Source: Bacilli bacterium (lineage in GTDB: Bacteria > Bacillota_I > Bacilli_A > RFN20 > CAG-826). Taken from it: a stretch of DNA of 64,000 nucleotides. Positions 1 through 64,000 of the stretch are shown piece by piece (position 1 is the stretch's first letter; each line of letters starts with the position of its first letter). A program made the position numbers and the translations under genes. The notes under the pieces were generated by a model that saw nothing but the letters and a program-made list of their open reading frames with translations, made no database searches and was not told the DNA's origin. The stretch lies in contig JBGUMU010000034.1 of the NCBI GenBank assembly GCA_045116995.1, positions 15,854 to 79,853 of the forward strand, read 5' to 3'.

Positions 1-1
1 C

Positions 2-190
2 ACCTTATTAGCCAAAGATCACTATAGTGTCCATATTGAATATGAATATCTAGGTAAGTTTGGTGATTGTGTTGATCTTAATACCTTAGATGATACATTC
101 TATGTCTATCCAAAATGTGAGAAGTTCTCTGTTACTAAGATGTCATTAGCGTGTGAAGAACTTTACAAATACTTAAATAACGAAGACTAA
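2..190 (+). CDS. 3' end of an unidentified CDS (partial, enters from upstream of the window)
   Basis: Open frame from position 2 to TAA at 188-190 (..EYEYLGKFGDCVDLNTLDDTFYVYPKCEKFSVTKMSLACEELYKYLNNED*). No recognisable motif. Confidence 0.4.
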   Translation, partial: TLLAKDHYSVHIEYEYLGKFGDCVDLNTLDDTFYVYPKCEKFSVTKMSLACEELYKYLNNED

Positions 191-229
191 TCACTTTGAA
201 AATAATCAAAAAACATCTATATTAATGTT

Positions 230-598
230 ATGAAACGTTTAGAATCCCAAGAAGATTATTTAGAAAAAATATTACAAATCTCACAAGAAAAAGATAATGT
301 TCACGCGATTGATATTGCGCGTGGTTTATCATTTTCTAAGCCTTCTGTTTCTGTCGCTATGAATAAGCTTAAAGAACAAGGCTATATTGAGATTAACGAT
401 AAAGGTGAAATCACCTTAACTCCATCTGGTTTAGCAATTGCTGAAAAGACATTAGAAAAACATACCATCTTAACCGAAATGCTAGTGTATCTCGGTGTGG
501 ATGAAGAAACCGCGAAAGAAGATGCCTGTAAGATGGAGCATGATATCTCAGATAAGACTTGGGACGCTATTAAGAAACACTTCAAAGCTAAAAAATAA
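230..598 (+). CDS. DtxR/MntR-family metal-dependent transcriptional repressor (HTH plus dimerisation domain, no SH3-like tail)
   Basis: N-terminal ..QEDYLEKI.. and an HTH (IDIARGLSFSKPSVSVAMNKLKEQGYI). LGVDEE...EH.IS matches the MntR/DtxR metal-site helix pattern. Lies directly upstream of the feo operon. Confidence 0.85.
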   Translation: MKRLESQEDYLEKILQISQEKDNVHAIDIARGLSFSKPSVSVAMNKLKEQGYIEINDKGEITLTPSGLAIAEKTLEKHTILTEMLVYLGVDEETAKEDACKMEHDISDKTWDAIKKHFKAKK

Positions 599-649
599 GT
601 AATTTATTTACAATAAAGAGATAAGAGTTAGTTAATGCTAACTTTTTTC

Positions 650-677
650 TTTACAGTTGCATTTATGGGTATATAAT
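650..677 (+). promoter_or_regulatory. Candidate sigma-A promoter of the feo operon
   Basis: TTTACA (650-655), 16 nt spacer, TATAAT (672-677). An RBS (AGGAGG) and the feoA ATG follow about 40 nt downstream. Confidence 0.5.
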
Positions 678-715
678 ATTACCGGTTAGATAAGACTAAC
701 TAGGAGGATACTATT

Positions 716-928
716 ATGCCAATCGTTATTGCCCCAACTGATACAGAATTAACAATCATCAAAGTTCTTGCGGATGAAAAGACCAAAAGACACCTTGAAT
801 CTTTAGGCGTGGTAACAAATGGCAAGATTACTATTATTTCCTCTCGTGGTGGAAATACCATTTGTGTTGTCAAAGGTATTCGTTTAGCGTTCAACCGTGA
901 AACCGCGAGCAAAATTCTAGTTGCGTAG
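716..928 (+). CDS. feoA: FeoA-domain protein (copy 1)
   Basis: 70-aa SH3-like FeoA pattern (LADEKTKRHLESLGVVTNGKITIIS...GIRLAFNRETASKILV), directly upstream of feoB. Confidence 0.85.
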   Translation: MPIVIAPTDTELTIIKVLADEKTKRHLESLGVVTNGKITIISSRGGNTICVVKGIRLAFNRETASKILVA

Positions 929-942
929 AAAGGGAGGAATTT

Positions 943-1182
943 ATGCTTAAAAAACTAGACCAAATTGAAAAAGGCGAGACTGGCCTTGTTAGAAGTGTTG
1001 AAGGTGATGGCAAAGTTCGTCGTCGCTTATTCGACATGGGTGTTACTCCAGGTGCAAAAGTAACATTAAGAAAGAAAGCACCATTTGGTGATCCTATTGA
1101 AGTCACCATTCGTGGATATGAACTTTCACTTAGAAAAGCGGAAGCCGTATTAGTCAATATCGAAGTGGAGGACGCTAAGTAA
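943..1182 (+). CDS. feoA: FeoA-domain protein (copy 2)
   Basis: LDQIEKGETGLVRSVEGDGKVRRRLFDMGVTPGAKVTL...IRGYELSLRKAEAVLV is a classic FeoA pattern. Its stop lies 1 nt before the feoB ATG. Confidence 0.88.
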   Translation: MLKKLDQIEKGETGLVRSVEGDGKVRRRLFDMGVTPGAKVTLRKKAPFGDPIEVTIRGYELSLRKAEAVLVNIEVEDAK

Positions 1183-1183
1183 T

Positions 1184-3484
1184 ATGAAAAGATTTGCGTT
1201 AGCGGGTAATCCTAACTCCGGTAAAACCACATTATTTAACTCTTTAACTGGTGCGACAGCGCACGTTGGTAACTGGCCAGGTGTTACTGTTGATAAAAGA
1301 GAAGGTACATATCGTAAACTCGACGAACCAATTTATATCGTTGATTTACCAGGTATTTATTCCTTATCTCCATATACCCCAGAAGAAGTCGTTTCAAGAA
1401 ACTATGTCTTAGACGAAAAGCCTGACTGTGTTATTAACATCGTTGATGCGACTAACTTAGAAAGAAACTTATATTTAACAACACAAATATTGGAAATCGA
1501 TGTTCCAGTGGTCGTGGCCTTAAATATGAGTGACGTTGTGAGAAAAAACGGCGACACAATTGATGCAAAAGCATTACAAGAAAAACTTGGTGTCCCAGTT
1601 ATTGAAATCTCCGCGTTAAAACAAGAAAACTTAGATGAATTAATGCAAGAAGCTGTTAAGGCTAGTAATAAAGCCCGTAAAGGCTCTACCATTATTGAAG
1701 ATAAGTCTTTATTACATTTAATTAGCGATGTGCAAATCGCTTTTGAATTAAAGGGTATTGAAAACCCATTATTCCACGCTGTTAAGTTAGTGGAAATGGA
1801 TGAACTTGAAGTCAAGATGCATCCAGAAGCAGTGGAAACAGTTAACAAATTCAAAGCCACATTTAAAAACGATACATTCGGTTGTGACTTCGAAGCTTTA
1901 ATCGCTGATAACCGCTATGAATATATTGCTAAAAACTATGCCACAGCTTTTAAGAAAGCTAATAACAATGATGGTGGTGAAAAGTTAAGCAAATCAGACA
2001 AGATCGATAAGGTCATGACTCATAGAATCTGGGCTATCCCATTATTCGTGGCCATTATGTTCTTTATCTTCCACTTCACCTTCTCTGAAGATATCTTCTT
2101 CTTAAATAGACTCTTCGGTCTTCAAATCAATCATGAAGGTTGGATCAACTTCTTCACCGGTATGGGTGCTGAATTTGATGAAGTAACAGGTGAACTATTA
2201 CCACTTGAAGGCATCCCATCCATTGGTGTGTTCTTACAATCATGGTTTGGTTGGGCTACTGGCTCATTAATTGACGTCGTCCGTGGCTGGTTTGATGCTG
2301 CTGGCGCTGCCAATAGTTGGTATTGTTCATTAATTTGTGATGGTGTTTTAACAGGTTTAGATGCTGTCTTATCATTCATCCCACAAATTATGATTCTCTT
2401 CTTATTCATTGCTATCCTTGAAGATAGCGGTTATATGGCACGTGTGGCCTTTATCTTAGATAGAGCGTTTAGAAAATTCGGTTTATCTGGTAAAGCCTTC
2501 ATCCCAATGTTAACAGGCTTTGGTTGTAGTGTTCCTGCTATCATGGCTACAAGAACATTAGAAGATGAAAGAGAAAAGAATAGAACAATTAGATTGATGA
2601 CATGCTTCTCTTGTGGCGCTAAAGCACCTATTTGGGCTTTATTAGCTGGTGTCGGCGCTATGGCAGGTTTTGCTGGTGATATCTTCGTCTTTACTATCTA
2701 TTTAGGTGGTATTGCCTGTGCAATTATATTCGCCTTATTCATGAAGTTATTCTCTAGAGATCAATATGTCTCTCCATTCATTATGGAGTTACCACAATAT
2801 CACTTACCACAAGCGAGAAACGTTGGTGCCCATCTTTGGGAAAAATTAAAACACTATGTCATTAAAGCTGGTACCATTATCGCTGCTTGTACAGTCGTTA
2901 TTTGGTTCCTTAAATCATTTGGCTGGGAAGATGGCAAGTTCGGCTTATTACTCTTTGAAGAGATGAATGACGCTGGTGAAATGGAATTAGTCCTTCATAT
3001 CGATAATTCCATCCTTGCTTACTTAGGCAAAGGATTACGCTACTTCTTCTATCCATTAGGATGTTTAGAAACTGGTTGGACCAATAACACTGATGGTTGG
3101 AAATATGTTGTTTCCACAATCACTGGTTTAATCGCTAAAGAAGATGTTGTTGCCACAATGGCAGAACTTGGCTTAGAAGAAGGTACAATCACCTTATCCT
3201 TAGCGGGTGTCTATAGCTTCGCTGTTTATAACTTATTCACCATTCCATGTTTTGCCGCTATTGGCGCGACACATGGTGAACAAAAAGGTAAAGAATTCTG
3301 GCTCACCTTATTATGGTGGTTCGCTATGTCTTATGGCTTTGCCTTAGTAGTGTACTGGCTTGGTACATTATATGAAGTTGCCTGGTGGGGCGGCTTATTA
3401 GTGACTCTCGGTCTTGCTGGTGCGGTTGTCGCTGCTGGTATCGTCGTTAGTAGACGTCACAAATTAGCATTAGCTAATAACTAA
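1184..3484 (+). CDS. feoB: Ferrous iron transporter FeoB (N-terminal G-domain plus polytopic permease)
   Basis: G1 GNPNSGKTTLFN, G3 DLPG, G4-like LNMSD, followed by a long hydrophobic permease region. 766 aa. Confidence 0.97.
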   Translation: MKRFALAGNPNSGKTTLFNSLTGATAHVGNWPGVTVDKREGTYRKLDEPIYIVDLPGIYSLSPYTPEEVVSRNYVLDEKPDCVINIVDATNLERNLYLTTQILEIDVPVVVALNMSDVVRKNGDTIDAKALQEKLGVPVIEISALKQENLDELMQEAVKASNKARKGSTIIEDKSLLHLISDVQIAFELKGIENPLFHAVKLVEMDELEVKMHPEAVETVNKFKATFKNDTFGCDFEALIADNRYEYIAKNYATAFKKANNNDGGEKLSKSDKIDKVMTHRIWAIPLFVAIMFFIFHFTFSEDIFFLNRLFGLQINHEGWINFFTGMGAEFDEVTGELLPLEGIPSIGVFLQSWFGWATGSLIDVVRGWFDAAGAANSWYCSLICDGVLTGLDAVLSFIPQIMILFLFIAILEDSGYMARVAFILDRAFRKFGLSGKAFIPMLTGFGCSVPAIMATRTLEDEREKNRTIRLMTCFSCGAKAPIWALLAGVGAMAGFAGDIFVFTIYLGGIACAIIFALFMKLFSRDQYVSPFIMELPQYHLPQARNVGAHLWEKLKHYVIKAGTIIAACTVVIWFLKSFGWEDGKFGLLLFEEMNDAGEMELVLHIDNSILAYLGKGLRYFFYPLGCLETGWTNNTDGWKYVVSTITGLIAKEDVVATMAELGLEEGTITLSLAGVYSFAVYNLFTIPCFAAIGATHGEQKGKEFWLTLLWWFAMSYGFALVVYWLGTLYEVAWWGGLLVTLGLAGAVVAAGIVVSRRHKLALANN

Positions 3485-3501
3485 TTAAAGGAGGTATATC
3501 A

Positions 3502-3693
3502 ATGTTTGAGAATCCAAATACAATCTGGATTGAAGTCTTAGTCCTTGTCGCGGCTATCTCTTTCGTTACACTCATTCTCGCTAGATATATCTATAAAAAA
3601 GTCCATAACATTCCAACAGGAGATTGTGCTTGTCACCATATCAACGTTAAAAAGATTCTTAAAGAATATCATAAGAATAAGGAAAGCTTATGA
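3502..3693 (+). CDS. Small FeoB-associated Cys-rich membrane protein
   Basis: 63 aa with a single TM (IWIEVLVLVAAISFVTLILA) followed by TGDCACHH. Sits directly after feoB. Its TGA stop overlaps the next ATG (ATGA at 3690-3693). Confidence 0.6.
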   Translation: MFENPNTIWIEVLVLVAAISFVTLILARYIYKKVHNIPTGDCACHHINVKKILKEYHKNKESL

Positions 3694-3938
3694 ATAAATA
3701 CGTTTTAGGAATCGATGGTATGTTATGTGGCATGTGTGAACTTCATGTTGAAGAAGCCATCGCTAAAGGCATAAAAATTAAGAAAGCAAAAGCTTCAAGA
3801 TTTAAAAAGCAAGTAGTGGTCTTCACTGAATTAAACCTCGACCAAGAAGACTTTACGAAAGCGTTAGATCAAACAGGTTATCGCATTACCTCATTTCAAA
3901 GAATGCCGGCGATTAAAAAACTGTTTGGTTGGCGATAA
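3690..3938 (+). CDS. Heavy-metal-associated (HMA) domain protein, CopZ-like
   Basis: GIDGMLCGMCELHVEEAI carries the M-x-C-x-x-C metal-binding loop of the HMA fold. 82 aa, translationally coupled to the feo genes. Confidence 0.75.
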   Translation: MNKYVLGIDGMLCGMCELHVEEAIAKGIKIKKAKASRFKKQVVVFTELNLDQEDFTKALDQTGYRITSFQRMPAIKKLFGWR

Positions 3939-3943
3939 AAACA

Positions 3944-3975
3944 AAAAACCTGGCGTTTCTCCCCAGGTTTTTCTT
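3944..3975 (+). terminator. Rho-independent terminator of the feo operon
   Basis: AAAAACCTGG (3944-3953) and CCAGGTTTTT (3963-3972) are perfect complements with a 9-nt loop, followed by a T-run. Confidence 0.7.
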
Positions 3976-3977
3976 AT

Positions 3978-4000
3978 GAAAAAAGCACCTAGATAGGTGC
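3978..4000 (-). terminator. Terminator after tRNA-Gln (minus strand)
   Basis: GCACCTA (3985-3991) pairs with TAGGTGC (3994-4000). On the minus strand the hairpin is followed by TTTTTTT (complement of the A-run at 3978-3984). Confidence 0.6.
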
Positions 4001-4013
4001 AATAGTTAATAAT

Positions 4014-4088
4014 TGGCTGGGGTGACTGGGATCGAACCAGTGAATGGTGAATTCAGAGTCCACTGCCTTACCGCTTGGCGACACCCCA
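4014..4088 (-). tRNA. tRNA-Gln (anticodon CUG), CCA encoded
   Basis: Reverse complement is TGGGGTGTCGCCAAGCGGTAAGGCAGTGGACTCTGAATTCACCATTCACTGGTTCGATCCCAGTCACCCCAGCCA. It has a U1-A72 acceptor pair, a GCCAAGCGGTAAGGC D-arm like E. coli tRNA-Gln, anticodon loop CTCTGAA, and T-loop TTCGATC. Confidence 0.93.
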
Positions 4089-4099
4089 AATTCAAAAGA

Positions 4100-4345
4100 T
4101 TAATACTGATCTTCCTGGTATAATCTAACTTCAGTAACGCCTGGAACTTCTTCTTGTAAAATGACTTCCACTAAATCTTTGATGTCGTTATTCGCATAAG
4201 CGCAGTCTTGGCAAGCGCCATGTAATCTAACGTATACGACACCATCCACAAAGGAGACGAATTCAACATCGCCGCCATCTCTTTGTAAGAAATGTCTAAT
4301 TTTATCTAAGGTTGCAATAATAAGTTTTTCGCGGTCGTCTTTCAT
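4100..4345 (-). CDS. NifU-like (Nfu C-terminal domain) Fe-S cluster carrier protein
   Basis: IRHFLQRDGGDVEFVSFVDGVVYVRLHGACQDCAYA matches the Nfu/NifU C-terminal pattern DGGD...L.GAC..C. 81 aa. Confidence 0.85.
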   Translation of the reverse strand: MKDDREKLIIATLDKIRHFLQRDGGDVEFVSFVDGVVYVRLHGACQDCAYANNDIKDLVEVILQEEVPGVTEVRLYQEDQY

Positions 4346-4436
4346 AACGATAAAGATATTAGCACATTCAAAATAAAATGTTCACTGAAATGATAAAAAA
4401 TATTTTTATCCCCTCTATTATTGCTATAATAGTGGC

Positions 4437-4850
4437 ATGAAGATTAGTCTTGATGAATACGACAAAGTCAGAGCGATAATCCCTGGTTTGTTTCAGTTTA
4501 ATGAAAATGAAATGTTCACTCAAGCCGCTTTAGCGGTCACTGATGACGAACTATTCTTTTATGATGATAATGCCCCAACACATATCATGGGCGATGTTTA
4601 TCATTACGCTCTTAAAAAGCGAGTGAAACTCGATGATATCATGATGGTGCTTGATGAAAAGATTACCCATAATAAACAACTAAATACCATGGGTAGATTA
4701 AACTTCGTTATGGAAGAGGAAGATGAATCTTTAATCTTTTATTATTATCTAGCCGATAAAGGTGATGTCACTTCATTCCTTAAAGAGCTCTCTTCTGTCG
4801 GTATCAAAGCTAAGAAAAGAGCAGTGGACTTATCACCAGATAAACTTTAA
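4437..4850 (+). CDS. Hypothetical protein
   Basis: 137-aa ORF in a clean intergenic context. No motif recognised. Confidence 0.55.
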   Translation: MKISLDEYDKVRAIIPGLFQFNENEMFTQAALAVTDDELFFYDDNAPTHIMGDVYHYALKKRVKLDDIMMVLDEKITHNKQLNTMGRLNFVMEEEDESLIFYYYLADKGDVTSFLKELSSVGIKAKKRAVDLSPDKL

Positions 4851-4937
4851 GTTCGTAACAAAGTCATTTTTGAATACAAATAAAAGTCTTTTATTTTGAA
4901 TTTAAAATAATTATTCTTGTTGGACGTGGAGAAATTT

Positions 4938-6260
4938 ATGTCAAAAGAGAAATTAACAATTGCTGAACAATTAGCGAAACGTGAATATAAAGAGCCATCC
5001 AACTTTGTGTGGTTTTTATATGGCTGCTTAGCGAGATTCCCATTCTTTGGTCCTAAGTATCACGTTAAATATAAAATCATTGATGATATTAACAAATATA
5101 AAGGTCCCGCTTTTATCATTTGGAATCATCAATCTAGAAGAGACTATTTATTCTTAAAGAATCTTATTGCCCCTCATAAATTTAATATGCTCGCTGGTTA
5201 TCAAGAATTCTTTAGAAAGAAATTCACTTGGCTATTTAAACAAGCCCAAGTCATTCCAAAGAAGAACTTCACTAATGACCCAAAGAGCATTAGAGCCATG
5301 GACCGCATCATTAAAGCGGGTGGCACAATTGCCTTTGCCCCAGAAGGTACATCTTCTATTTTTGGCCATAACCAACCAATCGTTCCAGGCACTGGTAGAT
5401 TCTTAAAATACTATCACGTCCCCGTTTATTTTATGAAATTAGAGGGTGCTTACCTCACTTCTCATAAGGTTTGCATTGATGACCGTATTGGTAGAGTGAA
5501 CGCTACATTATCATTATTATTTAAACCAGAAGACTTATTAAAAATGTCTCCTGAAGAAATCGATAATAAGATTAACGAAGCCTTCCATCACGATGACTAT
5601 AAATGGAATAAAACACAACATATCAGATATAAGAGTAAAGGTCGTATTATGACCAATATGCAAGATATGTTATATAAATGTCCAAGATGCGGTCACGAAT
5701 TAGAAATGGATGCTGCTGGTAAATACATTAGATGCACTAACTGTGGTAATGGTGGTTGCATGGATGATTATTATGACTTCTATCCATTTGATGATACTTG
5801 CAAAGTATTTGACACCCCAACTGATTGGTTAGACTGGGAAAGAGTGCAAGTAATTCATGAAATTAGAGACAATAAAGACTTCTACCTAGAAGAAGAAGTC
5901 GATATTGGTGAATTACCAAAATATAAACCAGTTAAAGACAATAAGAAAACATCCATCCCATGTGGTCATGGTAAGATCAGATTCGACCATGATGGTATCC
6001 ATTTTGATGGTATTAAAAACGGTGAACCTTGGCACTTTGATTTATCCTATAGTGTCATCTATTCTCCAATCATTGAAAACGATTTGACCCAATTCGCCCT
6101 TGCGGTTAATGAACAAATCTATGATTTTGTTCCAAAAAGACATGTTGTAGGCAAGATAATTCTTGTCACTGAGGAAATGCATAGATTACACTTTAACACA
6201 TGGAAAAACTTCCCTTGGAACGATTATATGTATAAGGGAACAGAATTGGAGAAAAAGTAG
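4938..6260 (+). CDS. PlsC-family lysophospholipid acyltransferase with a long C-terminal extension containing a zinc ribbon
   Basis: H-x4-D box (WNHQSRRD) and an APEGTSS box (FPEGTR-like). CPRCGHELEMDAAGKYIRCTNCG is a CxxC...CxxC ribbon. I prefer ATG 4938 (GGAG 7 nt upstream) over the TTG at 4917. Confidence 0.8.
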   Translation: MSKEKLTIAEQLAKREYKEPSNFVWFLYGCLARFPFFGPKYHVKYKIIDDINKYKGPAFIIWNHQSRRDYLFLKNLIAPHKFNMLAGYQEFFRKKFTWLFKQAQVIPKKNFTNDPKSIRAMDRIIKAGGTIAFAPEGTSSIFGHNQPIVPGTGRFLKYYHVPVYFMKLEGAYLTSHKVCIDDRIGRVNATLSLLFKPEDLLKMSPEEIDNKINEAFHHDDYKWNKTQHIRYKSKGRIMTNMQDMLYKCPRCGHELEMDAAGKYIRCTNCGNGGCMDDYYDFYPFDDTCKVFDTPTDWLDWERVQVIHEIRDNKDFYLEEEVDIGELPKYKPVKDNKKTSIPCGHGKIRFDHDGIHFDGIKNGEPWHFDLSYSVIYSPIIENDLTQFALAVNEQIYDFVPKRHVVGKIILVTEEMHRLHFNTWKNFPWNDYMYKGTELEKK

Positions 6261-6262
6261 AT

Positions 6263-7237
6263 ATGCTCAAACCATATTGGAAATCAAAATCACACGTTGC
6301 TATTTTTATTATTACAATTTTAGCCCACCTCTTTATCGTGGTGTCTTTTGCTCTTGATATGTATGCTTATATGAAAGATCCAGCCTCCGCGGATCCTGAG
6401 GCCCCTGCAAGAATCACAACCCTCATCGTGGTCATCGCGGTTCTTGTTAGCTTTATCGTAGATATCATTTTCTTCTCTGATTTATTCCGTTATATCAGGC
6501 TTAAAAGAAGAACTTCTCAAAACATTAAAAGCAATGTTGAAATCTACGCAGAAGGTGCAGGCAAAGAAGACGCTGATAAAGAAGCAAAGAAAATGCTTAG
6601 AATGAGCGAAGTCATCGCTGATGTGACTACAGAAAATCAAAACACCACAGGTGCTGAATTTGATTGCCCACAAGAATCTATTAAACGTCCTTCCTTAAAG
6701 GCCACTCTTGTGACAATGTTTTATGCCGTCGGTTTACCACTTTTAGCAATATTTGCAATGTTCTTCGTGGGTATTTTCTTATTCTTCTTTATGATTGATA
6801 GTGCACATCCTTTAGATGGCTTACGTAACGCTGCTACATATACAGTATTGGTAATAGTTGTCTTTGTTGTGATCATCGCTATATTCATGATCATCCATAG
6901 AATCAGATTAAAGAAAAGAATGCCAAAAGCGGCAGGTATAAGAATCTATCCTGAATATTTAGAACAATATGCTGTTTCTTATAAAGAAGCGATGATGGAA
7001 ACCCGCTATAAAGTCAATTATGACAATATGAAGCGTATGCAAACCAAGAACTTCTATATCATCAAAGGCAAAGTAAATAACCAAACCGCTGTTATCACCA
7101 TTCTTAAGAAAGAACTTCCAGCGGAAGCTCTTGAATTAATCGAAAGTAGATTTTTAAAAGCTAAAGAAGCCAAAGAAGCTCAAAAGAAAGCTCTAAAGGC
7201 TCAAAAGAAATCTAAAGAAGAAAAGAAAGATAAATAA
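6263..7237 (+). CDS. Polytopic membrane protein with Lys-rich C-terminal tail, unknown function
   Basis: Several hydrophobic segments and a C-terminal KAKEAKEAQKKALKAQKKSKEEKKDK tail. No catalytic motif recognised. Confidence 0.6.
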   Translation: MLKPYWKSKSHVAIFIITILAHLFIVVSFALDMYAYMKDPASADPEAPARITTLIVVIAVLVSFIVDIIFFSDLFRYIRLKRRTSQNIKSNVEIYAEGAGKEDADKEAKKMLRMSEVIADVTTENQNTTGAEFDCPQESIKRPSLKATLVTMFYAVGLPLLAIFAMFFVGIFLFFFMIDSAHPLDGLRNAATYTVLVIVVFVVIIAIFMIIHRIRLKKRMPKAAGIRIYPEYLEQYAVSYKEAMMETRYKVNYDNMKRMQTKNFYIIKGKVNNQTAVITILKKELPAEALELIESRFLKAKEAKEAQKKALKAQKKSKEEKKDK

Positions 7238-8446
7238 TTAAATATCTTGGATTTGTTTCCAGTTACTAACAAGGTTAGAGACTAGTTCTCTAGCCTTTTT
7301 ATCATCTATTTGTTTGCTTAAGTAATTATGAATAATAATAGCGACTTCTTCTGCTTGTGCTTTACTGCATCCTCTAGTGGTGACCGCGGCAAAGCCAATA
7401 CGTAAACCACTGGTTTTACCAGGAGTTAATGTATCATTAGGAATCATATTCTTATTGGTGGTGATACCAATGGATTCTAATGCTAATTGGGCTTCTTTAC
7501 CATTGATACCATAGGTATCTAAAACATTAACTAAGAATAAGTGATTATCAGTACCTGATACTTTAGCCCCTAATTCCGCTAATTTATCAGCGCACGCCTT
7601 AGTGTTAACTAATACTTGATTAATATAGTCTTTGAATTCAGGAGTTAAGGCTTCTTTAAAGCAAGTGGCTTTAGCCCCAATAATATGTTCTAATGGTCCA
7701 CCTTGATAATAAGGGAAGATAGCAGAGTTAATCTTTTTAATCATTTCCTCATTATTAGTAAGAATAAGACCACCTCTAGGACCTCTTAATGTTTTATGAG
7801 TAGTGGATGTCACAACGTCCGCATAAGGAACTGGTGAAGGATGTAAGCCCGTAGCCACGAGTCCGGCAATATGGGCCATATCCACCATAAAGAGAGCGCC
7901 TACTTTATCAGCGATTTCTCTAAATCTCTTAAAGTCGATGGTATATGGGTATGAAGAATAGCCTGCCATAATGAGGTCTGGCTTTTCTTCTAAGGCAATT
8001 CTTTCAATTTCATCATAATCAAGATGACCATCTTTTAAAGGATAGTGGACAAAACTATATAGGTGAGAAGAGAAAGACACTGGAGAACCATGAGTTAAAT
8101 GGCCTCCATCATTAAGCACTAAAGAAAGAATCTTACCACCTTCTGGTAATAAGGCTCTATAAGCAGCAGCGTTAGCCTGTGAACCACTATGTGGTTGTAC
8201 ATTAGCGAACTTGCTACCAAATAATTCACATGCTCTATCAATCGCTAAGTTTTCAACTTCGTCAACGACTTCACAGCCCCCATAATATCTATGACCTGGG
8301 AAGCCTTCTGCGTATTTATTAGTAAGAATAGAGCCACAGGCACTTCTTACATCTTTACTTGCGTAGTTTTCACTAGCGATAAGTTCAATACCGTTATTTT
8401 GTCTTTCTTGTTCTAAAAGAATAAGTCTGTTTAATTCTTGATCCAT
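7238..8446 (-). CDS. glyA: Serine hydroxymethyltransferase
   Basis: PLP-lysine box [14 protein letters not shown], plus LIASENY, GYPGxRYYGG-like [11 protein letters not shown] and [10 protein letters not shown]. Start set at ATG 8446 (AAAGGTG RBS) rather than TTG 8473. Confidence 0.97.
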
Positions 8447-8651
8447 AAAATTCACCTTTGCTTCATGATACAAGAAAAAGAAGATGAAATCTATTCTTCT
8501 ACATTAAGGAATTAAAAATATATAAAAATAAAAACTTTTTTAGCAGATATCTATTTTACAAACGTCTAATAGGTGAGAAGTGGAAAACACATTTCTCTAG
8601 TATCTATCTTCATAGATGCTTATAATCAAATAAGGAAAGTAGGTTCGTATT

Positions 8652-9254
8652 ATGAGTAAAAACGAAAACAAACAATTCCCTGTAATTGCCATTATTATTT
8701 CTGCCTTGGCGATTGTCTTATCTGTTATTGCTATTGCCTTTGCTGCTGGTGATAACTATTATGGCGGTGACGCGACATTAGGTATCTTAGAATTAGTGGC
8801 ATCAGTCCTATTCTTAGCAGGCTTAACAACTGGTAAGAAAGTCTTAGCAAGAGTTATCTCTATCATCTCACTTGTGAGTATGATTATTACTTCTTTCGTC
8901 TTAGCAGTCGTTAAAGTCTACTCTCAAGACGTCGCATTATTAGCAATTGCCTTATTAATGCTTGTCGCCTCAGTCTTAGGATTAATTTATTACCTCACAT
9001 CTTTCAGAAACCCACGTATTGGCAAAATGTTCATTGCCACTGGCTTTGTTCTTGGTTTATTGGTTGTGATGTATGCTATCTTCTATATCTCAAGTGATAT
9101 GGCAATGGTCGCAAGAACATCTATTGATGATAACCCAATGACACAAAATTACTTCTTACTCTTTGGTTTAGCAGTCATTAGTGTTATCCCAGCGGTTATC
9201 AAAGTGACCACTAAAGATGATGAAGAAGTCGAAGCTAATAAAGAAGAAGAATAA
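8652..9254 (+). CDS. Polytopic membrane protein, unknown function
   Basis: 200 aa, about 6 hydrophobic helices, acidic C-terminus. Confidence 0.65.
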   Translation: MSKNENKQFPVIAIIISALAIVLSVIAIAFAAGDNYYGGDATLGILELVASVLFLAGLTTGKKVLARVISIISLVSMIITSFVLAVVKVYSQDVALLAIALLMLVASVLGLIYYLTSFRNPRIGKMFIATGFVLGLLVVMYAIFYISSDMAMVARTSIDDNPMTQNYFLLFGLAVISVIPAVIKVTTKDDEEVEANKEEE

Positions 9255-9271
9255 TTACATAATCTAAATAT

Positions 9272-9306
9272 AAAAAGACGACTGTTTAATGCAGTCGTTT
9301 TTTATT
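9272..9306. terminator. Bidirectional terminator between convergent genes
   Basis: ACGACTG (9278-9284) pairs with CAGTCGT (9292-9298). Flanked by an A-run upstream and a T-run downstream. Confidence 0.7.
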
Positions 9307-9993
9307 TTATAAAACTATCATTTCTAATAACTTTAAGTCATCAATTGTTGTGACTTTGAAGTTCGCGGTAGTGCCTTTCACAATATGGACTGGTTGACCG
9401 TTCTCTTTCACTAATGCACTGTCATCAGTCATATTCATTAAGTTCTTCTTAAGTGCATTATCATGCGCATCTCTAATAATCCTAAATCTAAATGATTGAG
9501 GAGTCTGTGCTTGATATAACTCATTACGATCCACGAATCCATCGAGAGTATCATCACCCTTAATAATGGTATCTTTTACCTTAATTGCAGTGGTGACAGC
9601 ATCATACATCTTCACACCCGCGATATTATCAATAATGATGAATTTATCCATTAAAGGTCTTGCAGCATCATGGATTAAGATGATGTCATCATCCTTAACA
9701 CCGTTATCCTCTAACTTCTTAAGAGCATTATAGACACTTTCCTGTCTAGTAGTGCCCCCTAAGATAATGCCTTTAACTTTTTCTAAGTGATATAAGTTTA
9801 GATATTGATTAATTCTTTCATAACATTCCTCATTAGTGACGACATAGACTTCGTCAATGTCCTCTAAATTGTTGAATGTTAAAACACTATACATAAATAA
9901 AGGAACGTTATTTAAAAGATATAACTGTTTAGGCACATTTATATCATTTAAGCGTTCACTTTTACCAGCGGCTAATACAATTGCAATATTCAT
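9307..9993 (-). CDS. IspD/TarI-family cytidylyltransferase (MEP or ribitol-5-phosphate cytidylyltransferase)
   Basis: N-terminal IVLAAGKSERL...PKQ nucleotide-binding loop, HDAARP, QTPQSFRF, and a C-terminal KVTTIDDLKLLE. These match both IspD and TarI, so the substrate cannot be decided by eye. Confidence 0.85.
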   Translation of the reverse strand: MNIAIVLAAGKSERLNDINVPKQLYLLNNVPLFMYSVLTFNNLEDIDEVYVVTNEECYERINQYLNLYHLEKVKGIILGGTTRQESVYNALKKLEDNGVKDDDIILIHDAARPLMDKFIIIDNIAGVKMYDAVTTAIKVKDTIIKGDDTLDGFVDRNELYQAQTPQSFRFRIIRDAHDNALKKNLMNMTDDSALVKENGQPVHIVKGTTANFKVTTIDDLKLLEMIVL

Positions 9994-10129
9994 CGTATAT
10001 ATTTTATATACAATTTATCTAAAAAAGAAATAATATCGCTTATCCCAAAATAGTGGTGCAACTTATTAGACAAAAAGTTGAATATAGAAATATAATTAAG
10101 ACAAGGAAACAATACGGAGATAAAAGATA

Positions 10130-10501
10130 ATGAAATTTTTAAGATGTAAAATATGTGGCAAGATTGTCGCTATGGTAAATGACTGTTCAAGTTGTCCAAC
10201 AAAATGCTGTGGTGAAGCTATGGAAGAAATTCCAGTTAATACACAAGACGGCGCTCATGAAAAGCATGTCCCAGTATATGAAGTAGTGGACAATATCGTA
10301 AATGTTAAAGTTGGTGAAGTAGATCACCCAATGTTAGAAGCCCATTACATTCAATGGGTTGCCTTACAAACAAACTTAGGCAATCAAAGAAAAGTACTTC
10401 AACCAGGACAAGAACCAAAAGCTCAATTTGCTTTATTACCAGGTGAACAAGTTATCGCAGTTTACGAATACTGCAACTTACACGGCTTATACAAAGCGTA
10501 A
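10130..10501 (+). CDS. dfx: Desulfoferrodoxin-type superoxide reductase (2Fe-SOR)
   Basis: N-terminal desulforedoxin-like CKICG...CPTKCC, then EKHVPV, two His, and C-terminal CNLHGL, which are the neelaredoxin-domain ligands. Confidence 0.9.
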   Translation: MKFLRCKICGKIVAMVNDCSSCPTKCCGEAMEEIPVNTQDGAHEKHVPVYEVVDNIVNVKVGEVDHPMLEAHYIQWVALQTNLGNQRKVLQPGQEPKAQFALLPGEQVIAVYEYCNLHGLYKA

Positions 10502-10531
10502 TTAAAATATCCAAGAAAAAAAGCGGGCTAT

Positions 10532-11005
10532 TTAGTCCGCTTTTTCGTTGCCATGAATTATTTCTCTAATCGCATCAAGGAATAGTGGCAATATAATCAA
10601 TGATTGGTTGAAACCAAACTCAAGTTCTGATTTTTCGTGAATATATCTCCAGAAAGCGAATGCGTTGTTAATACCATCTAGAGCCTCATCAAAAGATTCT
10701 GGTCTTCCATTTAATCCCAACTGAACACTTTCCTTAATGTGGCTCTGGTGTTCTGGAGCCAGCAATGAGAAAAGCGCAGAAATATCATGTAAGCGTTTTC
10801 TCTTTTCTTCTGGTATCAAGCTTTTCAAATACAATTCCAATGCAAACGAGCCATTAACAATTGCAGGAATATTTACTACATCAGAAACCGTTCTTCCGAA
10901 TTCATCCATTCGTGTATTTTTGCCTTCTTTACATCTTAAGAACGCTTCATAAAAATCATCTGCAATATCAACTATGCCCACTGGGCACCCACATATTTTC
11001 ATCAT
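10532..11005 (-). CDS. Hypothetical protein (all-helical; any HEPN-like resemblance is speculative)
   Basis: 157-aa ORF. Only weak features (WRYIHE). No confident family. Confidence 0.5.
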   Translation of the reverse strand: MMKICGCPVGIVDIADDFYEAFLRCKEGKNTRMDEFGRTVSDVVNIPAIVNGSFALELYLKSLIPEEKRKRLHDISALFSLLAPEHQSHIKESVQLGLNGRPESFDEALDGINNAFAFWRYIHEKSELEFGFNQSLIILPLFLDAIREIIHGNEKAD

Positions 11006-11043
11006 AAAATCTCCTTGTTCATCTTTTATAATATCATAGCAAT

Positions 11044-11078
11044 AAAAAACGCCAGGTTTGAACCTAGCGTTTTGTTTT
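11044..11078 (-). terminator. Terminator of the 11093-12193 gene
   Basis: AACGCCAGG (11048-11056) pairs with CCTAGCGTT (11063-11071) with one mismatch. On the minus strand the hairpin is followed by a T-run. Confidence 0.7.
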
Positions 11079-11092
11079 TGCTTAATTAATAA

Positions 11093-12193
11093 TTAGGCTT
11101 GAGCATCAAGTGCTGGATCAGAACTGATTAATTTAACGCCGTTAGGTGTTGGTGTTTGAGCACCATCAGTAGCGTTACCGAGTCTGAATTCAAGAGATAA
11201 TTTCCAGTCTCTTGTTAATTCGGCATATGTTGTTGATGTACAGGAGATATCCTCGCCTTCTAACCATAAACGGACAACGATTCTTGTGTAGCTTGTAACG
11301 CCAGCATCAATGTCTGTGGCCGCTTGAGCAGCAGCGTTTGGATTTGTAACGTTACCAAGGGCATGTTCGCCTGAAACAGCTTGTGGTGTAGCACTTGGAG
11401 CGTTGTAATATTTTGTACCTTCTTGATATGTACCAGCAGCTGGACTTTGTCCAAAGCGGTCTGTATAGTATCCGCTGACAGAAGTTGAAGCTGTAAATTC
11501 TGATGTATCAACTTCGGTTCCTTTTTGATTTTGGTTGAAGGCACCATTTAAGCCTAAAACTGTCTTTAATACGAGGCCGCTATCATCGGCTGCTGTATTA
11601 GCGGTTGTGCCAACTGCTAATAAGCCAACTCTCCATGCCAAGCCTTTATTTGTAACAGCTGTATAAGCAGTTCCTGCTTCGTTTTTGTATGTTAAGTTAC
11701 ATTTTGACATATAAAGCACTTGGTCATCAGCAGCAGAAGTAGCTTTAATGTAGAATGAATAGTCAACGTATGCATAGCAAACATTGCTTGTGCTCACAGT
11801 TGTGAAGCCATATGCGCTATTGAAATTGTTGTCATATGCAGATTTGCCTGCTGCGGCGTGATCTTGAGAAGTGCCTTCTGTATAGAGAGTGTAATCATCG
11901 GTTTTGGCATCGCCATCACCTTTAGCACTAGTTGTGTAACGGAAAGCTTTACCATCGACTGTAGAAGCTGGTTCAAGGACAGCAGATCTGCTTTGATTGA
12001 TTGATTCGTTGTAGTTTGCTTCTTGGTTTGTTTCAGCAATTAAGAGGTTGCTGGAAACCCTTGTTGTAACTGTCATACCATCAACTTTGACGGAATTGTT
12101 TGTAGAGAACCATGCAACTGTACCTGTGACAGAAGCGGCTGTGGATAATAATAGGACTGCGAGTGCAGGAACTATAATTTTTGTCTTTTTCAT
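11093..12193 (-). CDS. Secreted TasA/camelysin-like protein with SipW-cognate-type signal peptide; candidate major fibre subunit (paralogue P0)
   Basis: MKKTKIIVPALAVLLLSTAASVTGTVAWFSTNN can be compared with CalY GGGTFAFFSD and TasA GGGTWAAFND. Composition is rich in T/S/A/G/N/Y. C-terminus is VRLWLEGED...WKLSLEFRLG. The gene is monocistronic with its own leader and terminator. ATG 12193 is preferred over GTG 12229. Confidence 0.65.
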   Translation of the reverse strand: MKKTKIIVPALAVLLLSTAASVTGTVAWFSTNNSVKVDGMTVTTRVSSNLLIAETNQEANYNESINQSRSAVLEPASTVDGKAFRYTTSAKGDGDAKTDDYTLYTEGTSQDHAAAGKSAYDNNFNSAYGFTTVSTSNVCYAYVDYSFYIKATSAADDQVLYMSKCNLTYKNEAGTAYTAVTNKGLAWRVGLLAVGTTANTAADDSGLVLKTVLGLNGAFNQNQKGTEVDTSEFTASTSVSGYYTDRFGQSPAAGTYQEGTKYYNAPSATPQAVSGEHALGNVTNPNAAAQAATDIDAGVTSYTRIVVRLWLEGEDISCTSTTYAELTRDWKLSLEFRLGNATDGAQTPTPNGVKLISSDPALDAQA

Positions 12194-12214
12194 ATAATTT
12201 ATTAAACTCCTTAT

Positions 12215-12253
12215 AAACGACAAAATCACTCAACTTATCTTCTAAACTGAGTG
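12215..12253 (-). promoter_or_regulatory. Terminator-like hairpin in the 5' leader of P0 (possible attenuator or riboswitch expression platform)
   Basis: On the minus strand CACTCA-N15-TGAGTG is followed by ATTTTGTCGTTT. This sits immediately upstream of the AAGGAG RBS (12207-12212) and ATG 12193. Confidence 0.4.
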
Positions 12254-12632
12254 GATGATAGATTTTGCATCACATGTCGCCAATAAGAAATGGGACGTTC
12301 TTATCGCTTTCGCTTTGCACAAATAGTATAGAAAAAAATCGTAAAAATAGTCAAACATTATTTTTGTATACAAAGTATAAAACTCGCGAAAAAACAGCAA
12401 ATAAATAAGCTAAAACGGTTTTGAAGGCCGATAACAATGCCACGACATCAAACATTAGATCCAGGATGTGTTTTCCTTCAAATAAACTGTTGAAAAGACT
12501 TATGAAATAAGAATACTGTTTAACCTATCTTTACGTGCATATTTTGAGCGTTATGTGCAAAATTAATTTGCCATTTAAGAAAGAGATATTATAAAATAAC
12601 CTCGTATATACCACTAATTGGTGTTCGTTAAT

Positions 12633-13001
12633 ATGAAAAAAATCAAATTACCTTTAATCATTGCTGGTCTAGTGTTGGATGTTGGTGTTACCATCTTCCT
12701 TTTTGTCATTAGCATCATGATATTAGTTAAGGTTATCCCGGCTGCTACTATCAACGAAGCTATTAATAACTCTCAGAACTGGCCATTAATTCATTACCTA
12801 TTACAAAATCCAACAGTTTATCTCGTTGCGTTTGTCATTCCATTATTTGTTCTCTTGGCATTGAATGTTATTGGCTTAATTATTTACGTCAAGAAAACAA
12901 GTGGTGCCAAACCAGCACAACTCGATGATCTCTCTGAAGAACAAAAAGAAGCTCTCAGACAAGAACTTCTCAAAGATCTCCAAGGCGAGAAAAAAGAATA
13001 A
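12633..13001 (+). CDS. Small membrane protein (3 TM) with charged C-terminal tail
   Basis: MKKIKLPLIIAGLVLDVGVTIFLFVISIMILV... with C-terminal LSEEQKEALRQELLKDLQGEKKE. ATG 12633 is preferred over the upstream TTG. Confidence 0.6.
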   Translation: MKKIKLPLIIAGLVLDVGVTIFLFVISIMILVKVIPAATINEAINNSQNWPLIHYLLQNPTVYLVAFVIPLFVLLALNVIGLIIYVKKTSGAKPAQLDDLSEEQKEALRQELLKDLQGEKKE

Positions 13002-13008
13002 TACACAT

Positions 13009-13027
13009 AGCGCGCAAGCGCTTTTTC
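13009..13027 (+). terminator. Rho-independent terminator
   Basis: AGCGC-GCAA-GCGCT hairpin (13009-13022) followed by TTTTT. Confidence 0.7.
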
Positions 13028-13111
13028 TTTAGTTTCAAGAATTTTATTTTTAATTAAAAATATAAAAAAACTATTGCGCACTTGAAAAATACGTGATAAG
13101 TTATACTCGAG

Positions 13112-13180
13112 TAAAAAGCAAAACCGGAGCAATCCGGCGACGCAAAACTATAGGGTCTTAGTATAAGATAGCCAGCAACC
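13112..13180 (+). promoter_or_regulatory. Candidate c-di-GMP-I (GEMM-I) riboswitch aptamer
   Basis: AAAAAGCAAAACCGGAGCAATCCGGCGACGCAAAACTATAGGGTCTTAGTATAAGATAGCCAGCAACC. It contains GCAAAACC, a CCGGA-GCAA-TCCGG hairpin with a GNRA loop, GACGCAAAAC, a second hairpin (CTAT..CTTA-GTA-TAAG-ATAG), then AGCCAGCAACC. The order and wording resemble the GEMM-I consensus (GGCAAACC-hairpin(GAAA)-GGGACGCAAAGCC-hairpin-AGCxGGGxxACC). Not verified with a covariance model. Confidence 0.45.
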
Positions 13181-13214
13181 TCAATCGATTAACTTTGATT
13201 GAGGTTTTATATTT
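13178..13214 (+). terminator. Leader terminator 1 (overlaps the 3' end of the candidate aptamer)
   Basis: ACCTCAATC (13178-13186) pairs with GATTGAGGT (13197-13205), followed by TTTTATATTT. Confidence 0.6.
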
Positions 13215-13226
13215 CTTAGACAAGAT

Positions 13227-13295
13227 AGCCAGTTGCCTTAGGGGTAATGAAATCCCGCCATTGTAATGGATGATAGGCAACTGGCTTTTAATTTC
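13227..13295 (+). terminator. Leader hairpin 2: 12-bp closing stem around a branched insert, followed by a T-run
   Basis: AGCCAGTTGCCT (13227-13238) pairs perfectly with AGGCAACTGGCT (13275-13286). The interior contains GGG..CCC and CCATT..AATGG mini-hairpins. TTTTAATTT follows. Confidence 0.5.
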
Positions 13296-13354
13296 AAACC
13301 CCATTGGGACAAAATTTAGAAAACAACTACTAACAGGGAAACAAGAAAAAGACT

Positions 13355-14224
13355 ATGTACGATTATGTTTTGGTAAGAAGACGTAGAAGAAGAAAGATCG
13401 CTGCATTAGTCAGTCTCATCTGTTCAATCGGCGTGACTGCATTAATCATCGTTTCATTCCTCGGACAATACACCGGTACTTTTACCGTTTCTTTAACCAA
13501 CTCATCTGTTAGATTGTCACTATCAGAAACTCAAAGTTTCGCTAATCCAACATCTTATCTTCGTATCGATAAGCTCAACTTATTCGAAGAGTCTACGTAT
13601 GTTAACATCAAAGACGAAGGTTTAGATGATGAAACAAAGGCTTATGACTGTGGCCAACACGAAATCAAAATCAAAAATAAAGATGGTAGTGTAACCACAA
13701 AGCAAGTCCTTTCCTATTTCAAGTACACATTCTATGTGGGTAACTTAGGGAGCAAAGCGGCGCAGTACGACATGCAAATTAAATTGTTGGAATGCTCGCA
13801 ATCCACGGATGGTACTAATAGAACTTTGGATGATACTTTAAGAGTTATGATTTATGAAAACGATATCGATGATGATAACAATTCGGGGGTTCATAATGTA
13901 GACGTCTATGCTAAAGAGAACGCTATAGGAAACATTGATATCGATGATGGCAACACAACACGTGAATTTATTTCTTCTCGTCCTAGAAGAGATTATTTAG
14001 GACCACAAAAAGAAGATGAAGATCACAAATTAGCTATTTCTTTCGAGAAATTGGATCTTATTCACACATACAGCCGAGATGGTTTCTTCGCAGGCCAAAT
14101 CCGTAGATATACATTAGTCTCATGGTTAGAAGGAGAGGATAGAGATTCTCTCAACAAACAAGGTACCCCTGTTGGTGCTACTTTAAAATTAGGAGTTGAA
14201 ATAACTGCTTATGAAAATGAATAA
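13355..14224 (+). CDS. Membrane-anchored paralogue P1 of the TasA-like family (degenerate cleavage motif; candidate anchor or base subunit)
   Basis: N-terminal RRRRRRK plus a TM (IAALVSLICSIGVTALIIVSFL), then QYTGTFTVSLT in place of GT-x-A-W-Y/F. It shares the mid-protein LRVMI box and the C-terminal SWLEGEDRD...LKLGVEITA with the paralogues. Confidence 0.6.
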   Translation: MYDYVLVRRRRRRKIAALVSLICSIGVTALIIVSFLGQYTGTFTVSLTNSSVRLSLSETQSFANPTSYLRIDKLNLFEESTYVNIKDEGLDDETKAYDCGQHEIKIKNKDGSVTTKQVLSYFKYTFYVGNLGSKAAQYDMQIKLLECSQSTDGTNRTLDDTLRVMIYENDIDDDNNSGVHNVDVYAKENAIGNIDIDDGNTTREFISSRPRRDYLGPQKEDEDHKLAISFEKLDLIHTYSRDGFFAGQIRRYTLVSWLEGEDRDSLNKQGTPVGATLKLGVEITAYENE

Positions 14225-15173
14225 AATTATAATTCCTGCTGCAATGTTAGCAGTGGGTGTCGCGCTCGTAGGTTCTGTTTCTAGTACCTTAGCGTGGTAT
14301 CAATACTCAACAAAAGCACAAGCAGCGTATATTGGAACCAGCGCCGGAGTTTCTGAAAACTTACAGATTCAAAATAAAAATGGTGATTGGGTTTCAAATT
14401 TATCTTCCTCCGATATCGCAGATTTAATGGAAACTGGTGTTGGTTCTGAACTCACACCAATCTCTCCTGCTATCGAGGGTAATTTAGATGCTACTTCTGC
14501 TCTACCAAATGGCGGTTTCTATAATAGCGTTGAAACTGGCGTTGGTGGTGTTGAAACATATGGTGATCGTAGAGCAAATAATAAGAATTACGTTGAATTC
14601 ACTTTAAAGATTAGATATTTGAAAACAAATTATGCCAATCCAAGCGATCCTTATGGTTATGCAAATAAAGCTTTAAAATTAGTCGATTTAACTATTCTCG
14701 ATGGATCCACAAACGCAGATTTGTACAAAGCTGTTAGAGTTCATATCTCTTCCGCTTCAGGAAACTACTTATTTATGAAGGATTCTACCACCAATGAAAC
14801 AGTCGAAACCGCCACATATGGTAAACTTGATACCGATAGTCGTGATGGTTTAGACACAGGCTGGGCGTATGAATGGGAATCTTCCCCTGAAATCGTTTAT
14901 GGTAAAGATGGATCAATTCAAACAGCGTACAATTCAAACTATTCCGCTGGTTTAAATAAACAAATCGGTGAACTTCCTGCAAGTAATGAAAACGGTTTAG
15001 CCGTGAAAGTTACTATTTGGCTTGAAGGATGGCAAAAATTATCCGGTGTTCCAACCGGTAACGCTGAAGCATCATCTGGTAGTTCTGCTATGTGGGATCC
15101 AACCGTTTATGCCAACAAGCAATTTAAGGTTGGTATGAGATTCCAAGCTGATGATATTCAACAAAATCCATAA
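14211..15173 (+). CDS. SipW-type signal peptide protein, TasA-like paralogue P2
   Basis: MKMNKIIIPAAMLAVGVALVGSVSSTLAWYQYSTKAQA, then AVRVHIS, then TIWLEGWQ...FKVGMRFQA. Overlaps P1 by 14 nt. Confidence 0.65.
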   Translation: MKMNKIIIPAAMLAVGVALVGSVSSTLAWYQYSTKAQAAYIGTSAGVSENLQIQNKNGDWVSNLSSSDIADLMETGVGSELTPISPAIEGNLDATSALPNGGFYNSVETGVGGVETYGDRRANNKNYVEFTLKIRYLKTNYANPSDPYGYANKALKLVDLTILDGSTNADLYKAVRVHISSASGNYLFMKDSTTNETVETATYGKLDTDSRDGLDTGWAYEWESSPEIVYGKDGSIQTAYNSNYSAGLNKQIGELPASNENGLAVKVTIWLEGWQKLSGVPTGNAEASSGSSAMWDPTVYANKQFKVGMRFQADDIQQNP

Positions 15174-15212
15174 TTGATATTTCGTCAAGGATTCGTTTTA
15201 TTTGGAGAATAA

Positions 15213-16370
15213 ATGATGAAATTCAACAAAGTTAAGTTTGTTGTAGCTGCTTTGTCCATGTGCTGCGGAGCCGCCCTCTTGGGTTCGATTTCAAGCACGA
15301 TTGCGTGGTATCAATTTACCACACGTGTATCTGCTGTTATCGTTGGTGCCTCGACAGGTGAGAAGAGCAATTTGAAAATAAGGATTAAAGGGACCAATAA
15401 TTGGAATTCCGACTTGACCTTTCATGATATCAATGAATATCTTGCGTCAGTCAACAAAGGCCAACAAATTACTCCAATTACTTCAGGATTTATGAATGCA
15501 GATGATCCTATTAAAAAAGATAATAACGATCAAATGATTTTTTACCAAAATCCAGGCGAAGAAGATATTGAAAGAGTACCTTATGATAGCCCTTCCTGGA
15601 GAAGAGCGGATGATTCCATGTATGTCTCAATTCCTTTAGAACTTTCATATATCCAAAAAGTCGAAGGAAGTGAACAATTCTTAGAAAAAGATGTGTATAT
15701 CTCTGATTTGCTAATTCAAGAAGATCGCAAAAATAGCATTAATGCTAAAAAAGATTTATCTGAAGCAATCCGTGTACACATCAGCACTTACCAAAGCAAC
15801 GACAAACAAAATACTGAGTTGAATAGATTAATCTCCAAAAATGGTGGAACCATACTGACCGAAGGCCATTTAGATATTGGTGGTGATGGTGATTTAGATG
15901 AATACATCGAAGGTCATCACGGACCAGACTATGGTTTTATTGATGAAGACGATACCGAAAGATACTATGTCACCTATGGTGAAGGTGTCCAAACAGCTTA
16001 CAGTAATCAATATGACGTTCAAGATAATTCATATAAGACACTTAGTGGTCAAACCATTAATGAAAAGGTTTATCCAACAGTAGTCAAATCTATTGATGAT
16101 TCCAACGTTTTAGATGAAGAAAGTTTTGAATATCAAAAAGAAGGCGAAACCGCCAAAACATCTAAATGTATTGGCAAGACAGTAGCCTTTGAAGGTGAGC
16201 AAAATGAAGCTTACCTCAATGTCGTTATGACGATTTGGGTTGAAGGATGGCAACCATTCCCTTCCCCAACGGCCGCTGATCCGAATGCAAAATCACCTAT
16301 CTGGAATGCATCGGACTATATTGGCTCAATGTTTGATGTCGGCATTGAATTTGCCGTACAACAAGACTAA
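15213..16370 (+). CDS. SipW-type signal peptide protein, TasA-like paralogue P3
   Basis: ..ALLGSISSTIAWYQFTTRVSA, then AIRVHIS, then TIWVEGWQ...FDVGIEFAV. Confidence 0.65.
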   Translation: MMKFNKVKFVVAALSMCCGAALLGSISSTIAWYQFTTRVSAVIVGASTGEKSNLKIRIKGTNNWNSDLTFHDINEYLASVNKGQQITPITSGFMNADDPIKKDNNDQMIFYQNPGEEDIERVPYDSPSWRRADDSMYVSIPLELSYIQKVEGSEQFLEKDVYISDLLIQEDRKNSINAKKDLSEAIRVHISTYQSNDKQNTELNRLISKNGGTILTEGHLDIGGDGDLDEYIEGHHGPDYGFIDEDDTERYYVTYGEGVQTAYSNQYDVQDNSYKTLSGQTINEKVYPTVVKSIDDSNVLDEESFEYQKEGETAKTSKCIGKTVAFEGEQNEAYLNVVMTIWVEGWQPFPSPTAADPNAKSPIWNASDYIGSMFDVGIEFAVQQD

Positions 16371-16488
16371 AAAATCCAGATAAACTCCATAAATATTTAT
16401 TAAACTTTTGAATAAGAAAATATCAGCAAAGTCTCATATACATATACACACATGAGGCTTTGCTGGTGTAAAATGAAAGAAAGGGTAT

Positions 16489-17697
16489 ATGAAAAAGACA
16501 ATTAATCCATTAAAACTAGTTATCGGTATTCTCGGCTTATCGTCAGTCGCTGCTTTAGTGGGCTCAATAAGTGGTACCGTTGCGTGGTACGCATATTCAA
16601 CGCGTGCTCTTATTTCATATACCGGCACTTCTGCGCAATCTAGTGCGCAACTTCAAATTGGCTTGAGAGCTACAGAACGTGTTCCGTTGCTTGACGAAGA
16701 TCTTTTAGTTGATGAAGTAATCGAAGAAAATGGTTATTTTTACTACTTCACACATCTCGGCTCAGGCGGTATGCCATCAAGTGTCATTAATAAATATCTC
16801 GGTGGTAGTGGCTTTGCTACAACTACATTGGAGCCTGTATCAACTTATAGTTATGATGGCAGTCAACCATTTGTTTTGAAAAACTGCCCAACAACAAACG
16901 AACCAGAAGAACGCTCAAATGCGCCAACATCAAAGTATGTTAAGATTCCATTTGCGTTCCGTGTGTTCAATACAATTTCAAACGGTCAAACCGTAACAAC
17001 ATCAGTCGCAAATAAAAACATTTATTTAAGCAATGCTGTCGCACAAGTTAGCAATGAAAAGCTTGGTATCGGTGAAGCAATCCGCTTGTTTGTTGATAGA
17101 ACTGATAATTTAAGCGACTATATTTTTAATCCAAACGCTGCAACTGATGGCTCAACCAAAACCGGTGGTGTCTTAGATCTTTCCGGTAATGGATATTTCG
17201 ATTATGACAACAATCCTTCTCATGGTGATATATATCTCCATGAATACATCTATGGCGATTATTCTTATAAGACTGGCTATGGATTAAATAGTGGCTACGT
17301 AAGTCAAGGTGCAAACGATAGCGACTATCATGACATTAACAAAACAGGTGTTGATACCACAGAAGAAGGATTTGATGGTACAACATTTACAGCTAAACAC
17401 CGTAGAGGAACAATGCATTTAGACTACAGCAATGGCGAAGAATTGGAAGACTACGTGACTTTAGGAACGGCTTCTTACCTTGGCAAGAGTTCTGTATTCC
17501 CAACCAAAACCAATGGTGTCCTCTCTGGTAATAACTTTGTTTGTAAAACAGCTGAATCAAACGTTTCCGAAAAGAATATTGGTTCATTTGACTTAACTGT
17601 TTATATAGAAGGCTGGGATCGTGCCACAATCAATCAACATGGTAATGAATATTTCAATCTCGGCTTAACATTCGAAATCGGCGCAACAAATAGCTAA
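16489..17697 (+). CDS. SipW-type signal peptide protein, TasA-like paralogue P4
   Basis: ..ALVGSISGTVAWYAYSTRALI, then AIRLFV, then TVYIEGWD...FNLGLTFEI. Confidence 0.65.
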   Translation: MKKTINPLKLVIGILGLSSVAALVGSISGTVAWYAYSTRALISYTGTSAQSSAQLQIGLRATERVPLLDEDLLVDEVIEENGYFYYFTHLGSGGMPSSVINKYLGGSGFATTTLEPVSTYSYDGSQPFVLKNCPTTNEPEERSNAPTSKYVKIPFAFRVFNTISNGQTVTTSVANKNIYLSNAVAQVSNEKLGIGEAIRLFVDRTDNLSDYIFNPNAATDGSTKTGGVLDLSGNGYFDYDNNPSHGDIYLHEYIYGDYSYKTGYGLNSGYVSQGANDSDYHDINKTGVDTTEEGFDGTTFTAKHRRGTMHLDYSNGEELEDYVTLGTASYLGKSSVFPTKTNGVLSGNNFVCKTAESNVSEKNIGSFDLTVYIEGWDRATINQHGNEYFNLGLTFEIGATNS

Positions 17698-17708
17698 TGA
17701 GGTTTAAC

Positions 17709-18815
17709 ATGAGAAAAAGAAATCTAATCATTTCTCTCATATTAGGAACTGCAGCACTTACTGTGCTGGCTATTCCTGTGGCCACAATTGCATGGTATGC
17801 AAGTAGCGATCGTCTTCAAGTTAATTCAATTGATTTGGATTTAAGAACAGACGAATCTGTTGGCTTACTTATTGGTACAAGCGCTGATGAAGAAGCTTTT
17901 AAAGAAAAACTTGAAACAAAAGACTTAAAAAAAGTTGGTGAGTTTGTTCCTACTTCCAGTATGTTCCAAGATAGTTGGATGAGCACTAAAAGTGATTTAC
18001 CATTATTCTATGATTCAACATCCGATGTTGCTCCAGATGGCATTCCATCTCTAGAAGTTAGTAATAAAGGCTTTTTCCAACAAAAGTTATATCTTTTAAA
18101 CAACATTGATTATTATGTCACACTAGATACTGAGCAATCCTTTGTCACAAGTGACAAAAACTCTAATCATTTACGCGCGCAGGCTCTTGTGGGTAAAGTC
18201 GGTTCATTAACTGTTGATGAAATCGAAGAAAAATTAAACAACTTAGAGAACAGTATTAGATTCTCCATCCTTGTCAATACTCCAAATTACTACAAATACT
18301 TCATTGTTAATCCAAACAAAAAGGAAAACGAAGTCACATATTACGCTGGTAGATTAGACAACAATGGTGATGGTTATTTCGATACTTTTCCAGCTCTTGA
18401 TAATAACAACCAAGTAATTGAAAAAGAGATTATCTATGGTGAAATCGAAAATCGTAATCAAATCGCTTATGACAATCCTCAAAGCGATACATTAGCTCCT
18501 ATTGAAGATTATGATCCGTTTAGACACAATTTCTTTGGTAACTCATTCGAAGGAAAGAGCAAAGAAACTGCCTACACTTACAATGAACAAAATTCACTCC
18601 AAGCGGGTGTTAAATATAAAGAAGAACCATCTATCTCATTAGATGAAATCGCTTCCGATGACAATCCATTATTAATCCCATGCTATAACGGTGTTCCTAC
18701 CGAAATAGTGTTATCCATCTATTTAGAGGGTTGGGATTTAGATTGTTACAACTCCACAATGGGAGCGAGCTTCAATGCACAATTATCTTTTAAATTATTA
18801 AGGGGGATTATCTAA
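17709..18815 (+). CDS. SipW-type signal peptide protein, TasA-like paralogue P5
   Basis: MRKRNLIISLILGTAALTVLAIPVATIAWYASSDRLQV, then SIRFSI, then SIYLEGWD...FNAQLSFKL. ATG 17709 (GAGG 6 nt upstream) is preferred over ATG 17697. Confidence 0.65.
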   Translation: MRKRNLIISLILGTAALTVLAIPVATIAWYASSDRLQVNSIDLDLRTDESVGLLIGTSADEEAFKEKLETKDLKKVGEFVPTSSMFQDSWMSTKSDLPLFYDSTSDVAPDGIPSLEVSNKGFFQQKLYLLNNIDYYVTLDTEQSFVTSDKNSNHLRAQALVGKVGSLTVDEIEEKLNNLENSIRFSILVNTPNYYKYFIVNPNKKENEVTYYAGRLDNNGDGYFDTFPALDNNNQVIEKEIIYGEIENRNQIAYDNPQSDTLAPIEDYDPFRHNFFGNSFEGKSKETAYTYNEQNSLQAGVKYKEEPSISLDEIASDDNPLLIPCYNGVPTEIVLSIYLEGWDLDCYNSTMGASFNAQLSFKLLRGII

Positions 18816-18816
18816 T

Positions 18817-20340
18817 ATGGCTTCTTATTTCGAATATTTAAGGAAAATGTTCCTTTCAGTCCTACAACACATCGGTACATTCCTTTATAAGGCATTTATC
18901 TCACCATGGACTGATTTAGGCCGTAACTTTGCAGTCTATAACGACTACATGGGTGAACACTGGGCAACATTCGGTCCAGTCGGCTGGATTTTCTGGGTTA
19001 TTTTCCTATTATTATTCATCGGCTTAATCGCTGGTCTATTATTCTTACTTATCGTCTTCTTCCGTAAGTATGTACGTTTCGTGCGTAAAGAATTGGACAA
19101 AGAAGAATTATCTAGACAAGTTGATAGACTTAACTATGAGTTATTCCAAGCCATCCAAGAAAAAGATAAAATCCTCAACCTTAAAGTTGGTTATATGGGT
19201 TTACGTGGTGGTGAATCTCAATTAGATAAAGAAAGCCAAGAAATCGTTGAAGAAGTCTCCTCTAGATTCCCAAAACTTATCCATGTTGATAACAAATATA
19301 GAGGTTCTAACATGGATATTCCAAATAGACCAAACTTATCCCTCGAAGAATTATGTAATGCCTTCCGTAACTTCGCTGCATCTCAATTGAAGTTATATTA
19401 TAGGGAAGACGTTATTAAACAATTATTTGCCGGTATGGCCGCCTCTAAGTTAATCATCTTAGAAGGTATCTCTGGTACAGGTAAAACATCCTTAGCGTTC
19501 GCTCTTGGTAAATTCTTCAATTTCGATAGTGCGATTATTCCAGTTCAACCATCCTGGAAAGATAGAAGTGAATTATTAGGTTACTATAACGAATTCACTA
19601 AGAAATTCAATGAAACTGAATTCTTAAGAGCGTTATACACAACCACCTATAGACAAGATTTAGACGTCATCGTCCTCGATGAAATGAACTTAGCCCGTAT
19701 TGAATACTACTTCGCTGAATTCTTATCCATCATGGAAATGAGAGATCCTAACGATTGGGTCATCGATTTAATCCCAGCCCCAATGGCTAATGACCCAGTT
19801 AACTTAAAAGAAGGTAAACTCTTAATTCCTCAAAACGTCATCTTCTTTGGTACCGCCAATAACGATGATAGTACATTCACTATCTCTGATAAGGTCTATG
19901 ACCGTGCGGTCTCTATCTTCTTTGATGATAAGGGCAGACCATTTGAATGCGCTCCTCAAGAAGCCATGAACGTTCCATATAGTCAAATTAGAAAACTATA
20001 TGATGATGCGATTACCCAATTCCCAATCTCTAGAGATATGTCCGACAAGTTCGAACAACTCGATAACTTTGTCATTAAGAAATTCAAACTCGCCTTTGGT
20101 AACCGTATCTTAAAACAATTAGAAACATTTATCCCAGTCTACGTGGCCTGTGGTGGTAAAGAAGTCGATGGTTATGACTTCATCTTCACTAATAAGGTCT
20201 TAAAGAAATTCGAATCTCTTAACATCGCCTTCTTAAAAGACGAATTAAAAGAACTCGATGCTCAATTAGACAAAATGTATGGCAAGGGTAACTTCAAAAT
20301 GGCCCATAGCTATATCGATAACTTAATTAAAAACAACTAA
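18817..20340 (+). CDS. Membrane-anchored McrB-family (AAA_5-type) AAA+ NTPase
   Basis: N-terminal hydrophobic hairpin (GWIFWVIFLLLFIGLIAGLLFLLIVFF). Walker A LEGISGTGKTS (19465-19491). VIVLDEMNLARIEYYFAEFLSIME can be compared with McrB DEINRANLSKVFGE. FFGTANNDDSTFTISDKVYDRA can be compared with McrB GxMNTADRS...D.AxRRRF. Confidence 0.8.
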   Translation: MASYFEYLRKMFLSVLQHIGTFLYKAFISPWTDLGRNFAVYNDYMGEHWATFGPVGWIFWVIFLLLFIGLIAGLLFLLIVFFRKYVRFVRKELDKEELSRQVDRLNYELFQAIQEKDKILNLKVGYMGLRGGESQLDKESQEIVEEVSSRFPKLIHVDNKYRGSNMDIPNRPNLSLEELCNAFRNFAASQLKLYYREDVIKQLFAGMAASKLIILEGISGTGKTSLAFALGKFFNFDSAIIPVQPSWKDRSELLGYYNEFTKKFNETEFLRALYTTTYRQDLDVIVLDEMNLARIEYYFAEFLSIMEMRDPNDWVIDLIPAPMANDPVNLKEGKLLIPQNVIFFGTANNDDSTFTISDKVYDRAVSIFFDDKGRPFECAPQEAMNVPYSQIRKLYDDAITQFPISRDMSDKFEQLDNFVIKKFKLAFGNRILKQLETFIPVYVACGGKEVDGYDFIFTNKVLKKFESLNIAFLKDELKELDAQLDKMYGKGNFKMAHSYIDNLIKNN

Positions 20341-20350
20341 TTAAAACACC

Positions 20351-22597
20351 ATGAAAAAAACGAGTAACAGCAATAAGCAGATCAATAGAGCCTACCATAG
20401 TGCGCTTAAGAAAATCATCAAAGGTTCCCACGAAAAGGAAATCTATGATGCTTTAAGCGCGGGTAAGAACTCTTATTTAAGACTTGATCGTTTAGCGTCT
20501 TCCTCGTTTGATAAGAGCTGGATTGAAGTGATTGAAGGCTGTATCTTCGATTTAGGCGAAATCATCGCTAATCCAAGACAACACACTAAAATCACTGGCA
20601 ACTTAACACCAGTTGAACTCGCTAAAAAGGTCACATCAGAATCTGTCCAACACTTAGCGAGCCATACTCAATATATTAAAGAAGTCGATGAATACGGAAA
20701 CGTCATCCCTTCTAAAATCTTATCCATGAGTAGTGATGATGATTTACATACTTATGAAAATAGATTTATCGCTACATTCGTAAGAAGATTATTCTTATTC
20801 ATTTCTAAACGTTATGAATTCGTTTCTAAATTCGCCGAATTACATAACGAAGAAATCCTATACTTTAAAAACAAATCCATCGTCGATGGAGCGGAAGTAG
20901 AAATTGAAACAAAGATTAAAGTCTCTTATAAGAACGAAAACGAAGAAACTAGAATCAACAGTGGCTACGTTGAAAGAATCAAACAAACTAGAGACTATAT
21001 TTCCTATTTCTATAACTCTCCATTTATGAAACAAATGAAGAATGAAAAGGATGTTAGAAATCCAATCGTTCAAACAAACATCATTAGAAAGAACCCTAAA
21101 TATAGACACTGCTACGAAGTGTATAGATTCATCGAAACCTATGACCGTTTAGGCGTGAACTATAAGGTCGATGAAAACTATTCCATGTTCAATAACGAAG
21201 AGTTGGCGGAACTCAATAGAACATTATTCGCTAACTACGTGACCTTAAGAGGTAATGATGGTAGTAGAGAAAAGAAAGTTAACACTAAAGTCTATAAGCC
21301 ACGTATCTTAACAAGCTTAGAAGATGAATCATTTATATATGGTCCATTACTTGAAGGTCCAATTTCTTTTGCACGTGTGGATGATGGTTATCAAGCCTAT
21401 TTAGATAGCAAGATTAAAAAAGACTTACCACTCCATCCAACTAAGAAAGAAAAAGAATATTACGAAGATGAATACGCTGCGAAGAAAGAAAATCAACAAG
21501 ATCAAAAAGCTAAAGCCGATTTATTAAAACGCAGACAAAAAGAAGTTAACGCTTTTGAAAAGAAAGTGAAGAATATCTTAGCAAAACGTGAAGAAGCGAG
21601 ATTAAAACTCATCGAAGCGGAAAAGAACGCCATTAGACAAGAAGAAGAAGACTTAGTCAACGCCATGAGAAGAGAAATCATTGCTGCTTCGCAAAAAGAC
21701 GTTACTGAGATTGTTAACGCTAATAATGGTGGCAAACCATCTAAGAAAGCCGCTAAAGAAGAAGTTAAGGAATATAATCCAACAGTTTCATTTAATGACG
21801 CTGCGGATGAGATTTGGCCACAATTAAATAATCCAACTCCATTACCAGTGGAAGAAAAGCCAGCACCTCAACCAGTTAAACCAGTAATAGTGGAACAACC
21901 AGTTCAAGCAGAATCTGCCCCTGAAGCTAAACCAGCGCCAGCACCTGCTAAAGTTGAAAAGGTCTACATACCAACTGTTAGCTTCAACGAAGCCGCAGAC
22001 GAAATCTGGCCACAACTTAATAATCCAACCCCAATGGCTAAACCAGTGGAAGAAGTTAAAGTGGCCCCAGCCCCTGCTAAGAAGGCTAAAGTGGTTAAAC
22101 CTGCTCCAGTCGTGGAACAAGCACCAACTGAACAAAAACCAGTGGAAGCTAAACCAGCCCCACAACCAGTCAGAGTGGAAAAGGTTTATGTCCCAACAGT
22201 GAGCTTCAATGATGCTGCTGATGAGATTTGGCCACAATTAAATAATCCAAAACCACTTCCTAAAGAAGAGCCTAAACCAGCGCCAGTGCAAAAGCCTGCT
22301 CCTAAAAAAACAGAACCAGCGCCAGCGCCTGCCAAGGAACCTGTTAAGGAAGAAGCAAAGCCAAAAGGCAAACCAATTAAAAAGTATTTCTATAGAAGTG
22401 ATGGTACAGTGGCCATCATCTATAAGAAAGATAAGGCTCATAAGGAAGAAAAACCTGCTCTTACAAAGGAAGAGCCTAAGAAAGAAGAACCTGTTAAGGA
22501 ACAGCCAAAGGCTGAACCTAAAAAGGAAGAAAAGAAAGAAAACAAACCACAAAATGTGGTGAAGAGTAAAAAGACCCGTAAGAAATTTAGAAAGTAA
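20351..22597 (+). CDS. McrC-position partner protein: N-terminal globular domain (DUF2357/McrC-N-like guess), coiled-coil, Pro/Ala/Lys-rich tail with three conserved 19-aa motifs
   Basis: 748 aa with no TM. TYENRFIATFVRRLFLF resembles the ENRF box I associate with McrC/DUF2357 partners (from memory). There is a K/E-rich coiled-coil around aa 380-460. PTVSFN(D/E)AADEIWPQLNNP occurs three times in a PAPxPxK-type linker. No PD-(D/E)xK nuclease motif is recognisable by eye. Confidence 0.5.
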   Translation: MKKTSNSNKQINRAYHSALKKIIKGSHEKEIYDALSAGKNSYLRLDRLASSSFDKSWIEVIEGCIFDLGEIIANPRQHTKITGNLTPVELAKKVTSESVQHLASHTQYIKEVDEYGNVIPSKILSMSSDDDLHTYENRFIATFVRRLFLFISKRYEFVSKFAELHNEEILYFKNKSIVDGAEVEIETKIKVSYKNENEETRINSGYVERIKQTRDYISYFYNSPFMKQMKNEKDVRNPIVQTNIIRKNPKYRHCYEVYRFIETYDRLGVNYKVDENYSMFNNEELAELNRTLFANYVTLRGNDGSREKKVNTKVYKPRILTSLEDESFIYGPLLEGPISFARVDDGYQAYLDSKIKKDLPLHPTKKEKEYYEDEYAAKKENQQDQKAKADLLKRRQKEVNAFEKKVKNILAKREEARLKLIEAEKNAIRQEEEDLVNAMRREIIAASQKDVTEIVNANNGGKPSKKAAKEEVKEYNPTVSFNDAADEIWPQLNNPTPLPVEEKPAPQPVKPVIVEQPVQAESAPEAKPAPAPAKVEKVYIPTVSFNEAADEIWPQLNNPTPMAKPVEEVKVAPAPAKKAKVVKPAPVVEQAPTEQKPVEAKPAPQPVRVEKVYVPTVSFNDAADEIWPQLNNPKPLPKEEPKPAPVQKPAPKKTEPAPAPAKEPVKEEAKPKGKPIKKYFYRSDGTVAIIYKKDKAHKEEKPALTKEEPKKEEPVKEQPKAEPKKEEKKENKPQNVVKSKKTRKKFRK
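21779..22249 (+). repeat. Three in-frame copies of a 57-nt unit encoding PTVSFN(D/E)AADEIWPQLNNP
   Basis: Copies at 21779-21835, 21971-22027 and 22193-22249. The peptide is identical except for one D/E, while the DNA differs at many synonymous sites. Confidence 0.9.
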
Positions 22598-22600
22598 TTT

Positions 22601-23479
22601 ATGAGCGAAGTAGTTAAAGAAAAACGCGTCAAGAAACCAAAAAGTAAGGCCAGAAAAATCGTGGAATGGATCCTTACTGGTATTTTCCTCGTGATTTTCG
22701 GTGTCGTCATGGCCGCTCAAATTGATGGTATGGTCCATAAGAATGATCACTATGGTCAACAAATTAGATTTGGCTATGGTACCTTCATGGTTAAGACCGA
22801 TTCTATGAAACCAGTGTACGGCATTGATACTGCTTTAATTACTTACTTAGAAGACGCTGATAAAATCTACGACCGTTTCCAAAAGGGTGAAACTGTCGAT
22901 ATCACATTCGTCCATGTTCCAGTGGCTAATAACGAATATACCTCTCCTAGAGATAATCCAGAATTAACCGTTAGAACTAATGCTAGTAGTGATAAGCAAG
23001 TGGACGGCATCCCTATGACCCATAGAGTGAGAGAAATCCACATCAATGAAAGTGTCGCTAAAGGTAAAGGTCGTTACACATTCATCACCGCTGGTATCAA
23101 TACCAGAAGTGAATGGATGGGTTGGCAAGAAGGTCAACCAGATATGGTTATTAACCAATATCAAGCGATCACAGAAAAAGAACTATTAGGTAGAGTGGTG
23201 GTTAACTCTCCATTCTTAGGTGGTGTCTTCTCATTTGTGAGTTCTGTATTTGGTTTATTAATCTTATTACTCATCCCAGCATTTTATTTAGTCATCACTA
23301 GTGTGATTGATATATTTAAGGCTTATAAAGAGCCTGAAGAAGCTAAAGAAGGAGCAGGAGCCACACCAAATAGTGGTGGTACCGTTACTCTTTCCGAAGC
23401 GGACAAAAAGAGACTTAAAGAGCAACTATTAGAAGAAATGATTGCCAAGAAGAAAGGAGAAAGCAATGAAAACAAGTAG
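22601..23479 (+). CDS. sipW: SipW-like (S26B, ER/archaeal-type) signal peptidase I with an enlarged extracytoplasmic domain
   Basis: N-terminal TM. VKTDSMKPVY can be compared with SipW SGSMEP (Ser codon 22802-22804). QKGETVDITF, then MTHRVREI compared with VTHRIVDI (catalytic His). A C-terminal second TM (FGLLILLLIPAFYLVITSVIDIF) as in SipW. The GDNN Asp box reads AGINT. Confidence 0.75.
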   Translation: MSEVVKEKRVKKPKSKARKIVEWILTGIFLVIFGVVMAAQIDGMVHKNDHYGQQIRFGYGTFMVKTDSMKPVYGIDTALITYLEDADKIYDRFQKGETVDITFVHVPVANNEYTSPRDNPELTVRTNASSDKQVDGIPMTHRVREIHINESVAKGKGRYTFITAGINTRSEWMGWQEGQPDMVINQYQAITEKELLGRVVVNSPFLGGVFSFVSSVFGLLILLLIPAFYLVITSVIDIFKAYKEPEEAKEGAGATPNSGGTVTLSEADKKRLKEQLLEEMIAKKKGESNENK

Positions 23480-25007
23480 AGGTCGATTAACTGCAGTTAT
23501 CATTACTGGTATCCTTCTCATCGTCGCCTTTGTCCTCGCGGGTATGGCGATGATTGGTCATGTCTTCGGTGATAACACCCCATTAGCGAATATCATGAAC
23601 GCTTCAGCCATTGGTATGACTGTTTTATTCGTTAGTAGTGTTTATCTTTTAGTTAGTAATCTTTCCATGATTAAGACTTTACAAGATGATAACGAATATA
23701 ACTTAGGTGTTAGAAGTGCCTTTAATAACATGTATGCCTTCCAAAAACGTGTGGAAGTCCTTTCTAGATTAAATAAAATCACCAAGAGACAAGAACACAT
23801 TATCGCCTTTACATTCTCCTCTCTTGTTGTTTCTCAAAACGTTAATAGAAACCATGAAATCTATTTAATCAACAATCACATCGCTAACTTCTTAAATGAT
23901 TTACCAACAAAGATTAACGCTAAGAAGAGAGACTTTGTTTATGCCTTCTCTCGTGGTTCTTTCTTAATCTACTGTGCAAAACAAAATGAACAATCCATTC
24001 AAAACATCTGCGAAATCATCGCTAAAGATATTTATGACTTTGGTGAACAAAACTGCCGTCATATCTGGGTCCAACCATTCTTCGGTGTCACCCGTGTCTA
24101 TGATAGTGAACTTTTAACTCACCAAATTGAAAACGCATTATTAGCTAGAGATAATTCTGAAAGAAACTTTGAAACAGTCACTTATTATCAAGAAACATTC
24201 CGTAAAAGTGTGGCCGCTAACGACATTGAAGAATTAACTCAAGCTTTAGAAAATAAAGAATTCGTTGTCTACTATCAACCAAAGTTTGACTTAGCTAAAA
24301 GACAATTTATTTCTTCAGAAGCTTTAATTAGATGGAACTCCAAGAAGTACGGCTTATTAGCGCCTACTAAGTTCTTAAATAAAGCCGAAGCTATTGGTTT
24401 AATCCATGATATTGATATCTATGTCTTAAGACAAGTTTGTGAAGATTTAAATGAACTTATTAGAAGAGGTAGAAGAGTCTTACCAGTCTCCGTTAACTTC
24501 TCCTTATATGAATTCTATAGTGCGAACTTCTTAGATACCATCATGGGTATCTTAGATGAATTCCATGTTCCAACAAATTTAATTGAAATTGAAATTACAG
24601 AAGCGACATCACAAGCTAACCAATTCTTATCCATCTCCATTATTAAGAAACTTAAAGAAAACGGTATTCGAGTCTTAATGGATGACTTTGGTATTGGTTT
24701 CTCTAACGTCGGTAACTTAAAGAAGATTCCATTCGACGTTGTTAAGATTGATAAATCATTTATTGATGGCATTGTTAACGACACTAAATCACGTGAAATC
24801 GTGAGATTCTTAATTGGTCTTTGTAAGATCAACGGTATGGAAGTCGTTGCCGAAGGTGTTGATAACAAAGAACAAGTTGAAATATTAAAGAAGGCGAAGT
24901 GCGATACAATTCAAGGTTTCTATTATTCTGAAGCTCTTGAAAAGAAAGCTTTCGAAAGATTCTTAGATAATAACCCATTTGAAAAGAAGGAGGGCGTTAA
25001 AGCATGA
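23466..25007 (+). CDS. Membrane-bound EAL-domain c-di-GMP phosphodiesterase with degenerate GGDEF-like middle domain
   Basis: Two N-terminal TMs. The EAL set appears complete: YYQPKF, SEALIRW, SVNFS, EIEITE, MDDFGIGFSN, VKIDKSF, VAEGVD, IQGFYYS. The GGDEF position reads SRGSF. ATG 23466 (AAAGGAG RBS) overlaps the sipW end by 14 nt. Confidence 0.85.
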   Translation: MKTSRGRLTAVIITGILLIVAFVLAGMAMIGHVFGDNTPLANIMNASAIGMTVLFVSSVYLLVSNLSMIKTLQDDNEYNLGVRSAFNNMYAFQKRVEVLSRLNKITKRQEHIIAFTFSSLVVSQNVNRNHEIYLINNHIANFLNDLPTKINAKKRDFVYAFSRGSFLIYCAKQNEQSIQNICEIIAKDIYDFGEQNCRHIWVQPFFGVTRVYDSELLTHQIENALLARDNSERNFETVTYYQETFRKSVAANDIEELTQALENKEFVVYYQPKFDLAKRQFISSEALIRWNSKKYGLLAPTKFLNKAEAIGLIHDIDIYVLRQVCEDLNELIRRGRRVLPVSVNFSLYEFYSANFLDTIMGILDEFHVPTNLIEIEITEATSQANQFLSISIIKKLKENGIRVLMDDFGIGFSNVGNLKKIPFDVVKIDKSFIDGIVNDTKSREIVRFLIGLCKINGMEVVAEGVDNKEQVEILKKAKCDTIQGFYYSEALEKKAFERFLDNNPFEKKEGVKA

Positions 25008-25747
25008 TCATGATTATTGGTAGCCAACATGATGATATCCTCTATTTCGAAAGTGTTATCACTAACAAAAGAGAAGAACTCATCATGGGCAAATTCAAAG
25101 TGACCATTGGTACCATCTTTAACCAAGCGGTCATGTTAGTGGATCAAGTTAAATCTAACTACTTAAGTAGCGCTCTTACTTTATATTTGATTGAAAAATA
25201 CTTCGTCATCCTTGTTTTAGTGGTGGGCCGTTGTGTGGCTTACACGAAAGACTTAAAACCATTAGACATCGTTATCTCTAAGCATGTCGTCTTAGGGGAC
25301 GTTGACCAAGTTAATGAAGATAACGTTAAATACGGACAAATCCCAGGCTTTGAACAAGTCTTTGATGCCTCTGAAGACGTTGTCTCCTATATTGAAAGTG
25401 CTTTTGAAAAGAGAACATACTCTGTCTTTAAAGAAGCTAACTTCATTTCCACATCTGTGGACTACCATAAGAAAGAACAAATCTATGATATCCATGAATT
25501 TGATCATATCTTAGGCTATGACACTAATGTGGTCTTTGACACCAATACCGGTGGTGTTGCTGTCGCTTGTAACTTAACTAAAGTGCCTTTCGTCTCGATT
25601 AAAGTCGTGGAAAGATACTTAGAAAAGAATAGTGATGTCAATACATACTTAAAAGCGATGAAAGAATATGTGAATATCGGTAAAGCTGTTGTTACCTGTA
25701 TCGGTGATATTGGCCGTAACGAAATCATCACAGAAGGAGGTAAGTAA
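25004..25747 (+). CDS. MTA/SAH-nucleosidase (PNP_UDP_1) homologue with degenerate active site
   Basis: Collinear with E. coli MtnN: MIMIIGSQHDD vs MKIGIIGAMEEE; LKPLDIVIS vs LKVGDIVVS; KYGQIPGFEQVF vs EYGQLPGCPAGF; VPFVSIKVVERY vs VPFVVVRAISDV. The catalytic or ligand positions (E12, SGIGK, TGSAGG, EME, SD197) read D, QVKSN, VGRCVA, DTN, VE. The ATGA overlap with the upstream stop is at 25004-25007. Confidence 0.6.
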   Translation: MIMIIGSQHDDILYFESVITNKREELIMGKFKVTIGTIFNQAVMLVDQVKSNYLSSALTLYLIEKYFVILVLVVGRCVAYTKDLKPLDIVISKHVVLGDVDQVNEDNVKYGQIPGFEQVFDASEDVVSYIESAFEKRTYSVFKEANFISTSVDYHKKEQIYDIHEFDHILGYDTNVVFDTNTGGVAVACNLTKVPFVSIKVVERYLEKNSDVNTYLKAMKEYVNIGKAVVTCIGDIGRNEIITEGGK

Positions 25748-25748
25748 T

Positions 25749-28700
25749 ATGGCATTCTATAATAGAAACCGTTCCATTAAAATCTTCTTCCGTTTCGTCA
25801 CAATTTTCCCAATTGTGTTCCTTAACGTTTTAGTCATTGTGATGACACTTTTAACATTCTTCTATGCAAGAACTGATAACTTCGCTTTCTTCTTAGCGAT
25901 TCTCATCTTCGGTGGTGTAATGATTATCTTATATATCGTTCAAACCGTCTACATCATGACGCAGTTTAGAAAGGTCTTTATTAATGGTCTTTATGGTGTC
26001 ACTGTTTCTAACTTTGAAAATATCGCTAGAAATGAAAATGACTTCCGTGAATATCCAAGTAAGCAATACATTGAAATCAACGCTTTAAACGAACACGTTG
26101 ATACATTAAGAAAGAGCCTATTAGGCGCGACCATTATTCCAAGCAACAATGACTTTGATGATATTGAATTAGATTATATCGATAAGGAAAAGAACCTTAT
26201 TACTTTTGAATCTTTCAAAAGAGAATTAGAAAACATCATCTTCAAATCCCAAAACTATCGTAACATCATCATCGAAACATATTATGAATTTGAAGAAGAA
26301 GGCTTAACCAAAAAGAATATCGACTATGTCCTTAAAGTCTTAAAAGATAACTTCTTTGATTATGAAAGCCCATTATATGTCCTTGGTGAAGACAATAAGA
26401 GTGTTTATCTCTACTTACCAAGAATTGATTCTTTAAGCAAAATTAGAGAACAATTAGAAACATGTATGAGAAGTGCTTCTATTTCTAAACGTTTAACTGA
26501 AGGTATTACTCCATTAACCGCACATTTCTCTGTGGTCTGTTACCCATATAGTGACGTTCCAGAATTAATCCCAGACTTACGTTATGCAAAACGTCAAGGT
26601 AACGATATTTTCTTCTATTTACCAAACCGTTTAAATACTTTAAAGAACAATGCGATCTTAAGATATTCCACAAACCTTAACTCTATGAGTAAAATCATCG
26701 CTCCATTATCCACGATGAGGTTTGGTTCTGCTTACACTAAGGAAAATACTAAGATTATCCAAGAGACAATTAAAACCACCGCCCAATACTTTGGTATCAA
26801 CTATGCAGGTATCATCGCTTTAGATGCGGTTAATAAACGTTATGTCATCGCTTATCAAGCAAATGATGACGAAATCAACCCATTAAGTCACGATGGCACT
26901 GTGAACCAGGCTTTAATTAGCATTATGGACGAAACTAAGGACGATAATGGTTCTTACTACTTCTCAATCAGGAATCACGCAAATAACGCCCTAGGACGTC
27001 ATTTAGACCGCATTGGCCTTGAAAGTGGTTTCTATTACGTCATTAAGAGTAATGATGTAGTGCAAGGTGTCATTTATTTCTTTAATAAAAATAAAGAGCT
27101 TAAGTTCGATTCTTATATCCAAGAATCCATGTTAATGCTTTGTACAAGAATTAGCTCCTTCTTAATTAGTGAGAAGAGAGACGTTGAAATCGAAAGCTCA
27201 TTTGATGAAATCGACGCCATTCTTAAAGTTGCTGACTTCTCGACATACCGTGTCAGTGCGGATGACTTCACTTTATTAAATGGTTCTCAAACCATGAAGA
27301 ACTTATTCCCTGAGATTAAATATGGTGAAAAGTGCTATAAGACAATGTATGGCTTAGATGCCCCTTGTAAAGACTGCCCACTTCTCACTGGTAATAAGAA
27401 AATGGTGAAGTATGGACGTGATAACTATGAGACATCATTGTTATTATCTGACCACCATAACATTTATCGTGTTTTATCCATTAAGAATATCTACTCCCAT
27501 AAATCACATGGTCGTTATAACCAAGATCTTCTCATCAACAGTTTCCATACCCTTATTGAAAACTTAGAAGATATCTATGCGATGAATGGTAAAGGTTACT
27601 TATTATTACTTAGAATCGATAACTTAGAACAACTCGTTGAAGAACATGGTTCTGAAGGCACAATTACAATTCTTCGTGACTTCTCTAAACGTGTTAAAAA
27701 AGCCCACCGTGGTTTAGAAAATATCTATTACTACACTAACCAATTCTTAGCGATGCTATTCTACGAATATGGTCAAACTGACATCTTAGATGAATGTGAA
27801 AAGATCTACGCTATCGCTAAAAACGTTGATAAGTCTGCTGACTATGTTTTAGATATCACCTTCTTACCAGTCAGTTATCCTCGTGTTTATCCAAATGCCA
27901 CAAGCTTAATTAAACAAGCCGATGTCTTCTCCACAAGAGGTCATTATGATGTAAATAAAGACTTCATCTATTTCGATGAAAGTAACTATTCAAGAAGTGC
28001 TAATAGAGAAGAATACATTCTTTCTATTATTAAGAAAGCCTTCAGTGATAAGACATACGAAATCAACTTACAACCAATGGTTAATGCTGGTGATAAGCAA
28101 ATCTATGGTGCGGAATTACTTTTACGTATTTCTGATGATTATCGTAATGTCGCAATGCGTACTGATGAAGTCGTTAATGTCGCGGCGAAACACAATCAAA
28201 TTGGTATTATTTCTCACGCCCTTCTTGATTTCACCGCTTCCTTATATAAGGAATATGGTGCGATGTTCTTCTCATCTTTAGGCTTTAGAAGATTTGGTCT
28301 TAATACTGACTATTCCTTCTTTACCGATAAGAACTTCGCTAAAGATATTAAAAAGTATATTGAAAGTCTTAAACTTCCAAAGCACTTCATCGCTTTCGAA
28401 ATTCCTGAAAACGATGTCTCTACCCATATCGATGAATTTAAGCAAATTGGTAAAGTGCTTAGAGATCTCAATATCGTCTTAGTGTGTGACCAATATACTG
28501 GCCGTTATATCTCCGTTGAAATCTTAAAAGAAATCGGTTTCGATGAAGTGAAGATTTCTCGTAACCTTGTCAATCACATCGATAGTGATAACCAACGCTA
28601 TAACGCCTTAAAAGCTTTATTACAATTAATCCGTCGTTTCAACATGAAAGCTTCTATCGTCGGTGTTGAAAACATTGACCAATACTTACTCATTAAAGAA

Positions 28701-28814
28701 GCTGATGCTGATGTCTTACTACAAGGCTTCTACTTCTTCCGTCCATTAGAAAAGCAAGCTTTAATTGAAGCCTTAAGAGGAACGAATAAATATAAGAAAG
28801 CTGATGAAGAATAA
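25749..28814 (+). CDS. Large membrane-anchored signalling protein: two degenerate GGDEF-like domains, a GAF-like segment, a Cys motif, and a C-terminal degenerate EAL domain (probable c-di-GMP receptor)
   Basis: Two N-terminal TMs. The first GGDEF-like block has GEDNK in the signature position. The second is YLLLLRIDNLEQLVEEHGSEGTITILRDFSKRV...YYTNQFLAMLF. CYKTMYGLDAPCKDCP is C-x11-C-x2-C. The EAL-like end reads LQPMV, GAELLLR, CDQYTGRY (for DDFGTGYS), VKISR (for KID), VGVEN (for EGVE), LQGFYF. ATG 25749 (GGAGG RBS) is preferred over the 25689 extension. Confidence 0.7.
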   Translation: MAFYNRNRSIKIFFRFVTIFPIVFLNVLVIVMTLLTFFYARTDNFAFFLAILIFGGVMIILYIVQTVYIMTQFRKVFINGLYGVTVSNFENIARNENDFREYPSKQYIEINALNEHVDTLRKSLLGATIIPSNNDFDDIELDYIDKEKNLITFESFKRELENIIFKSQNYRNIIIETYYEFEEEGLTKKNIDYVLKVLKDNFFDYESPLYVLGEDNKSVYLYLPRIDSLSKIREQLETCMRSASISKRLTEGITPLTAHFSVVCYPYSDVPELIPDLRYAKRQGNDIFFYLPNRLNTLKNNAILRYSTNLNSMSKIIAPLSTMRFGSAYTKENTKIIQETIKTTAQYFGINYAGIIALDAVNKRYVIAYQANDDEINPLSHDGTVNQALISIMDETKDDNGSYYFSIRNHANNALGRHLDRIGLESGFYYVIKSNDVVQGVIYFFNKNKELKFDSYIQESMLMLCTRISSFLISEKRDVEIESSFDEIDAILKVADFSTYRVSADDFTLLNGSQTMKNLFPEIKYGEKCYKTMYGLDAPCKDCPLLTGNKKMVKYGRDNYETSLLLSDHHNIYRVLSIKNIYSHKSHGRYNQDLLINSFHTLIENLEDIYAMNGKGYLLLLRIDNLEQLVEEHGSEGTITILRDFSKRVKKAHRGLENIYYYTNQFLAMLFYEYGQTDILDECEKIYAIAKNVDKSADYVLDITFLPVSYPRVYPNATSLIKQADVFSTRGHYDVNKDFIYFDESNYSRSANREEYILSIIKKAFSDKTYEINLQPMVNAGDKQIYGAELLLRISDDYRNVAMRTDEVVNVAAKHNQIGIISHALLDFTASLYKEYGAMFFSSLGFRRFGLNTDYSFFTDKNFAKDIKKYIESLKLPKHFIAFEIPENDVSTHIDEFKQIGKVLRDLNIVLVCDQYTGRYISVEILKEIGFDEVKISRNLVNHIDSDNQRYNALKALLQLIRRFNMKASIVGVENIDQYLLIKEADADVLLQGFYFFRPLEKQALIEALRGTNKYKKADEE

Positions 28815-28824
28815 ATAATCTTCA

Positions 28825-30201
28825 TTAGCCAATTAAGAAATCTTCTTCTACGAAGCGATATTTGCTTTGGTCATCAAAGCGCATTTTGCTACCCAATAAT
28901 TGTAAGAATGTAATTGGGCCTAATCGACCAATAAACATCAAAAGAATAATAATGATCTTGCTACCATAGCTTAAGTGTGGAGTGACACCCGCACTGACAC
29001 CAACAGTACCGAAAGCGGAGAATACTTCATACGCTAAGGCACTGGCTTTTGTGCTTTCTAAGCCCAAGGCTTGTACATCCATCTTAGCCTCAAAGGCATA
29101 AACACCAATAAAGCTTAAGAAGATAACAGCGACACCAAGAATAACTAAGGACATCGCTTTAACGATAACTTCGTTAGAATATCTTCTATGGAAGGAAGTA
29201 ACCTTACGTCCAGTTAAATAGCAAATCATAGCGAGTACGATAATATACAAAGTAGTGGTCTTAACGCCACCAGCGGTACCTAATGGGTTACCACCGAAGA
29301 ACATTAAGAAACAAGAGAAGACTTTATTTACAACACTTAACTTATCTTGGTCTAAAGTCGCAAAGCCTGCGGTTCTACATGTCACAGATTGGAATAAAGC
29401 GTCAAACGGACGTTGGAATCCTTGACCCATCCAGAACACAAAGAAACCAGTGATAATTAAAGTACCTGTCATCAATAAAGAAATCTTAGTGAAAACACGT
29501 AATTGTGAGAAATTGCGTTTCGCAAAGATATCCATAACCACAAGGAATGAAATGCCACCTAATACGATAAGCACCATGATATAGGAGCATAAATAGTAAT
29601 AGGCCCAATTTGGTAATGAATCAATGAAACCACCGTTACCTCTAATAAGAGAAGCGTTCCCAAATAAATCGAATCCAGCGTTGTTATAAGAAGAAATAGA
29701 AGTGAATAATGAGTTCCATAAGCCACTTCCAACATTTTCAGAATATTGAAGGAAGACAGGTAAACCTAAAAGGAAACCAATTAATTCGCAAGAGAAGGAG
29801 ATTAAGATAATCTTTCTTACGAAAGTGGTGACCTGCGCCATATCTTCATTGTTAACCATTAAGGAAATGAATAAACGATCTTTAAATTGTAATTTACGGT
29901 TAAAGATAGTGAAGACGAATGTAAAGATAGTAATGAATCCTAAACCACCAACTTGGATGAGGAGTAATAAAATTAGTTGACCCGCAAATGTTAATTCAGT
30001 AGCAATACCTTGATGGAAACAGTTAAGACCAGTCACACAAGTGGCGGATGTTGCCAAGAATAAGCAATCAATGTAATTACCATAGTCATTGGCGGTTCTA
30101 GAGAATGGGAACATTAAAAGAACTGAGCCAATCAAGATGATAATGACAAATGAAAGAATAACGAGTAAGTATGGATTCAAACGTTTCTTTTGATTGTTCA
30201 T
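28825..30201 (-). CDS. TrkH/KtrB-family potassium uptake permease
   Basis: Repeated M-P-M pore-loop signatures (ATSATCVTGL, SSYNNAGFD, VTCRTAGFA, SAFGTVGVSAG). Polytopic. The start may be ATG 30201 or TTG 30237. Confidence 0.85.
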   Translation of the reverse strand: MNNQKKRLNPYLLVILSFVIIILIGSVLLMFPFSRTANDYGNYIDCLFLATSATCVTGLNCFHQGIATELTFAGQLILLLLIQVGGLGFITIFTFVFTIFNRKLQFKDRLFISLMVNNEDMAQVTTFVRKIILISFSCELIGFLLGLPVFLQYSENVGSGLWNSLFTSISSYNNAGFDLFGNASLIRGNGGFIDSLPNWAYYYLCSYIMVLIVLGGISFLVVMDIFAKRNFSQLRVFTKISLLMTGTLIITGFFVFWMGQGFQRPFDALFQSVTCRTAGFATLDQDKLSVVNKVFSCFLMFFGGNPLGTAGGVKTTTLYIIVLAMICYLTGRKVTSFHRRYSNEVIVKAMSLVILGVAVIFLSFIGVYAFEAKMDVQALGLESTKASALAYEVFSAFGTVGVSAGVTPHLSYGSKIIIILLMFIGRLGPITFLQLLGSKMRFDDQSKYRFVEEDFLIG

Positions 30202-30261
30202 ACCGATAGGTATACGCCTTTTGTAAAAAAATAGCAAGTTTTTACGCTTGCTATTATTTTT

Positions 30262-31629
30262 TTAGTAAGTTGGCCAGGTTCGGTTATGTTTGAACCAATC
30301 TGACTCTTTTAAGATAACGGAATTGTTACTGCCTGTAACAACATATTCAGTACCAGCTTGGCAGTGGAAATTGATATTACCATTTAATGATTTATAGCCC
30401 TTATCATCATCCGCGACAACAGTGGTGACATAGACTTTATCAGTATATTTTGCAATACGGTTAACTGTGGCTTGAGCAGGGAATGTATTATCAGGATTTG
30501 TAGTATATTCAGTACTACCAGCACAGCAGCAGACACAAACGGTCTTTGGCTTAATAACGCTTAGAAGTACATCAGTATTTGCGGTATAACTACCGTGGTG
30601 ACCACCTTTAAAGAGTTCACATTCAGGTAGGTTATTGAGTTCCACTAAGGAAGCCTCCCCTTTTTCCTCTAAATCACCAGTTAATAAGTAGTGGTTATCA
30701 CCTTGAGTGAATAAGGTACAAACGGAGTAATCATTTTCATCACTTGTCTTTTCGTGATAGAACTTTTGATCAAGGATTTCCATGGTAATACCAGCGGCAA
30801 TATCATAGACCTTAGAAGCACCATTAGTTTGATTAACACAATCCGCAGCGGTGTAGTGATGAGAAATATTGCCGTTAGCGACTTGTTCATCTCTTAATGA
30901 GACATAGTTCTTATAAACAGCGGCATCAGAATTGCTATAAACAAAGTCAATCAATGTATCAATCCTATAGTGTTTTAAGATACCTTCCGCTGAATTGGTA
31001 CCCACAAAACCTGCGATGTGGTCTTGGTGAGCGTGAGTAGCGATAACGTATTCAAGAACGCCATCATCACAGTAAGTATCAATAAATTCACTAATAGTAG
31101 AGGCGCTACCGTTTCTACTACCAGCGTCGATTAAGATATCGGTGTCACCAGCTTTAATAAAGGTGGAGTCGCCTGTGTATTTATTACCTAATTCTAAGAA
31201 GTTAATATCAATGGCTTCGACATCAGTAATGGTGATCTTTCTTTCTAATTCACCAGAGAACTTCTGATAATCTAGTTTGTATTTGGCGGTATATGTGACT
31301 TTTTCTTCAGTGGAGACACTGCTTTTTAATTCACTATTTAAGTAGTATTCAATCTTCACTTCATCATGGATATCTTTACCGTTATAGGTAGCTTTAACAC
31401 CTTGTTCTTTGTATTTAGCACCAACACCAACGTTAACTTGTTCTTTGCCCACTAAAGCAAAGACGACTTTTGGGAACATATTGATATAAACAAAGTATCC
31501 AGCGGCACCAAGGCCTACTAAAAGAACAAGGATAATAACTAAAGCAATAAATCCTTTTGGATTCTTCTTAGCCATCTTCTTTCCTTGCTTGATTATTTTA
31601 CTAGTCGTGGATTTCTTTCTTGTCGCCAT
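30262..31629 (-). CDS. Membrane-anchored extracytoplasmic MBL-fold metallohydrolase (ComEC C-terminal-domain-like)
   Basis: N-terminal TM. DILIDAGS, then ATHAHQDHIAG (HxHxDH), then GGHHGS. An unusual Cys run, CVCCCAGS, is present. Confidence 0.8.
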   Translation of the reverse strand: MATRKKSTTSKIIKQGKKMAKKNPKGFIALVIILVLLVGLGAAGYFVYINMFPKVVFALVGKEQVNVGVGAKYKEQGVKATYNGKDIHDEVKIEYYLNSELKSSVSTEEKVTYTAKYKLDYQKFSGELERKITITDVEAIDINFLELGNKYTGDSTFIKAGDTDILIDAGSRNGSASTISEFIDTYCDDGVLEYVIATHAHQDHIAGFVGTNSAEGILKHYRIDTLIDFVYSNSDAAVYKNYVSLRDEQVANGNISHHYTAADCVNQTNGASKVYDIAAGITMEILDQKFYHEKTSDENDYSVCTLFTQGDNHYLLTGDLEEKGEASLVELNNLPECELFKGGHHGSYTANTDVLLSVIKPKTVCVCCCAGSTEYTTNPDNTFPAQATVNRIAKYTDKVYVTTVVADDDKGYKSLNGNINFHCQAGTEYVVTGSNNSVILKESDWFKHNRTWPTY

Positions 31630-31693
31630 ATGTAATACCCCTCTCTTTCATTATATGAAAAGATAGTATCTAAGATAAAGAAAAAGAGTGATG

Positions 31694-32509
31694 CTACTCA
31701 CTCAATTCCTTATACATAATATCATGGACGTAATTGCATAAGTCTGTCGCATTCATTGAGGAGTAATCCTCGTAGTACAAGACTTGTACAACTTTTAATT
31801 CAACTTTCGTAGATCTTGGGAATCTCTTATGGATTTGACTTGTGCCCTTACATGTCAGAATGACAATTGGACATTTTGTTCTAGTGGCAATATTGAAGGC
31901 CCCATTATGGAAGTCCGCTAAGATGACATGTTCTTCTTGACGACTGCCTTCAGGATAGATACCAACGCTTGATGCTCCAGAACCGATTAATTCCGCGGCT
32001 TTTTTGAATTGTTCAAGAGATTGCATCTTATCCGCTCTATTGACTGGCATATAGCCGTTTCTCCACATGAATCTACCTGCAAGAGGAATCTTCATGTTAT
32101 CTTCTTTAGTCACGAAGGCTAAATCAAATTTACTTAATGCTTGAGCGGTTAACATTGGGTCAAACTTACTCTTATGGTTACTAACAAGTAAGAACTTCTC
32201 ACTTGGTATCTTATCTAAACCAATCTTTTTTACACGAACGTTCGCATGGTTATTGATATAGGAAATGCCACTTGTTAATAAGAAGTGGGCAAATTTAGAT
32301 GGTTTAGTATAGTTTTTCTTGTAAGAAACAGTAAATCTACCGGCTAAATCAAAGAAGACCCAGGCAATCGCTAAACCACCAAAGTAACCAGCGATAAATA
32401 GGACAATTGGTCGATAGATGTCATACCACATTTGTACAGGCCAGAATGTAAAAGCACTGACAATGGATAAAATAGCGCCAACGGCTACACAAAATATAGA
32501 AACTAACAT
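31694..32509 (-). CDS. plsC: 1-acyl-sn-glycerol-3-phosphate acyltransferase
   Basis: SNHKSKFDP (H-x4-D), IYPEGSR, and N-terminal TMs. Confidence 0.85.
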   Translation of the reverse strand: MLVSIFCVAVGAILSIVSAFTFWPVQMWYDIYRPIVLFIAGYFGGLAIAWVFFDLAGRFTVSYKKNYTKPSKFAHFLLTSGISYINNHANVRVKKIGLDKIPSEKFLLVSNHKSKFDPMLTAQALSKFDLAFVTKEDNMKIPLAGRFMWRNGYMPVNRADKMQSLEQFKKAAELIGSGASSVGIYPEGSRQEEHVILADFHNGAFNIATRTKCPIVILTCKGTSQIHKRFPRSTKVELKVVQVLYYEDYSSMNATDLCNYVHDIMYKELSE

Positions 32510-32517
32510 ATTTTCAA

Positions 32518-33468
32518 TTATTCAGCTTTAGGAGCGACTAATTTAATAGCCTTTGGACAAATTTCGACTTTGAATTCTTTACCGCAGATCATTTCGCCAT
32601 CGACACAAACATCAAAGTCTTTTGGAGAAACCATTTTGATTTCTTTAGCTTGGCGATAGACGATTTTCTTTCTTGGTCTATCAAGGTGTTTGCCTTTGGT
32701 ATATGTACCGATAATCATACCTAAACCAAGGAATGTCATAGTCTTTAAAACACAGACATCGATTAAACCATCGGTGTTGCTGCTCTTAGGAGCGCATTTG
32801 AATTGACCACCAACATATTGGCCTTGAGCCAATGTGGCTAATAACATTTGTTTTTCGTTGAGTTTTTCACCATCAGCAAAAACTTCGATATCGTTGAAAC
32901 GACCATACTTCATCGCATCGTGCTTTAAAGCGTAGTCATATGGGTTTGTACCTTCTTTAGCGTCTTTTGGTAAGCCATGTTCTTTATAGTAGTTACCACG
33001 AGCACCGACAATGGCATCGAAACCAAAGTTAATAACGTTAATGGAATACATTGGTTCTCTTAAAGAAGCACCAGAGATTTTGCTTAAGTCAACAGCAACA
33101 GGTTCAGCGTTAATTAATGGTTTGAAATCACGATATTTTTCAACGTTTTCATTTGTGACACCATAGATTTTGACAAAGTCATTACCTGTACCAGTTGGTA
33201 AGATTGCGAGTTCAGCGTTATCAAAATCAACCATACCGTTAACAGCTTCGTTAACTGTGCCGTCACCGCCACAGGCATAAACTCTAACAGTGTCTTTAGC
33301 ATTTTTCTTTAAATAGCCTTTTAAGAAATCGACGACCGCACGTGGGCCTGTTGTTTTATATATTTCGTAATCTAATCCTTCAAAGCTTTCTTTAATCTTT
33401 TGCTCAAAAGCTGCGCCGCCATCATTGGCTTTACCAGCGGCTGGATTAAAAATAATTAAATGTTTCAT
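32518..33468 (-). CDS. Diacylglycerol/lipid kinase (DagK/YegS family)
   Basis: MKHLIIFNPAAGK, ACGGDGTVNEAVNG, LPTGTGNDF. ATG 33468 is preferred over the long upstream extension. Confidence 0.85.
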   Translation of the reverse strand: MKHLIIFNPAAGKANDGGAAFEQKIKESFEGLDYEIYKTTGPRAVVDFLKGYLKKNAKDTVRVYACGGDGTVNEAVNGMVDFDNAELAILPTGTGNDFVKIYGVTNENVEKYRDFKPLINAEPVAVDLSKISGASLREPMYSINVINFGFDAIVGARGNYYKEHGLPKDAKEGTNPYDYALKHDAMKYGRFNDIEVFADGEKLNEKQMLLATLAQGQYVGGQFKCAPKSSNTDGLIDVCVLKTMTFLGLGMIIGTYTKGKHLDRPRKKIVYRQAKEIKMVSPKDFDVCVDGEMICGKEFKVEICPKAIKLVAPKAE

Positions 33469-33593
33469 TATAAAGTTCCCTCTTTCAAACAAGAAAAATA
33501 TATCACACCTACAAAAATATAAAAAATACATTTTTTCGCTAAAGAAAAAGACATTTAACAAAATACCCATTATTGTTTACAATAGAGGTTAGT

Positions 33594-34097
33594 ATGAAAC
33601 TATTACAAAAAGCATTGCTATTAGTATCAATAAGCGGCCTTCTTCTCACAGCCTGTGACTATGAGAAAAGATGCTTTTGTTTAGAAACAGGAACTGAACC
33701 AGATTATGTCGCTGGTCAATGCATGCAAATCTCTAAAAGAGACATCATTGAAACTGCTTATGTTTACTGCCTTCCTGAGAATCCAGATGCTCCTCTTTCT
33801 GAGAAAAAATATGAAGTTACTTGGAATGAGAAAATCAACTGGAAGTACTTCTCTTTCTCTGAAGGTCTAAAAGGTAAGATATTCGATAGCATTACCATTG
33901 TTGGTGATGGCCATACTTTAAAGTTTGATATTCATGGTCTCTTAAGAGACGAGACCGCTACTCACGGTTATATTAAGATTAATCAACAAGCGTTTGTGAG
34001 CCATTCTGAAGAAAGTAGAGATGCTTATCTTTACGCCTATTTTGCGATTGGCGATAGAACCGCAAGTGTAGCAAAACCAACTGATGTTTCTTTCTAA
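33594..34097 (+). CDS. Lipoprotein, unknown function
   Basis: MKLLQKALLLVSISGLLLTAC carries the lipobox LLTAC. ATG 33594 has an AGAGG RBS. Confidence 0.65.
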   Translation: MKLLQKALLLVSISGLLLTACDYEKRCFCLETGTEPDYVAGQCMQISKRDIIETAYVYCLPENPDAPLSEKKYEVTWNEKINWKYFSFSEGLKGKIFDSITIVGDGHTLKFDIHGLLRDETATHGYIKINQQAFVSHSEESRDAYLYAYFAIGDRTASVAKPTDVSF

Positions 34098-34686
34098 TAT
34101 GGATAAATATTTTCTTGCCGCTAAAGAAGCACTAAATAGTCATCAAGTCATTGCCTTTCCAACTGAAACAGTTTTTGGCTTAGGTGTCTTTTATGATGAT
34201 GAAAAAGCCTATGAACTTTTAAATAAGATTAAGAGAAGAAGAGAAGATAAACCATACACCTTAATGCTCTATGATTTAGAGGAAATTAATAAGTATGCTT
34301 TCATTGAAAAAAGCGTATTAAATGCGCTTAAAAAGTTCATGCCTGGGCCAGTGACACTTTTGCTCAGGTGTAAAGAGTGCGTGCCTGCCTATGTCACACA
34401 TAACACAGGCGTGGTAGGGGTGAGAATCCCATCTAATAAAGAAGCGTTAGATTTACTAAAGTATTTAAAAAAACCACTTCTAGTTCCTTCCGCTAATAGA
34501 GCGGATCAAAAACCGGCTATGAATGATAAGGAAGTAAAAGAAATCTTTGGTGAAGAAGTACCAGTTATTATCCCTGGTCAATCAGTGGGTGGACTTCCTT
34601 CCACAATCATTGATCTAACAGGTGAAGAAATCAGACTTGTTAGACAAGGACCTATCAGTTTAGAAGATATTAAAAAAGCCCTTTAG
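34084..34686 (+). CDS. tsaC: L-threonylcarbamoyladenylate synthase (TsaC/YwlC/Sua5 family, short form)
   Basis: VIAFPTETVFGLG, KPYTLM, GVRIPS and VPSANR are family motifs. The start may be 34084 or 34099. Confidence 0.85.
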   Translation: MFLSNMDKYFLAAKEALNSHQVIAFPTETVFGLGVFYDDEKAYELLNKIKRRREDKPYTLMLYDLEEINKYAFIEKSVLNALKKFMPGPVTLLLRCKECVPAYVTHNTGVVGVRIPSNKEALDLLKYLKKPLLVPSANRADQKPAMNDKEVKEIFGEEVPVIIPGQSVGGLPSTIIDLTGEEIRLVRQGPISLEDIKKAL

Positions 34687-34698
34687 GGCTTTTCTTTT
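34672..34698. terminator. Bidirectional terminator
   Basis: AAAGCCC (34675-34681) pairs with GGGCTTT (34686-34692), with flanking A- and T-runs. Lies between convergent genes. Confidence 0.7.
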
Positions 34699-35806
34699 AG
34701 TCTGTGAAATCTTTATCTTCCACAATACTGAAATTGTAATCAGGATATTTTGCTTGTAAGTCATCATGTATTTCTTTGATGAGCTTAGGAGCATCTTTAT
34801 CTTTGAAATCTACAATGACATCAAATGTAATTGATTTACTTTCTTGATCACAGTAGAAACCGTGAATTTGTTTAATAGTGGGGTGCGCTAAGACTTCTTG
34901 TTGGATATCTGCTCTAATCTTATTGATAAGTGGGTCACTATTATTAGAGGCATAAATGCCTATGGTCATAATAATGCCAAACTGTTCGTATACTTCAAAA
35001 GCAATCTTTCTAGTTAATGGATGAATGTCTTTAGCGGTCATCTTGTCATCAACTTCGATATGGATAGAACCAATACCTCTATCTGGACCATAGTTATTAA
35101 CGATTAAATCGTAAGCACCTTTAACTTCAGGATTTTCACAAACAAGATGTTTAATCGCATCACTTGTTTCCTTGCTAGTGCGCTCACCAATAATGCTTGA
35201 TAATGATTGTCTTAAAACATCAATTCCAGACTTAATCATGAATAAGCCAATGACAACACCAATATAACCTTCAATGTTAACTTTCCAAACAAGAGAAACA
35301 ACGATAGCAACGAGGGTGCCTAAGGATAATAAAGCATCGAATAACGCATCAATTCCAGAGCCTTTTAAAGCTTCACTATTTACCTTCTTACCAACGTGTC
35401 TAAAGTATAAACCTAAACCGATTTTAACTAAGACCGCGACAGCGATAAGAATTAATGAAACAACATCGAAACTTGGAGTTTTTTGCTCGATGATACTAAT
35501 GATTGATTCCACAATCGCGGTAGCACCAGCGATAAGAATAATAACGCTGATGATTAAGCTAGTAATATATTCGACTCGACCATGACCATAAGGGTGTTTA
35601 GCGTCTGGTTTCTTTTGTGATAATTTAGTGCCTACAATGGTGATGACACTAGATAAAGCATCACTTAAGTTATTAACGGCGTCCATGATAATCGCAATAC
35701 TACCTGCGATAATACCAACGAATGCCTTAAGTGTGACTAAACCAAGATTGGTGAGAATACCAATAACACTAGTTCTAACAATGACCTTACTTCTATTATT
35801 TGACAT
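34697..35806 (-). CDS. Cation diffusion facilitator (CDF) divalent-metal efflux transporter
   Basis: AVNNLSDALSS, HPYGHGRVEY, six TMs, and a cytoplasmic C-terminal alpha/beta domain. Confidence 0.9.
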   Translation of the reverse strand: MSNNRSKVIVRTSVIGILTNLGLVTLKAFVGIIAGSIAIIMDAVNNLSDALSSVITIVGTKLSQKKPDAKHPYGHGRVEYITSLIISVIILIAGATAIVESIISIIEQKTPSFDVVSLILIAVAVLVKIGLGLYFRHVGKKVNSEALKGSGIDALFDALLSLGTLVAIVVSLVWKVNIEGYIGVVIGLFMIKSGIDVLRQSLSSIIGERTSKETSDAIKHLVCENPEVKGAYDLIVNNYGPDRGIGSIHIEVDDKMTAKDIHPLTRKIAFEVYEQFGIIMTIGIYASNNSDPLINKIRADIQQEVLAHPTIKQIHGFYCDQESKSITFDVIVDFKDKDAPKLIKEIHDDLQAKYPDYNFSIVEDKDFTD

Positions 35807-36233
35807 AAAAACCGTCCAGGACCTTATGCAATAATTGATAAAAAACTATTGCTTCTTCTTTCTTTAAATTTACGCATTTTGCGATTTCAGGTGGTACTTC
35901 TAAAGCTTTTTGCTTAAGCTCTAATCCTTTAGTAGTCACAATGACCACTAACTCACGACCATCTTTATCGCTTTTATTCTTTATAATATAGCCCTTCTTT
36001 TCTAACTTGTTCAAGAGTGGCGTTAAAGTTCCTGAATCAAGGTATAGTTTTTTGCCTAATTCTTTAACAGTGATATGATCCTTTTCCCATAACGCTAATA
36101 AGGTAATGTATTGGGTATATGTTAAGTCCAATTTATTAAGTAAAGGAATATAGCGGCGGACAATTTCCTTACTCGCTACATACATTGGAAAACAGATTTG
36201 ATTTTCAAGTCTTAAGCACTCTTCGTTTTTCAT
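35796..36233 (-). CDS. ohrR: OhrR-type MarR-family organic-peroxide-sensing repressor
   Basis: LENQICFPMYVASKEI..YIPLLNKLDLTYTQYITLLALWE...LYLDSGTLTPLLNKLEKKGYI is near-collinear with B. subtilis OhrR, including the sensing Cys (NQLCF). Confidence 0.85.
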   Translation of the reverse strand: MKNEECLRLENQICFPMYVASKEIVRRYIPLLNKLDLTYTQYITLLALWEKDHITVKELGKKLYLDSGTLTPLLNKLEKKGYIIKNKSDKDGRELVVIVTTKGLELKQKALEVPPEIAKCVNLKKEEAIVFYQLLHKVLDGFYVK

Positions 36234-36234
36234 A

Positions 36235-36714
36235 TTATTTGCCTAAAGCTTTAACGATAGATTCTTCAATGTCTTCTGGTTTAACGGTTGGTTCAAATCT
36301 GCCTAAGAAAGTACCATCTCTACCAATTAAGAATTTGGTGAAATTCCATTTAACTTTCTTAACCTTCTTTTCTTCGTTTTGAGATTCTAAATAAACGAAT
36401 AAAGGATGGGCATCTTTGCCATTAACTTTAATCTTTTCAAATTGTGGGAATTGGGTGTTGTATCTTAAAGAACAAACAGCGTGAATCTCTTCAGAAGTTC
36501 CTGGAGCTTGGGCTAAGAATTGGTTACATGGGAAATCCAAAATCACAAATCCTTGGTCTTTATATTTTTCGTATAAAGCCTCTAAACCTTCATATTGAGG
36601 AGTAAAGCCACATCTTGTCGCGGTGTTAACCACAAGGATGACTTGACCATTGTATTGTTGTAAGGAAACGCTGTTTCCTAAGTAATCGTTTGCTGAGAAA
36701 TCGTAAATGTTCAT
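36235..36714 (-). CDS. gpx: Glutathione peroxidase-family thiol peroxidase
   Basis: VVNTATRCGFTPQY, FPCNQF and WNFTKFL form the catalytic-triad context. ATG 36714 has a GGAGG RBS. Confidence 0.9.
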   Translation of the reverse strand: MNIYDFSANDYLGNSVSLQQYNGQVILVVNTATRCGFTPQYEGLEALYEKYKDQGFVILDFPCNQFLAQAPGTSEEIHAVCSLRYNTQFPQFEKIKVNGKDAHPLFVYLESQNEEKKVKKVKWNFTKFLIGRDGTFLGRFEPTVKPEDIEESIVKALGK

Positions 36715-36788
36715 AATTATTTCCTCCATAATAAATTGTATACAATCTATTTTTATTTGCAAGAAAAAAGACTCATTAACTTTGAGCC

Positions 36789-37502
36789 TTACTTCTTTGT
36801 GAACACTAATGCAGGTTTACCAATGACCACGCGAGTGTTACTTGGTACATCCTCTAATAAGAAGACGTTACTACCGATTGTGACGTTATCACCAATCTTA
36901 ATTGGGCCAAGTAATGAGGCGCCAGCATAAATGGTTACGTTATCACCAACTTGTGGGTGCCTAACAACGCCCCTCATTTTTTCTGCATTACTAAGAGAGA
37001 CCGCACCAAGAGTGACACATTGATAGATCTTCACTCTTTTACCAATGGTGGAGGTTTGACCAATAACAGTACCTGTACCATGGTCAATAAAGAATGGATA
37101 ATCAATCGTTGCACCTGGATGAATATCAATACCAGTTTGAGAATGCGCTAATTCTGAGAAGTAACGAGCGTGAACTGTATAACCTAATTTATATAAAACG
37201 TGTGAGATACGATAAATAGCGATAGCTTTAAACCCAGGATAAGCCATCTTGATTTCATCTAGTGATGAAGCCGCAGGATCGCTATCCATAAAGAACTGTA
37301 AATCTTCTTTTAAGATATCCTTAATGATTTCTAATTCATTTTTAAATACAACAAAGTTGTCTTTATTTTCTTCAATGGTGCGATCAAAAAGTTCTTCTAA
37401 TTTATCGCCGTTGTCATTGCAGATAACATAAGAGAAGGATTCATCTAATAAATCGTATAAATCGTTTTTGCAAATCATATTTCGTTTAGAATTGTGACAC
37501 AT
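36789..37502 (-). CDS. cysE: Serine O-acetyltransferase
   Basis: N-terminal SATase helical domain, then hexapeptide repeats (GIDIHPGATI, FIDHGTGTVIGQTSTIG, VTLGA..). Confidence 0.9.
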   Translation of the reverse strand: MCHNSKRNMICKNDLYDLLDESFSYVICNDNGDKLEELFDRTIEENKDNFVVFKNELEIIKDILKEDLQFFMDSDPAASSLDEIKMAYPGFKAIAIYRISHVLYKLGYTVHARYFSELAHSQTGIDIHPGATIDYPFFIDHGTGTVIGQTSTIGKRVKIYQCVTLGAVSLSNAEKMRGVVRHPQVGDNVTIYAGASLLGPIKIGDNVTIGSNVFLLEDVPSNTRVVIGKPALVFTKK

Positions 37503-37579
37503 TTAATTCGAAAATACAAATGATAAGACAATCTAAAAGTGCTACAATAACTATATAGTTACTATTGGAGAACATTCTC

Positions 37580-38518
37580 ATGATTAAAAAAAGACATTTC
37601 TATATTGTTATCGGCATCTTATTAGCCGGTTTTATTGTTGGTTCATTTGTGGACTTGCAACTCAACGAAGCCATTTACTCAGATGGCAATATGTTTGGTA
37701 AGATTATGGCCGCATTTGGTACATATCCCTGCTATGCAGGATTATCATTCTGCGCTGGTGGTCTTTTAATCACTTCTATTAAGAAAAAAGATTTACATAT
37801 TATTTGGAAATTAATCTCCTGGTTCTTAGTGGCCTTAGGCTATGGCTTATCTGTCTATTTAGGCTCCAAAGATGTTCCATCTGTTAATGGTTTCAATAAT
37901 CCATCCTTACTCATCCCAACAATGGCGGTTAACGTCTTTGTTTTCGGTGGCTTTGGTGCGTTAGGCTTCTTAGTTTGTAAGAAAGGTGATGAAAATACCT
38001 TATGGACGGCTTTAATGGTGATGGCTATCATCTTCATCATGGCCTTAATCCCAACAAGCTACTTAATTAAGTTAGTTATCCATCGTCCACGTTACCGCTA
38101 TGTTGTTAGAAGTGGTGAAGTTGGTTTCAAAAACTGGTGGGAAACATTCCATGGCTATAAAGAATACATTAATGAAGGTCATAACTTATATGGTATTGAT
38201 ATCACAAAAGAAGAATTTAAATCCTTCCCAAGTGGTCACTCAGGTAGTGCTGCTATCTTAATGATGACCTTACCATATTTATCAATGTTCTTTAAGAAAT
38301 TGAAGGGTAAAGAAACAATGATGTTCTACATCGGTTTTGCTTGGACATTATTAATGATGTTCTCCAGAATGTTAGTGGGTGCACACTTCCTCACTGATAC
38401 ATGCATGGGTGCCCTAATTGTGGTAGTTGTGTACTATATTGGCCATACAATCGCTACACATAAAGGCTTAATTTATAAAAGTGAATATCACCCACAAGAA
38501 GAAGCTAAAGCAGAATAA
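37580..38518 (+). CDS. PAP2-family membrane phosphatase
   Basis: KLVIHRPRYRY (KxxxxxxRP), FPSGHSGSA (PSGH), SRMLVGAHFLTD (SRxxxxxHxxxD). ATG 37580 has a GGAGAA RBS. Confidence 0.85.
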   Translation: MIKKRHFYIVIGILLAGFIVGSFVDLQLNEAIYSDGNMFGKIMAAFGTYPCYAGLSFCAGGLLITSIKKKDLHIIWKLISWFLVALGYGLSVYLGSKDVPSVNGFNNPSLLIPTMAVNVFVFGGFGALGFLVCKKGDENTLWTALMVMAIIFIMALIPTSYLIKLVIHRPRYRYVVRSGEVGFKNWWETFHGYKEYINEGHNLYGIDITKEEFKSFPSGHSGSAAILMMTLPYLSMFFKKLKGKETMMFYIGFAWTLLMMFSRMLVGAHFLTDTCMGALIVVVVYYIGHTIATHKGLIYKSEYHPQEEAKAE

Positions 38519-38537
38519 TCATTTGTAGGGTAGCTAT

Positions 38538-40379
38538 ATGAAAAGAAAATCAGCGTTATTATCAATCTTACCTGTCCTACTTCTTTCATCATGTGATTTT
38601 CTTGATATTTTCAATTCCAACTCTGATGAAAAAACAGTGGGCGTTTATGTTTTAGATTTAATTGCTTATGATGATAATCCTCAATTAAGTAAAGCTAATG
38701 TTGGTAGTCTCAATTTACGCTTTAGAAATGGTGAAAAATACGTTCCTTATTTAACAGTAAAACAATATGCTTCTATCTACGATAAGTTCTTTGAAGAAGG
38801 TGTGACTAGTGAAGTATCCACCAGCGGATTTATCACTCAATGGACCATCAAAAAGAATGATGATGTTTATTTTGTCGCGGCAATATCTCCCTTGGAGAAG
38901 ACAGTCATCCGAGCTGGTGATATTTCTAATGTCTTAAGAACAGGTGAAGGTGGTATTACTCCTCCTCTTGATGTTTTAAGCTATGGTGTTGAAAGTTCAC
39001 AAACCTATGAACAACTTGGGGAAAATAACTACTCGACATTTACTTATAAAGATTGTGACTTTGATTATTTAAGAAATGATGGTGATATCTATTTCCCATT
39101 AGGTCTTTTAGACCTCTCATTCTCTGAATCTTCAGGTTTATATGTTACATATAACTATAAAAATCTCTATGCTTCAACCGCTCCAGATGACTTTGGTGAT
39201 CTAGCGTTTAGAGATGGTCTTACTTATACTTCAGTAGATGATCAAATGGCTAAAGCCGTCGGTTATTCAACAATGCCTGATTACCTTATTAAATATAACG
39301 CCAGTGCGTTCTTATACGTCATGCAAAACTTCTATGGTTTAAGACAATATCACGGCATTGAGAATATGAAACAGTTCTATAAGCAAAAGGGCTTATATGA
39401 TAAGTTCTATTCTGGCGTGGCCTCCACTAGAGGATATGCTTTCTCAGAAGCTGTTAATCTCTTTGATGATAACCACACCGGTGTTGTTAGAGTTAACAGT
39501 GCTTGGGGAGAAAACGTTAGAGCCCCATATGCCAAAGGCATTGTGGCAAGAAATAAATTAGAAGAACGCTTAACAACTTTACGTAAAGAAAAGTATCAAG
39601 GCACATCAATTGTTGAACCTGCTGAAGGCGATATCCGCTACAGCGATGATGGTAAAACCGCCATGTTCTATTTTGACTCGTTCAAATACGGTACATACGA
39701 TCAAGTCTTTGATAACTCTGGTCGTGTTAAAGCAGATGCTTATAAATATGACACCTTCTTCTTATTCCGTGACACACTAAAAGAGATTTCTAATCATGGT
39801 TCAGTAGAAAACGTCATTATCGATGTTTCCTTAAATGGTGGTGGTACCCTTGGTGTTTTAATTAAACTTTTACCACTACTCAGCAAAAATAACCAATCGT
39901 CCATTAACTTCTATGATGACTCAGAAGAAATGGTCTTCACCTATAGAAGTACTTCTGATATCAATGGTGACGGTTTATACAATCAAAACGATGCCTATGG
40001 TAATAGATTTAATTTCTATATTCTGACATCTGATTGTTCATTCTCTTGTGGCAATGCTTTCCCGTGCTATGCCCAAGCAATGGGAGTCAAAATTATTGGC
40101 GAAAATTCCGGTGGTGGTGAATGCGCTGTTGCTATCCATTATTTGCCAAATAGCCAATACGTGTATCATTCTTCTAATCTCCACCTTGGGATTTTTGATC
40201 AAACAAAGAAGGAATTCCACGGATTCGAAAATGGTGCGGATCCAGACATCCCATTAACAGAATTCAATCAACCAATGTGTACTGTGGATGATAATGGCAA
40301 TCCAACCTATCACATTCCTGGTGGTTTCTATGATATTAATTCTTTAAACGAAAAAATCATTGAATACGCTAATAAATAG
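38538..40379 (+). CDS. Lipoprotein with peptidase-S41-like C-terminal domain
   Basis: Lipobox LLLSSC. The C-terminal block LNGGGT...ILTSDCSFSCGNAFPCYAQAMGVKIIGENSGGGE resembles the S41 (Ctp/Tsp) core. Paralogous to 48116-50113. Confidence 0.6.
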   Translation: MKRKSALLSILPVLLLSSCDFLDIFNSNSDEKTVGVYVLDLIAYDDNPQLSKANVGSLNLRFRNGEKYVPYLTVKQYASIYDKFFEEGVTSEVSTSGFITQWTIKKNDDVYFVAAISPLEKTVIRAGDISNVLRTGEGGITPPLDVLSYGVESSQTYEQLGENNYSTFTYKDCDFDYLRNDGDIYFPLGLLDLSFSESSGLYVTYNYKNLYASTAPDDFGDLAFRDGLTYTSVDDQMAKAVGYSTMPDYLIKYNASAFLYVMQNFYGLRQYHGIENMKQFYKQKGLYDKFYSGVASTRGYAFSEAVNLFDDNHTGVVRVNSAWGENVRAPYAKGIVARNKLEERLTTLRKEKYQGTSIVEPAEGDIRYSDDGKTAMFYFDSFKYGTYDQVFDNSGRVKADAYKYDTFFLFRDTLKEISNHGSVENVIIDVSLNGGGTLGVLIKLLPLLSKNNQSSINFYDDSEEMVFTYRSTSDINGDGLYNQNDAYGNRFNFYILTSDCSFSCGNAFPCYAQAMGVKIIGENSGGGECAVAIHYLPNSQYVYHSSNLHLGIFDQTKKEFHGFENGADPDIPLTEFNQPMCTVDDNGNPTYHIPGGFYDINSLNEKIIEYANK

Positions 40380-40467
40380 TGAAAATACCCATTATTTAAA
40401 ATAAAAGTTGTAAAATTCTTCATTATTCTTATAATTTTTGTTGTATAACACAAAAGGGAGATATCGC

Positions 40468-40950
40468 ATGGAAAATAAGTATCTTAAACTCCATTCTCTT
40501 CTTAGAATGGCCGCTGCTCTTATCGCGGTAATCACCTTTATCTCAATGTTCATCACCAAACAAATCGTTCACTCAGAATATCCAAATGATGTGTTCTTGA
40601 TGTGGAATGAAGCGTTCTTTGATGACGCTGATACTAAAGGTACCGTTCTTGGCTTTATTGGTTATTTATTCGTCTTATTCGGAGGACTCGCAGGTTTAGC
40701 CTTTGTATTCATCGACGAACTTATCGGTAAAGATCTCACAAAGAAATTATCATTCATCGCCGGTGGCGTTATCGTCTTAGGCGCAGTTATGATGTTATTA
40801 ACAGGCGCCATCTATAGAGGCATGAACGCTGATGGTCTTGGTATTAAATACTTCCAATTAGGTGCAGGTCCAATCGTCTTTGCTATCCTTGCTATGATCG
40901 CAGGTGTTGCAAACGCTGCTGCTCCAATCTTAGAAGATAAAGGTCTTTAA
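40468..40950 (+). CDS. Membrane protein, unknown function
   Basis: About 4 TM helices. ATG 40468 follows AAAGGGAG. Confidence 0.6.
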   Translation: MENKYLKLHSLLRMAAALIAVITFISMFITKQIVHSEYPNDVFLMWNEAFFDDADTKGTVLGFIGYLFVLFGGLAGLAFVFIDELIGKDLTKKLSFIAGGVIVLGAVMMLLTGAIYRGMNADGLGIKYFQLGAGPIVFAILAMIAGVANAAAPILEDKGL

Positions 40951-40970
40951 TATCCATTATTAAGCTAGCA

Positions 40971-41000
40971 AAAACCAGCACGAAAAATGCTGGTTTTTTC
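40971..41000 (+). terminator. Rho-independent terminator
   Basis: AAAACCAGCA-cgaaaaa-TGCTGGTTTT followed by TT. Confidence 0.8.
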
Positions 41001-41074
41001 TATTTTACACTTGTAACATTTTGTAAATCTTCAAAGTAGAATATTGTTGCTATAATGAAAGTGAGGTTTTACAT

Positions 41075-41944
41075 ATGTACACTTTATATACTGATACTGA
41101 TACCGATATCACGCCAGAAGTAGCGGCTAGATACGGTTACAAACTTATTTCTATGCCTTATACAATCAACGGACAAGAAATTCGTCCATATGTTGATTTT
41201 AAGGAATTTGACTACAAAGCTTTCTATAACCAATTAAGAGCGGGTACTATTCCAACCACAAGCGCTCTTTCTCCGGTTGAATACATCAATTACTTCGAAC
41301 CAGAATTTGCCGCGGGCAATGACATTTTATATGTTCACTTCTCCGCTGCGATGTCTGCAACATTTAATTCCCTCCGTTTAGCAATGGAAGAATTGTCTGA
41401 AAAATACCCAGAAAGAAAACTTACCCTTATCGATACCAAAGGTATCACCTTAGGTAGTTATAATATCTGCTTAAGTATTGGTGAGATGTATAAGAATGGT
41501 GCTTCCATTGAAGAAATCCAAAAATGGGCGGCTACTGAAGTTGATAAGACAGCCTTCTACTTCTATGCTGATGACTTAAAGTTCTTCGGTAAAAGTGGTC
41601 GTGTCTCTGGCTTTGCGGCTTTCTTTGGTAACATCATTGGTTTAAAACCAATCATCTATATTGGTGAAGATGGTAAGATGGCTACTAAAGATAAATGTCG
41701 TGGTCGTAAACAAACATTACAAAAACTCTTACAATACGTTATCGATTTAGAAGACGACATTAAAGGTCATAGAGTGATTATCGCTCATACAGACGCCTTA
41801 GAAATCGCTGAAGAATTTGGTAATATGCTTAAAGCTCACTTCGGTCAAGACCTTAACATTGAATACGAAGTGGTGAATCCAACCGCTGGTAGTCACTGTG
41901 GCCCAAACGCGATGGGCGTTAGCTTCCACGCCAAACATCGATAA
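41075..41944 (+). CDS. DegV-family fatty-acid-binding protein
   Basis: 289 aa. The overall DegV pattern is present (TDTDTDITPE.., TTSALSP, GSHCGPNAMGVSF at the C-terminus). Confidence 0.88.
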   Translation: MYTLYTDTDTDITPEVAARYGYKLISMPYTINGQEIRPYVDFKEFDYKAFYNQLRAGTIPTTSALSPVEYINYFEPEFAAGNDILYVHFSAAMSATFNSLRLAMEELSEKYPERKLTLIDTKGITLGSYNICLSIGEMYKNGASIEEIQKWAATEVDKTAFYFYADDLKFFGKSGRVSGFAAFFGNIIGLKPIIYIGEDGKMATKDKCRGRKQTLQKLLQYVIDLEDDIKGHRVIIAHTDALEIAEEFGNMLKAHFGQDLNIEYEVVNPTAGSHCGPNAMGVSFHAKHR

Positions 41945-41950
41945 GAGAAC

Positions 41951-41972
41951 GGCGCTAAGCGCCTTTCTTTTT
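41951..41972 (+). terminator. Rho-independent terminator
   Basis: GGCGC-taa-GCGCC followed by TTTCTTTTT. Confidence 0.7.
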
Positions 41973-42001
41973 ACTCATAAAACCGATATTATTATTTTGT
42001 T

Positions 42002-42556
42002 ATGCAAAGATTAATTATTATCACTGGTGATTTAGCCGCAGGTAAATCAACCTTAGCCGCTTCTTTAAGCCAAGTCTTAGGTATGCCTTTTCTTACTAAA
42101 GACGCCTTAAAGGAAATCGCTTGTGATGTTATCGGTTATCAAAACCGTCAAGAGAATCGCTTACTTTCAGTAACAGCGACGCAAGATATGATCTATTTCT
42201 TTAAGCAATGTGCTTTAGTGAATAATGATTTAATCTTGGAAGCAAACTTTAGAACAGACGAATTAAACGAAATTAAAAGAATTGCTGAAGAATATAACTA
42301 TCAAACAGTTTTACTCGTTTTAACAGGCGATATTCCATTACTCTACCAAAGATTCTTAGATAGATTACCAACTAGACACATCGCTCATCGTTCTTTAAAC
42401 CTAGATTATTCTTTAGAACGTTTTACAGATTATATTAACGAATTGAGGAATCAAGACTTTGTCTTCACTCCTAATTATTTAGATATGTCTAATCTTGATG
42501 AAGATGAAGTGACAGAAGAAGCACTTCAAATCATCAATGATGAACTAGGGGAATAA
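42002..42556 (+). CDS. P-loop kinase-like protein (AAA_33 or chloramphenicol-phosphotransferase-like)
   Basis: IIITGDLAAGKSTLA is a Walker A motif at the extreme N-terminus. 184 aa. Confidence 0.55.
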   Translation: MQRLIIITGDLAAGKSTLAASLSQVLGMPFLTKDALKEIACDVIGYQNRQENRLLSVTATQDMIYFFKQCALVNNDLILEANFRTDELNEIKRIAEEYNYQTVLLVLTGDIPLLYQRFLDRLPTRHIAHRSLNLDYSLERFTDYINELRNQDFVFTPNYLDMSNLDEDEVTEEALQIINDELGE

Positions 42557-42557
42557 T

Positions 42558-43760
42558 ATGCAATCAATTAGAGAAGTCTTTTATATCGGTCATGGTCCTA
42601 GTTCTTCACACACCATCGGACCCACAAACGCTGTTAAATATATTCTCGATAAATATCAAGATATCGCTAGTGTCAAAGTCACATTATGCGGTTCTTTAGC
42701 CTCGACTGGTAAAGGTCACTTAACTGACTACATCATTGATAAGTATTTAAAAGGTGTTAACCATCGTGTTGTTTTTGATACTAGAAAAAGAGTCAAACAT
42801 CCTAATACGATGATCTTTGAAACTACCTTAACCAATAATGAAGTAAAGAAAGATGTTATCGTCTCTATCGGTGGTGGTGTTATCACCATCAATAACGAAA
42901 AGAAGCAAGACGATAATGATTTATATCCACATCATACCTTATCCGAGATTATGGCGTACTGCCGTGATTTTGGCTATTCGTTATGGGAATATGTTCTTTA
43001 TCACGAAGGGGATGAAATACTTTCCTATATCGATAAGATTTACCAAATGATTAAGGATGAAATCGCTAGAGGTATTTACACTGATGGTGAACTTCCTGGT
43101 GAATTACACGTTAAAAGAAAAGCTAAAGTCATGTATGAAAATATGCTTAAAGAACATAAGGAAGATGATATTCAAACAAACGTCGCTATTGCGTCATTTG
43201 CCGCGAGTGAAGAAAATGCTGCGGGTGGCGTAATTGTCGTTGCCCCTACCTGTGGTAGTGCGGGTGTTATTCCTGGCGTTGTTAAATATTTAGAAATGAA
43301 GAAAGTCCCTTACGATGACATCCGCAAAGGTTTCTTAGTAGCGGGTCTTATTGGCTTGTTAGCCAAAAGTAATGCCTCCATCTCAGGTGCGGAAGCAGGC
43401 TGCCAAGCAGAGATAGGTGTGGCATGCGCGATGGGTGCGGCTATGATAGCGACAGCGCTTGGTTATGAATATAAAAAGATTGCCCAATCCGCTGAAGTAG
43501 CGTTAGAGCACTCTTTAGGCTTAACTTGTGACCCTGTTAAAGGCTATGTTCAAATCCCATGTATTGAAAGATGCGCGATATTCGCGCTTAAAGCAATTAA
43601 TGCCGCTTCTATCGTTGGCATCTTACCAATCGAAGCTTCTAAAGTTACTTTTGATGAATCGCTATTAACAATGTATCTAACCGGTAAGGATTTACATGCT
43701 GGATATAGAGAAACAGCGAAAAAGGGTTTATCAAAGGTCATGAAAAAGAAAATAAATTAG
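42558..43760 (+). CDS. sdaA: L-serine ammonia-lyase (iron-sulfur dependent, single-chain)
   Basis: GHGPSSSHTIGP, APTCGSAGVIPG and CDPVKGYVQIPCIERCA carry the Fe-S ligand cysteines. Confidence 0.9.
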   Translation: MQSIREVFYIGHGPSSSHTIGPTNAVKYILDKYQDIASVKVTLCGSLASTGKGHLTDYIIDKYLKGVNHRVVFDTRKRVKHPNTMIFETTLTNNEVKKDVIVSIGGGVITINNEKKQDDNDLYPHHTLSEIMAYCRDFGYSLWEYVLYHEGDEILSYIDKIYQMIKDEIARGIYTDGELPGELHVKRKAKVMYENMLKEHKEDDIQTNVAIASFAASEENAAGGVIVVAPTCGSAGVIPGVVKYLEMKKVPYDDIRKGFLVAGLIGLLAKSNASISGAEAGCQAEIGVACAMGAAMIATALGYEYKKIAQSAEVALEHSLGLTCDPVKGYVQIPCIERCAIFALKAINAASIVGILPIEASKVTFDESLLTMYLTGKDLHAGYRETAKKGLSKVMKKKIN

Positions 43761-43834
43761 TGTATTTATTAACATTTCAACAAAATGTTATAGAATGATT
43801 ATGGTATCGAATTATTTAGAAAGGAAGATTAGAT

Positions 43835-45196
43835 ATGTATCGTAAAAATGCTTGGTTAAAGTATAAAGACACAAAACCAGTCATGGACTTCAACGAAGGC
43901 TATAAAGATTTCATCACTGTCGCTAAGAATGAAAGATTAGCGGTCCGTGAAGCTGAAAAGTTATTAAAGGCCAATGGCTTTAAAAACGCTGAAGAAGTTA
44001 AATCCGTTAAAGCGGGTGACCGTGTCTATTTCATTAACAAAAAGAAAAATGTTGCCGCCTTCATTATCGGCAAAGAACCAATTGAAAATGGTTTAAGAAT
44101 CTTAGGAGCCCACATTGACTCCCCACGTTTAGACTTAAAAGAACACCCATTCTATGAGGCCAAAGGCTTTGCCTTAGGTGACACTCACTACTATGGTGGC
44201 ATTAAGAAATATCAATGGACAACCATCCCACTAGCCTTAATCGGTGTGGTTTGTAAGAAAGATGGTACAGTTGTTGATATTAATATCGGTGATGATCCAA
44301 AAGATCCTATCGTTGGTATTACAGATTTATTAATTCACTTATCCGCTGACCAAATGGCTAAAACCTTAGCAAAAGCTATCGAAGGCGAAAACCTTGATAT
44401 CACTTTAGGTTCTATGCCATTAAATGATGAAGACAAAGAACCAGTTAAGGCCAATGTCTTACGTTTATTAAAAGAAAAATATGACATTGATGAAGAAGAC
44501 TTCATCTCTGCGGAAATCGAAATCGTTCCAGCTGGTGCTGCTAGAGACTATGGTCTAGATAGAAGCATGGTGGCTGGTTATGGCCATGATGATAGAAGCT
44601 GTGCTTATACATCCTTAATGGCCTTATTAGACACTAAGAAAGTTAATAAAACCGCTTGCTGTATCTTAGTTGATAAAGAAGAAATCGGTTCAGTTGGTGC
44701 CACAGGTGCTCAATCCTTATTCTTTGAAAACGCAATTGCTAAACTTCTCGCTTTAGCGGGTAGTGACCACCCATTATGGGCTGCAAGACTTGCAATGGAA
44801 AATAGTGAAATGTTATCTTCTGATGTCAGTGCGGGTTATGACCCATTATATGCATCCGTCAGTGATCCAAAGAACGTTGCTTATTTAGGTGAAGGCTTAG
44901 TCTTCAATAAATATACAGGTGCACGTGGTAAATCTGGTTCTAACGATTCCATGCCAGAATACTATGCATTCATTAGAAAAGTCATGGATGACGCTAATGT
45001 TAACTGGCAAAATGCTGAACTTGGTAAAGTTGACCAAGGTGGTGGTGGTACAATCGCCTACATCTTAGGTAACTACAATATGAAAGTGATTGACGCTGGT
45101 ATTCCAGTGCTCAACATGCACGCTCCAATGGAAATCGTTTCCAAAGTTGATGTTTACGAGGCGTACTTAGGTTATAAGGCATTCCTCGTCGCATAA
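43835..45196 (+). CDS. M18-family aminopeptidase
   Basis: GAHIDSPRLDLK, GYGHDDRSC, DKEEIGS and NMHAPMEI match the M18 metal and catalytic boxes. Confidence 0.85.
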   Translation: MYRKNAWLKYKDTKPVMDFNEGYKDFITVAKNERLAVREAEKLLKANGFKNAEEVKSVKAGDRVYFINKKKNVAAFIIGKEPIENGLRILGAHIDSPRLDLKEHPFYEAKGFALGDTHYYGGIKKYQWTTIPLALIGVVCKKDGTVVDINIGDDPKDPIVGITDLLIHLSADQMAKTLAKAIEGENLDITLGSMPLNDEDKEPVKANVLRLLKEKYDIDEEDFISAEIEIVPAGAARDYGLDRSMVAGYGHDDRSCAYTSLMALLDTKKVNKTACCILVDKEEIGSVGATGAQSLFFENAIAKLLALAGSDHPLWAARLAMENSEMLSSDVSAGYDPLYASVSDPKNVAYLGEGLVFNKYTGARGKSGSNDSMPEYYAFIRKVMDDANVNWQNAELGKVDQGGGGTIAYILGNYNMKVIDAGIPVLNMHAPMEIVSKVDVYEAYLGYKAFLVA

Positions 45197-45222
45197 AAAC
45201 ATAATGTAAAGGAGAAAGAATT

Positions 45223-45450
45223 ATGGGCTATGTAAAATGGATGGAAGGCTTATCCAAAGTGCTCAAAATTGTCTTCTGTATCTTCTACTTAGACTTAACT
45301 TGGATGGTCTATCGTATCATTAAGAAAGTCAACGAGAAGAACTGGGCAATGATGGTTGTTTGGATTCTTATCGCCGTCTTCCTTGGCTGGATCTGGTGGG
45401 TCGTTGACCTCATCACAATGATCACAAGCGAAAAAGTCATTGAATTCTAA
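45223..45450 (+). CDS. Small two-TM membrane protein
   Basis: 75 aa with two hydrophobic helices. GGAGAAAG RBS upstream. Confidence 0.55.
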   Translation: MGYVKWMEGLSKVLKIVFCIFYLDLTWMVYRIIKKVNEKNWAMMVVWILIAVFLGWIWWVVDLITMITSEKVIEF

Positions 45451-45456
45451 TCAAAG

Positions 45457-45503
45457 AAATATCCCGTTTATGCAAACTCTGTATAAGCGGGGTATTTTTT
45501 TCT
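45457..45503 (+). terminator. Rho-independent terminator
   Basis: AATATCCCG (45458-45466) pairs with CGGGGTATT (45488-45496) with one G-U pair, followed by TTTTTT. Confidence 0.7.
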
Positions 45504-45557
45504 TGCTAAAAGACTTTGACAATACCATATAAAAATATTATTATATTTAAGCAATTT

Positions 45558-45635
45558 GGCGGGTGTGGTGAAGAGGCCTAACACACCTGGCTGTGAACCA
45601 GGCATTCGCCAGTTCGAATCTGGTCACTCGCCCCA
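45558..45635 (+). tRNA. tRNA-His (anticodon GUG) with encoded G-1 and CCA
   Basis: G-1 then the GCGGGTG acceptor pairing with CACTCGC. C73 lies opposite G-1. Anticodon stem-loop CCTGG-CTGTGAA-CCAGG. T-loop TTCGAAT. 3' CCA present. Confidence 0.93.
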
Positions 45636-45689
45636 AACTTAAATTTTATCGAAAGCGGTCTCCCGCAAATCGATACACTAAATTTGCAA

Positions 45690-45718
45690 AAAAATGACTG
45701 TCGAAAGTCATTTTTTTC
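45690..45718 (+). terminator. Terminator after tRNA-His
   Basis: AAAAAATGACT-gtcgaa-AGTCATTTTTTT. Confidence 0.75.
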
Positions 45719-45831
45719 TTATTTAATCAATATTTTTGTGTTTTTTAAATATGAAACATATTAAAATGTATCAAAAAGTGTAGGTTTTCGATGGCTTGTT
45801 TTAAAAGTTATCTCTGCATCGAGGAAATGTT

Positions 45832-46920
45832 ATGAAAACTATTATTTATGAGATTGGACAAAAACGTGATAGGTTATTAAAGTTATTTATTTCATCTATC
45901 GTTTTGGCTTTTTCGGTTGGTCTGATAGCGAATTACTGCTGTAATCCAAGCCCTGATAATGTTTGGGCTTTATGGGTAGGATGCGGCATTATTGCTGTCG
46001 TATTTGTTATTTATATCATCTATCGTATTGTAAATAGGAAAAGGGTTTTTGCTTTTAAGGGCACATTTGCATATGACGAGAATAAAAATATGGTGTCTTT
46101 GCCTCGCTATGGTGCTTCTATTGGAATCGCAACCGCTATGAGAGATGCTTTTGCAGAAAATGATGCACTCAAACAATTATGGTTGGGTGGAAAATCATCA
46201 GATCCGTCAGATGCGAAAGAAAATGAAAAAGATTCTCGTGATTTGCTCATAGAAGCAATTGAATTTTGCCTATTAGACAAGTTATCTGTAACTACAACCG
46301 ATTTCTTTAATGGAACTAAGTCAAAGTATTCAGAAGTCTACGAAGGCGAGAAATTGTCTACTCTTATCTTAAATAATAGATTTATCAAATTATTCTCGGA
46401 ACCGATGGAAAATAGAACAGCCTTCAACTCAATTAAGAAGAATAAAATAAAAGGGCGAGGAGAAGTAATTGCTGTTTACACCAATTCAGGAAGGTATCAA
46501 AAGTTTGAATTTAATTTGCCAAAAGGAGCAAAGATAAGCAAACCGAACAAAAAAACTGTTGTTTTTGATTTCAAATTTTTCAAATTATCTATTTCAATTG
46601 AACCCAAGGATTATACAGCAAATGTTCCAATTGATTTTATTAAGTACTACGTTGGCTTAAAAGATGACTGGCGAAAGCTTACGTGCAAATCATTTATAGT
46701 AAATATAGGAATTAGTGAAAAAACGAAGTCGATCTTCTATCCGTTTAAAAAGAAAGAATATCAGTGGATTGATAACTATTTAAACAATATGTTGGATTAT
46801 CTTAGTTTTAATCACTTTTTGGAAACTATTAATTGGAATGCTTTACAAGCACAATTGACAATTGACCAAAACGCAGCAAAAGTGGCGCCAAAAGATAACA
46901 ATCAGAAAGAGCAAGCATAA
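45832..46920 (+). CDS. Hypothetical protein with two N-terminal TM helices
   Basis: 362-aa ORF. TMs LFISSIVLAFSVGLIANYC and ALWVGCGIIAVVFVIYIIY. No catalytic motif recognised. Confidence 0.55.
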   Translation: MKTIIYEIGQKRDRLLKLFISSIVLAFSVGLIANYCCNPSPDNVWALWVGCGIIAVVFVIYIIYRIVNRKRVFAFKGTFAYDENKNMVSLPRYGASIGIATAMRDAFAENDALKQLWLGGKSSDPSDAKENEKDSRDLLIEAIEFCLLDKLSVTTTDFFNGTKSKYSEVYEGEKLSTLILNNRFIKLFSEPMENRTAFNSIKKNKIKGRGEVIAVYTNSGRYQKFEFNLPKGAKISKPNKKTVVFDFKFFKLSISIEPKDYTANVPIDFIKYYVGLKDDWRKLTCKSFIVNIGISEKTKSIFYPFKKKEYQWIDNYLNNMLDYLSFNHFLETINWNALQAQLTIDQNAAKVAPKDNNQKEQA

Positions 46921-46935
46921 ATCTTTGAAATTGTA

Positions 46936-46966
46936 AAAACGGCAGTTAGTAAATTGCCGTTTTTTG
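46936..46966 (+). terminator. Rho-independent terminator
   Basis: AAAACGGCA-N11-TGCCGTTTT followed by TT. Confidence 0.8.
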
Positions 46967-47083
46967 TTTATTAATTACTATTTACGTAAGTTGCAATTTG
47001 CCACTTATGAGTTGAATGTGCTTTTTAACGATTTACTGCCTTATTTATCATTTGCTACTATATACGAGGCGAGGAACAAACAT

Positions 47084-48091
47084 ATGAACTACTCAGAAAA
47101 GATTTACGAACTCCGTAGAAGGGAGAACATTTCCCAAGAAGCTTTAGCCGCATCTGTGGGTACAACTAGACAACAAGTCTCAAGATGGGAATGCGGTAGC
47201 GCAGTACCTAATCCTAAATATTCATACGCGTTAGCGGCATACTTTGGCTGTACTGTGGAAGAACTATATGGTGAAAAAGTTGAAGAAGACCAAAAAGAGA
47301 AAGAGGATGTCATAAAAGATAAATCTGGTTTCCACTTTGGTAACGCTTCTTTATTTATTTCTATCTTCTCTATTATCAGCTATATTCTTTCCGTCGTATT
47401 AGTTGGCATTTGTGTGCACGCAGTTAATTACGCTAAATCGATGTACATCCTGACGGAAAATAGCGAAGGTGGTACGGATAAAATCAATATCCTTAACGAT
47501 TATTCCAAGTTTTTAGAAAACGTCTCATTCGCGGTAAAAATATGGGTTATTGCCTCACTCGCATTATGCTTAATCACATTAATTATCTTGTTTGCCCGTT
47601 ATATTAGTAAATCAAAGAATAAGATTGCCCGTTCTGATTTATTTGATCCATTTATCGCTGCTTTAACATTTGTTATTGGTTCTTTAGTGGCGGGTATCAT
47701 TTTCACATCATTCCCTCCATATGAAGAACGTTCAATCGGTTATATCATCGGCTATGCCGCTGTAATATATCTTGTTTCATTACATCTTTCCGATGTTCTT
47801 ATCACATTAATTAGAATGCCTTTACGTCCATTATTAAAGAAAGCATTTGTCTTAACTCCTTGGAAAGGCACAATTAGAACAACAGAAATAGTGTATGTTT
47901 CTCTTGCGGTCACATTCTTACTTGCTATTGTGATTTATGTTGCCGTAACTTTCCCATACACAATCTTTACATTCTTAAATATTGTCCCAATCATTCTATT
48001 AATTGGTTATTTCCTCTTTGCTGGTGTTTCCTTATTAGTGCACTTCTTATACTGCTATTCTCCTTTCGGAAGAGAAGAGAAAAAGATCTAA
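47084..48091 (+). CDS. XRE-family HTH protein fused to a polytopic membrane domain
   Basis: IYELRRRENISQEALAASVGTTRQQVSRWECGSAVPN is a Cro/C1-type HTH. It is followed by at least 6 hydrophobic helices. ATG 47084 is preferred over the upstream extension. Confidence 0.75.
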   Translation: MNYSEKIYELRRRENISQEALAASVGTTRQQVSRWECGSAVPNPKYSYALAAYFGCTVEELYGEKVEEDQKEKEDVIKDKSGFHFGNASLFISIFSIISYILSVVLVGICVHAVNYAKSMYILTENSEGGTDKINILNDYSKFLENVSFAVKIWVIASLALCLITLIILFARYISKSKNKIARSDLFDPFIAALTFVIGSLVAGIIFTSFPPYEERSIGYIIGYAAVIYLVSLHLSDVLITLIRMPLRPLLKKAFVLTPWKGTIRTTEIVYVSLAVTFLLAIVIYVAVTFPYTIFTFLNIVPIILLIGYFLFAGVSLLVHFLYCYSPFGREEKKI

Positions 48092-48115
48092 TTACTAATT
48101 GCGGAACAGTCGCGC

Positions 48116-50113
48116 TTATGAGTTGGTTTTAGCGAGATTATATAACGTTTCGTTATCATAGAAATAATCTCTTGGTAAAGAAATATCAACTTGCACACCA
48201 TCATCTGGGTGGGTGCTTGGATCGTCTTTAAAACCCGCTCTAGGAGCAATACCTGAAATACGGAAAATCTTTCCATCTGGAGTAGCGGTGATATATGAAT
48301 TAGTGGCACCGCCTGCGGTATTTTCGCCAACAATAGTGGCGCAGCCATTCTCTTTTGCGATATGTGGGAACCAAGTTGCACAGCTAAAAGACAAAGCAGA
48401 AGTCAAAATAAAGAAATGATATTTATTAGCGAGACAATCATCTTCATCAAATTTCTTGTCCAAATTAGTGTCTACTTTATATGAATGAGAAACTGAGTTT
48501 TTAGTTAAAGCGCAGTAAGTAGTTAATTCAACGTTTTCAGTCAAAAAACCTAATATGCCAATGGCAGATGTGACACCGCCACCAGTATTACATGTTAAAT
48601 CGAAATAAATATTTTTAATGCCATCCCTTTTATTGATTTTCTTCATGCAAGAATAGACCATAGCAAAACTATCATAATTCACTAATTGTTCGGCGACATT
48701 ATCAGTCATTTCATATGGATAATACATGAAATTATCAAAAGTAATAATCGCAGTATCAACATAATATCTAAGAGTTGGCACATTTCTACCTAAAGCACTT
48801 AATCTTCTTGCAAGTAAATCCTCTTGATTGTCTATTAAACCATAGTAGCGGTCACTTAAATAACCCCCTCTAGTAAATGTTGATTCTCCACACGCACTAG
48901 CGTTATTACCTGCGCTTGAATGGCAATCACCAATGACGTAGTTGATGATTTTTTCAACAGCTTGGCAATAGAACGTTTCGTTATCACTCTTTAAGTTATT
49001 AACGATATCTGGATGATTCTTTGTTAAATAATCATTAAAGTCATTAATTCGACAATCCATAAAACCATATGAATGGTCTAAATGGAACATTAAAGAATTA
49101 TAGTTATATTCTCTAAAGTCGTAATTATTTCTTGCGTTTTTAAAACGGTAATCGCCTTTATGGAAATCTTTTTCAAAAGATGTGCCAACATAATTCACTG
49201 CGACCGCACCTTTTGAAAAATCCAATATATAGAAGGCTGTACCATTAAAGTTACAACTAGCCCAATAGCAAATGTTAAATGTGATTGAGTTAACAATAGA
49301 AAATGGCAGATAGAAATCATCGTTATATTTATAGATATCTAAGTGATATTTATCTAAATCAAAAATGACATCTTCTGCTCCTTGATAGGTGATGTAATTT
49401 TCTTTAATATGCGTGTCAATTGTATCATTAGTCATGTGGAAGACGTTTCTATCACTTCCTTCAGCACCAATCATGTAATCAAAATTGTGCACTGTGATAG
49501 AGTTCTCGACATGATCAACGGTAAAGATGATATCGTATGGGCATGTATATGTAATCTTATTACCTTCTTTAACAATTTGAACGCCATCATATATAGTGGA
49601 TAACGCCATTTCTAAAGACATATAAGGAATAAAGGTGTTTTCATCTTTAATTGCATATTCTAAATCGCAGGCTTTATATGATACACAATCGTTTCTATTA
49701 CTGGTATATACCGGAATATATAAAGACGCAGACATTAAGGCAAAGTTAACTGGCGGTTCAATATGCGAGCTACTAGAACTAGATGAAGAACTAGATGTGC
49801 TGCTGCTTGAAGATAAACTAGAGCTAGAAGAAATAATACTACTTGAACTACTTATTGAAGAACTACTAGAACTCGAAACACTGCTAGAAGAACTAGAACT
49901 GCTTGTTGAAGAAGATGAACTTGAGCTTGATGAGCTACTGCTAGAAGAACTAGAAGTAGTGCTGCTACTTTCTTCACTTGATGTGCTTTCACTAGAACTT
50001 GTGCTAGTTAAAGAATCACTTGATGAACTACTAGAGATAGACGAACTAGGTGTAGTGTTACAGGAAGCGATGGTGAGTACAAATAGTATAGGAACAATCT
50101 TACTTATTTTCAT
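48116..50113 (-). CDS. Lipoprotein with ~94-aa poly-Ser linker and peptidase-S41-like C-terminal domain
   Basis: Lipobox LTIASC. The Ser-rich tract covers aa 23-116. The C-terminal block TCNTGGGVT...ILTSALSFSCATWFPHIAKENGCATIVGENTAGGA parallels 38538-40379. Confidence 0.6.
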   Translation of the reverse strand: MKISKIVPILFVLTIASCNTTPSSSISSSSSSDSLTSTSSSESTSSEESSSTTSSSSSSSSSSSSSSSSTSSSSSSSSVSSSSSSSISSSSSIISSSSSLSSSSSTSSSSSSSSSSHIEPPVNFALMSASLYIPVYTSNRNDCVSYKACDLEYAIKDENTFIPYMSLEMALSTIYDGVQIVKEGNKITYTCPYDIIFTVDHVENSITVHNFDYMIGAEGSDRNVFHMTNDTIDTHIKENYITYQGAEDVIFDLDKYHLDIYKYNDDFYLPFSIVNSITFNICYWASCNFNGTAFYILDFSKGAVAVNYVGTSFEKDFHKGDYRFKNARNNYDFREYNYNSLMFHLDHSYGFMDCRINDFNDYLTKNHPDIVNNLKSDNETFYCQAVEKIINYVIGDCHSSAGNNASACGESTFTRGGYLSDRYYGLIDNQEDLLARRLSALGRNVPTLRYYVDTAIITFDNFMYYPYEMTDNVAEQLVNYDSFAMVYSCMKKINKRDGIKNIYFDLTCNTGGGVTSAIGILGFLTENVELTTYCALTKNSVSHSYKVDTNLDKKFDEDDCLANKYHFFILTSALSFSCATWFPHIAKENGCATIVGENTAGGATNSYITATPDGKIFRISGIAPRAGFKDDPSTHPDDGVQVDISLPRDYFYDNETLYNLAKTNS
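49766..50047 (-). repeat. Low-complexity poly-serine coding tract
   Basis: The run is almost entirely Ser with occasional T/E/I/L/V/D, encoded by mixed AGC/AGT/TCT/TCA codons. Confidence 0.9.
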
Positions 50114-50149
50114 TTGTGGAAATAATATACCAGTGAAATAAAAATGTAT

Positions 50150-50190
50150 AGCAAAAAATAAAAAATCTAACCATGACGGCTAGACTTTTT
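50150..50190 (-). terminator. Terminator after queT (minus strand)
   Basis: CTAACC (50167-50172) pairs with GGCTAG (50178-50183) with one mismatch. On the minus strand it is followed by ATTTTTTATTTTTT. Confidence 0.5.
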
Positions 50191-50210
50191 TACACTTTTA
50201 AGATTTTTGT

Positions 50211-50777
50211 TTACCACTTATAGTCTGTGTTTCTTGTGGCTAAGACACTCTTATAGAATGATTTATTCTTTTTACTTAATACTAGTATTAATGGATAACC
50301 AACACACATGATACAAACAAACTCACCTAAGAAGACACCACCAAACATAGTGAAGTATGTAGTGAGATTTAATTCCACCGCATCTGGTGTACCAATACAT
50401 GAATAATAAATAACTAATGGAATAACAATCGCATTAGCGAGGCATGGAATTAATCCAGAGGTGAATAAGTTCTTAACGAATCTAGAATACACAATCATGA
50501 TTAAACAAGACACTAATGTGGTTAAGGTACCAAAGATAATATCAAGTGGACCAACAGTGGAGGCTAAGTTAGCAAGTAAGCAGCCTAATGTTAAACCAAT
50601 AGTGTAGCTAGGATTAAAGAACACTAATAAGTTAAATAGTTCACTAATTCTAAACTGTGACCACTCATAGGCTAATGGGCCACAGGCAATAGTGATAGCA
50701 GCGTATAAGGCGGCAATCATGCCGTTAACGCATATTGTTTTGACATCGAAGTATTTTGCTAGGGTGTTTGTTTTCAT
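50211..50777 (-). CDS. queT: QueT-family queuosine-precursor transporter (ECF S-component-like)
   Basis: AAITIACGPLAYEWSQFRISELFNLLVFFNP carries the QFRISE box typical of QueT. About 5 TMs, 188 aa. Confidence 0.75.
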   Translation of the reverse strand: MKTNTLAKYFDVKTICVNGMIAALYAAITIACGPLAYEWSQFRISELFNLLVFFNPSYTIGLTLGCLLANLASTVGPLDIIFGTLTTLVSCLIMIVYSRFVKNLFTSGLIPCLANAIVIPLVIYYSCIGTPDAVELNLTTYFTMFGGVFLGEFVCIMCVGYPLILVLSKKNKSFYKSVLATRNTDYKW

Positions 50778-50778
50778 G

Positions 50779-52062
50779 TTAAATTTGATCCAATTCTTTT
50801 CTAATAGCTTTCTCGTTAAGGTTTTGACCGATAAACACGAGTTTGATTAATCGATCTTGATATTCATCATCCCAGTCATGGGCGAAGTTCTCATCGTTAT
50901 GTCTTAAATATGTAAGTTGTGCTTTTGTTAATGTCGCTGAGAACCATTTTCTTGAATAAGTTAAGGTTGTTTGAGAACCTGCTGATTCATAGATATAAAT
51001 ATTTTCTTTTTCATTAGCGAAGTAGCAAACGCCCTTTGCTCTAATGATATGGTGTTTACCACTTTCTTCTTTGACCCAGTTTTCAAACTTTTCTTGGTCA
51101 AATGGTCTTCTACGATAATAGACGAAGGTATTAATGTCATATTCAAGAGCGGTACCTTCTTCTTCATTTTCAATACCATGGTGATGGTGATGATGGTGGT
51201 GATGATGTTCATGATGTTCATGCTCATGCTCATCTTCATCTTCGTCATCATCGTCGTGGTCATGATGGTGATGGTGTTCTTCTTCCTCATCGTCATCATC
51301 GTCATCGTGATGTTCGACATCGCTATCCCAGTCTTCAAATTCTCTAATCCAAGCAGCGGAGCCACTAGCCTTATCAAAATTGAAGAGACCTGTATCAATT
51401 AATCTATCAATATCAACGTCGCAGTAATCAGATTCAATAATCTCGGCTTCTGGTTGTAAAGCCTTAACAGCGAGTTTCACTCTTCTGAGTTCTTCTTCAC
51501 TAATTAATGAAGCTTTATTTAATAACACAATGTCGCAGAATTCGATTTGTTGAATCACTAAGTTTTCTAAGTTTTCTTCACCACGTGTCGCTTCTTTTAA
51601 TGTTTCACCACAGCCAAATTCATCTCTAAGTCTTAAGGCATCAGTAACAGAAATAACAGCGTCTAACCAATAGAACTTTGGTAAGTGTTGCTTCTCAAAT
51701 TCTTGTTCCATATAGGTAATTGTTTGAGCAATTGGTACTGGTTCACAGATACCAGAAGCTTCAATTAAGATATGGTCATATTTTTGTTGTTTGACTAAGT
51801 CAGCGAGTTGTTGAATTAAGTCTTGCTTTAATGTGCAGCAGATGCAGCCATTAGAGAGAGCCACTAAGTTTTCATCTTTACCTGCGACAACACCATTTTC
51901 TTCAATTAATTCAGCATCGATATTAACTTCACCGATATCGTTGACGATAACGGCCATTTTATGTCCTTTAGCGTTCTTTAATATATGATTGATTAAAGTG
52001 GTTTTACCACTTCCTAAATAACCGGTAATAAGTGTAATTGGCACTGTTTTATAGTTTTCCAT
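50779..52062 (-). CDS. COG0523 (CobW/YjiA/ZigA-type) metallochaperone GTPase with an extended His/Asp/Glu tract
   Basis: ITGYLGSGKTTLINHIL is the P-loop and GCICCTL is the CxCC metal motif. An internal HHDDDDDDEEEEHHHHHDHDDDDEDEDEHEHEHHEHHHHHHHHHH tract is present. ATG 52062 is preferred. Confidence 0.9.
   Translation of the reverse strand: MENYKTVPITLITGYLGSGKTTLINHILKNAKGHKMAVIVNDIGEVNIDAELIEENGVVAGKDENLVALSNGCICCTLKQDLIQQLADLVKQQKYDHILIEASGICEPVPIAQTITYMEQEFEKQHLPKFYWLDAVISVTDALRLRDEFGCGETLKEATRGEENLENLVIQQIEFCDIVLLNKASLISEEELRRVKLAVKALQPEAEIIESDYCDVDIDRLIDTGLFNFDKASGSAAWIREFEDWDSDVEHHDDDDDDEEEEHHHHHDHDDDDEDEDEHEHEHHEHHHHHHHHHHGIENEEEGTALEYDINTFVYYRRRPFDQEKFENWVKEESGKHHIIRAKGVCYFANEKENIYIYESAGSQTTLTYSRKWFSATLTKAQLTYLRHNDENFAHDWDDEYQDRLIKLVFIGQNLNEKAIRKELDQI
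51178..51314 (-). repeat. His/Asp/Glu low-complexity coding tract
   Basis: A run of CAT/CAC, GAT/GAC and GAA/GAG codons inside the COG0523 gene. Confidence 0.9.
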
Positions 52063-52204
52063 GTTCTTACCCCCTATAACGCTCACATATTTTATCATAT
52101 TAATTTCAAATTAATAGTTAAACGTTAAACAATTTTTACTATCGAATTTCTTTATAACAGATTTTTGTGTTTTAATCGTCTTAATTCGTGAGAGGTGAAT
52201 CAAT

Positions 52205-53023
52205 ATGAACTTTCCACAATTATTAGTAACAATTCCATTTATCTTTTCCACTAGGGCAACCGAACCACTTCCAGGTCATTTTGTTGAGCGTAAAGAATAT
52301 CGTGATTTTACCGCGACACTTGTGGAATCAATTCCTGATCCTGAAGATGAAAAATGTACACGCCATAAAGTCCATATCAAAAATACAGGAGAAGGATATA
52401 TAAAAGAATTCAGAATGCTCTCGGCTGAAGGATATACTAATCGCTATAGCCAATGCATAGACGGCAGTGCTCTACAAAATCAAGTGATTGCACCTGGTCA
52501 AGAAGTTGATGAAGTTTTTGATGTTTATTATTCAGTGGAATCATTGGATGACGTCACTATATTAGGCTATGCCTATGTTGATTTTACTGATGAAGTGAAC
52601 TATACGTGTGGCAAGCATCTCGAAAGTCTCAATTCCGTTGATGAAAATTTGTACTGTTATCGTGTTGATATGGTTCTTGATGCCGAAAATGACCAATACT
52701 GCTATGGGGCAATTATCAAAATTAAACACGAAGATATTGAATATTATTTTGAAGCAGATTTAGTAAACAATTTCTCCTTTACCACCCCAGTGGAATTTAA
52801 AGATGATGATAGTGTGGAAGTAATCAAAATCGTTAAAACTGAATATAGATATTCCAGTTGTTATGGTGATAATTACTATAATCAAGGTCAAGATGAAGAA
52901 TTGAACCCTCTTGTTATAATCATTCCCGTTTCATCAATTATTCTTGTAGGAATCGGAACAATTGTGTTCTTCTCCATTCGTTCTTCTAGAAAGAATGGTA
53001 AGAAAAAAGATATAATTAGTTAA
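52205..53023 (+). CDS. Hypothetical protein with C-terminal membrane anchor
   Basis: 272 aa. A C-terminal TM (LVIIIPVSSIILVGIGTIVFF) is followed by the basic tail SIRSSRKNGKKKD. Confidence 0.55.
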   Translation: MNFPQLLVTIPFIFSTRATEPLPGHFVERKEYRDFTATLVESIPDPEDEKCTRHKVHIKNTGEGYIKEFRMLSAEGYTNRYSQCIDGSALQNQVIAPGQEVDEVFDVYYSVESLDDVTILGYAYVDFTDEVNYTCGKHLESLNSVDENLYCYRVDMVLDAENDQYCYGAIIKIKHEDIEYYFEADLVNNFSFTTPVEFKDDDSVEVIKIVKTEYRYSSCYGDNYYNQGQDEELNPLVIIIPVSSIILVGIGTIVFFSIRSSRKNGKKKDIIS

Positions 53024-53066
53024 CAAATAATAAAAACACACTATAATACTAGGCGAGGAAAAAGTT

Positions 53067-53396
53067 ATGAAAGTCGAATTAACACTCGTGTTAAAAACTA
53101 CCGAACGTGCTTATGGTGCATTAGAAGCAATTAAAAGAGCGGGTTATAACGCTACTGTTATGACCAGTGAATCTTTAAGACACGCTGTTGACTATTATCC
53201 AGGCGAACATACATTCATCAATCTTAGACACGTTGAACAAAGAGATGTTTTCGAAAGTATCTTAGGTGTCTTTATCGTTGAAAGTGATCGTTTAGATGAT
53301 TTAAAGAAAGTCATCCGCGAAACCACTAAGAATTTCACAGAAATTAAAGGCTTCATGTATTCTAGAGCAATCGACGACTTTGAAGGTTCTATCTAG
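53067..53396 (+). CDS. Small PII-like (beta-alpha-beta x2) protein, candidate transporter regulator
   Basis: 109 aa. By eye the secondary-structure pattern is beta (VELTLVL), alpha (ERAYGALEAIKRAG), beta (ATVMT), a long loop, beta (ILGVFIV), alpha (DRLDDLKKVIRE), beta (GFMYSRAI). It lies 5 nt upstream of the antiporter gene. Confidence 0.35.
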   Translation: MKVELTLVLKTTERAYGALEAIKRAGYNATVMTSESLRHAVDYYPGEHTFINLRHVEQRDVFESILGVFIVESDRLDDLKKVIRETTKNFTEIKGFMYSRAIDDFEGSI

Positions 53397-53401
53397 GAAT
53401 T

Positions 53402-54703
53402 ATGGAAGTCTTTTCGATATTTGCTTATGTAGCTGCTCTTTTGTTGGTGGCCTTGTTATCAACGCGTTTAATGCGTCTTATCAAATTACCTAATGTGACT
53501 GGTTATATTCTTACCGGTATTATCATGGGACCATTTTTATTTGGTCTATTATTTAATAACTTCTCATTTACTGATATCAAACAAGGTTTAATCTATAACT
53601 TTGTTGATAAGATTGGCTGGGTTTCCACTGTAGCCCTAGGCTTTATCGCTTTCTCTATTGGTACATCATTTAAATTCAGCACAATTAAAGCCTTAGGTAA
53701 AAGAGTCTTAGTTATTACTGTTTTAGAAGCTTTAGGTGCTTCTTTATTAGTGGTGGCCGCTTTATTAGTAGCCCATTTTATCTTCCCTCAATACGTTTCT
53801 TTAGAATTAGCATTAACCTTATCTGCAATTGCCAGTGCAACAGCGCCCGCTGCAACCTTGATGGTTATCAAGCAATATAGAGCACATGGTCCATTAGTGG
53901 ATACCTTACTACCAGTTGTTGCTTTGGACGATGCTGCCGCTTTAATCTTATTTGCTATTCTTTTCCAAATCGCAACCGCTTTAGCGGGTGGTTCTGTTTC
54001 CGTTTATGCGATTATCATTAAGCCATTACTTGAAATCACCATCTCCTTAGGTGTTGGTGCGGTACTTGGCTTTGTGATTAGCTTTGCTAACCGCTTCTTT
54101 AAATCTAGAAACAATAGACTTATTTGGAATATCTTCTCCGTTTTTGCCGCTTTAGGTTTCTATTATTTATTCAAGAGCCCAATGATGGGTGGCTTTGAAC
54201 TTAGCTCATTACTTACCTGCATGATGGCAGGTGCCATATACACTAACTTCGTTAAAGAATCTGGTCGTACATTAGATGTTATGGATAGATTTACTTCTCC
54301 GGTCTATATGATGTTCTTTGTTATCTCAGGTGCATCTTTAGACTTAACTATCTTCTTTAACGGTGATGGTTTAGTGGTGGTTCTTATTGCTTTAACATAT
54401 CTTGTCTTCCGTGTCATTGGTAAATGGTCTGGTGCCTTCGCTGGTGCAACTATTACAAGATGCGAACCTCAAGTTAAGAAATACTTAGGCTTTGCTTTAG
54501 TGCCTCAAGCCGGTGTCGCTATCGGTTTATCTACAACAGCATATAAGTTGTTCTCTCAATATCAAGATCCTGCTATGCAAAAAACAGGCGCTTTAATTCT
54601 CGCCATTATCTTAACAAGTACATTAATCTACGAACTCTTTGGTCCAATGGTGGCCAAGTTTGCGCTTAAGAAAGCTCACGAAATCCCAGAAGAAAACCTT
54701 TAA
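53402..54703 (+). CDS. Cation:proton antiporter (CPA1/CPA2 Na+/H+-exchanger family)
   Basis: N-terminal LPNVTGYILTGIIMGP. About 12 TMs, 433 aa, with no RCK domain. Confidence 0.85.
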   Translation: MEVFSIFAYVAALLLVALLSTRLMRLIKLPNVTGYILTGIIMGPFLFGLLFNNFSFTDIKQGLIYNFVDKIGWVSTVALGFIAFSIGTSFKFSTIKALGKRVLVITVLEALGASLLVVAALLVAHFIFPQYVSLELALTLSAIASATAPAATLMVIKQYRAHGPLVDTLLPVVALDDAAALILFAILFQIATALAGGSVSVYAIIIKPLLEITISLGVGAVLGFVISFANRFFKSRNNRLIWNIFSVFAALGFYYLFKSPMMGGFELSSLLTCMMAGAIYTNFVKESGRTLDVMDRFTSPVYMMFFVISGASLDLTIFFNGDGLVVVLIALTYLVFRVIGKWSGAFAGATITRCEPQVKKYLGFALVPQAGVAIGLSTTAYKLFSQYQDPAMQKTGALILAIILTSTLIYELFGPMVAKFALKKAHEIPEENL

Positions 54704-55773
54704 GCAATTAGTTTTTTCTTCTCAGGCTTAACCATATTTTTAATTAACTTTTTAACAACTCGCATGACGAGTTTTTTATCATCTTTGCTTAAACCCCTGT
54801 AGGCTTTATAAATAGGACCGAACTGTAAAAGAAGTTTCTTAAAGAAGACGACAAAGTCGTCAGCCTCAAACTTTTCTAATTCGCCAAAGATGATTTCAGT
54901 GAATCTTTCTCTATCTTCAGCGTTAAGAGATTCAATCCAACCATTAAGGGACTTTTCTAAATATCTAGAAGACATTGTTCTTTTAGTTAAATAGACAAAG
55001 TCATTATCCTTAATAATCCATTCAAATGGGTTATGTTGTAAGAACATGACCGCTCGACTTTTAATAATCTTAACGTCAGTTTCATTAGAGAAAAGCACAC
55101 CCACGATAGATGATTGAGGGACAATCTTAGTGAACTTTTCTAATCTATCTTCTTTGCCTTTAAACAAGCCCTTAATTCTAAAACCAGGGCCATCAAATGA
55201 ATACACGTGTTCAATATGTGAGACATCTTCAAGCTGACTCAATAAGTAAGTACAGATGTTACCACCCTTACTATGACCACATAAAATAAGCTTTTCTTTA
55301 CTATGTCTTTTAATGACTCTTTTAATAAACTCTTCCGCGTAAGCGTATGAGTGCATTCTATCACTATAGGAAAGAGTGAAGTCTTCCTTCCAACCAGCAT
55401 AGGATGGATCAGTACCTCTTACTGCGATAATGATTTGATTTTTAAACTTAACCGCAACGACAGCGAATTGAATACCTTTTTTACGATCTAGGATATATTC
55501 ATAATCCACAACCTTGGCGTCTTTAAATCTTTCTGAATTAATCATGCGGTTAAGATAGCGGCGTGAAAATCTTGGGAAATAAGAGAAGTAATAAGGTTCT
55601 AACTTTTGATATTCAGGAATATATGCAAAATCACTAATCTTTAAAGGCAATCTATCTTTAACAATGGAAAAATCAAAATACGCCACCCAACTTATGACCA
55701 AAGCGTCAATGATATTAAGTGGAGTTGTCTTGATATCATCTTGGTTTTTCTTTATATAACCAATAACATTCAT
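54700..55773 (-). CDS. Mbeg1-like (DUF2974) alpha/beta-hydrolase or lipase-like protein
   Basis: LILCGHSKGGN is a GHSxG nucleophile elbow in the GHSKGGN form I associate with DUF2974. Confidence 0.7.
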   Translation of the reverse strand: MNVIGYIKKNQDDIKTTPLNIIDALVISWVAYFDFSIVKDRLPLKISDFAYIPEYQKLEPYYFSYFPRFSRRYLNRMINSERFKDAKVVDYEYILDRKKGIQFAVVAVKFKNQIIIAVRGTDPSYAGWKEDFTLSYSDRMHSYAYAEEFIKRVIKRHSKEKLILCGHSKGGNICTYLLSQLEDVSHIEHVYSFDGPGFRIKGLFKGKEDRLEKFTKIVPQSSIVGVLFSNETDVKIIKSRAVMFLQHNPFEWIIKDNDFVYLTKRTMSSRYLEKSLNGWIESLNAEDRERFTEIIFGELEKFEADDFVVFFKKLLLQFGPIYKAYRGLSKDDKKLVMRVVKKLIKNMVKPEKKKLIA

Positions 55774-55847
55774 GCAAATATATTAACATATATGACCTTA
55801 AATGGTGTTAAAATATAAGAGCATAATTATTAGGAGATAAAAACATC

Positions 55848-56252
55848 ATGAAAAAAGCATCAGAAATTATGTTTAAAATTGGTAATATCTTTACCATCAT
55901 CTACCTTGTTCTAGGTGTTGTCTTATTCTTTGTCGGCACTGGTATGGCCATTGGTGGTACTGTTGGTGTTGCCATGGCTGATGGTGATGAAGCTGCGACT
56001 GCTGCTGGTGCAGCCTTACTCGGTTCAGGCGTTTCAACATTACTCATTGGCATTTACTTCTTTGTGACATCTCTTGTCTGCTTAATCCTTGTTCGTAAAG
56101 CTCAAAGAGAACTTGCAAACACCGCCACATCTAACAAGAAGCCATTCATCGTTTCAATCGTCTGTGGTGCTATTGCTAGTAACTATTTCTATGTTCTCGC
56201 TGGTATCTTCGGCATAATCGCTGAAGGCCAACAAGGTAGACAAGCTGAATAG
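55848..56252 (+). CDS. Small membrane protein
   Basis: 134 aa, 4 hydrophobic segments, Gly/Ala-rich. Confidence 0.6.
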   Translation: MKKASEIMFKIGNIFTIIYLVLGVVLFFVGTGMAIGGTVGVAMADGDEAATAAGAALLGSGVSTLLIGIYFFVTSLVCLILVRKAQRELANTATSNKKPFIVSIVCGAIASNYFYVLAGIFGIIAEGQQGRQAE

Positions 56253-56275
56253 TTAAATAACAAACAAGAAAACAT

Positions 56276-56302
56276 GACCCGCTTATGCGGGTCTTTTCTT
56301 TT
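56276..56302 (+). terminator. Rho-independent terminator
   Basis: GACCCGC-ttat-GCGGGTC followed by TTTTCTTTT. Confidence 0.8.
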
Positions 56303-56582
56303 ACGCGCGCGCGTAATCCATTAATAAATAGGGGAATAATCAGGAAAAAATATTTTTTCAATAATTCTCTTAACACTCTTTTAATGTTAATCAAAAGTAG
56401 GCCTTTTCTTGTCTAATATGCCCATCCCGTTATCTAAAGGGCATTATTGGTATAAATCTAACTCCATAATCCTTAACCTATTATTTAATCAAAAAAGTTT
56501 AATTCGGTATTTTTTACGCAAAAATAGGGAGTTGCATATTTTTCTAAAGTAATACATACTAGAATCACAGAGGTTACATAAT

Positions 56583-57623
56583 ATGCGAATGTTTGACTTA
56601 CAGGGTGCTGTCAATGCTCTTTTGACCAACCCTAACATTGTTTCTTTACTTAATTCTATTGAATTATATAAAGGAAAAACTACCGCCGTTAAGAAACTCA
56701 AAAAAGTTGAAAAATTAACGGAACTTGCTTACATCAGTGGCACAGAAGCTAGCTGTGCGATGGGTTCAGTCTTCATTGGTGATGACCGTATGAAAGCTTT
56801 ACTCATTAAGGGACAATCCCCAGCAACCTATACAGAATATGTCTTCAATGGTTATTACAAAGCATTAAAACACATCGATGAATGCTATAAATTCCAACCA
56901 TTCGATCGCTCATTCATCTCCACATTACATTACTATTTATATAAGGACTATAACCCAGAAATGGGTGGTCAATATAAAGACGCCTTAAATTATATTCAAG
57001 AAAGAATGACTGATGGTTCAATGAGAACAATCTTCGTCACCGCTGACCCAAGTGCTGTTCCACAACTATTAGACAATCTTGTTTACCAATATAACCTTGC
57101 TTCACAAAACGAAGAAACAAATAAGCTCGTTCTTATTCTTGCTTTCATGCTCGACTTCGTTTGTATCCATCCATTCAATAGAGCGAATGGCCGTATCTCT
57201 AGATTAATCATGAACTTCTTAATGAAGAAAAATGGTTATGATATCGGTAATTACTTCTCTATCCCATATATCATGAGACAACGCTTCTCTGATTATATTG
57301 ATGCTTTTGAAGCTTCTTCCCAAGGCTGGCATGATAATGAAAACGATTACACCCAATTCGTTACTTATATGCTCAAGTGCATCTTAGAAGCTTATCGTAA
57401 ACTTGACTACATTATGGAAGTCAACGATATGGATGAATTAACCATCGAAAAAGTTTACAAAGTTATCTTTGATAGCGCTAAACCAATTAGCAAACGCGTT
57501 ATTGAAAACGTTTTATACGCAACAAGCTCTGCCACAATTGAAAAAGCTTTAGCAGAACTCGTTAAAGATAATAGAATCCAGCTCATATCTAAAGGTAGAT
57601 ATAGCAAATACTTTAGACTATAA
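56583..57623 (+). CDS. Fic-family protein with variant active-site motif and C-terminal winged-helix-like domain
   Basis: HPFNRANGRISR (57168-57203) versus the canonical HxFx(D/E)GNGRxxR. Confidence 0.85.
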   Translation: MRMFDLQGAVNALLTNPNIVSLLNSIELYKGKTTAVKKLKKVEKLTELAYISGTEASCAMGSVFIGDDRMKALLIKGQSPATYTEYVFNGYYKALKHIDECYKFQPFDRSFISTLHYYLYKDYNPEMGGQYKDALNYIQERMTDGSMRTIFVTADPSAVPQLLDNLVYQYNLASQNEETNKLVLILAFMLDFVCIHPFNRANGRISRLIMNFLMKKNGYDIGNYFSIPYIMRQRFSDYIDAFEASSQGWHDNENDYTQFVTYMLKCILEAYRKLDYIMEVNDMDELTIEKVYKVIFDSAKPISKRVIENVLYATSSATIEKALAELVKDNRIQLISKGRYSKYFRL

Positions 57624-57635
57624 GGAGAATCAATC

Positions 57636-59687
57636 ATGGCAAACTATGATGCAAAAAATATTAGAAATGTTGTTATCTTAGGTCACCAATCAACGGGTAA
57701 AACAACTTTAGCGGAATCCTTAGCGTTTATCGCTGGCTTAATTCCTCAAAAAGGTGAAGTTGAAAAGAAAAATACTCTTAGTGACTACACACCTGATGAA
57801 CAAAAAAGAGGTGGCTCAATTCAAACAGCTGTTATCCCATTAAATTATAAAGATCATAAGATTAACATCATCGATGTTCCAGGTAATGATGACTTCATCT
57901 CTGAATACATCGGTGTCTTAGGCGCAGTTAAAGGTGCGGTCTTAGTAATCGATGCCTCTATCGGTGTCCAAGTCGGTACAGTCAAACACTGGAACCAACT
58001 TAGAAAACGTGGCATTCCAACATTCATCTTCATCAACAAAGTTGATAAAGAAAACGTTAAATTTGATGAATTATTAGATGAAATCCGCGCTAAGTTAGGT
58101 AAGAATGCAATCCCATTCTGCTACCCATTAGGTCATGGTGAAGGCTTTGATGGCTTCGCTAATGTCGTCGACTTAAAAGCCAGAAAACTTCATGGCAATA
58201 AGTGCCAAGATGAACCAATTCATGATGATAAGAAAGAAAAGATCTTTGAACTTCATAACATGATTAGTGAAGAAGTTGCTAAAGCCGATGACGTCTTATT
58301 AGAAAAATTCTTCTCCGGTGAAGAATTCACCGTTCAAGAAGTTCATGAATCTTTAAGAAAACTAGTTTTAGCTGGTGAATTAGTCCCAGTCTTAGTCGGT
58401 AGTGCTACAAAGAATATTGGCGTTGAAACAATGCTTGATATGTTCGTTGACTACTTACCATGTCCAGCGGATTTAAAACCATATGAAGCCAAAGACGAAA
58501 ATGGTAATCCAGTCGAACGTGAAACAAAAGATAGCGAACCATTCTCCGCTTACGTCTTCAAGACAGTTGTTGACCCATATTCAGGCACAATTAATATTAT
58601 TAAAGTTAATTCTGGTGTCTTAAAAGCGGGTGACGATGTCTATGTTGGTAAAGGTGTCCAAAGAGTTTCTATGCTCTATCAAATGACTGGTAAGAAACTA
58701 GACGCTATTCAAGAAGTCCACGCTGGTGATATCGCCGCGATTACAAGACTTGAAGGTGTGGCTAGTGGTATGACCTTATCTTCACCAAAAGCCGTTATCG
58801 AATATAAACCAGCGCATTATCCAACCGCTGTTATCTTCAAAGCCATTATCTTAGCCAATAAGAATGATGAAGCTAAGATTGGTCCAGCCTTAGCGAAGAT
58901 CCAAGCCGAAGATCCAGCCGTTGAAGTCAAACGTAATAATGAAACAAAACAATTATTATTAGGTGGTGTTTCTGATTCCCATATCAGCTTCGTCTTAGGC
59001 AAATTAAAAGATACCTATAAGATCGATGTCACAACTGAACCAATGAAAGTTGTTTATCGTGAATCCATTAAAGGTACCGCCGAAGGCGATGGCCGTTATG
59101 TTAAACAATCTGGTGGTAGTGGTTTCTATGGTGTCGTTAAGATGAGATTTGAACCAGCTGAAGAAAGCGTCTTCGCAGAAGAAGTCTTCGGTGGTGCAGT
59201 TCCAAAGAACTACTTCCCAGCCGTTGAAAAAGGTTTCTTTGAAGCCCTTAACAGTGGCCCATTAGCAGGCTTCCCAGTTATCGGTGTTAAAGGCGTCCTC
59301 GTTGATGGTAAATATCACCCAGTTGATAGTAACGAACAAGCATTCAAAATGGCCGGTATCTTAGCATTCAAAGATGCATATCCAAAGTGCAAACCAATCA
59401 TCTTAGAACCAATCATGAGAATCCATGTTATTGCTCCAACAGAATATACTGGTGATATCATGTCTGACTTAAATACACGTCGTGCTCGTATCCAAAACAT
59501 GGAAGAACACGAAGGTATGCAAGATATTGAAGCTTTAATTCCTGAAGCTGAAATCGTTGACTACGTCACACAACTCAAATCCATCACTCAAGCTTCTGGC
59601 TATTTCAATAGAGAATTCGTCTCTTACGAAGAAGTTCCAGAATACTTAAAAGACAAAGTTATTAAAGAGAACAAAATTTCTCAATAA
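57636..59687 (+). CDS. Elongation factor G paralogue (EF-G2-like) lacking the catalytic histidine
   Basis: Five-domain EF-G length (683 aa). G1 is GHQSTGKTT. G3 is DVPGNDDF instead of DTPGHVDF (Asn codon 57885-57887). G4 is NKVD. Confidence 0.88.
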   Translation: MANYDAKNIRNVVILGHQSTGKTTLAESLAFIAGLIPQKGEVEKKNTLSDYTPDEQKRGGSIQTAVIPLNYKDHKINIIDVPGNDDFISEYIGVLGAVKGAVLVIDASIGVQVGTVKHWNQLRKRGIPTFIFINKVDKENVKFDELLDEIRAKLGKNAIPFCYPLGHGEGFDGFANVVDLKARKLHGNKCQDEPIHDDKKEKIFELHNMISEEVAKADDVLLEKFFSGEEFTVQEVHESLRKLVLAGELVPVLVGSATKNIGVETMLDMFVDYLPCPADLKPYEAKDENGNPVERETKDSEPFSAYVFKTVVDPYSGTINIIKVNSGVLKAGDDVYVGKGVQRVSMLYQMTGKKLDAIQEVHAGDIAAITRLEGVASGMTLSSPKAVIEYKPAHYPTAVIFKAIILANKNDEAKIGPALAKIQAEDPAVEVKRNNETKQLLLGGVSDSHISFVLGKLKDTYKIDVTTEPMKVVYRESIKGTAEGDGRYVKQSGGSGFYGVVKMRFEPAEESVFAEEVFGGAVPKNYFPAVEKGFFEALNSGPLAGFPVIGVKGVLVDGKYHPVDSNEQAFKMAGILAFKDAYPKCKPIILEPIMRIHVIAPTEYTGDIMSDLNTRRARIQNMEEHEGMQDIEALIPEAEIVDYVTQLKSITQASGYFNREFVSYEEVPEYLKDKVIKENKISQ

Positions 59688-59765
59688 TAAAAACCCAAAT
59701 CAGGAAGAGAGGGAATATCGTTTCCCTCTTTTCTTTTGAAAAGAATTATTACAAAATAATGAAGT

Positions 59766-60479
59766 ATGAAATTCCTATTAACTAACGATGATGGCTATAA
59801 CGCTCAAGGAATACTTCTCCTTAAAGACAAACTTTTAAAGTATGGTGAAGTAACAATTGTGGCCCCTTTTGAACACATGTCCGCCAAGAGCGCGGCCATT
59901 ACCTTAGGCGAATGGCTTAAAGTCGATAAGATTGATGAAAATACCTATGCAGTACACGGCACTCCAACAGACTCTGCCCATGTCGCTATTGCGGGTCTTA
60001 AAGTTGATTGTGATGTCGTAGTTTCTGGCTGTAATAACGGTCATAATCTTTCCTATGACACAATCTTAAGTGGCACAATCGGCGCGTGCTTAGGCGCCGC
60101 AATGTTCCGTAAAAAGACAGTTGCCTTCAGTGCACCTTTTGATGATTTCTCATGCTTAATTGAACACTTTGATGAAATCTGGGAATACATCACAAAGTAT
60201 AACCTACTAGATAAGAGATATGTTTTAAATGTCAACTTACCTAGAGGTCAGTATAAAGGTATTAGATTAGGTAGACTTTTTTACCGTAAAGACCATTATT
60301 ATTTTGATCAAAAAGAAGACTTATATTACGCCTTAAGAGACGTACAAGATTATCAAGAAATGCCTGAAGACGCTGATTGTAGATTAGTGAAAGAAGGCTA
60401 TGTTGCTATCACACCTATTTCTCGTATGCCATTTGAAGAAGATGTATATGAAGAACTCAAAAAGAAGGTGCAAGACTAA
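59766..60479 (+). CDS. surE: 5'/3'-nucleotidase SurE
   Basis: MKFLLTNDDGYNAQGI, SGCNNGHN and SGTIGA are SurE signatures. Confidence 0.9.
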   Translation: MKFLLTNDDGYNAQGILLLKDKLLKYGEVTIVAPFEHMSAKSAAITLGEWLKVDKIDENTYAVHGTPTDSAHVAIAGLKVDCDVVVSGCNNGHNLSYDTILSGTIGACLGAAMFRKKTVAFSAPFDDFSCLIEHFDEIWEYITKYNLLDKRYVLNVNLPRGQYKGIRLGRLFYRKDHYYFDQKEDLYYALRDVQDYQEMPEDADCRLVKEGYVAITPISRMPFEEDVYEELKKKVQD

Positions 60480-60481
60480 TA

Positions 60482-61537
60482 ATGCGTTTTGAACTTAACG
60501 AAACAGAAAATAAAAAGCTTCTCGCTTTATTTGAACAACACGAGAAGAATATAGACTATTTGATATACCTCCGCGATTTAATTTGGCAAGAACCACATAT
60601 CGATAGTGGTCTTTTTGCTAATAAGAACAGTTTTGAAATCCGAACAGAATATATAAAGCAAGTATTAGAGAACCATAAAACAGATTCATCTTTTATCAGC
60701 AAAAATCTTCCATGGGACAGTCAAGAAGTGACGCTTGATACTTTCACTAATAATCCATATTATCAAGCACTTAAAAATATTAGTTTTGAAGAAGATGGCT
60801 GGAAGCTAGAAACTAAGAAGATGAAAGCCTTTACTTTATTCCCATATGATGAACAGTATCATTATGGCGCTAACTCGATATTAAAAATGTCTTTAGGCTA
60901 TTTCACTAAAGATTATGACTATCCTACAATTTCTTTATATGATCAAGAATGGATGAGCCTTAATCCACATGAAATTAGAACTATGGAAATGCCAATACAA
61001 GTGGCTAAAGGTAAAGTTCTAACTCTTGGTTTAGGCCTTGGTTATTTTGCCTATATGGTGCATTTAAAAGAAGAAGTTAAAGAAGTCTATATCGTAGAGA
61101 TGGATTTAGAACTTATTAAACTATTCCAAAAGCATCTACTTCCATTGTTCCCATATAAAGAAAAGATCCACATCATCAAGGCAGACGCTTTAGTGTATAT
61201 CAATCAAATCAATGATAGAGATTATGATTTTATCTTCGCGGATCTTTGGCATGATGTCAGTGATGGTTTACCGATGTATATTAAACTCCAAGAAAGATTC
61301 AGCAAGTTCACATATACAAAACGTCATTATTGGATTGAGAATTCATTGATCACGTATTTAAGACTGTTACTCATCGGTGTCATCAAAGATGAATACTATA
61401 AGAACGATAGTGATTATGATGAAATTCAATTAACAATAAAAAAGAATCTAGCAAACTATACACTCCGTAATAGTTATGAACTAGATGCCTTATTAAATAT
61501 TCAAGGAGTAAAAAACTCAGTACTATTCTGTTTATAA
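60482..61537 (+). CDS. Class I SAM-dependent methyltransferase or spermidine-synthase-like protein
   Basis: VLTLGLGLGYFAYMV is a Gly-rich motif I, YIVEMD an acidic motif II, and IFADLW motif IV-like. The substrate is unknown. Confidence 0.45.
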   Translation: MRFELNETENKKLLALFEQHEKNIDYLIYLRDLIWQEPHIDSGLFANKNSFEIRTEYIKQVLENHKTDSSFISKNLPWDSQEVTLDTFTNNPYYQALKNISFEEDGWKLETKKMKAFTLFPYDEQYHYGANSILKMSLGYFTKDYDYPTISLYDQEWMSLNPHEIRTMEMPIQVAKGKVLTLGLGLGYFAYMVHLKEEVKEVYIVEMDLELIKLFQKHLLPLFPYKEKIHIIKADALVYINQINDRDYDFIFADLWHDVSDGLPMYIKLQERFSKFTYTKRHYWIENSLITYLRLLLIGVIKDEYYKNDSDYDEIQLTIKKNLANYTLRNSYELDALLNIQGVKNSVLFCL

Positions 61538-61721
61538 AACTCGCATAAAAAAAGAGTCTCTCACGACTCATTCCCATTAAGTGTTGTGAGGCTCCGTTCT
61601 TATGGTCTTATTATAGCAAATCAATTTGTTTATTCAACAAACCTGTTTGAAAATATTTATCGTATTATTTGTGTAAATAATAAAGTGGTATATAATAATT
61701 CCGGAAAGAAGAGGTATTTAT

Positions 61722-62696
61722 ATGCCATTAGTTAACTCTAAAGAAATGTTTGAAAAGGCCTACAACGGCGGCTATGCGATTGGTGCTTTCAACTGCAACA
61801 ACATGGAAATCGTTCAAGCGATTACAGAAGCTGCAAAAGAATGCAATTCTCCAGTTATTCTCCAAGTCTCCGCTGGTGCCAGAAAATATGCCAAACCAGT
61901 CTACTTAAAGAAAATGGTTGAAGCTGCTGTCGAAGACACCAACTTACCAATCGTTCTCCACTTAGACCACGGCGCAGATTTTGAAATTTGTAAAGATTGT
62001 ATCGACGGTGGTTTCACATCAGTCATGATTGACTGCTCCAGCAAACCATTCGAAGAAAACATCGCCATCACAAAGAAAGTTTGTGAATACGCTCACGCCC
62101 ATGTCCCATACGTTACAGTTGAAGCTGAATTAGGTACATTAGCGGGCATCGAAGATGAAGTTAAAGTTGAACACGGTGCAGAATCCTACACCAGACCAGA
62201 AGACGTCGAAGAATTCGTTCGTAGAACTGGTTGTGACTCCTTAGCTATTGCTATCGGTACATCCCATGGTGCTTATAAGTTCAAACCAGAACAATGCACA
62301 AGAGATCCAGAAACAGGTATCTTATTACCACCTCCATTAAGATTCGACATCTTAGAAGAAGTGAGCAAACGTTTACCAGGTTTCCCAATCGTCTTACACG
62401 GTTCCTCCTCTGTTAACCAAGAATTCGTTAAAATCATTAATGATAACGGCGGTGCCTTAAAAGACGCAGTTGGCGTTCCAGAAGCTCAATTAAGACAAGC
62501 TGCTAGATTAGCCGTTTGTAAAATCAATATCGACAGTGACCTCCGCTTAGCGATGACTGCTGGTATTAGAGAACATATGAAAGCTCATCCAGATCACTTT
62601 GACCCACGTCAATATGTCGGTGATGGCCGTGCTTATGTTAAAGAATTAGTCAAACACAAAATCGTTGATGTGTTAGGCTCAAACGACAAGATCTAA
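61722..62696 (+). CDS. fba: Class II fructose-1,6-bisphosphate aldolase
   Basis: GYAIGAFNCNNME, VILQVS, LHLDHG, GTSHGAYKF and LHGSSS match the class II FBA pattern. Confidence 0.95.
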   Translation: MPLVNSKEMFEKAYNGGYAIGAFNCNNMEIVQAITEAAKECNSPVILQVSAGARKYAKPVYLKKMVEAAVEDTNLPIVLHLDHGADFEICKDCIDGGFTSVMIDCSSKPFEENIAITKKVCEYAHAHVPYVTVEAELGTLAGIEDEVKVEHGAESYTRPEDVEEFVRRTGCDSLAIAIGTSHGAYKFKPEQCTRDPETGILLPPPLRFDILEEVSKRLPGFPIVLHGSSSVNQEFVKIINDNGGALKDAVGVPEAQLRQAARLAVCKINIDSDLRLAMTAGIREHMKAHPDHFDPRQYVGDGRAYVKELVKHKIVDVLGSNDKI

Positions 62697-62722
62697 TCTC
62701 AAACATTTTTAAAAATAGAACC

Positions 62723-62757
62723 AACGGTATTGATATATAAATCGATACCGTTTTTTC
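62723..62757 (+). terminator. Rho-independent terminator of fba
   Basis: AACGGTATTGAT (62723-62734) pairs with ATCGATACCGTT (62741-62752) with one G-U pair, followed by TTTTT. Confidence 0.8.
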
Positions 62758-62814
62758 TTGATATATCCGTTAAAAAATATTAATTTATTGTTAGTGCGTA
62801 AGGAGGGTCTTTTT

Positions 62815-63717
62815 ATGAAAAAGAAAATATTATTTTTATTACCATTAATTGCTACGTCTTTTTCAGTTGTGGGGTGTGGTGAAGCCAACAAAAACACTCA
62901 TAAATACACATACAAGTATGACACTCCGAAAGACTTGCTAGATAATCTTTGGGGTTCAATGACTATCAATTATCCTAAGTATCCTGGGCATAGAAATGGT
63001 CCTGCAAACATGGAAGATTTTAAAGATAGACAAGAAATTGTGATAAACGGGATAAAAAACACTGAAGTCTTCTCAAGAGTGGGCAAAGAGATTCCAGAAT
63101 CTGACAAATCAATATCAGGAAGAACGTTTGTAGCAATTGAGGAATACGATAAGGGCGTGCCCCTCGTTGACTTGTTTAATTTCACTATTTACGCTAGTGG
63201 TTTATTTACTTACGGTTTCTACGGCTCAGGTCCTCGATATTATTATTCTTTCGATGCTAAAATAGCGGAAGAAATGATTGATAATCTAGTCAAAGAAGGC
63301 GACGAAGCGGTAAAAGATTTTGATAATTATATTGCTAACTATAACATAAGTGTTTTCTTCGAAACCTGCGCTAAAGAAGAAGGAAAGCTAAATAGTGTGA
63401 TTGATAAATCGAAGAAGTTTTATAAAGCATTAAAGGGCCTTGAATATAAACTTATGGACCATGAAACAGGGTATAACACTTTTGTGGGATCTAAACTTAA
63501 ATACAAGAGAAAGAATGAAAGATATGTTGAATATCGAGAAGGCCTCGCTTATTCCGAATTAGAAATAGACATCGATAATTTATGCGCTTTGCTTATCATA
63601 TCCGGATACACTTCATATGGAACCTATGTCATGTATACCAAGTATTATTCAATAGAATCTGAAAACGCTAAAGAAGTATTAAAAGACTTGAAAGCACAAA
63701 TTAATAAATACAATTAA
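62815..63717 (+). CDS. Lipoprotein, unknown function
   Basis: MKKKILFLLPLIATSFSVVGC carries the lipobox VVGC. AAGGAGG RBS upstream. ATG 62815 is preferred over the upstream extension. Confidence 0.7.
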   Translation: MKKKILFLLPLIATSFSVVGCGEANKNTHKYTYKYDTPKDLLDNLWGSMTINYPKYPGHRNGPANMEDFKDRQEIVINGIKNTEVFSRVGKEIPESDKSISGRTFVAIEEYDKGVPLVDLFNFTIYASGLFTYGFYGSGPRYYYSFDAKIAEEMIDNLVKEGDEAVKDFDNYIANYNISVFFETCAKEEGKLNSVIDKSKKFYKALKGLEYKLMDHETGYNTFVGSKLKYKRKNERYVEYREGLAYSELEIDIDNLCALLIISGYTSYGTYVMYTKYYSIESENAKEVLKDLKAQINKYN

Positions 63718-63750
63718 AAAAGAAGCGAACTTAATCGCTTCTTTTTGTTT
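63716..63750. terminator. Bidirectional terminator between convergent genes
   Basis: AGAAGCGA (63721-63728) pairs with TCGCTTCT (63735-63742), with A- and T-runs on either side. Confidence 0.7.
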
Positions 63751-63763
63751 TATCTAATCGAAC

Positions 63764-64000
63764 TTATTTCTTCTTTGCTTCTAAGGATTCAGCAATACGT
63801 TTGAGATAATCGAGTTCGGTTGGTTCTGGTTTGCCTGGTTCTGGTGGAACTGGTCTTTCTTCTGGATGCTTTTCGTAGTAAGCTTCTTGAGCTTTTGCTT
63901 TGAGTTCTTCTCTCTTTCTAGCCATTGCGTTGCTAACTTTAACAATAATGAATAAAACAGCGGCAATAATGATGAAGGAGATAATTGCGGTTAATAATGC
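63764..64000 (-). CDS. 3' part of a membrane-anchored protein (partial, continues beyond the window)
   Basis: The minus-strand frame is open from 64000 to TAA (63764-63766): ALLTAIISFIIIAAVLFIIVKVSNAMARKREELKAKAQEAYYEKHPEERPVPPEPGKPEPTELDYLKRIAESLEAKKK*. It is more protein-like than the track ORF 63781-63966, which is in another frame. Confidence 0.55.
   Translation of the reverse strand, partial: ALLTAIISFIIIAAVLFIIVKVSNAMARKREELKAKAQEAYYEKHPEERPVPPEPGKPEPTELDYLKRIAESLEAKKK

Follow-up and report, generated by a model that had tools for sequence, protein, structure and literature searches.

The window analysed here is a stretch of 64,000 nucleotides from a Bacilli bacterium (GenBank assembly GCA_045116995.1, contig JBGUMU010000034.1, positions 15,854 to 79,853 of the forward strand), and all positions given below are counted from its first letter. 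It contains a co-directional run of genes in which secreted proteins, a McrB-like AAA+ NTPase, a McrC-like partner, a SipW-type signal peptidase and two membrane proteins with EAL domains follow one another, with one more secreted paralogue in divergent orientation upstream. The features are the following:

11093–12229, minus strand: divergently oriented secreted paralogue with an AWF signal, 378 aa (sequence motif).
13355–14224, plus strand: first gene of the cluster, 289 aa, with an Arg-rich N-terminus, a transmembrane (TM) anchor and C-terminal WLEGED (sequence).
14211–15173, plus strand: F1, secreted AW[FY]-signal paralogue, 320 aa (AF2 model, pLDDT 85.4, pTM 0.83).
15213–16370, plus strand: secreted AW[FY]-signal paralogue, 385 aa (sequence motif).
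16489–17697, plus strand: secreted AW[FY]-signal paralogue, 402 aa (sequence motif).
17697–18815, plus strand: P5, secreted protein with an AW[FY] signal motif (...VATIAWYASS) and C-terminal YLEGWD, 372 aa.
18817–20340, plus strand: McrB-like (NxD-clade) AAA+ NTPase, 507 aa (ORF, AAA_5, McrB matches, PDC-M26A).
18970–19062, plus strand: hydrophobic membrane segment of the NTPase, aa 52–82 (FGPVGWIFWVIFLLLFIGLIAGLLFLLIVFF), followed by RKYVRFVRK (Kyte–Doolittle).
19084–19188, plus strand: heptad-like (coiled-coil-like) linker, aa 90–124 (heptad heuristic only).
19390–19911, plus strand: AAA+ core, aa 192–365 (motif positions, invariance in 30 homologues, alignment to McrB 176–350).
19465–19488 and 19666–19683, plus strand: Walker A (GISGTGKT) and Walker B (VIVLDE) motifs of the core.
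19858–19866 and 19888–19908, plus strand: signature N348-N349-D350, and DKVYDRA with R363, both motifs of the core.
19912–20337, plus strand: conserved, family-specific C-terminal region, aa 366–507, FGNRI..Q...VPVYVACGG (alignment).
20351–22597, plus strand: McrC-like partner without nuclease, 748 aa (Pfam DUF2357, AF2 model, adjacency).
20351–21490, plus strand: conserved N-domain of the partner, aa 1 to approximately 380, including DUF2357.
20558–20827, plus strand: DUF2357 of the partner, aa 70–159 (Pfam, 27.6 bits for a cut-off of 23.3).
21518–21649, plus strand: coiled-coil-like segment of the partner, aa 390–433 (heptad heuristic).
21731–22594, plus strand: Pro/Lys/Glu-rich tail of the partner.
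21785–22240, plus strand: three copies of VSFN(D/E)AADEIWPQL in this disordered tail, at aa 479, 543 and 617 (regular expression).
22601–23479, plus strand: SipW-type (S26B) signal peptidase, 292 aa (partial NCBIfam match, catalytic-core alignment).
22799–22813 and 23018–23029, plus strand: SipW motifs DSMKP, with the Ser, and THRV, with the His.
23442–25007, plus strand: membrane protein with an EAL domain of the c-di-GMP phosphodiesterase type (Pfam EAL, E 5.9e-67).
25689–28814, plus strand: 1041-aa membrane protein with a C-terminal EAL domain (Pfam EAL, E 3e-31).

The AAA+ gene is a real one, with full-length matches at 72–91% identity, and its family is a large one: at 50% clustering, relatives of the protein fall into 8432 clusters with E ≤ 1e-3, and one scan of genomes gave at least 592 confirmed matches. 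The system is widespread, and is frequent among Bacillota of the rumen and the human gut. As initially annotated, the gene starts 1 nt past the end of P5, whose TAA stop codon occupies positions 18813–18815, ahead of the ATG at 18817, and AAGGGGG lies a few bases 5′ of this ATG; given the 1-nt spacing, the gene may be translationally coupled to P5.

All motifs quoted in the initial annotation were retrieved from the 507-aa protein, namely GTGKTS (aa 220–225), LDEMNLARIEYYFAEFLSIME (aa 287–307), GTANNDDST (aa 345–353) and DKVYDRA (aa 358–364), together with, in the N-terminal part, a hydrophobic stretch (aa 56–82) and ELDKEE...QEKDK (aa 92–118). Residues K223 (Walker A), D288/E289 (Walker B), N348, D350 and R363 are invariant or near-invariant among 30 diverse homologues. 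The Nx(x)D signature is present as N348-N349-D350 followed by D351, with N348 and D350 invariant and D or E at position 351 in the same 30 proteins, which corresponds to the NxD variant described by Bell et al. (PMC11090510); no NxD-type McrB has been characterised so far (PMC11090510). Pfam AAA_5 is matched barely above its cut-off (24.1 bits versus 22). Within the PDB, McrB is the only AAA+ protein significantly matched, both by sequence (E 6e-4) and by profile (E 3e-6), and hhalign aligns the core to residues 176–350 of Escherichia coli McrB over 168 columns, with a probability of 97.1% and an E-value of 5e-11. The earlier view that this motor is specifically McrB-like rather than a generic AAA+ therefore stands, on the basis of these exclusive PDB matches, the hhalign result, the invariant catalytic residues and the NxD-clade signature. 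The C-terminal region is family-specific and without database match, and no Pfam match was obtained for aa 362–507.

The position of the DNA reader was said to be taken by a hydrophobic stretch and a coiled-coil-like linker, and this description holds: the first 190 aa are made up of a TM segment and a heptad-like linker, the latter picked by the heptad heuristic at aa 90–124, with no Pfam domain and no N-terminal nucleic-acid-binding domain. The membrane segment, 27–31 residues long with a 19-residue Kyte–Doolittle mean of up to 3.26, is found in all close homologues. It had been read as a hairpin, which the sequence does not establish. The segment is one continuous hydrophobic stretch (median uncharged length of 28 aa in 59 homologues), and its flanks are acidic on the N-side and basic on the C-side (1.3 versus 4.8 K/R per 15 aa). 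Given this charge bias, a single helix with its N-terminus outside and its C-terminus inside would fit no less well than a hairpin, and would be the simpler topology.

AAA+ gene and partner lie side by side in 69 of 75 related loci. The AF2 model of the partner (pLDDT 80.7) contains a single β-strand beyond residue 200, followed by a coiled coil and a tail without order, so that no PD-(D/E)xK fold is present, and Pfam detects no nuclease domain either. The tail repeats are confined to the closest relatives. Strands predicted at aa 165–194 would form a DUF2357 hairpin. A continuous helix spans aa 372–399 of the model, and coiled coils are thus indicated, at the level of a heuristic, on both the McrB and the McrC homologue (aa 90–124 of the AAA+ protein, aa 390–433 of the partner). 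Kinship with McrC is suggested by the Pfam match to DUF2357, which reaches 44.7 bits in the orthologue from locus L067, and by the equivalence of DUF2357 with the N-terminal domain of McrC reported by Bell et al. (PMC11090510). The McrC of E. coli itself matches Pfam McrBC (PF10117) and not DUF2357, and hhalign of the partner against E. coli McrC gives a probability of 1%. No McrC was retrieved from the PDB, either by Foldseek with the model of the N-domain (best E 0.057, TM about 0.1) or by a profile of the partner, which returned nothing beyond low-complexity coiled-coil noise.

The product of the next gene has an N-terminal TM segment, a C-terminal TM segment and a charged cytoplasmic tail. 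Its match to NCBIfam SipW is partial (E 1.5e-7) and lies far under the cut-off, and its catalytic core can be aligned with those of six homologues. In one Ruminococcus metagenome-assembled genome, partner and SipW are encoded by a single ORF of 984 aa. The end of the SipW gene is overlapped by the first EAL gene, and the second EAL gene, which closes the co-directional run, is conserved in loci L001, L002 and L004–L017. At the other end, a terminator-like hairpin (13177–13206) lies just upstream of the first gene of the cluster, the product of which lacks the AW motif; in many of the related clusters that were mapped, the row of subunit genes likewise opens with a homologue of this gene, whose product is possibly a membrane-anchored base subunit.

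A hydrophobic core followed by A-W-F/Y was found in 123 neighbouring ORFs, and SipW is adjacent. Pfam and NCBIfam assign essentially no family to 104 AW-signal proteins: the TasA/camelysin family (Pfam Peptidase_M73) is matched weakly by one of the 104 (E 0.0099) and by none of the five paralogues of the window, and NCBIfam TIGR04088 weakly by two of the 104. The predicted structure of F1 is an all-β sandwich with a disordered N-terminus, for which Foldseek found no significant match in the PDB (jelly-roll, lectin and pilin proteins appeared at noise level), and a profile of the subunits matched no PDB sequence significantly. The label ‘TasA-like’ was accordingly dropped. Of the neighbourhood first proposed, with SipW and TasA-like genes, the SipW part is thus retained and the TasA part is not. 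As the subunits are not recognisably of the TasA family, ‘fibre’ is to be understood here as suggested by the type of signal, the paralogy and the β-sandwich model.

The SipW part was evaluated with an HMM of the catalytic core only, within −3.5/+6 kb of those membrane-anchored homologues of the AAA+ protein that had enough flanking sequence (n = 83). Iterated HMMs for SipW and for a 127-aa membrane protein were discarded, having ended up with one shared list of 123 hits, drawn in by TM and charged regions. A SipW-core gene lies near 72 of the 83 homologues (40 of 43 with one TM segment, 13 of 14 with two or three, 19 of 26 with four or more), which is the opposite of a main setting in defence islands devoid of SipW. 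Where each flank measured at least 4 kb (37 loci), the SipW core was present in 35, AW-signal proteins in 33 and EAL genes in 31; genes in the related loci were called as greedy longest ORFs, by which some were missed or split (in L001, for example, a 287-aa gene that follows the partner). The pair occurs with SipW and AW[FY]-signal proteins in Erysipelotrichaceae, Acholeplasma, Izemoplasmatales, Ruminococcus and other Clostridia, a span running, at 43–89% identity, from Erysipelotrichaceae to Acholeplasma granularum ATCC 19168 and Ruminococcus. A chance insertion of a defence pair into a fibre operon was rejected, since homologues ranging in identity from 89% to 43%, in different classes of Bacillota and Mollicutes, keep the genes in the same order. 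The link is not obligatory, as seven of the 26 homologues with four or more TM segments have no SipW nearby, six of them being stand-alone pairs among housekeeping genes (e.g. neighbours of secA and gatB), and as three loci of Acholeplasmataceae lack the partner.

McrBC is the textbook modification-dependent restriction enzyme. With the E. coli system (PDB 6hz4, 6ut6), the present pair shares an AAA+ core aligned to McrB 176–350, including Walker A, Walker B and the conserved Asn/Asp and Arg, and a two-gene operon with an activator domain, here DUF2357, in the second gene. In contrast, the present protein has a membrane anchor and no N-terminal DNA-binding domain, its signature is NxD and not NxxD, its partner lacks a PD-(D/E)xK nuclease and shows no similarity to E. 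coli McrC that the searches could pick up, and its context consists of secretion and fibre genes instead of restriction–modification. CoCoNuT (CnuB/CnuC) and PDC-M26 belong to the same NxD AAA+ subfamily, with about 35–45% identity over aa 150–505, and also have coiled-coil fusions and DUF2357 partners; unlike the present protein, theirs are soluble, 700–870 aa long, with long N-terminal coiled coils, and often plasmid-borne. CoCoNuT proteins are also accompanied by nucleases or helicases (PMC11090510).

The closest description is that of ‘CoCoPALM’, named in three sentences and without a component list in the 2024 survey of Bell et al. (PMC11090510), and experimentally unstudied. The present locus resembles it by the NxD McrB-like NTPase, the N-terminal TM and coiled coil replacing the DNA reader, the McrC (DUF2357) homologue with a coiled coil, and the associated genes of the signal-peptidase family. 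None of its features contradicts membership, and we place it in this kind by these features. Beyond that description, we add the variants with one, two or three, and four or more TM segments, the linkage to EAL genes, the complete absence of a nuclease, the two SipW paralogues that flank the pair in Acholeplasma and Clostridia, the TM-anchored first subunit, and a family of secreted subunits without Pfam, NCBIfam or PDB match. The literature retrieved for McrB with SipW or TasA consisted of mentions of E. coli genotypes only.

The operons tapA-sipW-tasA of Bacillus subtilis and sipW-bsaA-bsaB-bsaC of Clostridium perfringens likewise combine a SipW-type peptidase with paralogous secreted proteins carrying a SipW-class signal (hydrophobic core, then A-W/F-F/Y), and the all-β fold with a free N-terminal segment predicted for the present subunit would be a further likeness. 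The present subunits, however, match neither the TasA/camelysin Pfam family nor TasA structures, and their cluster adds a McrBC-like pair and c-di-GMP enzymes; neither of the two operons is known to contain an NTPase. TasA and BsaA are assembled outside the cell by donor-strand exchange (PMC11580942). These known SipW-dependent fibres need no cytoplasmic NTPase and offer no reason for a motor here, which counts against this reading of the pair.

The McrB-like core, the nuclease-free DUF2357 partner and the conserved SipW/AW[FY] setting together support the proposal that a McrBC-type motor, having lost its DNA reader and gained a membrane anchor, works with fibre and SipW genes and not in restriction. 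Bell et al. independently drew the same contextual inference (PMC11090510); the idea being already in print, the novelty of the present locus is limited. We consider that the membrane-anchored motor and its partner probably drive or gate the assembly of a SipW-linked surface fibre or pilus, acting as a motor or a switch powered by NTP. If E. coli McrBC is taken as the model, the AAA+ protein would form a ring of six under the membrane, held by six TM helices, and the DUF2357 of the partner would plug this ring and switch on the hydrolysis of GTP or ATP. Judging from gene context, the TM/coiled-coil stalks would transmit the nucleotide cycle to a platform in the membrane, of which SipW would be a part, with the charged C-terminal tail of the peptidase on its cytoplasmic side. 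Such a platform would drive or gate the cleavage-coupled release of membrane-tethered precursors and their polymerisation into a fibre or pilus, and the c-di-GMP enzymes would set the timing of this assembly. More tentatively, and as a possibility we would not call probable, ring and activator may form the cytoplasmic motor of a hitherto uncharacterised, nucleotide-dependent pilus or fibre pathway of Bacillota and wall-less Mollicutes, with β-sandwich subunits that match nothing in Pfam, NCBIfam or the PDB, dedicated SipW paralogues and control by c-di-GMP; this would amount to a new kind of surface-filament machine descended from a restriction enzyme.

The pair could also regulate instead of build, by placing the activity of SipW or the expression of the operon under the control of c-di-GMP, or by quality control, uncleaved or misassembled precursors being pulled from the membrane as by the membrane-anchored AAA+ proteins FtsH and Bcs1. 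In B. subtilis, SipW also acts as a regulator, a second role for which its C-terminus is required. Such a function, which we regard as unlikely, would agree with the EAL genes in 31 of 37 loci, the charged cytoplasmic C-tails of the SipW homologues, the one fusion of partner and SipW, and the fact that donor-strand fibres require no external energy; a c-di-GMP-binding domain was nevertheless found in neither the AAA+ protein nor the partner, and the architecture itself would be identical for a switch and for a motor.

Less plausibly still, the pair would be a conflict or defence module, namely a membrane-bound McrBC derivative that senses phage at the fibre or acts as an abortive-infection effector; the fibre, as a likely phage receptor, would explain why the genes travel together, and the pair would have no part in building it. 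The McrBC family as a whole is a defence family, the clade is placed beside the CoCoNuTs by Bell et al. (PMC11090510), and the nearest soluble relatives are encoded in four-gene cassettes on plasmids, in which the partners carry the RefSeq name DUF2357; near the two cassettes inspected, no signal peptidase is annotated. The best PADLOC profile for the AAA+ protein is, moreover, that of the defence candidate PDC-M26A (E 4e-40), for which no literature was found, matched over the AAA+ core (profile positions 314–437 of 724). However, only this A-profile is matched, and the partner, SipW and P5 correspond to no PADLOC component. The partner has neither a nuclease nor another effector domain, the neighbours are EAL/GGDEF and housekeeping genes with no other defence genes, and the order of the genes is stable across classes, where defence islands are usually patchy. 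Among mobile elements, 72,556 plasmids gave no full-length match, 50,697 phage records gave two partial matches, and the viral contigs scanned with the 2-TM clade gave no relatives.

An envelope or cell-division function through a FtsB-like TM and coiled coil, with only incidental proximity to fibre genes, is very improbable: although Bell et al. report the N-terminal region of the CoCoPALM GTPase to be homologous to FtsB (PMC11090510), and although several homologues with four or more TM segments stand alone among housekeeping genes, the TM and heptad-like segments give no Pfam match to FtsB/DivIC in the present protein or in the N-termini of 30 relatives, the topology of FtsB, in which the N-terminus is inside and the coiled coil outside, would make the NTPase extracellular, against the charge bias, and SipW and subunits accompany 72 of the 83 homologues.

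If the pair does serve in surface-fibre assembly, it would represent a clear case of a defence machine re-used, minus its nuclease and its DNA reader, for assembly at the cell surface. As TasA and BsaA are thought to assemble free of cytoplasmic energy, a dedicated NTPase would imply either a different principle of assembly or a control step so far unrecognised. The presence of the pair in the cultured A. granularum ATCC 19168 makes this question directly testable.

The AAA+ gene (18817-20340, + strand, 507 aa) is real and widespread. Indeed, full-length relatives sharing 72-91% identity occur in 'Bacilli' and Erysipelotrichaceae metagenome-assembled genomes (MAGs), and when representatives clustered at 50% identity were searched exhaustively, 8432 clusters reached E<=1e-3, and 742 of them E<=1e-30. 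The observation made in the initial annotation is confirmed: the ORF is present, and every string it quoted is found in the protein:

aa 56-82: hydrophobic run
aa 92-118: charged linker
aa 220-225: GTGKTS
aa 287-307: LDEMNLARIEYYFAEFLSIME
aa 345-353: GTANNDDST
aa 358-364: DKVYDRA

The preceding gene (17697-18815) ends in TAA at 18813-18815, one base before the AAA+ ATG, and a Shine-Dalgarno-like AAGGGGG lies shortly 5' of this ATG; translational coupling of the two genes is not established.

The Pfam AAA_5 match of the protein (24.1 bits versus a cut-off of 22) is weak alone. In the PDB sequence set, E. coli McrB was the sole AAA+ chain matching significantly, with the single sequence (E 6e-4) and likewise with a 30-sequence family profile (E 3e-6), and MoxR, dynein and CbbQ-type AAA_5 proteins were absent from the matches even at E<=1. 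Aligned directly to E. coli K-12 McrB (hhalign), the family profile reached 97.1% probability (E 5e-11, 168 columns, McrB residues 176-350). The proposal of a McrB-like rather than generic AAA+ protein is thus supported. Because K223 (Walker A), D288/E289 (Walker B), N348, D350 and R363 are fully or almost fully conserved across 30 diverse relatives, the protein looks catalytically competent. Its AAA+ signature is N348-N349-D350-D351, with N348 and D350 invariant and D or E at 351 in these relatives; at the sequence level, this corresponds to the signature variant 'NxD, usually followed by E or D', by which Bell et al. (PMC11090510) define a major branch of McrB-like GTPases. The PADLOC defence-candidate profile PDC-M26A also matches the AAA+ core (E 4e-40, profile positions 314-437 of 724), and no other PADLOC component was matched among the gene's neighbours; an automated defence-system annotator could therefore mislabel the gene.

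At the N-terminus, residues 52-82 form a single hydrophobic segment with a Kyte-Doolittle mean reaching 3.26, after which comes RKYVRFVRK, and a heptad heuristic picked aa 90-124. Among 59 close homologues, the median length of the uncharged segment is 28 aa, and the 15 residues on its N-side carry on average 1.3 K/R and 1.8 D/E, against 4.8 K/R for the 15 on its C-side. Under the positive-inside rule, these charges suggest a cytoplasmic AAA+ domain, an N-tail of approximately 50 residues outside and one helix between. The membrane 'hairpin' proposed earlier is therefore not established: nothing in the segment demands one and a single helix fits the flank charges, although a re-entrant hairpin is possible, as the segment is long with small residues at its centre.

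The next gene (20351-22597, + strand) encodes the partner. Scanned whole (748 aa), it gave no Pfam match; its first 350 residues match DUF2357 (27.6 bits versus a gathering score of 23.3), as does a Ruminococcus orthologue at 44.7 bits, and many database homologues carry a precomputed PF09823 label. DUF2357 is the N-terminal domain of McrC and the part that activates McrB (PMC11090510), and E. coli McrC matches Pfam 'McrBC' (PF10117), not DUF2357. Direct comparisons with McrC failed (1% hhalign probability against E. coli McrC; no McrC found by the partner profile among PDB sequences; best Foldseek E of 0.057 for the partner model against the PDB), so that the McrC link rests on the Pfam DUF2357 match and on PMC11090510. 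The AF2 model of aa 1-400 (pLDDT 80.7, pTM 0.54) contains helices and long beta-hairpins (aa 165-194). Beyond residue 200 it has one strand only, and aa 372-399 form a continuous helix. This leaves no space for a PD-(D/E)xK fold; the nuclease is thus absent and not merely inactivated.

The heptad heuristic picked aa 390-433 of the partner, and Lys and Pro each make up 18% of its last 288 residues. This tail holds three near-identical copies of VSFN(D/E)AADEIWPQL (window 21785-22240; aa 479, 543 and 617), which look like a repeated short docking motif, putatively, and are restricted to the closest relatives (locus L002 and 3/98 database homologues). In one Ruminococcus MAG (L041, 7353-10307), the partner (DUF2357 and coiled coil) and the SipW catalytic core share a 984-aa ORF, a single case that could be a Rosetta-stone fusion or a stop codon lost in assembly. 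In three loci from Acholeplasmataceae/Tenericutes MAGs (L056, L061, L065), the AAA+ gene is directly followed by small AW-signal proteins and no DUF2357 partner was detected; the partner is thus not kept universally.

Six related genes lie upstream of the AAA+ gene, and the surrounding genes are as follows:

11093-12229, - strand: divergent AW[FY]-signal gene (secreted paralogue)
13355-14224, + strand: first gene, Arg-rich N-terminus, uncleaved-looking TM anchor
14211-18815, + strand: four paralogues, signal with a hydrophobic core then (S/G)T(L/I/V)AWY, C-terminal W(L/I)EG(W/E)(D/Q)
22601-23479, + strand: SipW-type peptidase, Ser in DSMKP, His in THRV, C-terminal TM, charged tail
23442-25007, + strand: EAL protein, membrane
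25004-25747, + strand: PNP_UDP_1-like protein
25689-28814, + strand: EAL protein, 1041 aa, membrane

The genes between 13355 and 28814 all run in one direction and often overlap, no strong terminator-like site was found within this interval, and a hairpin with a 12-bp stem (13177-13206) stands just 5' of it; we infer a single operon. The cluster is preceded by a gene (12618-13001) for a 127-aa protein with two TM segments and a charged C-terminal tail, recurrent in some related loci; the two terminator-like hairpins that come after this gene (13009-13022 and 13177-13206) are the probable boundary at which the fibre/NTPase transcription unit begins. The window SipW-like peptidase has an insertion of approximately 40 residues between its Ser and His motifs, and carries TAGINT in place of the T(K/R/Q)G(D/V)xN of six homologues. 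The PNP_UDP_1-like gene lies between EAL genes in 13/82 sources searched, mostly closer relatives.

The signal type and SipW linkage of the secreted neighbours resemble the TasA and BsaA systems (PMC11580942). For the 14211-15173 product, AF2 predicts with confidence an all-beta sandwich (pLDDT 85.4, pTM 0.83) whose N-terminus is disordered; against the PDB this model had no significant match (best E 0.037), with TasA outside the top 50. The AW-signal family profile found nothing among PDB sequences, and 104 AW-signal proteins gave one weak Peptidase_M73 match and two weak matches to the SipW-cognate signal model. The earlier description as TasA-like fibre subunits is thus borne out only in part; the neighbours are better described as predicted SipW-class secreted beta-sandwich proteins and candidate subunits of a fibre or pilus. 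The signal region of the secreted proteins, in the window and in 123 ORFs of loci L001-L081, has an invariant A-W, and they also have the C-terminal W(L/I)EG(W/E)(D/Q) in common. As these proteins match no Pfam or NCBIfam family and have no significant PDB neighbour, they look like an undescribed subunit family. In Acholeplasma granularum ATCC 19168 (L055, 14633-16936), the cluster ends with a 767-aa AWF-signal protein in which four stretches match the carbohydrate-binding module CBM_5_12 (E 1.5e-17), making it a possible tip adhesin through which the fibre would bind sugar or chitin.

With one genome scanned per species, at least 592 AAA+ relatives were confirmed, of which the best 80 loci (89-43% identity) were kept; genes were taken from our own ORF calls and HMMs built on the window proteins. 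These loci come from Erysipelotrichaceae and Bacilli MAGs, A. granularum ATCC 19168, Izemoplasmatales, Ruminococcus, Oscillospiraceae and other Clostridia. In 69/75 loci with sufficient downstream sequence, the partner directly follows the AAA+ gene. Where at least 4 kb was available on both sides (n=37), a SipW catalytic-core gene was found in 35 loci, AW-signal proteins in 33 and EAL-domain genes in 31. The latter frequency, together with the EAL genes of the co-directional run, suggests c-di-GMP control of the system; EAL-domain membrane protein(s) also occur at L055 2340-6124. The pair is bordered in Acholeplasma and Clostridia by two SipW paralogues, one of approx. 230 aa upstream and one of approx. 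200 aa downstream; the window lineage has one copy, versus two in most more distant lineages.

Relatives with four TM segments, from gut metagenomes, lie in an analogous cluster. In a human gut metagenome contig (L104, 5619-17717), its order is small 'GFAAWI'-signal proteins, a 335-aa SipW-like gene, the 4-TM AAA+ gene (approx. 607 aa), a 421-aa partner with a Cys-rich motif at its end, a P-loop protein of 262 aa, and then proteins of 530 aa (membrane), 823 aa and 366 aa, the last with a Listeria-Bacteroides repeat. Approximately 55 loci among L082-L161 are similar (SipW-like gene approx. 340 aa), with four to five further conserved genes after the partner, the first two of which resemble, in sequence, an ABC-transporter ATPase and permease. 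When all loci whose flanks were adequate were taken together, 40/43 1-TM, 13/14 2-3-TM and 19/26 4+-TM homologues had a SipW-core gene within -3.5/+6 kb. In six loci (L124, L126, L139, L141, L142, L153), a 4+-TM AAA+/DUF2357 pair stands alone, its neighbours being housekeeping genes and SipW being absent from the vicinity; the L142 partner (1123 aa) joins DUF2357 to a GNAT acetyltransferase domain and is followed by a Wzy_C-like membrane protein. Plasmid relatives are soluble ATPases of approximately 790-800 aa, followed by a 'DUF2357 domain-containing protein' in four-gene cassettes; no plasmid match covered at least 80% of the AAA+ query, and no annotated signal peptidase was near the inspected cassettes. 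Phage records gave two partial matches.

The architecture of the pair and its conserved linkage are direct results of this analysis. On the reading that we consider fairly probable, the pair gates or powers release and polymerization of the secreted precursors. By homology with McrBC, the AAA+ protein would form a hexameric ring into which the partner's DUF2357 would insert, stimulating NTP hydrolysis. From context, six helices and short stalks would tether this ring under the membrane, where it may communicate with a platform including SipW, whose charged C-tail is presumably cytoplasmic, and perhaps the first subunit, which is TM-anchored with an Arg-rich cytoplasmic N-terminus; c-di-GMP enzymes would supply the input. 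Release would be coupled to cleavage of precursors that their signal peptides keep in the membrane. The main thrust of the initial interpretation is supported, its 'hairpin' and 'TasA-like' parts not being established.

A purely regulatory or quality-control role of the pair is conceivable but unlikely. A residual defence role appears improbable. Homologues are not found mainly in defence islands without SipW, the pattern that the initial annotation had set against its own reading, a SipW-core gene being near most TM homologues. A division or envelope role is hard to credit, and no Pfam match to FtsB or DivIC was found in the AAA+ protein or in 30 relatives.

Bell et al. (PMC11090510) described coiled coils on McrB and McrC homologues alike in a clade named CoCoPALM, deferred to a future paper; no later CoCoPALM paper was found in literature searches. 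Their 'TM plus coiled coil' layout is confirmed for the AAA+ protein, whereas FtsB homology is not. The window locus fits all stated CoCoPALM features that were put to the test, and accordingly belongs to a known but uncharacterized kind. The idea itself is already in print; the biology is surprising and could be tested in cultured Acholeplasma.

Follow-up and report, generated by a model that had tools for sequence, protein, structure and literature searches.

The window, that is, the whole stretch of 64,000 nucleotides that was analysed, contains an McrC-like gene within a terminator-bounded unit of ~15.5 kb. This unit comprises 11 genes, in the order five F paralogs, McrB-like, McrC-like, signal peptidase, EAL, PNP_UDP and EAL, and a sixth F paralog lies beside it on the opposite strand. 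The genes and boundaries are as follows.

11073-11046, minus strand: terminator of the F5 gene, belonging to this opposite-strand paralog alone
11093-12229, minus strand: F5, the sixth paralog (378 aa), recognized from its sequence and found beside the operon in most loci
13177-13206, plus strand: strong terminator-like hairpin with a 12-pair stem, 5' of F0; 5' boundary of the unit
13355-18815, plus strand: F0-F4, five paralogous genes (289, 320, 385, 402 and 372 aa), defined by sequences, hydropathy and invariant columns
18817-20340, plus strand: McrB-like AAA+ GTPase gene (507 aa), with PDB matches to McrB only, Pfam AAA_5 and PADLOC PDC-M26A (4e-40)
20351-22597, plus strand: McrC-like gene (ATG start, 748 aa), encoding a DUF2357 N-domain, a charged helix and a disordered, motif-bearing tail, without a nuclease
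22601-23479, plus strand: SEC11/SipW-type signal peptidase gene (292 aa), with SEC11C and SEC11A matched by its family profile (E ~1e-12)
23442-28814, plus strand: EAL-domain gene (521 aa), PNP_UDP_1 phosphorylase-family gene (247 aa) and second EAL-domain gene (1041 aa)
28863-28881, plus strand: terminator-like hairpin just past the last EAL gene; 3' boundary of the unit

The sequence-only reading had placed the McrC-like protein as the McrC-type partner of an McrB-like motor, and this assignment stood, as a DUF2357 protein is indeed encoded 10 nt 3' of an McrB-type AAA+ GTPase gene. Moreover, the McrB-like gene was found directly 5' of its partner in 75/75 and 53/53 of the loci that had room to check. 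The GTPase carries Walker A (GISGTGKTS) and Walker B (DEMNLAR) motifs, and a GTPase signature within GTANNDDST (N348-N-D350-D351) that is readable as either NxD or NxxD; both Walker motifs and N348, D350 and D351 are invariant. The DNA-binding N-domain is absent from this protein and the N-terminus is a membrane anchor, with hydropathy indicating one strong transmembrane helix (aa 61-79); in the charged helix that comes next (aa 83-122) heptad periodicity was not significant. When the anchor was compared with Pfam no FtsB/DivIC match was returned, and weak matches to LapA_dom and DUF4083 covered the transmembrane region.

The McrC-like protein consists of an N-terminal domain matching DUF2357, a charged helix of 95 residues and a tail of 288 residues rich in Pro, Lys, Ala and Glu. 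The features encoded within its gene are given below.

20351-21250, plus strand: folded N-terminal domain (aa 1 to ~300), composed of helices and long β-strands in the AlphaFold2 model
20843-20932, plus strand: predicted long β-hairpin (aa 165-178 and 181-194), from the secondary structure of the AlphaFold2 model
21440-21724, plus strand: charged helix (aa 364-458, 95 residues), free of Pro and Gly and 46% charged
21731-22594, plus strand: disordered tail (aa 461-748), of Pro-, Lys-, Ala-, Glu- and Val-rich composition
21770-21841, plus strand: motif A copy 1 (aa 474-497, EYNPTVSFNDAADEIWPQLNNPTP), a conserved 24-aa motif in the tail
21962-22033, plus strand: motif A copy 2 (aa 538-561, VYIPTVSFNEAADEIWPQLNNPTP), the same conserved 24-aa motif
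22184-22255, plus strand: motif A copy 3 (aa 612-635, VYVPTVSFNDAADEIWPQLNNPKP), again the conserved 24-aa motif
22367-22429, plus strand: motif B, a probable β-hairpin island (aa 673-693, GKPIKKYFYRSDGTVAIIYKK), from the ortholog tail alignment
22535-22594, plus strand: basic C-terminal peptide (aa 729-748, ending ...KENKPQNVVKSKKTRKKFRK), from the ortholog tail comparison

Using the first 380 aa as the query, we obtained a match to Pfam PF09823 (DUF2357, the McrC 'finger' domain) with an E-value of 2.6e-6 and a score of 27.3 bits, where the gathering cut-off is 23.3 bits; the alignment pairs aa 70-159 (nt 20558-20827) with profile positions 98-188 of 251. No DUF2357 match was returned by Pfam for the full-length 748-aa protein, presumably because of its biased tail. 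The domain also scored above the cut-off in 15/47 homologs, the best at 1.6e-8, and a distant member of the family matched at 2.8e-10. The stretch TYENRFIATFVRRLFLF (aa 134-150), which had been likened to the ENRF box of DUF2357/McrC-like partners, is thus correctly ascribed. In total, 393 homologs were found and the family extends to 1642 clusters at 50% identity, with at least 1,215 clusters (50% identity) matching at E ≤ 1e-10. Across 209 family sequences P120, Y135-E136-N137 and R154 are invariant, R138 is kept in 93%, and H101, T242 and P238 are conserved at ≥ 97%. Hydropathy gave neither a transmembrane segment nor a signal peptide for this protein.

In the AlphaFold2 model of aa 1-380 (mean pLDDT 78.5) we observed helices and long β-strands, including a hairpin of 14+14 residues, that are qualitatively similar to the solved McrC finger domains, which consist of a helical bundle plus a long β-sheet stalk (PMC7680126). 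The predicted hairpin at aa 165-194 is a candidate for the McrC-type 'stalk' that enters the McrB ring; its residues are poorly conserved across the family. Comparisons beyond Pfam did not add to this likeness to McrC: when the N-domain model was submitted to Foldseek, the PDB yielded no match at E ≤ 0.001 (the top matches were kinesin and TolC, at a TM-score of ~0.1), hhalign between the family and E. coli McrC returned just a 16-residue chance match (prob 0.9%), and the family profile searched against the PDB returned low-complexity and coiled-coil noise only (e.g. huntingtin and ribosomal L24).

The McrC-like protein is without a PD-(D/E)xK nuclease, as had been read by eye from the sequence. 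No nuclease and no meaningful match was found for the full-length protein in Pfam, NCBIfam, PADLOC or PDB sequences, nor was a degenerate nuclease found when aa 160-345 and aa 224-345 were searched separately against Pfam. Furthermore, the AlphaFold2 model contains a single β-strand after aa 225 and has no room for an αβββαβ nuclease core. The string VDGAEVEIETK (aa 178-188), the sole D...ExK candidate, had already been doubted for its spacing, and this doubt was justified: the string occupies the turn and second strand of the predicted long β-hairpin, and in the 209 members D179, E184, E186 and K188 are conserved in just 31, 50, 50 and 34%, respectively, so it was rejected as a nuclease motif. 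Similarly, K188 lies at the same distance from the NR box as Lys157 of E. coli McrC (50 residues in both), and their equivalence was dropped because K188 is only 34% conserved. Neighbourhood comparison likewise revealed no conserved nuclease gene near the McrC-like loci.

Beyond the N-domain, the segment previously described as a K/E-rich coiled coil (aa ~380-460) is confirmed as a charged helix free of Pro and Gly (aa 364-458); E, A and K make up 16, 14 and 14% of aa 371-460. The coiled-coil part of that description was not borne out: in a heptad Fourier test on aa 364-458 the periodicity was no stronger than in shuffled sequences and not significant, such that a single charged α-helix is as possible as a coiled coil. 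The tail that follows (aa 461-748) contains 18% K, 18% P, 12% E, 12% A and 10% V, and all of the strings quoted from the protein by the earlier reading were located, with KPAPQPVKP (~503-511), KPAPAPAK (527-534) and KEEPKKEEP (706-714) in the tail, in addition to TYENRFIATFVRRLFLF and VDGAEVEIETK. Its portrayal as a ~290-aa low-complexity region held with regard to length and to the P/A/K-rich composition; it is, however, not uniformly so, as it contains three copies of motif A and two further conserved islands. Tail identity between orthologs and the protein of the window is 25-56%, compared with 63-94% for the N-domain, and the ortholog tail alignment shows that the tail evolves fast between its conserved motif islands.

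The three copies of motif A differ from one another at 9-15 of 60 core nucleotides (15-25%), almost all of the differences being synonymous (5-11 synonymous versus 1-2 non-synonymous codon differences), and the copies are, as judged from these sequences, maintained by purifying selection. A total of 62 instances of motif A were found in 25 proteins. The motif is clade-specific, being present in 12/71 complete orthologs; many of the rest end in another kind of mini-domain, for which Pfam returned no match. A weak match of motif A to PqqD (E 0.002-0.02, below the cut-off) was treated as a chance resemblance of short helices. Motif B is kept in close orthologs, taking the form GRKIKKFFKRSDGTVAIIYKK in L005, L006, L009 and L011, some with a second copy, and a C-terminal end of the type '(S/T)RK(K/G)F(R/K)K' is common to many orthologs. 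Conserved short motifs within fast-evolving linkers fit the earlier proposal that the protein ends in a flexible, motif-bearing tail rather than in an enzyme.

PAKK-type tails occur in bacterial H1-like proteins, and the tail in the window resembles them in being rich in K, P and A and very basic at its end (35% K in aa 700-748). Were it a nucleic-acid-binding tail of this histone-H1-like kind, the McrC-like protein would target DNA or the nucleoid without cutting it. We regard this as very improbable, given that across species the tail ranges from 113 to 818 aa in length and from -146 to +46 in net charge, with many tails strongly acidic, and that what is conserved is the short motifs rather than a basic composition.

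Turning to the neighbouring genes, each of the F0-F4 proteins has one N-terminal hydrophobic segment by hydropathy. A G-S-x-S-x-T-x-A-W motif is conserved in F1-F4, a C-terminal WLEG(W/E)(D/Q) box is common to F0-F4, and the invariant columns of the family are G21, S22, S24, T26, A28 and W29. The predicted model of F1 is β-rich (pTM 0.81), and the F proteins are presumed to be secreted fibre or matrix subunits. Among 49 members no Pfam family was found, Peptidase_M73 included, and a profile search of the PDB gave no match. With Foldseek, neither TasA nor pilins nor any further filament protein gave a significant fold match; weak ones, at probabilities of ≤ 0.25, were to PapH, pilins of Gram-positive bacteria and the thread filament of Sulfolobus. 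It is in the signal-peptide region only that the F proteins resemble TasA, with hhalign aligning F-family residues 1-30 with TasA residues 1-29 at a probability of 47%. No SipW-related signal-peptide model was matched when the F-protein N-termini were scanned against NCBIfam. The signal peptidase has invariant Ser68-Met69 and His141, terminal hydrophobic segments, a partial NCBIfam SipW match and a cytoplasmic C-terminal tail that is both charged and conserved (consensus ...KERLKxExLEEM). For the three downstream genes, Pfam identified EAL domains, of the c-di-GMP phosphodiesterase type, at 5.9e-67 and 3e-31 and PNP_UDP_1 at 1.1e-8.

Gene neighbourhoods were compared at 83 loci, of which 80 come from different species of gut or rumen Bacilli, and the gene order held at every locus whose contig allowed checking (75/75, 69/69 and 60/60). 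The signal peptidase gene lies directly 3' of the McrC-like gene in 69/69 close loci and is also present at distant ones; F-family genes lie 5' of the pair in 60/60 loci; and EAL genes are found at 34/34 close and 13/21 distant loci. N-domains of the McrC-like proteins share 41-94% identity with that of the window protein, and the core of F, peptidase, McrB and McrC genes is kept in distant relatives at 30-40% identity. Because the order is fixed across 80 species at this level of N-domain identity, the unit looks like a vertically inherited housekeeping surface structure and not a mobile defence island.

These data bear directly upon the possibility that the pair still serves in defence, as a membrane-tethered McrBC-like device that senses nucleic acid or phage at the envelope, for example with the fibre as receptor, and whose tail recruits an effector or triggers abortive infection. 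The Type IV restriction ancestry of the pair and the match of the McrB-like protein to a PADLOC candidate-defence model speak for such a role, as does the existence of nuclease-less McrC homologs in CoCoNuT systems, where other nucleases take over. Nevertheless, we consider it improbable: the neighbourhood lacks a conserved nuclease or any other known effector, PADLOC gave no match for the McrC-like protein, the McrB-like protein has a membrane anchor where the DNA-binding N-domain would be, and fixed gene order and N-domain identity speak of vertical inheritance. The McrBC-like operon is not a mobile restriction system, and the restriction or defence system with a swapped effector that the sequence-only reading implied gives way to a membrane-anchored GTPase within a vertically conserved secreted-protein operon.

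Among known systems, the McrB-like/McrC-like/signal-peptidase combination matches the CoCoPALM class, which was named by Bell et al. (2024) in one paragraph and deferred to a later publication, and in which a GTPase fused to an FtsB-like transmembrane plus coiled-coil segment occurs with a coiled-coil McrC homolog and an associated signal peptidase (PMC11090510). Shared with this class are a GTPase whose N-terminal transmembrane segment leads into a charged helix, an NxD-type GTPase signature (N348-N-D350), a nuclease-less McrC (DUF2357) homolog with a long helical extension, and a tightly associated signal peptidase. Two further features of the class are less clear: FtsB homology of the GTPase anchor was not reproduced with Pfam, and in the charged helix of the McrC-like protein, a possible coiled coil, heptad power was no greater than after shuffling. 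The disordered tail with its motifs, the F paralogs, the EAL/PNP_UDP linkage and the strict synteny in gut and rumen Bacilli are described here beyond the account of Bell et al. A search of the literature for CoCoPALM, McrB with SipW and McrB-like with pilus returned nothing beyond that paper. CoCoNuTs share the NxD branch of McrB-like GTPases with CoCoPALM (Bell et al., 2024; PMC11090510), and the McrC homologs of CoCoNuTs are similarly often devoid of an active nuclease and equipped with coiled coils; in contrast, the nucleases (HEPN and others), helicases and RNA-binding domains that define CoCoNuTs are neither present nor conserved at the McrC-like locus.

With regard to canonical McrC (E. 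coli and T. gammatolerans; PDB 6hz4 and 6ut6), the protein shares an N-terminal finger-type domain of the DUF2357/McrC-N superfamily and a gene position directly 3' of that for an McrB-type GTPase. It differs in that the charged helix and 288-aa disordered tail take the place of the PD-(D/E)xK nuclease, that the partner GTPase is membrane-anchored and lacks a DNA-binding domain, that the setting is a secretion/fibre operon rather than a restriction locus, and that similarity to solved McrC chains is detectable neither by sequence nor by Foldseek. A further parallel is with the matrix-fibre operons SipW-TasA of B. subtilis and SipW-BsaA of C. perfringens, as in each case the gene for a SEC11/SipW-type peptidase accompanies those for several secreted, β-rich paralogs. 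The F proteins share the T-x-A-(W/A)-(Y/F) junction motif of TasA and BsaA signal peptides, whilst beyond the signal peptide no sequence or fold similarity is detectable, and TasA/BsaA operons are not known to have an McrBC-like GTPase pair.

On balance, we think it probable, with some reservation, that an McrBC-derived GTPase pair has moved away from DNA restriction and works on the cytoplasmic side of the membrane, its operon being one for secreted proteins that SipW processes. By homology and with the anchor described above, the McrB-like protein would be a GTP-hydrolysing ring, as McrB is, with each subunit held at the membrane by one transmembrane helix. Its family and the coupling of the genes suggest that the DUF2357 domain binds in or on this ring and tunes GTP hydrolysis in the manner of the McrC finger domain; the predicted helical bundle and long β-hairpin would act on the ring, and the YENR box and R154 are candidates for the residues that make contact or activate. 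The charged helix and tail, standing where McrC has its nuclease, may then offer their conserved motifs (three of motif A, motif B and the basic C-terminal peptide) as docking sites coupling the GTPase to candidate partners, namely the conserved cytoplasmic tail of the signal peptidase, the membrane or the EAL proteins. From the strict gene linkage, the output could be that F proteins are processed and assembled to form a fibre or matrix at the surface, with the pair controlling or energizing these steps subject to c-di-GMP control. The McrC-like protein is likely a GTPase-activating plug plus adaptor for fibre biogenesis. Counting against this reading are the strong match of the McrB-like protein to the PADLOC candidate-defence model (PDC-M26A, 4e-40), as well as the lack of a structural match to solved McrC and of a fold match for the F proteins. 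In addition, extracellular structures that depend on Sec/SipW are not known to need a cytoplasmic GTPase, and TasA- and BsaA-type systems manage without one (PMC11580942 for BsaA).

The same pair might instead be a regulatory switch and not a motor, that is, a nucleotide-dependent scaffold with the tail motifs as docking sites, which would gate either the signal peptidase or the EAL phosphodiesterases and set the timing of F-protein release without mechanical work on the F proteins. A flexible tail with repeated, multivalent motifs is what scaffolds typically have, and both proposed targets are at hand, in the EAL genes at 34/34 close and 13/21 distant loci and in a peptidase with a conserved, charged cytoplasmic tail. 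The present data do not separate this from a motor, and the tail motifs are clade-specific (motif A in 12/71 complete orthologs) whilst the EAL and peptidase partners are constant; we therefore regard it as unlikely, albeit with an appreciable chance.

A long shot is that export or threading takes the tail, if not the entire C-terminal half, across the envelope, where it would span the wall as a tether or be displayed as an element of the fibre. Proline-rich wall-spanning regions occur in Gram-positive surface proteins, and the PAPAP/KPxP composition of the tail resembles them. Additionally, in one family member, P0305 (2240 aa), this N-domain and charged helix precede 15 or more Big_2 Ig-like domains, and the protein is without a transmembrane segment or signal peptide. 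It is, however, a single cluster representative that could stem from mis-assembly or a gene-calling fusion; the McrC-like protein itself lacks a signal peptide or transmembrane segment; and its N-domain must meet a cytoplasmic GTPase. An equally slim chance attaches to the extended form of this proposal, in which the McrB-like ring would be a protein-handling rather than a DNA motor, taking the C-terminal half of the McrC-like protein to or through the envelope as a tether or as the base of the F fibre. If true, restriction-enzyme machinery would have been turned into a new secretion or pilus-assembly apparatus.

McrBC is the textbook GTP-driven restriction enzyme. A large McrBC branch has lost its nuclease and DNA-binding domain; it has acquired a membrane anchor and is locked into operons whose secreted products are presumably processed by a SipW-type peptidase. 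Under our favoured reading, of a GTPase pair serving the biogenesis of surface proteins, defence machinery would here clearly have been recruited to build the cell surface. For the CoCoPALM branch, named but with no published analysis or experiment found, the locus supplies a number of handles: the 11-gene unit with the adjacent F5, the YENR box and R154, the catalytic Ser and His of the peptidase, and three selected tail motifs as putative docking sites. In uncultured Bacilli that abound in rumen and gut, the module belongs to the core and is inherited vertically, which makes a role in attachment or biofilm formation likely, and the EAL genes of the unit provide a link to c-di-GMP turnover.

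The gene at 20351-22597 encodes a McrC homolog without a nuclease and belongs to a CoCoPALM module, a McrBC-derived class that was named in a census of McrBC systems, with its analysis deferred to a later paper (Bell et al., eLife 2024, PMC11090510). The locus fits the description given in that census and is therefore a member of a named, uncharacterised class; what is new relative to the class is the detail on the tail, the operon and the distribution. A literature search found no later papers using the CoCoPALM name, and searches on McrB with SipW and on McrB-like proteins with pilus returned nothing relevant. The gene sits in an operon whose members overlap or lie at most 118 nt apart, with terminator-like hairpins on both flanks:

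11093-12229, minus strand: sixth paralogous F gene (F5, 378 aa), with its own strong terminator at 11073-11046
13177-13206: terminator-like hairpin, upstream flank
13355-18815, plus strand: five paralogous F genes (F0-F4), upstream of the McrB-like gene
18817-20340, plus strand: McrB-like gene, ending 10 nt before the McrC-like start codon
20351-22597, plus strand: McrC-like ORF, ATG start, 748 codons
22601-23479, plus strand: signal peptidase gene, SEC11/SipW-type by sequence
23442-25007, plus strand: EAL gene, TTG start as listed, 38-nt overlap with the preceding gene
25004-25747, plus strand: PNP_UDP_1 gene (nucleoside phosphorylase/nucleosidase superfamily), between the two EAL genes
25689-28814, plus strand: second EAL gene, 1041 aa, TTG start as listed, 59-nt overlap with the preceding gene
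28863-28881: terminator-like hairpin, downstream flank

The sequence-only reading had delimited the McrC-like ORF correctly, with every string it quoted found in its place, and had proposed a resemblance of the N-terminal part to DUF2357. At full length the protein has no match in Pfam, NCBIfam, PADLOC or PDB sequences. Residues 1-380 alone match PF09823 (DUF2357) at 27.3 bits (E=2.6e-6), above the curated cut-off of 23.3 bits, with aa 70-159 aligned to profile positions 98-188 of 251, as do 15 of 47 homologs; the proposed resemblance is thus borne out. An AlphaFold2 model of this region, built from a 47-sequence alignment (mean pLDDT 78.5), predicts helices at 8-37, 55-73, 135-161, 198-221, 249-263 and 282-300 together with long β-strands, a single strand past residue 225 and disorder at residues 319-342. 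Foldseek found nothing significant for this model in the PDB, and hhalign gave no match to E. coli McrC. Across 209 diverse family members P120, Y135, E136, N137 and R154 are 100% conserved, H101, P238 and T242 at least 97% and R138 93%. The protein contains no hydrophobic segments.

The same reading had seen no nuclease, and this holds under profile search: neither the whole protein, nor a 47-homolog profile, nor aa 160-345 alone matched PD-(D/E)xK or another nuclease family. The only D...ExK candidate, VDGAEVEIETK, which had already been doubted, makes up the turn and the second strand in what is predicted to be a β-hairpin of 14+14 residues (165-178 and 181-194). As D179 (31%), E184 and E186 (50% each) and K188 (34%) are poorly conserved among the 209 family members compared with the invariant P120, Y135-N137 and R154, a catalytic role for this string is ruled out. 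Nor was a conserved nuclease gene found near the operon across the compared loci.

McrB chains are the only PDB matches of the McrB-like protein, at E=6e-4 with the single sequence and at 8.7e-6 to 2e-5 with the family profile (6hz4, 6ut6, 7vsr); in Pfam it matches AAA_5. Across 29 orthologs there is no variation in its Walker A (GISGTGKTS), Walker B (DEMNLAR) or signature N348-x-D350-D351. Unlike restriction McrB, which has a DNA-binding domain, it lacks one and is membrane-anchored instead: one strong transmembrane helix near its N-terminus spans aa 61-79 (mean hydropathy 3.26), and a charged helix comes next. It also matches the PADLOC model PDC-M26A at 4e-40, a strong candidate-defence match; the McrC-like protein matches zero PADLOC models. 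This match and the McrBC ancestry would suit a defence system, but the membrane anchor on the GTPase, the lack of any effector found and the fixed vertical synteny described below speak against one, and the PDC-M26 candidate may cover CoCoPALM-type GTPases outside defence.

For the N-domain (the folded N-terminal part) 393 close homologs were found, which without exception come from metagenome assemblies of Bacilli or Erysipelotrichaceae type; in a protein collection clustered at 50% identity the domain matches 1642 clusters at E<=1e-3, of which 1215 reach <=1e-10 and 665 <=1e-30. Scanning one genome per species, we found relatives in 125 species and retrieved 80 loci, almost all from rumen or gut MAGs ('Bacilli bacterium', Erysipelotrichaceae, Candidatus Enterosoma, Candidatus Enteromonas). 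Wherever the contig is long enough the gene order is identical: F, McrB-like, McrC-like, peptidase, EAL, PNP_UDP, EAL. In a close set of 83 loci, with N-domain identities to the window protein from 94% down to 41%, the McrB-like gene lies directly upstream in 75/75, the peptidase directly downstream in 69/69, F genes upstream in 60/60 and EAL genes in the locus in 34/34. The corresponding counts for a distant subfamily (L085-L164; 30-40% identical, from bioreactor, digester and gut metagenomes) are 53/53, 34/58, 32/34 and 13/21, with the peptidase just upstream of the McrB-like gene in the remaining loci. This pattern points to vertical inheritance of a structural operon and not to a mobile defence island. 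In the distant subfamily the McrB-like/McrC-like pair is usually framed by two SipW-like genes, one on each side, and the EAL genes tend to sit upstream, not downstream, of the F genes. In the close set the PNP_UDP gene is kept between the EAL genes, with 64 orthologs recovered across the 83 loci.

Every F protein, a presumed fibre or matrix subunit, has a single N-terminal hydrophobic segment, and in most of them an invariant G-S-x-S-x-T-x-A-W junction occurs together with a WLEG(W/E)(D/Q) box at the C-terminus. A model of F1 is confident (pTM 0.81) and β-rich, with 45 low-confidence N-terminal residues that include a short strand right behind the presumed cleavage site; a search for similar folds gave nothing significant, and Pfam does not match the family. 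The F signal peptide can be aligned to the one in a provisional TasA sequence (ALVGSVSGTvAWy / ALVGG--GTWAAF, probability 47%), which would place cleavage after A28 of F1; the likeness is limited to the signal peptide. F5 is possibly the major subunit, separately expressed. It is rich in Ala/Thr/Gly/Ser and lies in the most GC-rich kilobase of the window (0.41), and in most other species its counterpart precedes F0 and shares its strand.

The product of 22601-23479 is, judged by its sequence, an ER/archaeal/SipW-type signal peptidase: the single sequence gives only a partial NCBIfam SipW match, and a 27-ortholog profile, in which Ser68-Met69 and His141 are invariant, finds the catalytic subunits SEC11C and SEC11A at E about 1e-12. 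Its C-terminus (aa about 250-292, window 23350-23479) forms a cytoplasmic extension with a conserved charged helix (consensus ...KERLKxExLEEM), a candidate contact of the McrB-like or McrC-like helices or of the tail motifs. Both EAL genes may really start further downstream; in the 1041-aa protein ~780 residues without an assigned domain precede the EAL domain.

Behind the N-domain, aa 364-458 of the McrC-like protein form a charged helix (46% charged, zero Pro/Gly), and the last 288 residues form a tail of K 18%, P 18%, E 12%, A 12% and V 10%. Identity with orthologs falls from 63-94% in the N-domain to 37-87% in the charged helix and 25-56%, with many gaps, in the tail. Across 71 complete orthologs the tail varies from 113 to 818 aa and from -146 to +46 in net charge, and its Pro/Ala/Lys composition is therefore a trait of the window protein's subclade, not of the family. 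This argues against a histone-like role, and a DNA-binding tail is contradicted by the non-conserved charge. Three kinds of conserved island stand out in it:

aa 474-497, 538-561 and 612-635: motif A, (Y)xPTV(S/T)FxxAAxEIWPQLxNPxP, three copies
aa 673-693: motif B, GKPIKKYFYRSDGTVAIIYKK, conserved in close orthologs
C-terminus: basic peptide ending ...SKKTRKKFRK, with a similar '(S/T)RK(K/G)F(R/K)K' end in many orthologs

Among the motif A copies, 9-15 of the 60 core nucleotides are different, with 5-11 synonymous and 1-2 non-synonymous codon changes, and the copies are therefore old and under purifying selection; 62 instances occur across 25 proteins. About a third or more of complete orthologs (L001, L014, L016, L022, L023, L027, L028, L030, L031 and others) end instead in a conserved mini-domain of ~45 aa, IPGRFIVKTxxGYYVxxxxFSxxKxxAxVFDDFNxAxxIKxxxGGKVIKL, with no match in Pfam. 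The window protein lacks it as such, although its motif B KYFYRSDGTVAIIYKK may be what is left of the first hairpin of this mini-domain. A flexible linker bearing putative docking motifs is the most apt description of the tail. The proposal of a 'peptide-display' tail is thus partly vindicated, in its flexibility and conserved short motifs; overall the sequence-only observation was confirmed and its interpretation supported in part. A tail exported or spanning the wall, which its composition could suit, is unlikely because the protein has no export signal. Such a tail also draws on P0305, a 2240-aa family member with an N-terminal disordered region, a DUF2357-like domain (aa about 210-560), a charged helix and then at least 15 Big_2 Ig-like domains, in which neither a transmembrane segment nor a signal peptide was found. 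P0305 may be a genuine fusion, or else an artefact of assembly or gene calling; in the former case it would hint at a tail end that may face outside.

Established at this locus are DUF2357 membership, a membrane-anchored McrB-type partner and nuclease absence, with the SEC11/SipW-type peptidase, strict gene linkage and selection on the tail motifs. By analogy with solved McrBC complexes (PMC7680126), the McrB-like GTPase would form a hexamer, into whose ring the N-domain stalk and helical bundle would insert, and a conserved basic residue of the N-domain, with R138 and R154 (both on helix 135-161) as candidates, would serve to tune GTP hydrolysis. Gene linkage suggests that the GTPase pair would control or power the processing of F proteins and their assembly into a surface fibre or matrix, and that this assembly would stand under c-di-GMP control. 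The nature of the F proteins is the weakest link of this mechanism, and the present data fit equally a version in which the pair is a regulatory scaffold instead of a motor.

One related contig (L003) carries, at 18053-18882 and downstream of the operon, a toxin-antitoxin pair of the nucleotidyltransferase/HepT (HEPN) kind; since the pair is not kept at other loci, it was ruled out as a component. Between F5 and F0 of the window, 12618-13001 (plus strand) encodes a small membrane protein (127 aa) whose C-terminus forms a charged helix; terminator-like hairpins follow the gene at 13009-13022.

Follow-up and report, generated by a model that had tools for sequence, protein, structure and literature searches.

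What is the tryptophan-containing peptide that recurs in the C-terminal tail of a putative fibre-assembly protein of a rumen bacterium, and is it the peptide or the DNA that has been conserved? The window (the whole stretch of DNA that was analyzed, 64,000 nucleotides) contains a 748-aa ORF on the + strand (20351-22597), whose product, P0001, carries PTVSFN(D/E)AADEIWPQLNNP starting at aa 477, 541, and 615. The initial annotation had reported three copies of a 19-aa motif spaced by 64 and 74 aa, with VEKVY(I/V) in front of copies 2 and 3. Its coordinates, peptides, and quoted codons were all exact, and VEKVY(I/V) was found where it had been described. The 19-aa core is indeed present three times, but the conserved unit, which we call the W-motif, is longer (approximately 28 to 32 aa) and includes VEKVY(I/V). 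The three copies are located as follows.

21761..21844, + strand: W-motif copy 1, EVKEYNPTVSFNDAADEIWPQLNNPTPL; 19-aa core at 21779-21835; AF2 helices at aa 481-488 and 490-493, block pLDDT 72 versus <40 in the flanks
21953..22036, + strand: W-motif copy 2, VEKVYIPTVSFNEAADEIWPQLNNPTPM; core at 21971-22027; AF2 helix at aa 545-552
22175..22270, + strand: W-motif copy 3 with a conserved extension, VEKVYVPTVSFNDAADEIWPQLNNPKPLPKEE; core at 22193-22249; AF2 helices at aa 619-626 and 628-631

The consensus of the W-motif is (V/I)Y-x-P-T-V-(S/T)-(F/Y)-x-(D/E)-A-(A/V)-x-(E/Q)-(I/V)-W-P-(Q/N)-(L/I)-x-N-(P/A), and a variant, HPYSEPVTYDEA..EIWPQ, also exists beside the form found in the window. Each unit contains three acidic and zero basic residues (net charge -3) and has a helical hydrophobic moment of 0.41-0.52. 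A membrane-binding amphipathic helix was rejected because the units are acidic and lack basic residues.

Pairwise, the three 57-nt units differ at 14, 7, and 11 nt, yet just one residue changes (D/E, in copy 2); one of the differences is a switch of serine codon family (TCA versus AGC). According to NG86, pS between the copies is 0.82, 0.41, and 0.78 (saturated or nearly so), while pN is 0.04-0.09 and dN/dS is <0.1. In simulations (n = 100,000), one residue change or fewer was never obtained when 14 or 11 nucleotides were altered at random, and 7 changes gave this outcome at a frequency of 4.4e-4. The copies in the window and their counterparts in the L007 orthologue are 6, 9, and 6 nt apart, compared with 7-14 nt between paralogous copies, and the TCA serine codon of copy 1 is kept in both. 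Since synonymous sites are saturated and orthologous copies are closer to each other than paralogous ones, the copies do not stem from a recent DNA duplication, as the initial annotation had argued. The comparison indicates that the duplication is old and that gene conversion is absent.

We also considered that the pattern may have no function at the peptide level and may instead reflect recent tandem duplication, gene conversion, or a DNA or RNA constraint, e.g., from the antisense ORFs 21842-22237 and 22238-22762. The units do recombine: the strain variant P0004, nearly identical to P0001 over aa 1-480 (N-domain and coiled coil) and 93% identical in the tail, is without exactly one W-motif unit, and the join is in frame and inside the motif. 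Gain and loss affect entire units at a time. A nucleotide constraint, however, would conserve third positions, and yet these vary while the peptide is fixed. Furthermore, a wrong reading frame is excluded, since the + frame is conserved in >1000 homologues. Together with the age of the copies, this makes an origin without peptide function extremely improbable.

Conservation in orthologues, on which the initial reading hinged, was found throughout: every tail-bearing homologue examined (121/121) carries the motif, with 1 to 6 copies each (mode 4). Over 436 motif instances the W is invariant and the P after it nearly so, and 436 of the 453 tail tryptophans lie inside the motif. Near-invariance across deep divergence extends to A, I/V, W, P, and Q, and the flanks are clade specific and common to all copies. 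The W-motif is conserved at least as well as the folded N-domain: at comparable divergence, identity was 74-100% in the W-motif and 76-82% in the N-domain, versus 29-56% in the linkers. The linkers had been described as freely variable. This is right for their sequence, which drifts and accumulates indels, but not for their P/A/K/E composition and their length, which are held: the median motif-to-motif spacing is 67 aa (315 intervals), and the linkers of three-copy orthologues span 42-64 aa. We conclude that the W-motif is real, of ancient duplication, family-wide, restricted to disordered tails, and strongly selected at the peptide level.

To place the motif in its host protein, the following features are needed.

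20351..22597, + strand: gene of the 748-aa McrC-like protein P0001, the W-motif carrier (ORF and translation; >1145 homologues)
20351..21457, + strand: N-terminal McrC-type domain, aa 1-369, with a predicted long beta-hairpin at aa 167-192 (many invariant alignment columns; AF2)
21458..21721, + strand: single long helix, aa ~370-458, likely coiled coil (AF2 helix 372-458, pLDDT 84-94)
21845..21952, + strand: disordered Pro/Ala/Glu/Lys-rich linker between extended copies 1 and 2 (AF2 pLDDT <50)
22037..22174, + strand: disordered Pro/Ala/Lys-rich linker between extended copies 2 and 3 (AF2, identity, composition)
22364..22438, + strand: basic beta-hairpin, the second tail element, KGKPIKKYFYRSDGTVAIIYKKDKA (AF2 strands 676-681 and 687-691, pLDDT 67-80)
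22562..22594, + strand: strongly basic C-terminal peptide KSKKTRKKFRK (C-termini of 121 homologues)

P0001 is presumably cytoplasmic, because its sequence lacks a signal peptide and a TM segment. It has no direct Pfam match, but DUF2357 (PF09823) is matched by the distant homologues L012 (E 6e-14) and L010 (1e-12), and by P0080 at 1.4e-5. By this transitive assignment, P0001 is the McrC-like (DUF2357) subunit that pairs with a membrane-anchored McrB-like GTPase of the NxD type. A Foldseek search of the P0001 model, which has low confidence outside the long helix, returned nothing from the PDB at E<=0.001, so the kinship to McrC is based on the DUF2357 matches of the homologues and not on the fold. 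PDB sequence searches with the protein and the family profile returned noise only. The McrC homologues in L010 and L012 are tail-less (about 372 aa), and the motif tail is thus a clade-specific addition.

Within the tail, the linker between copies 1 and 2 is 29-89% identical to that of three-copy orthologues, and 29-55% where the N-domain is about 77-80% identical. The basic hairpin was counted by regex in 23 of 121 homologues, repeated one or two times (a third copy, missed by the regex, is visible in the L005 protein), and where it is repeated it often stands directly upstream of a W-motif. The C-terminal peptide has the family consensus (S/T)RK(K/G)F(R/K)K. The linkers and the tail end are basic (+4, +5, +4, and +9, the last for aa 698-748), with basicity growing toward the end, versus -3 for each motif. 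Nearly all aromatic residues of the tail are located in the W-motifs and the hairpin. The C-terminal module differs among clades, while the W-motif stays.

AF2 placed a short helix at each W-motif copy with moderate, not high, confidence (pLDDT 61-72, versus <40 in the rest of the tail), and the model gave no sign of the motif packing on the N-domain. A conserved island with local helix propensity in disordered, low-complexity flanks is what characterizes a short linear motif or MoRF. Could the unit rather be a degenerate folded repeat, in which the strand VYVPTVSF and the helix form a piece of a small domain, the pieces packing together or on the hairpin or C-terminal module? The beta-hairpin directly upstream of the W-motif in some relatives would allow a beta-beta-alpha unit, and the motif weakly matched the first helix of PqqD. 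In the AF2 model, however, the helices are isolated, VEKVY is unpaired as a strand, and pLDDT is <50 between the units, which are 42-64 aa apart through low-complexity, indel-prone linkers. Moreover, single-copy proteins retain the motif, and hhalign found no relation between the hairpin plus W units and the type-2 C-terminal domain (IVKT..GYYV..GGKVVKL; probability 0.2%), or between DUF2188 and either the type-2 domain (1.3%) or the hairpin (0.4%). The match to the PqqD/RiPP recognition element (PF05402) was below threshold (17.8 bits versus a cutoff of 23.4; E 0.004) and covered only profile positions 13-30 of 67, and no stretch was significant alone. Like the NRPS-carrier-like match to P0141, it is explained by the generic helix start 'A..EIW'. 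We therefore regard a folded repeat as quite improbable.

The two genes flanking that of P0001 are the following.

18817..20340, + strand: membrane-anchored McrB-like AAA_5 NTPase, the upstream partner gene (PF07728, E 4e-5)
22601..23479, + strand: SipW-like signal peptidase gene, 3 nt past the stop of the motif gene (NF046067, partial match, E 1.5e-7, below cutoff)

The P0001 gene starts 11 nt past the GTPase stop codon. In the NTPase, residues around aa 53-82 are hydrophobic, and the segment after them is charged and heptad-like. The protein has a Walker A (GISGTGKT), a Walker B (DEMN), and the signature NNDD, in which a further D comes directly after the N-x-D, as has been described for the NxD branch. 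It is 88-95% identical across the motif-bearing operons. The SipW-like gene keeps its position in every related operon, even in the distant L010 and L012, whose genes at this site also look SipW-like by eye; in the window, the tail of its product has a conserved helix of its own, LSEADKKRLKEQLLEEM, which is unlike the W-motif. The operon also encodes secreted fibre-subunit-like proteins, a degenerate nucleosidase-like protein, two EAL proteins, and the protein TM127.

This gene arrangement corresponds to CoCoPALM, a name dating from 2024, for systems that are described as abundant in Bacillota (Bell et al. 2024) and whose McrC homologues are stated to carry coiled coils (PMC11090510). In both cases, an NxD-clade McrB-like GTPase is followed immediately by a DUF2357-type McrC homologue, which has a coiled coil and, by Pfam and fold searches, no nuclease domain, and a signal-peptidase-family gene lies within the operon. 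The CoCoPALM GTPase is also fused to an FtsB-like TM plus coiled-coil segment, for which the hydrophobic and heptad-like stretches of the NTPase would be the candidate counterpart. On gene content, we assign the host operon to CoCoPALM. The published passages, which amount to a few sentences, differ in that they mention neither a repeated Trp motif nor a P/A/K/E-rich tail, and the literature searched yielded no experimental study of CoCoPALM. No gene of the operon co-appears with the W-motif, since operon content is unchanged in L009, the nearest relative that lacks the motif.

Outside the family, the motif is rare. A search of 1.84e9 representatives with the motif profile gave 20 matches at E<=1e-3, 18 of which carry the motif, and 17 are family members or their fragments; the profile thus finds essentially only the P0001 family. 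When the search was restricted to short proteins, most matches were pieces of tails cut off at contig ends, and P0128, which has a degenerate copy, was also recovered. In Pfam-A and NCBIfam, sub-threshold matches aside, no family covers P0001, the isolated units, or the tail, and the W-motif is apparently undescribed and new to domain databases. Two further proteins have one copy each. P0143 consists of a SipW-like peptidase, the W-motif, a PAKE linker, and DUF2188, and P0137 of a TM segment, the W-motif, a linker, and DUF2188; the P0137 gene directly follows SipW-like and TasA-type-signal genes. Both proteins, as well as P0128, again show the PKPLPKEE extension of copy 3. Only 2 of 105 P0143/P0137 homologues have the W-motif. 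Its presence in other SipW-linked proteins suggests that it is portable. The SipW-DUF2188 loci examined (12-23 kb) contain amylase and CBM genes but no McrB-like gene, which weakens the case for the GTPase as the sole partner. In the assembly of the window (1.49 Mb, an estimated 1,400 or so proteins), P0001 and a co-binned variant encoded on contig C29 were the only proteins with the W-motif; it is therefore not a widely shared hub motif. The assembly also encodes a DUF2188 protein, on C55.

What do the units do? It is very unlikely that they are processing or modification sites, that is, cores of released peptides or substrates of a protease or of a Trp- or Ser/Thr-modifying enzyme. Repeats of one core between variable spacers look, on the surface, like a multi-core precursor peptide, and the PqqD-like signal would point the same way. 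But the protein has no export signal and its motifs come after 460 aa of conserved cytoplasmic domain, no conserved cleavage sites flank the units, and the ten operon ORFs scanned (13355-25747) include no maturation enzyme such as a radical-SAM protein, cyclase, or prenyltransferase.

Most likely, the W-motif is a binding site for a putative partner protein. We consider it probable that the units act as docking motifs: acidic helices that are portable between proteins, multivalent, and displayed on a flexible tether. Each would form a short, acidic, amphipathic helix whose hydrophobic side could be built from F, A, I, W, and L and whose cap is Trp-Pro. In the McrC-like C-terminal tail, successive units are separated by disordered linkers (about 45-55 aa) rich in Pro/Ala/Lys/Glu. 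On binding, the units would fold and would retain one or more molecules of a folded partner on the cytoplasmic side of a SipW-dependent fibre secretion/assembly machine, with the copy number (1-6) setting avidity or stoichiometry. The docking proposal of the initial annotation thus fits the helical islands in a disordered tail, the lability of copy number, and the portability, and docking itself is what we infer from them. Docking in cis on DUF2188 was rejected: in the AF2 model of P0137, the motif is an isolated helix (pLDDT about 60) and adds no strand to the domain.

As candidate partners, we would rank the McrB-like GTPase ring first, then SipW-dependent pre-proteins or the translocation apparatus, then the degenerate nucleosidase-like or EAL proteins, and finally self-association. 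The last would be a sticker-and-spacer arrangement, in which the acidic aromatic motifs bind the basic hairpin, C-terminus, or linkers of the same or neighbouring molecules, and its outcome would be machines clustered in a condensate or patch, or an auto-inhibited tail, instead of recruitment of a distinct folded partner. The regular alternation of acidic units with basic linkers and a basic end, the uniform spacer length, the varying copy number, and the confinement of tail aromatics to motifs and hairpin are all consistent with it. Near-invariant A, I/V, W, P, and Q with clade-specific flanks, however, point to a stereospecific interface, and the proposed basic counterparts are less constant than the motif, given the patchy occurrence of the hairpin and the clade-dependent C-terminal module. 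We consider self-association unlikely.

A bolder version of the docking proposal, which we hold to be doubtful, is that SipW-dependent secretion machines use the W-motifs as a portable 'address tag'. The McrC-like tail, with as many as six copies, would then fish in the cytoplasm for pre-subunits or for the translocation/translation apparatus that delivers them, and would pass its catch to the membrane-anchored McrB-type GTPase. If true, an NTP-driven motor derived from a restriction enzyme would be coupled to surface fibre assembly, for which there is no characterised precedent, and the copies in SipW-DUF2188 proteins would plug other substrates (amylolytic surface proteins) into the same partner. 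Irrespective of this, the repeated, portable peptide of ~30 residues is conserved better than any other part of the McrC-like subunit and is a ready-made bait for finding the partner and, through it, the target of the motor. It also provides an annotation signature for one large clade, now without a domain assignment past the N-terminus.

Among known systems, a precedent for functional tails is the Bacillus subtilis signal peptidase SipW, whose C-terminal 20 residues activate matrix genes (Terra et al. 2012, cited in PMC8767453). In that case, a role distinct from the peptidase activity resides in a short cytoplasmic tail. The W-motif of P0143 likewise sits in the C-terminal tail of a SipW-like protein, whereas in the window it is the McrC-like protein, not SipW, that bears the motif. 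Two other arrangements are similar in layout: the E2 subunits of 2-oxo-acid dehydrogenases carry one to three lipoyl domains on Ala/Pro-rich 'swinging-arm' linkers in a lineage-dependent copy number, and terminal-organelle proteins of Mycoplasma, which belongs to the Mollicutes, carry EAGR boxes in acidic Pro-rich domains. The label Tenericutes is attached to some relatives of this MAG. Those units, however, are folded domains or Gly/aromatic boxes of other sequences, while the helix of the W-motif spans about 12 residues of a conserved 28-32-aa island. The tandem WH2 repeats of Spire, Cordon-bleu, and the Vibrio proteins VopL/VopF offer a further parallel. They comprise 3-6 copies of an amphipathic helix of ~20 aa with an aromatic/hydrophobic face, separated by short Pro-rich disordered linkers; their copy number differs among relatives, and the architecture suggests the gathering of several partner copies. 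There is no sequence similarity, and the W-motif has no LKKV-type element; unlike WH2, it is acidic, Trp-Pro-capped, bacterial, cytoplasmic, and part of a secretion-linked machine. Tandem linear motifs on disordered tethers have been studied extensively in eukaryotes, with few documented examples from bacteria, and the W-motif would add a clear bacterial case.

The window's 748-aa McrC-like protein, P0001, carries three copies of a 19-aa Trp peptide (W-motif) in its disordered tail. Translation of the window matched exactly the copy starts, the peptides, the 64- and 74-aa distances between starts, and the VEKVY(I/V) directly N-terminal of copies 2 and 3 that the initial annotation had claimed.

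20351-22597, + strand: P0001 gene, ORF of 748 aa
21779 (aa 477), + strand: start of W-motif copy 1, PTVSFNDAADEIWPQLNNP, by translation
21971 (aa 541), + strand: start of W-motif copy 2, PTVSFNEAADEIWPQLNNP, by translation
22193 (aa 615), + strand: start of W-motif copy 3, PTVSFNDAADEIWPQLNNP, by translation

Pairwise comparison of the 57-nt units shows 14, 7, and 11 nucleotide differences. They are third-position synonymous, with two exceptions: serine is encoded from different codon families (TCA versus AGC), and there is one D/E exchange. Synonymous divergence is at or near saturation (Nei-Gojobori pS = 0.82, 0.41, and 0.78) and pN is 0.04 to 0.09, and therefore dN/dS is below 0.1. In 100,000 simulations, at most one residue change was never obtained after 14 or 11 random substitutions, and was obtained with a frequency of 4.4e-4 after 7. 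We conclude that the W-motif is under peptide-level purifying selection. Between the window and L007, a related MAG, orthologous copies differ at 6, 9, and 6 nt, whereas paralogous copies within the window are more distant (7 to 14 nt); furthermore, the TCA codon of copy 1 is kept in both. The duplication is thus ancient, the triplication being older than the split of these lineages, and the greater closeness of orthologous copies also shows that gene conversion did not homogenize them. Recent duplication, gene conversion, or nucleotide-level constraint as the source of the likeness is refuted by the synonymous pattern, and we give it next to no weight. The view that the copies are functional and not a recent DNA duplication was borne out by synonymous saturation with a fixed peptide and by orthologues being closer than paralogues. 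Two long antisense ORFs (21842-22237 and 22238-22762, - strand), of 131 and 174 aa, overlap the DNA that encodes the tail; since the conserved frame is the + frame, they are most likely by-products of Pro/Ala/Lys codon composition.

P0001 has more than 1,145 homologues, nearly all from gut or rumen metagenomes, with source labels of Bacilli, Bacillales, Erysipelotrichaceae, or Tenericutes MAGs. The motif search and copy count suggested with the initial annotation revealed the W-motif in 121 of 121 homologues examined, at 1 to 6 copies each (7, 11, 34, 43, 23, and 3 proteins, respectively; mode, 4) and with a median start-to-start spacing of 67 aa. Trp is invariant in the 436 instances, the next residue, Pro, is nearly so, and A(+4), I/V(+8), V(-1), and Q(+11) are present in 86 to 100% of them; 436 of 453 tail tryptophans lie inside a W-motif. 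The motif reads (V/I)Y-x-PTV(S/T)F-x-(D/E)AA-x-EIWPQL-x-NP-x-P(L/I) in one clade and (M/A)SHP-x-S-x-PVTY(D/E)EA-x-x-EIWPQ-x-x-NAP in another and, judged from these sequences, the conserved unit is larger than 19 aa family-wide. All copies of one protein have the flank type of its clade, and their mean identity is 0.625. Between proteins it is 0.537 at the same and 0.486 at different ordinal positions, and a positional signal is apparent beside the clade flank type.

In three-copy orthologues with an N-domain 76 to 82% identical to that of P0001, W-motif identity is 74 to 100% and linker identity 29 to 56%, making the W-motif the best-conserved part of P0001. The linkers, initially described as freely variable, do drift in sequence, but their P/A/K/E composition and length (42 to 64 aa) are held. 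P0004, a strain-level variant of P0001, is nearly identical at aa 1 to 480 (N-domain and coiled coil) and 93% identical in the tail, and lacks exactly one W-motif unit, with an in-frame junction inside the motif. Units are thus gained and lost as whole modules; P0004/P0005, with two copies where P0001 has three, represent a strain-level copy-number polymorphism by precise in-frame deletion.

AlphaFold2, run with a 103-sequence alignment, modeled the N-domain with moderate confidence, aa 372 to 458 as a single long helix (pLDDT, 84 to 94), and the tail with pLDDT below 40 outside a few islands.

aa 481-488/490-493, 545-552, and 619-626/628-631: helix islands at the W-motifs, 10-residue block pLDDT 61-72
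aa 676-691: tail beta-hairpin, pLDDT 67-80

Each W-motif has a net charge of -3 and zero basic residues, and the linkers and then the C terminus are increasingly basic (+4, +5, +4, and +9). The predicted picture is of acidic amphipathic helices, Trp-Pro-capped, on a flexible tether. The charge pattern and regular spacing would also fit sticker-and-spacer self-association of the tail, but the near-invariant specific residues are hard to square with it, and we consider it unlikely. A co-folded or degenerate repeat domain, against which both AlphaFold2 and hhalign argue, is quite improbable.

The basic beta-hairpin (window 22364-22438; aa 672-696) is a second repeated tail element, with the consensus G(R/K)x(I/V)K(K/I)xFxR(S/Y)DG(S/T)xV(I/V)IY and a weak match to Pfam DUF2963 (E = 0.09). 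It is present once in the window, twice in relatives such as L001, L002, and L003, and three times in L005; the repeated hairpin is often placed immediately upstream of a 'KPVSFEQAADEIWPQL' W-motif. Family members end either in a very basic peptide, (S/T)RK(K/G)F(R/K)K, which the window has at 22562-22594, or in a domain of only some 50 aa, GRFIVKTxxGYYVxxxKYSxYKEDAKVFDDFNLAxDIKKxxGGKVVKL, also found in motif-less L009. Neither end matched Pfam.

A 32-column W-motif profile gave only 20 matches (E ≤ 1e-3) among 1.84 billion representative proteins. The motif is present in 18, of which 17 are members or fragments of the P0001 family; it is near-exclusive to this family. The two remaining matches, to an NRPS carrier domain and to a cadherin-like repeat, are unrelated repeats. 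In the sole outsider, P0137, a TM helix at the N terminus is followed by one W-motif (KKAYTPTVSFEEAANDIWPQLNDPKPLPKEE), a P/A/K/E linker, and DUF2188 (E = 2e-15); its gene directly follows two TasA-type-signal-peptide genes and one for a SipW-like peptidase. P0143, a relative of P0137, is itself a SipW-like peptidase and carries this combination of W-motif, linker, and DUF2188 in its cytoplasmic C-tail.

L017, 929-2104: P0143 gene, SipW-like peptidase/W-motif/P/A/K/E linker/DUF2188 fusion
L019, 3357-4034: P0137 gene, TM/W-motif/DUF2188 protein, adjoining TasA-type-signal and CBM26 genes

Only 2 of 105 homologues of P0137/P0143 have the W-motif; the rest have acidic linkers, and motif-less relatives occur in amylase and CBM loci (L020 and L021). 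These loci suggest SipW-dependent display of starch-degrading surface proteins. P0128 has a degenerate copy (HVDFWQIAREVWPQLDNPKPLPKEE); the P0128 relatives encoded by the window's assembly have multiple TM segments and acidic linkers on the cytoplasmic side. Since single copies occur in P0137, P0143, and P0128, beyond the main family, the W-motif is a portable module of cytoplasmic disordered tails in membrane-associated proteins; three of its contexts are SipW linked. Besides P0001, the only W-motif protein of the window's assembly is a 70%-identical variant with four copies, encoded on contig C29 (2,921 nt). C29 also contains the 3' end of a McrB-like gene (94% identical) and most likely derives from a variant strain or species that was co-binned, rather than being a second locus. 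In the same assembly, contig C55 (3894-4259) has a gene for a small DUF2188 protein without a W-motif, whose N-terminal tail is histone-like, (AKKPAAKPAPAKK)n.

P0001 had no direct match in Pfam or NCBIfam. Its distant homologues in L012 and L010, which lack the tail and are about 372 aa long, matched DUF2357, the McrC N-terminal domain (E = 6e-14 and 1e-12), as did one tailed homologue (E = 1.4e-5). The gene lies 11 nt downstream of that for a membrane-anchored AAA_5 NTPase with Walker A GISGTGKT, Walker B DEMN, and an NNDD signature. The NNDD (window 19858; aa 348) is a shortened NxD followed by a second Asp, the signature of the CoCoNuT/CoCoPALM branch (Bell et al. 2024, PMC11090510), and the operon has the testable features of CoCoPALM. 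A SipW-like peptidase gene begins 3 nt past the P0001 stop codon; two EAL proteins and one nucleosidase-like protein are encoded downstream, and five paralogous secreted proteins upstream. Four of the latter (14211-18815) have '(S/A)T(L/I/V)AWY' right after a hydrophobic stretch at the N terminus, reminiscent on visual inspection of SipW-cognate signal peptides. In the first paralogue (13355-14224), the N terminus is basic plus hydrophobic only, without this box. Synteny of the whole arrangement extends to all related loci. Since CoCoPALM loci L010 to L013 are tail-less and L009 has an acidic tail without the motif, the tail with the W-motifs is an addition specific to its clade. Similar cytoplasmic helices, conserved in all related operons including L009, end two operon membrane proteins and may represent another docking element common to both.

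23387-23455: C-tail helix of the SipW-like peptidase, TLSEADKKRLKEQLLEEMIAKKK, from sequence
12921-12995: C-tail helix of a 127-aa membrane protein, LDDLSEEQKEALRQELLKDLQGEKK, from sequence

We consider it rather probable that the W-motifs are multivalent docking helices, which would fold when they bind and would keep a folded partner at the machine's cytoplasmic face; the "docking" of the initial annotation is a well-founded inference. That they are processing or modification sites is scarcely credible. The canonical McrB ring has six subunits. The McrB-like ring is an attractive candidate partner because the McrB-like protein is the most conserved of the operon (88 to 95% identical) and the six-copy maximum equals the number of ring subunits. 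Its absence from the short SipW-DUF2188 loci (no McrB-like gene within 12 to 23 kb at the amylase and CBM loci) counts against it. The partner might also be SipW-dependent pre-proteins, the translocation apparatus, the degenerate nucleosidase-like protein, or the EAL proteins, or the motifs might self-associate with basic elements of the tail. The AlphaFold2 model of P0137 gave no sign of docking on DUF2188 in cis. A functional cytoplasmic tail in such machinery has a precedent in B. subtilis SipW (PMC8767453).

The W-motif is absent from Pfam and NCBIfam and is undescribed; the part of Bell et al. (2024, PMC11090510) considered here mentions neither motif nor tail and defers CoCoPALM systems to a later publication, of which our literature search found none. 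The W-motif is chiefly valuable as an entry point for experiments on CoCoPALM function. In kind, it belongs to the already known tandem linear motifs in disordered tails, and its host system is one that is named and uncharacterized.
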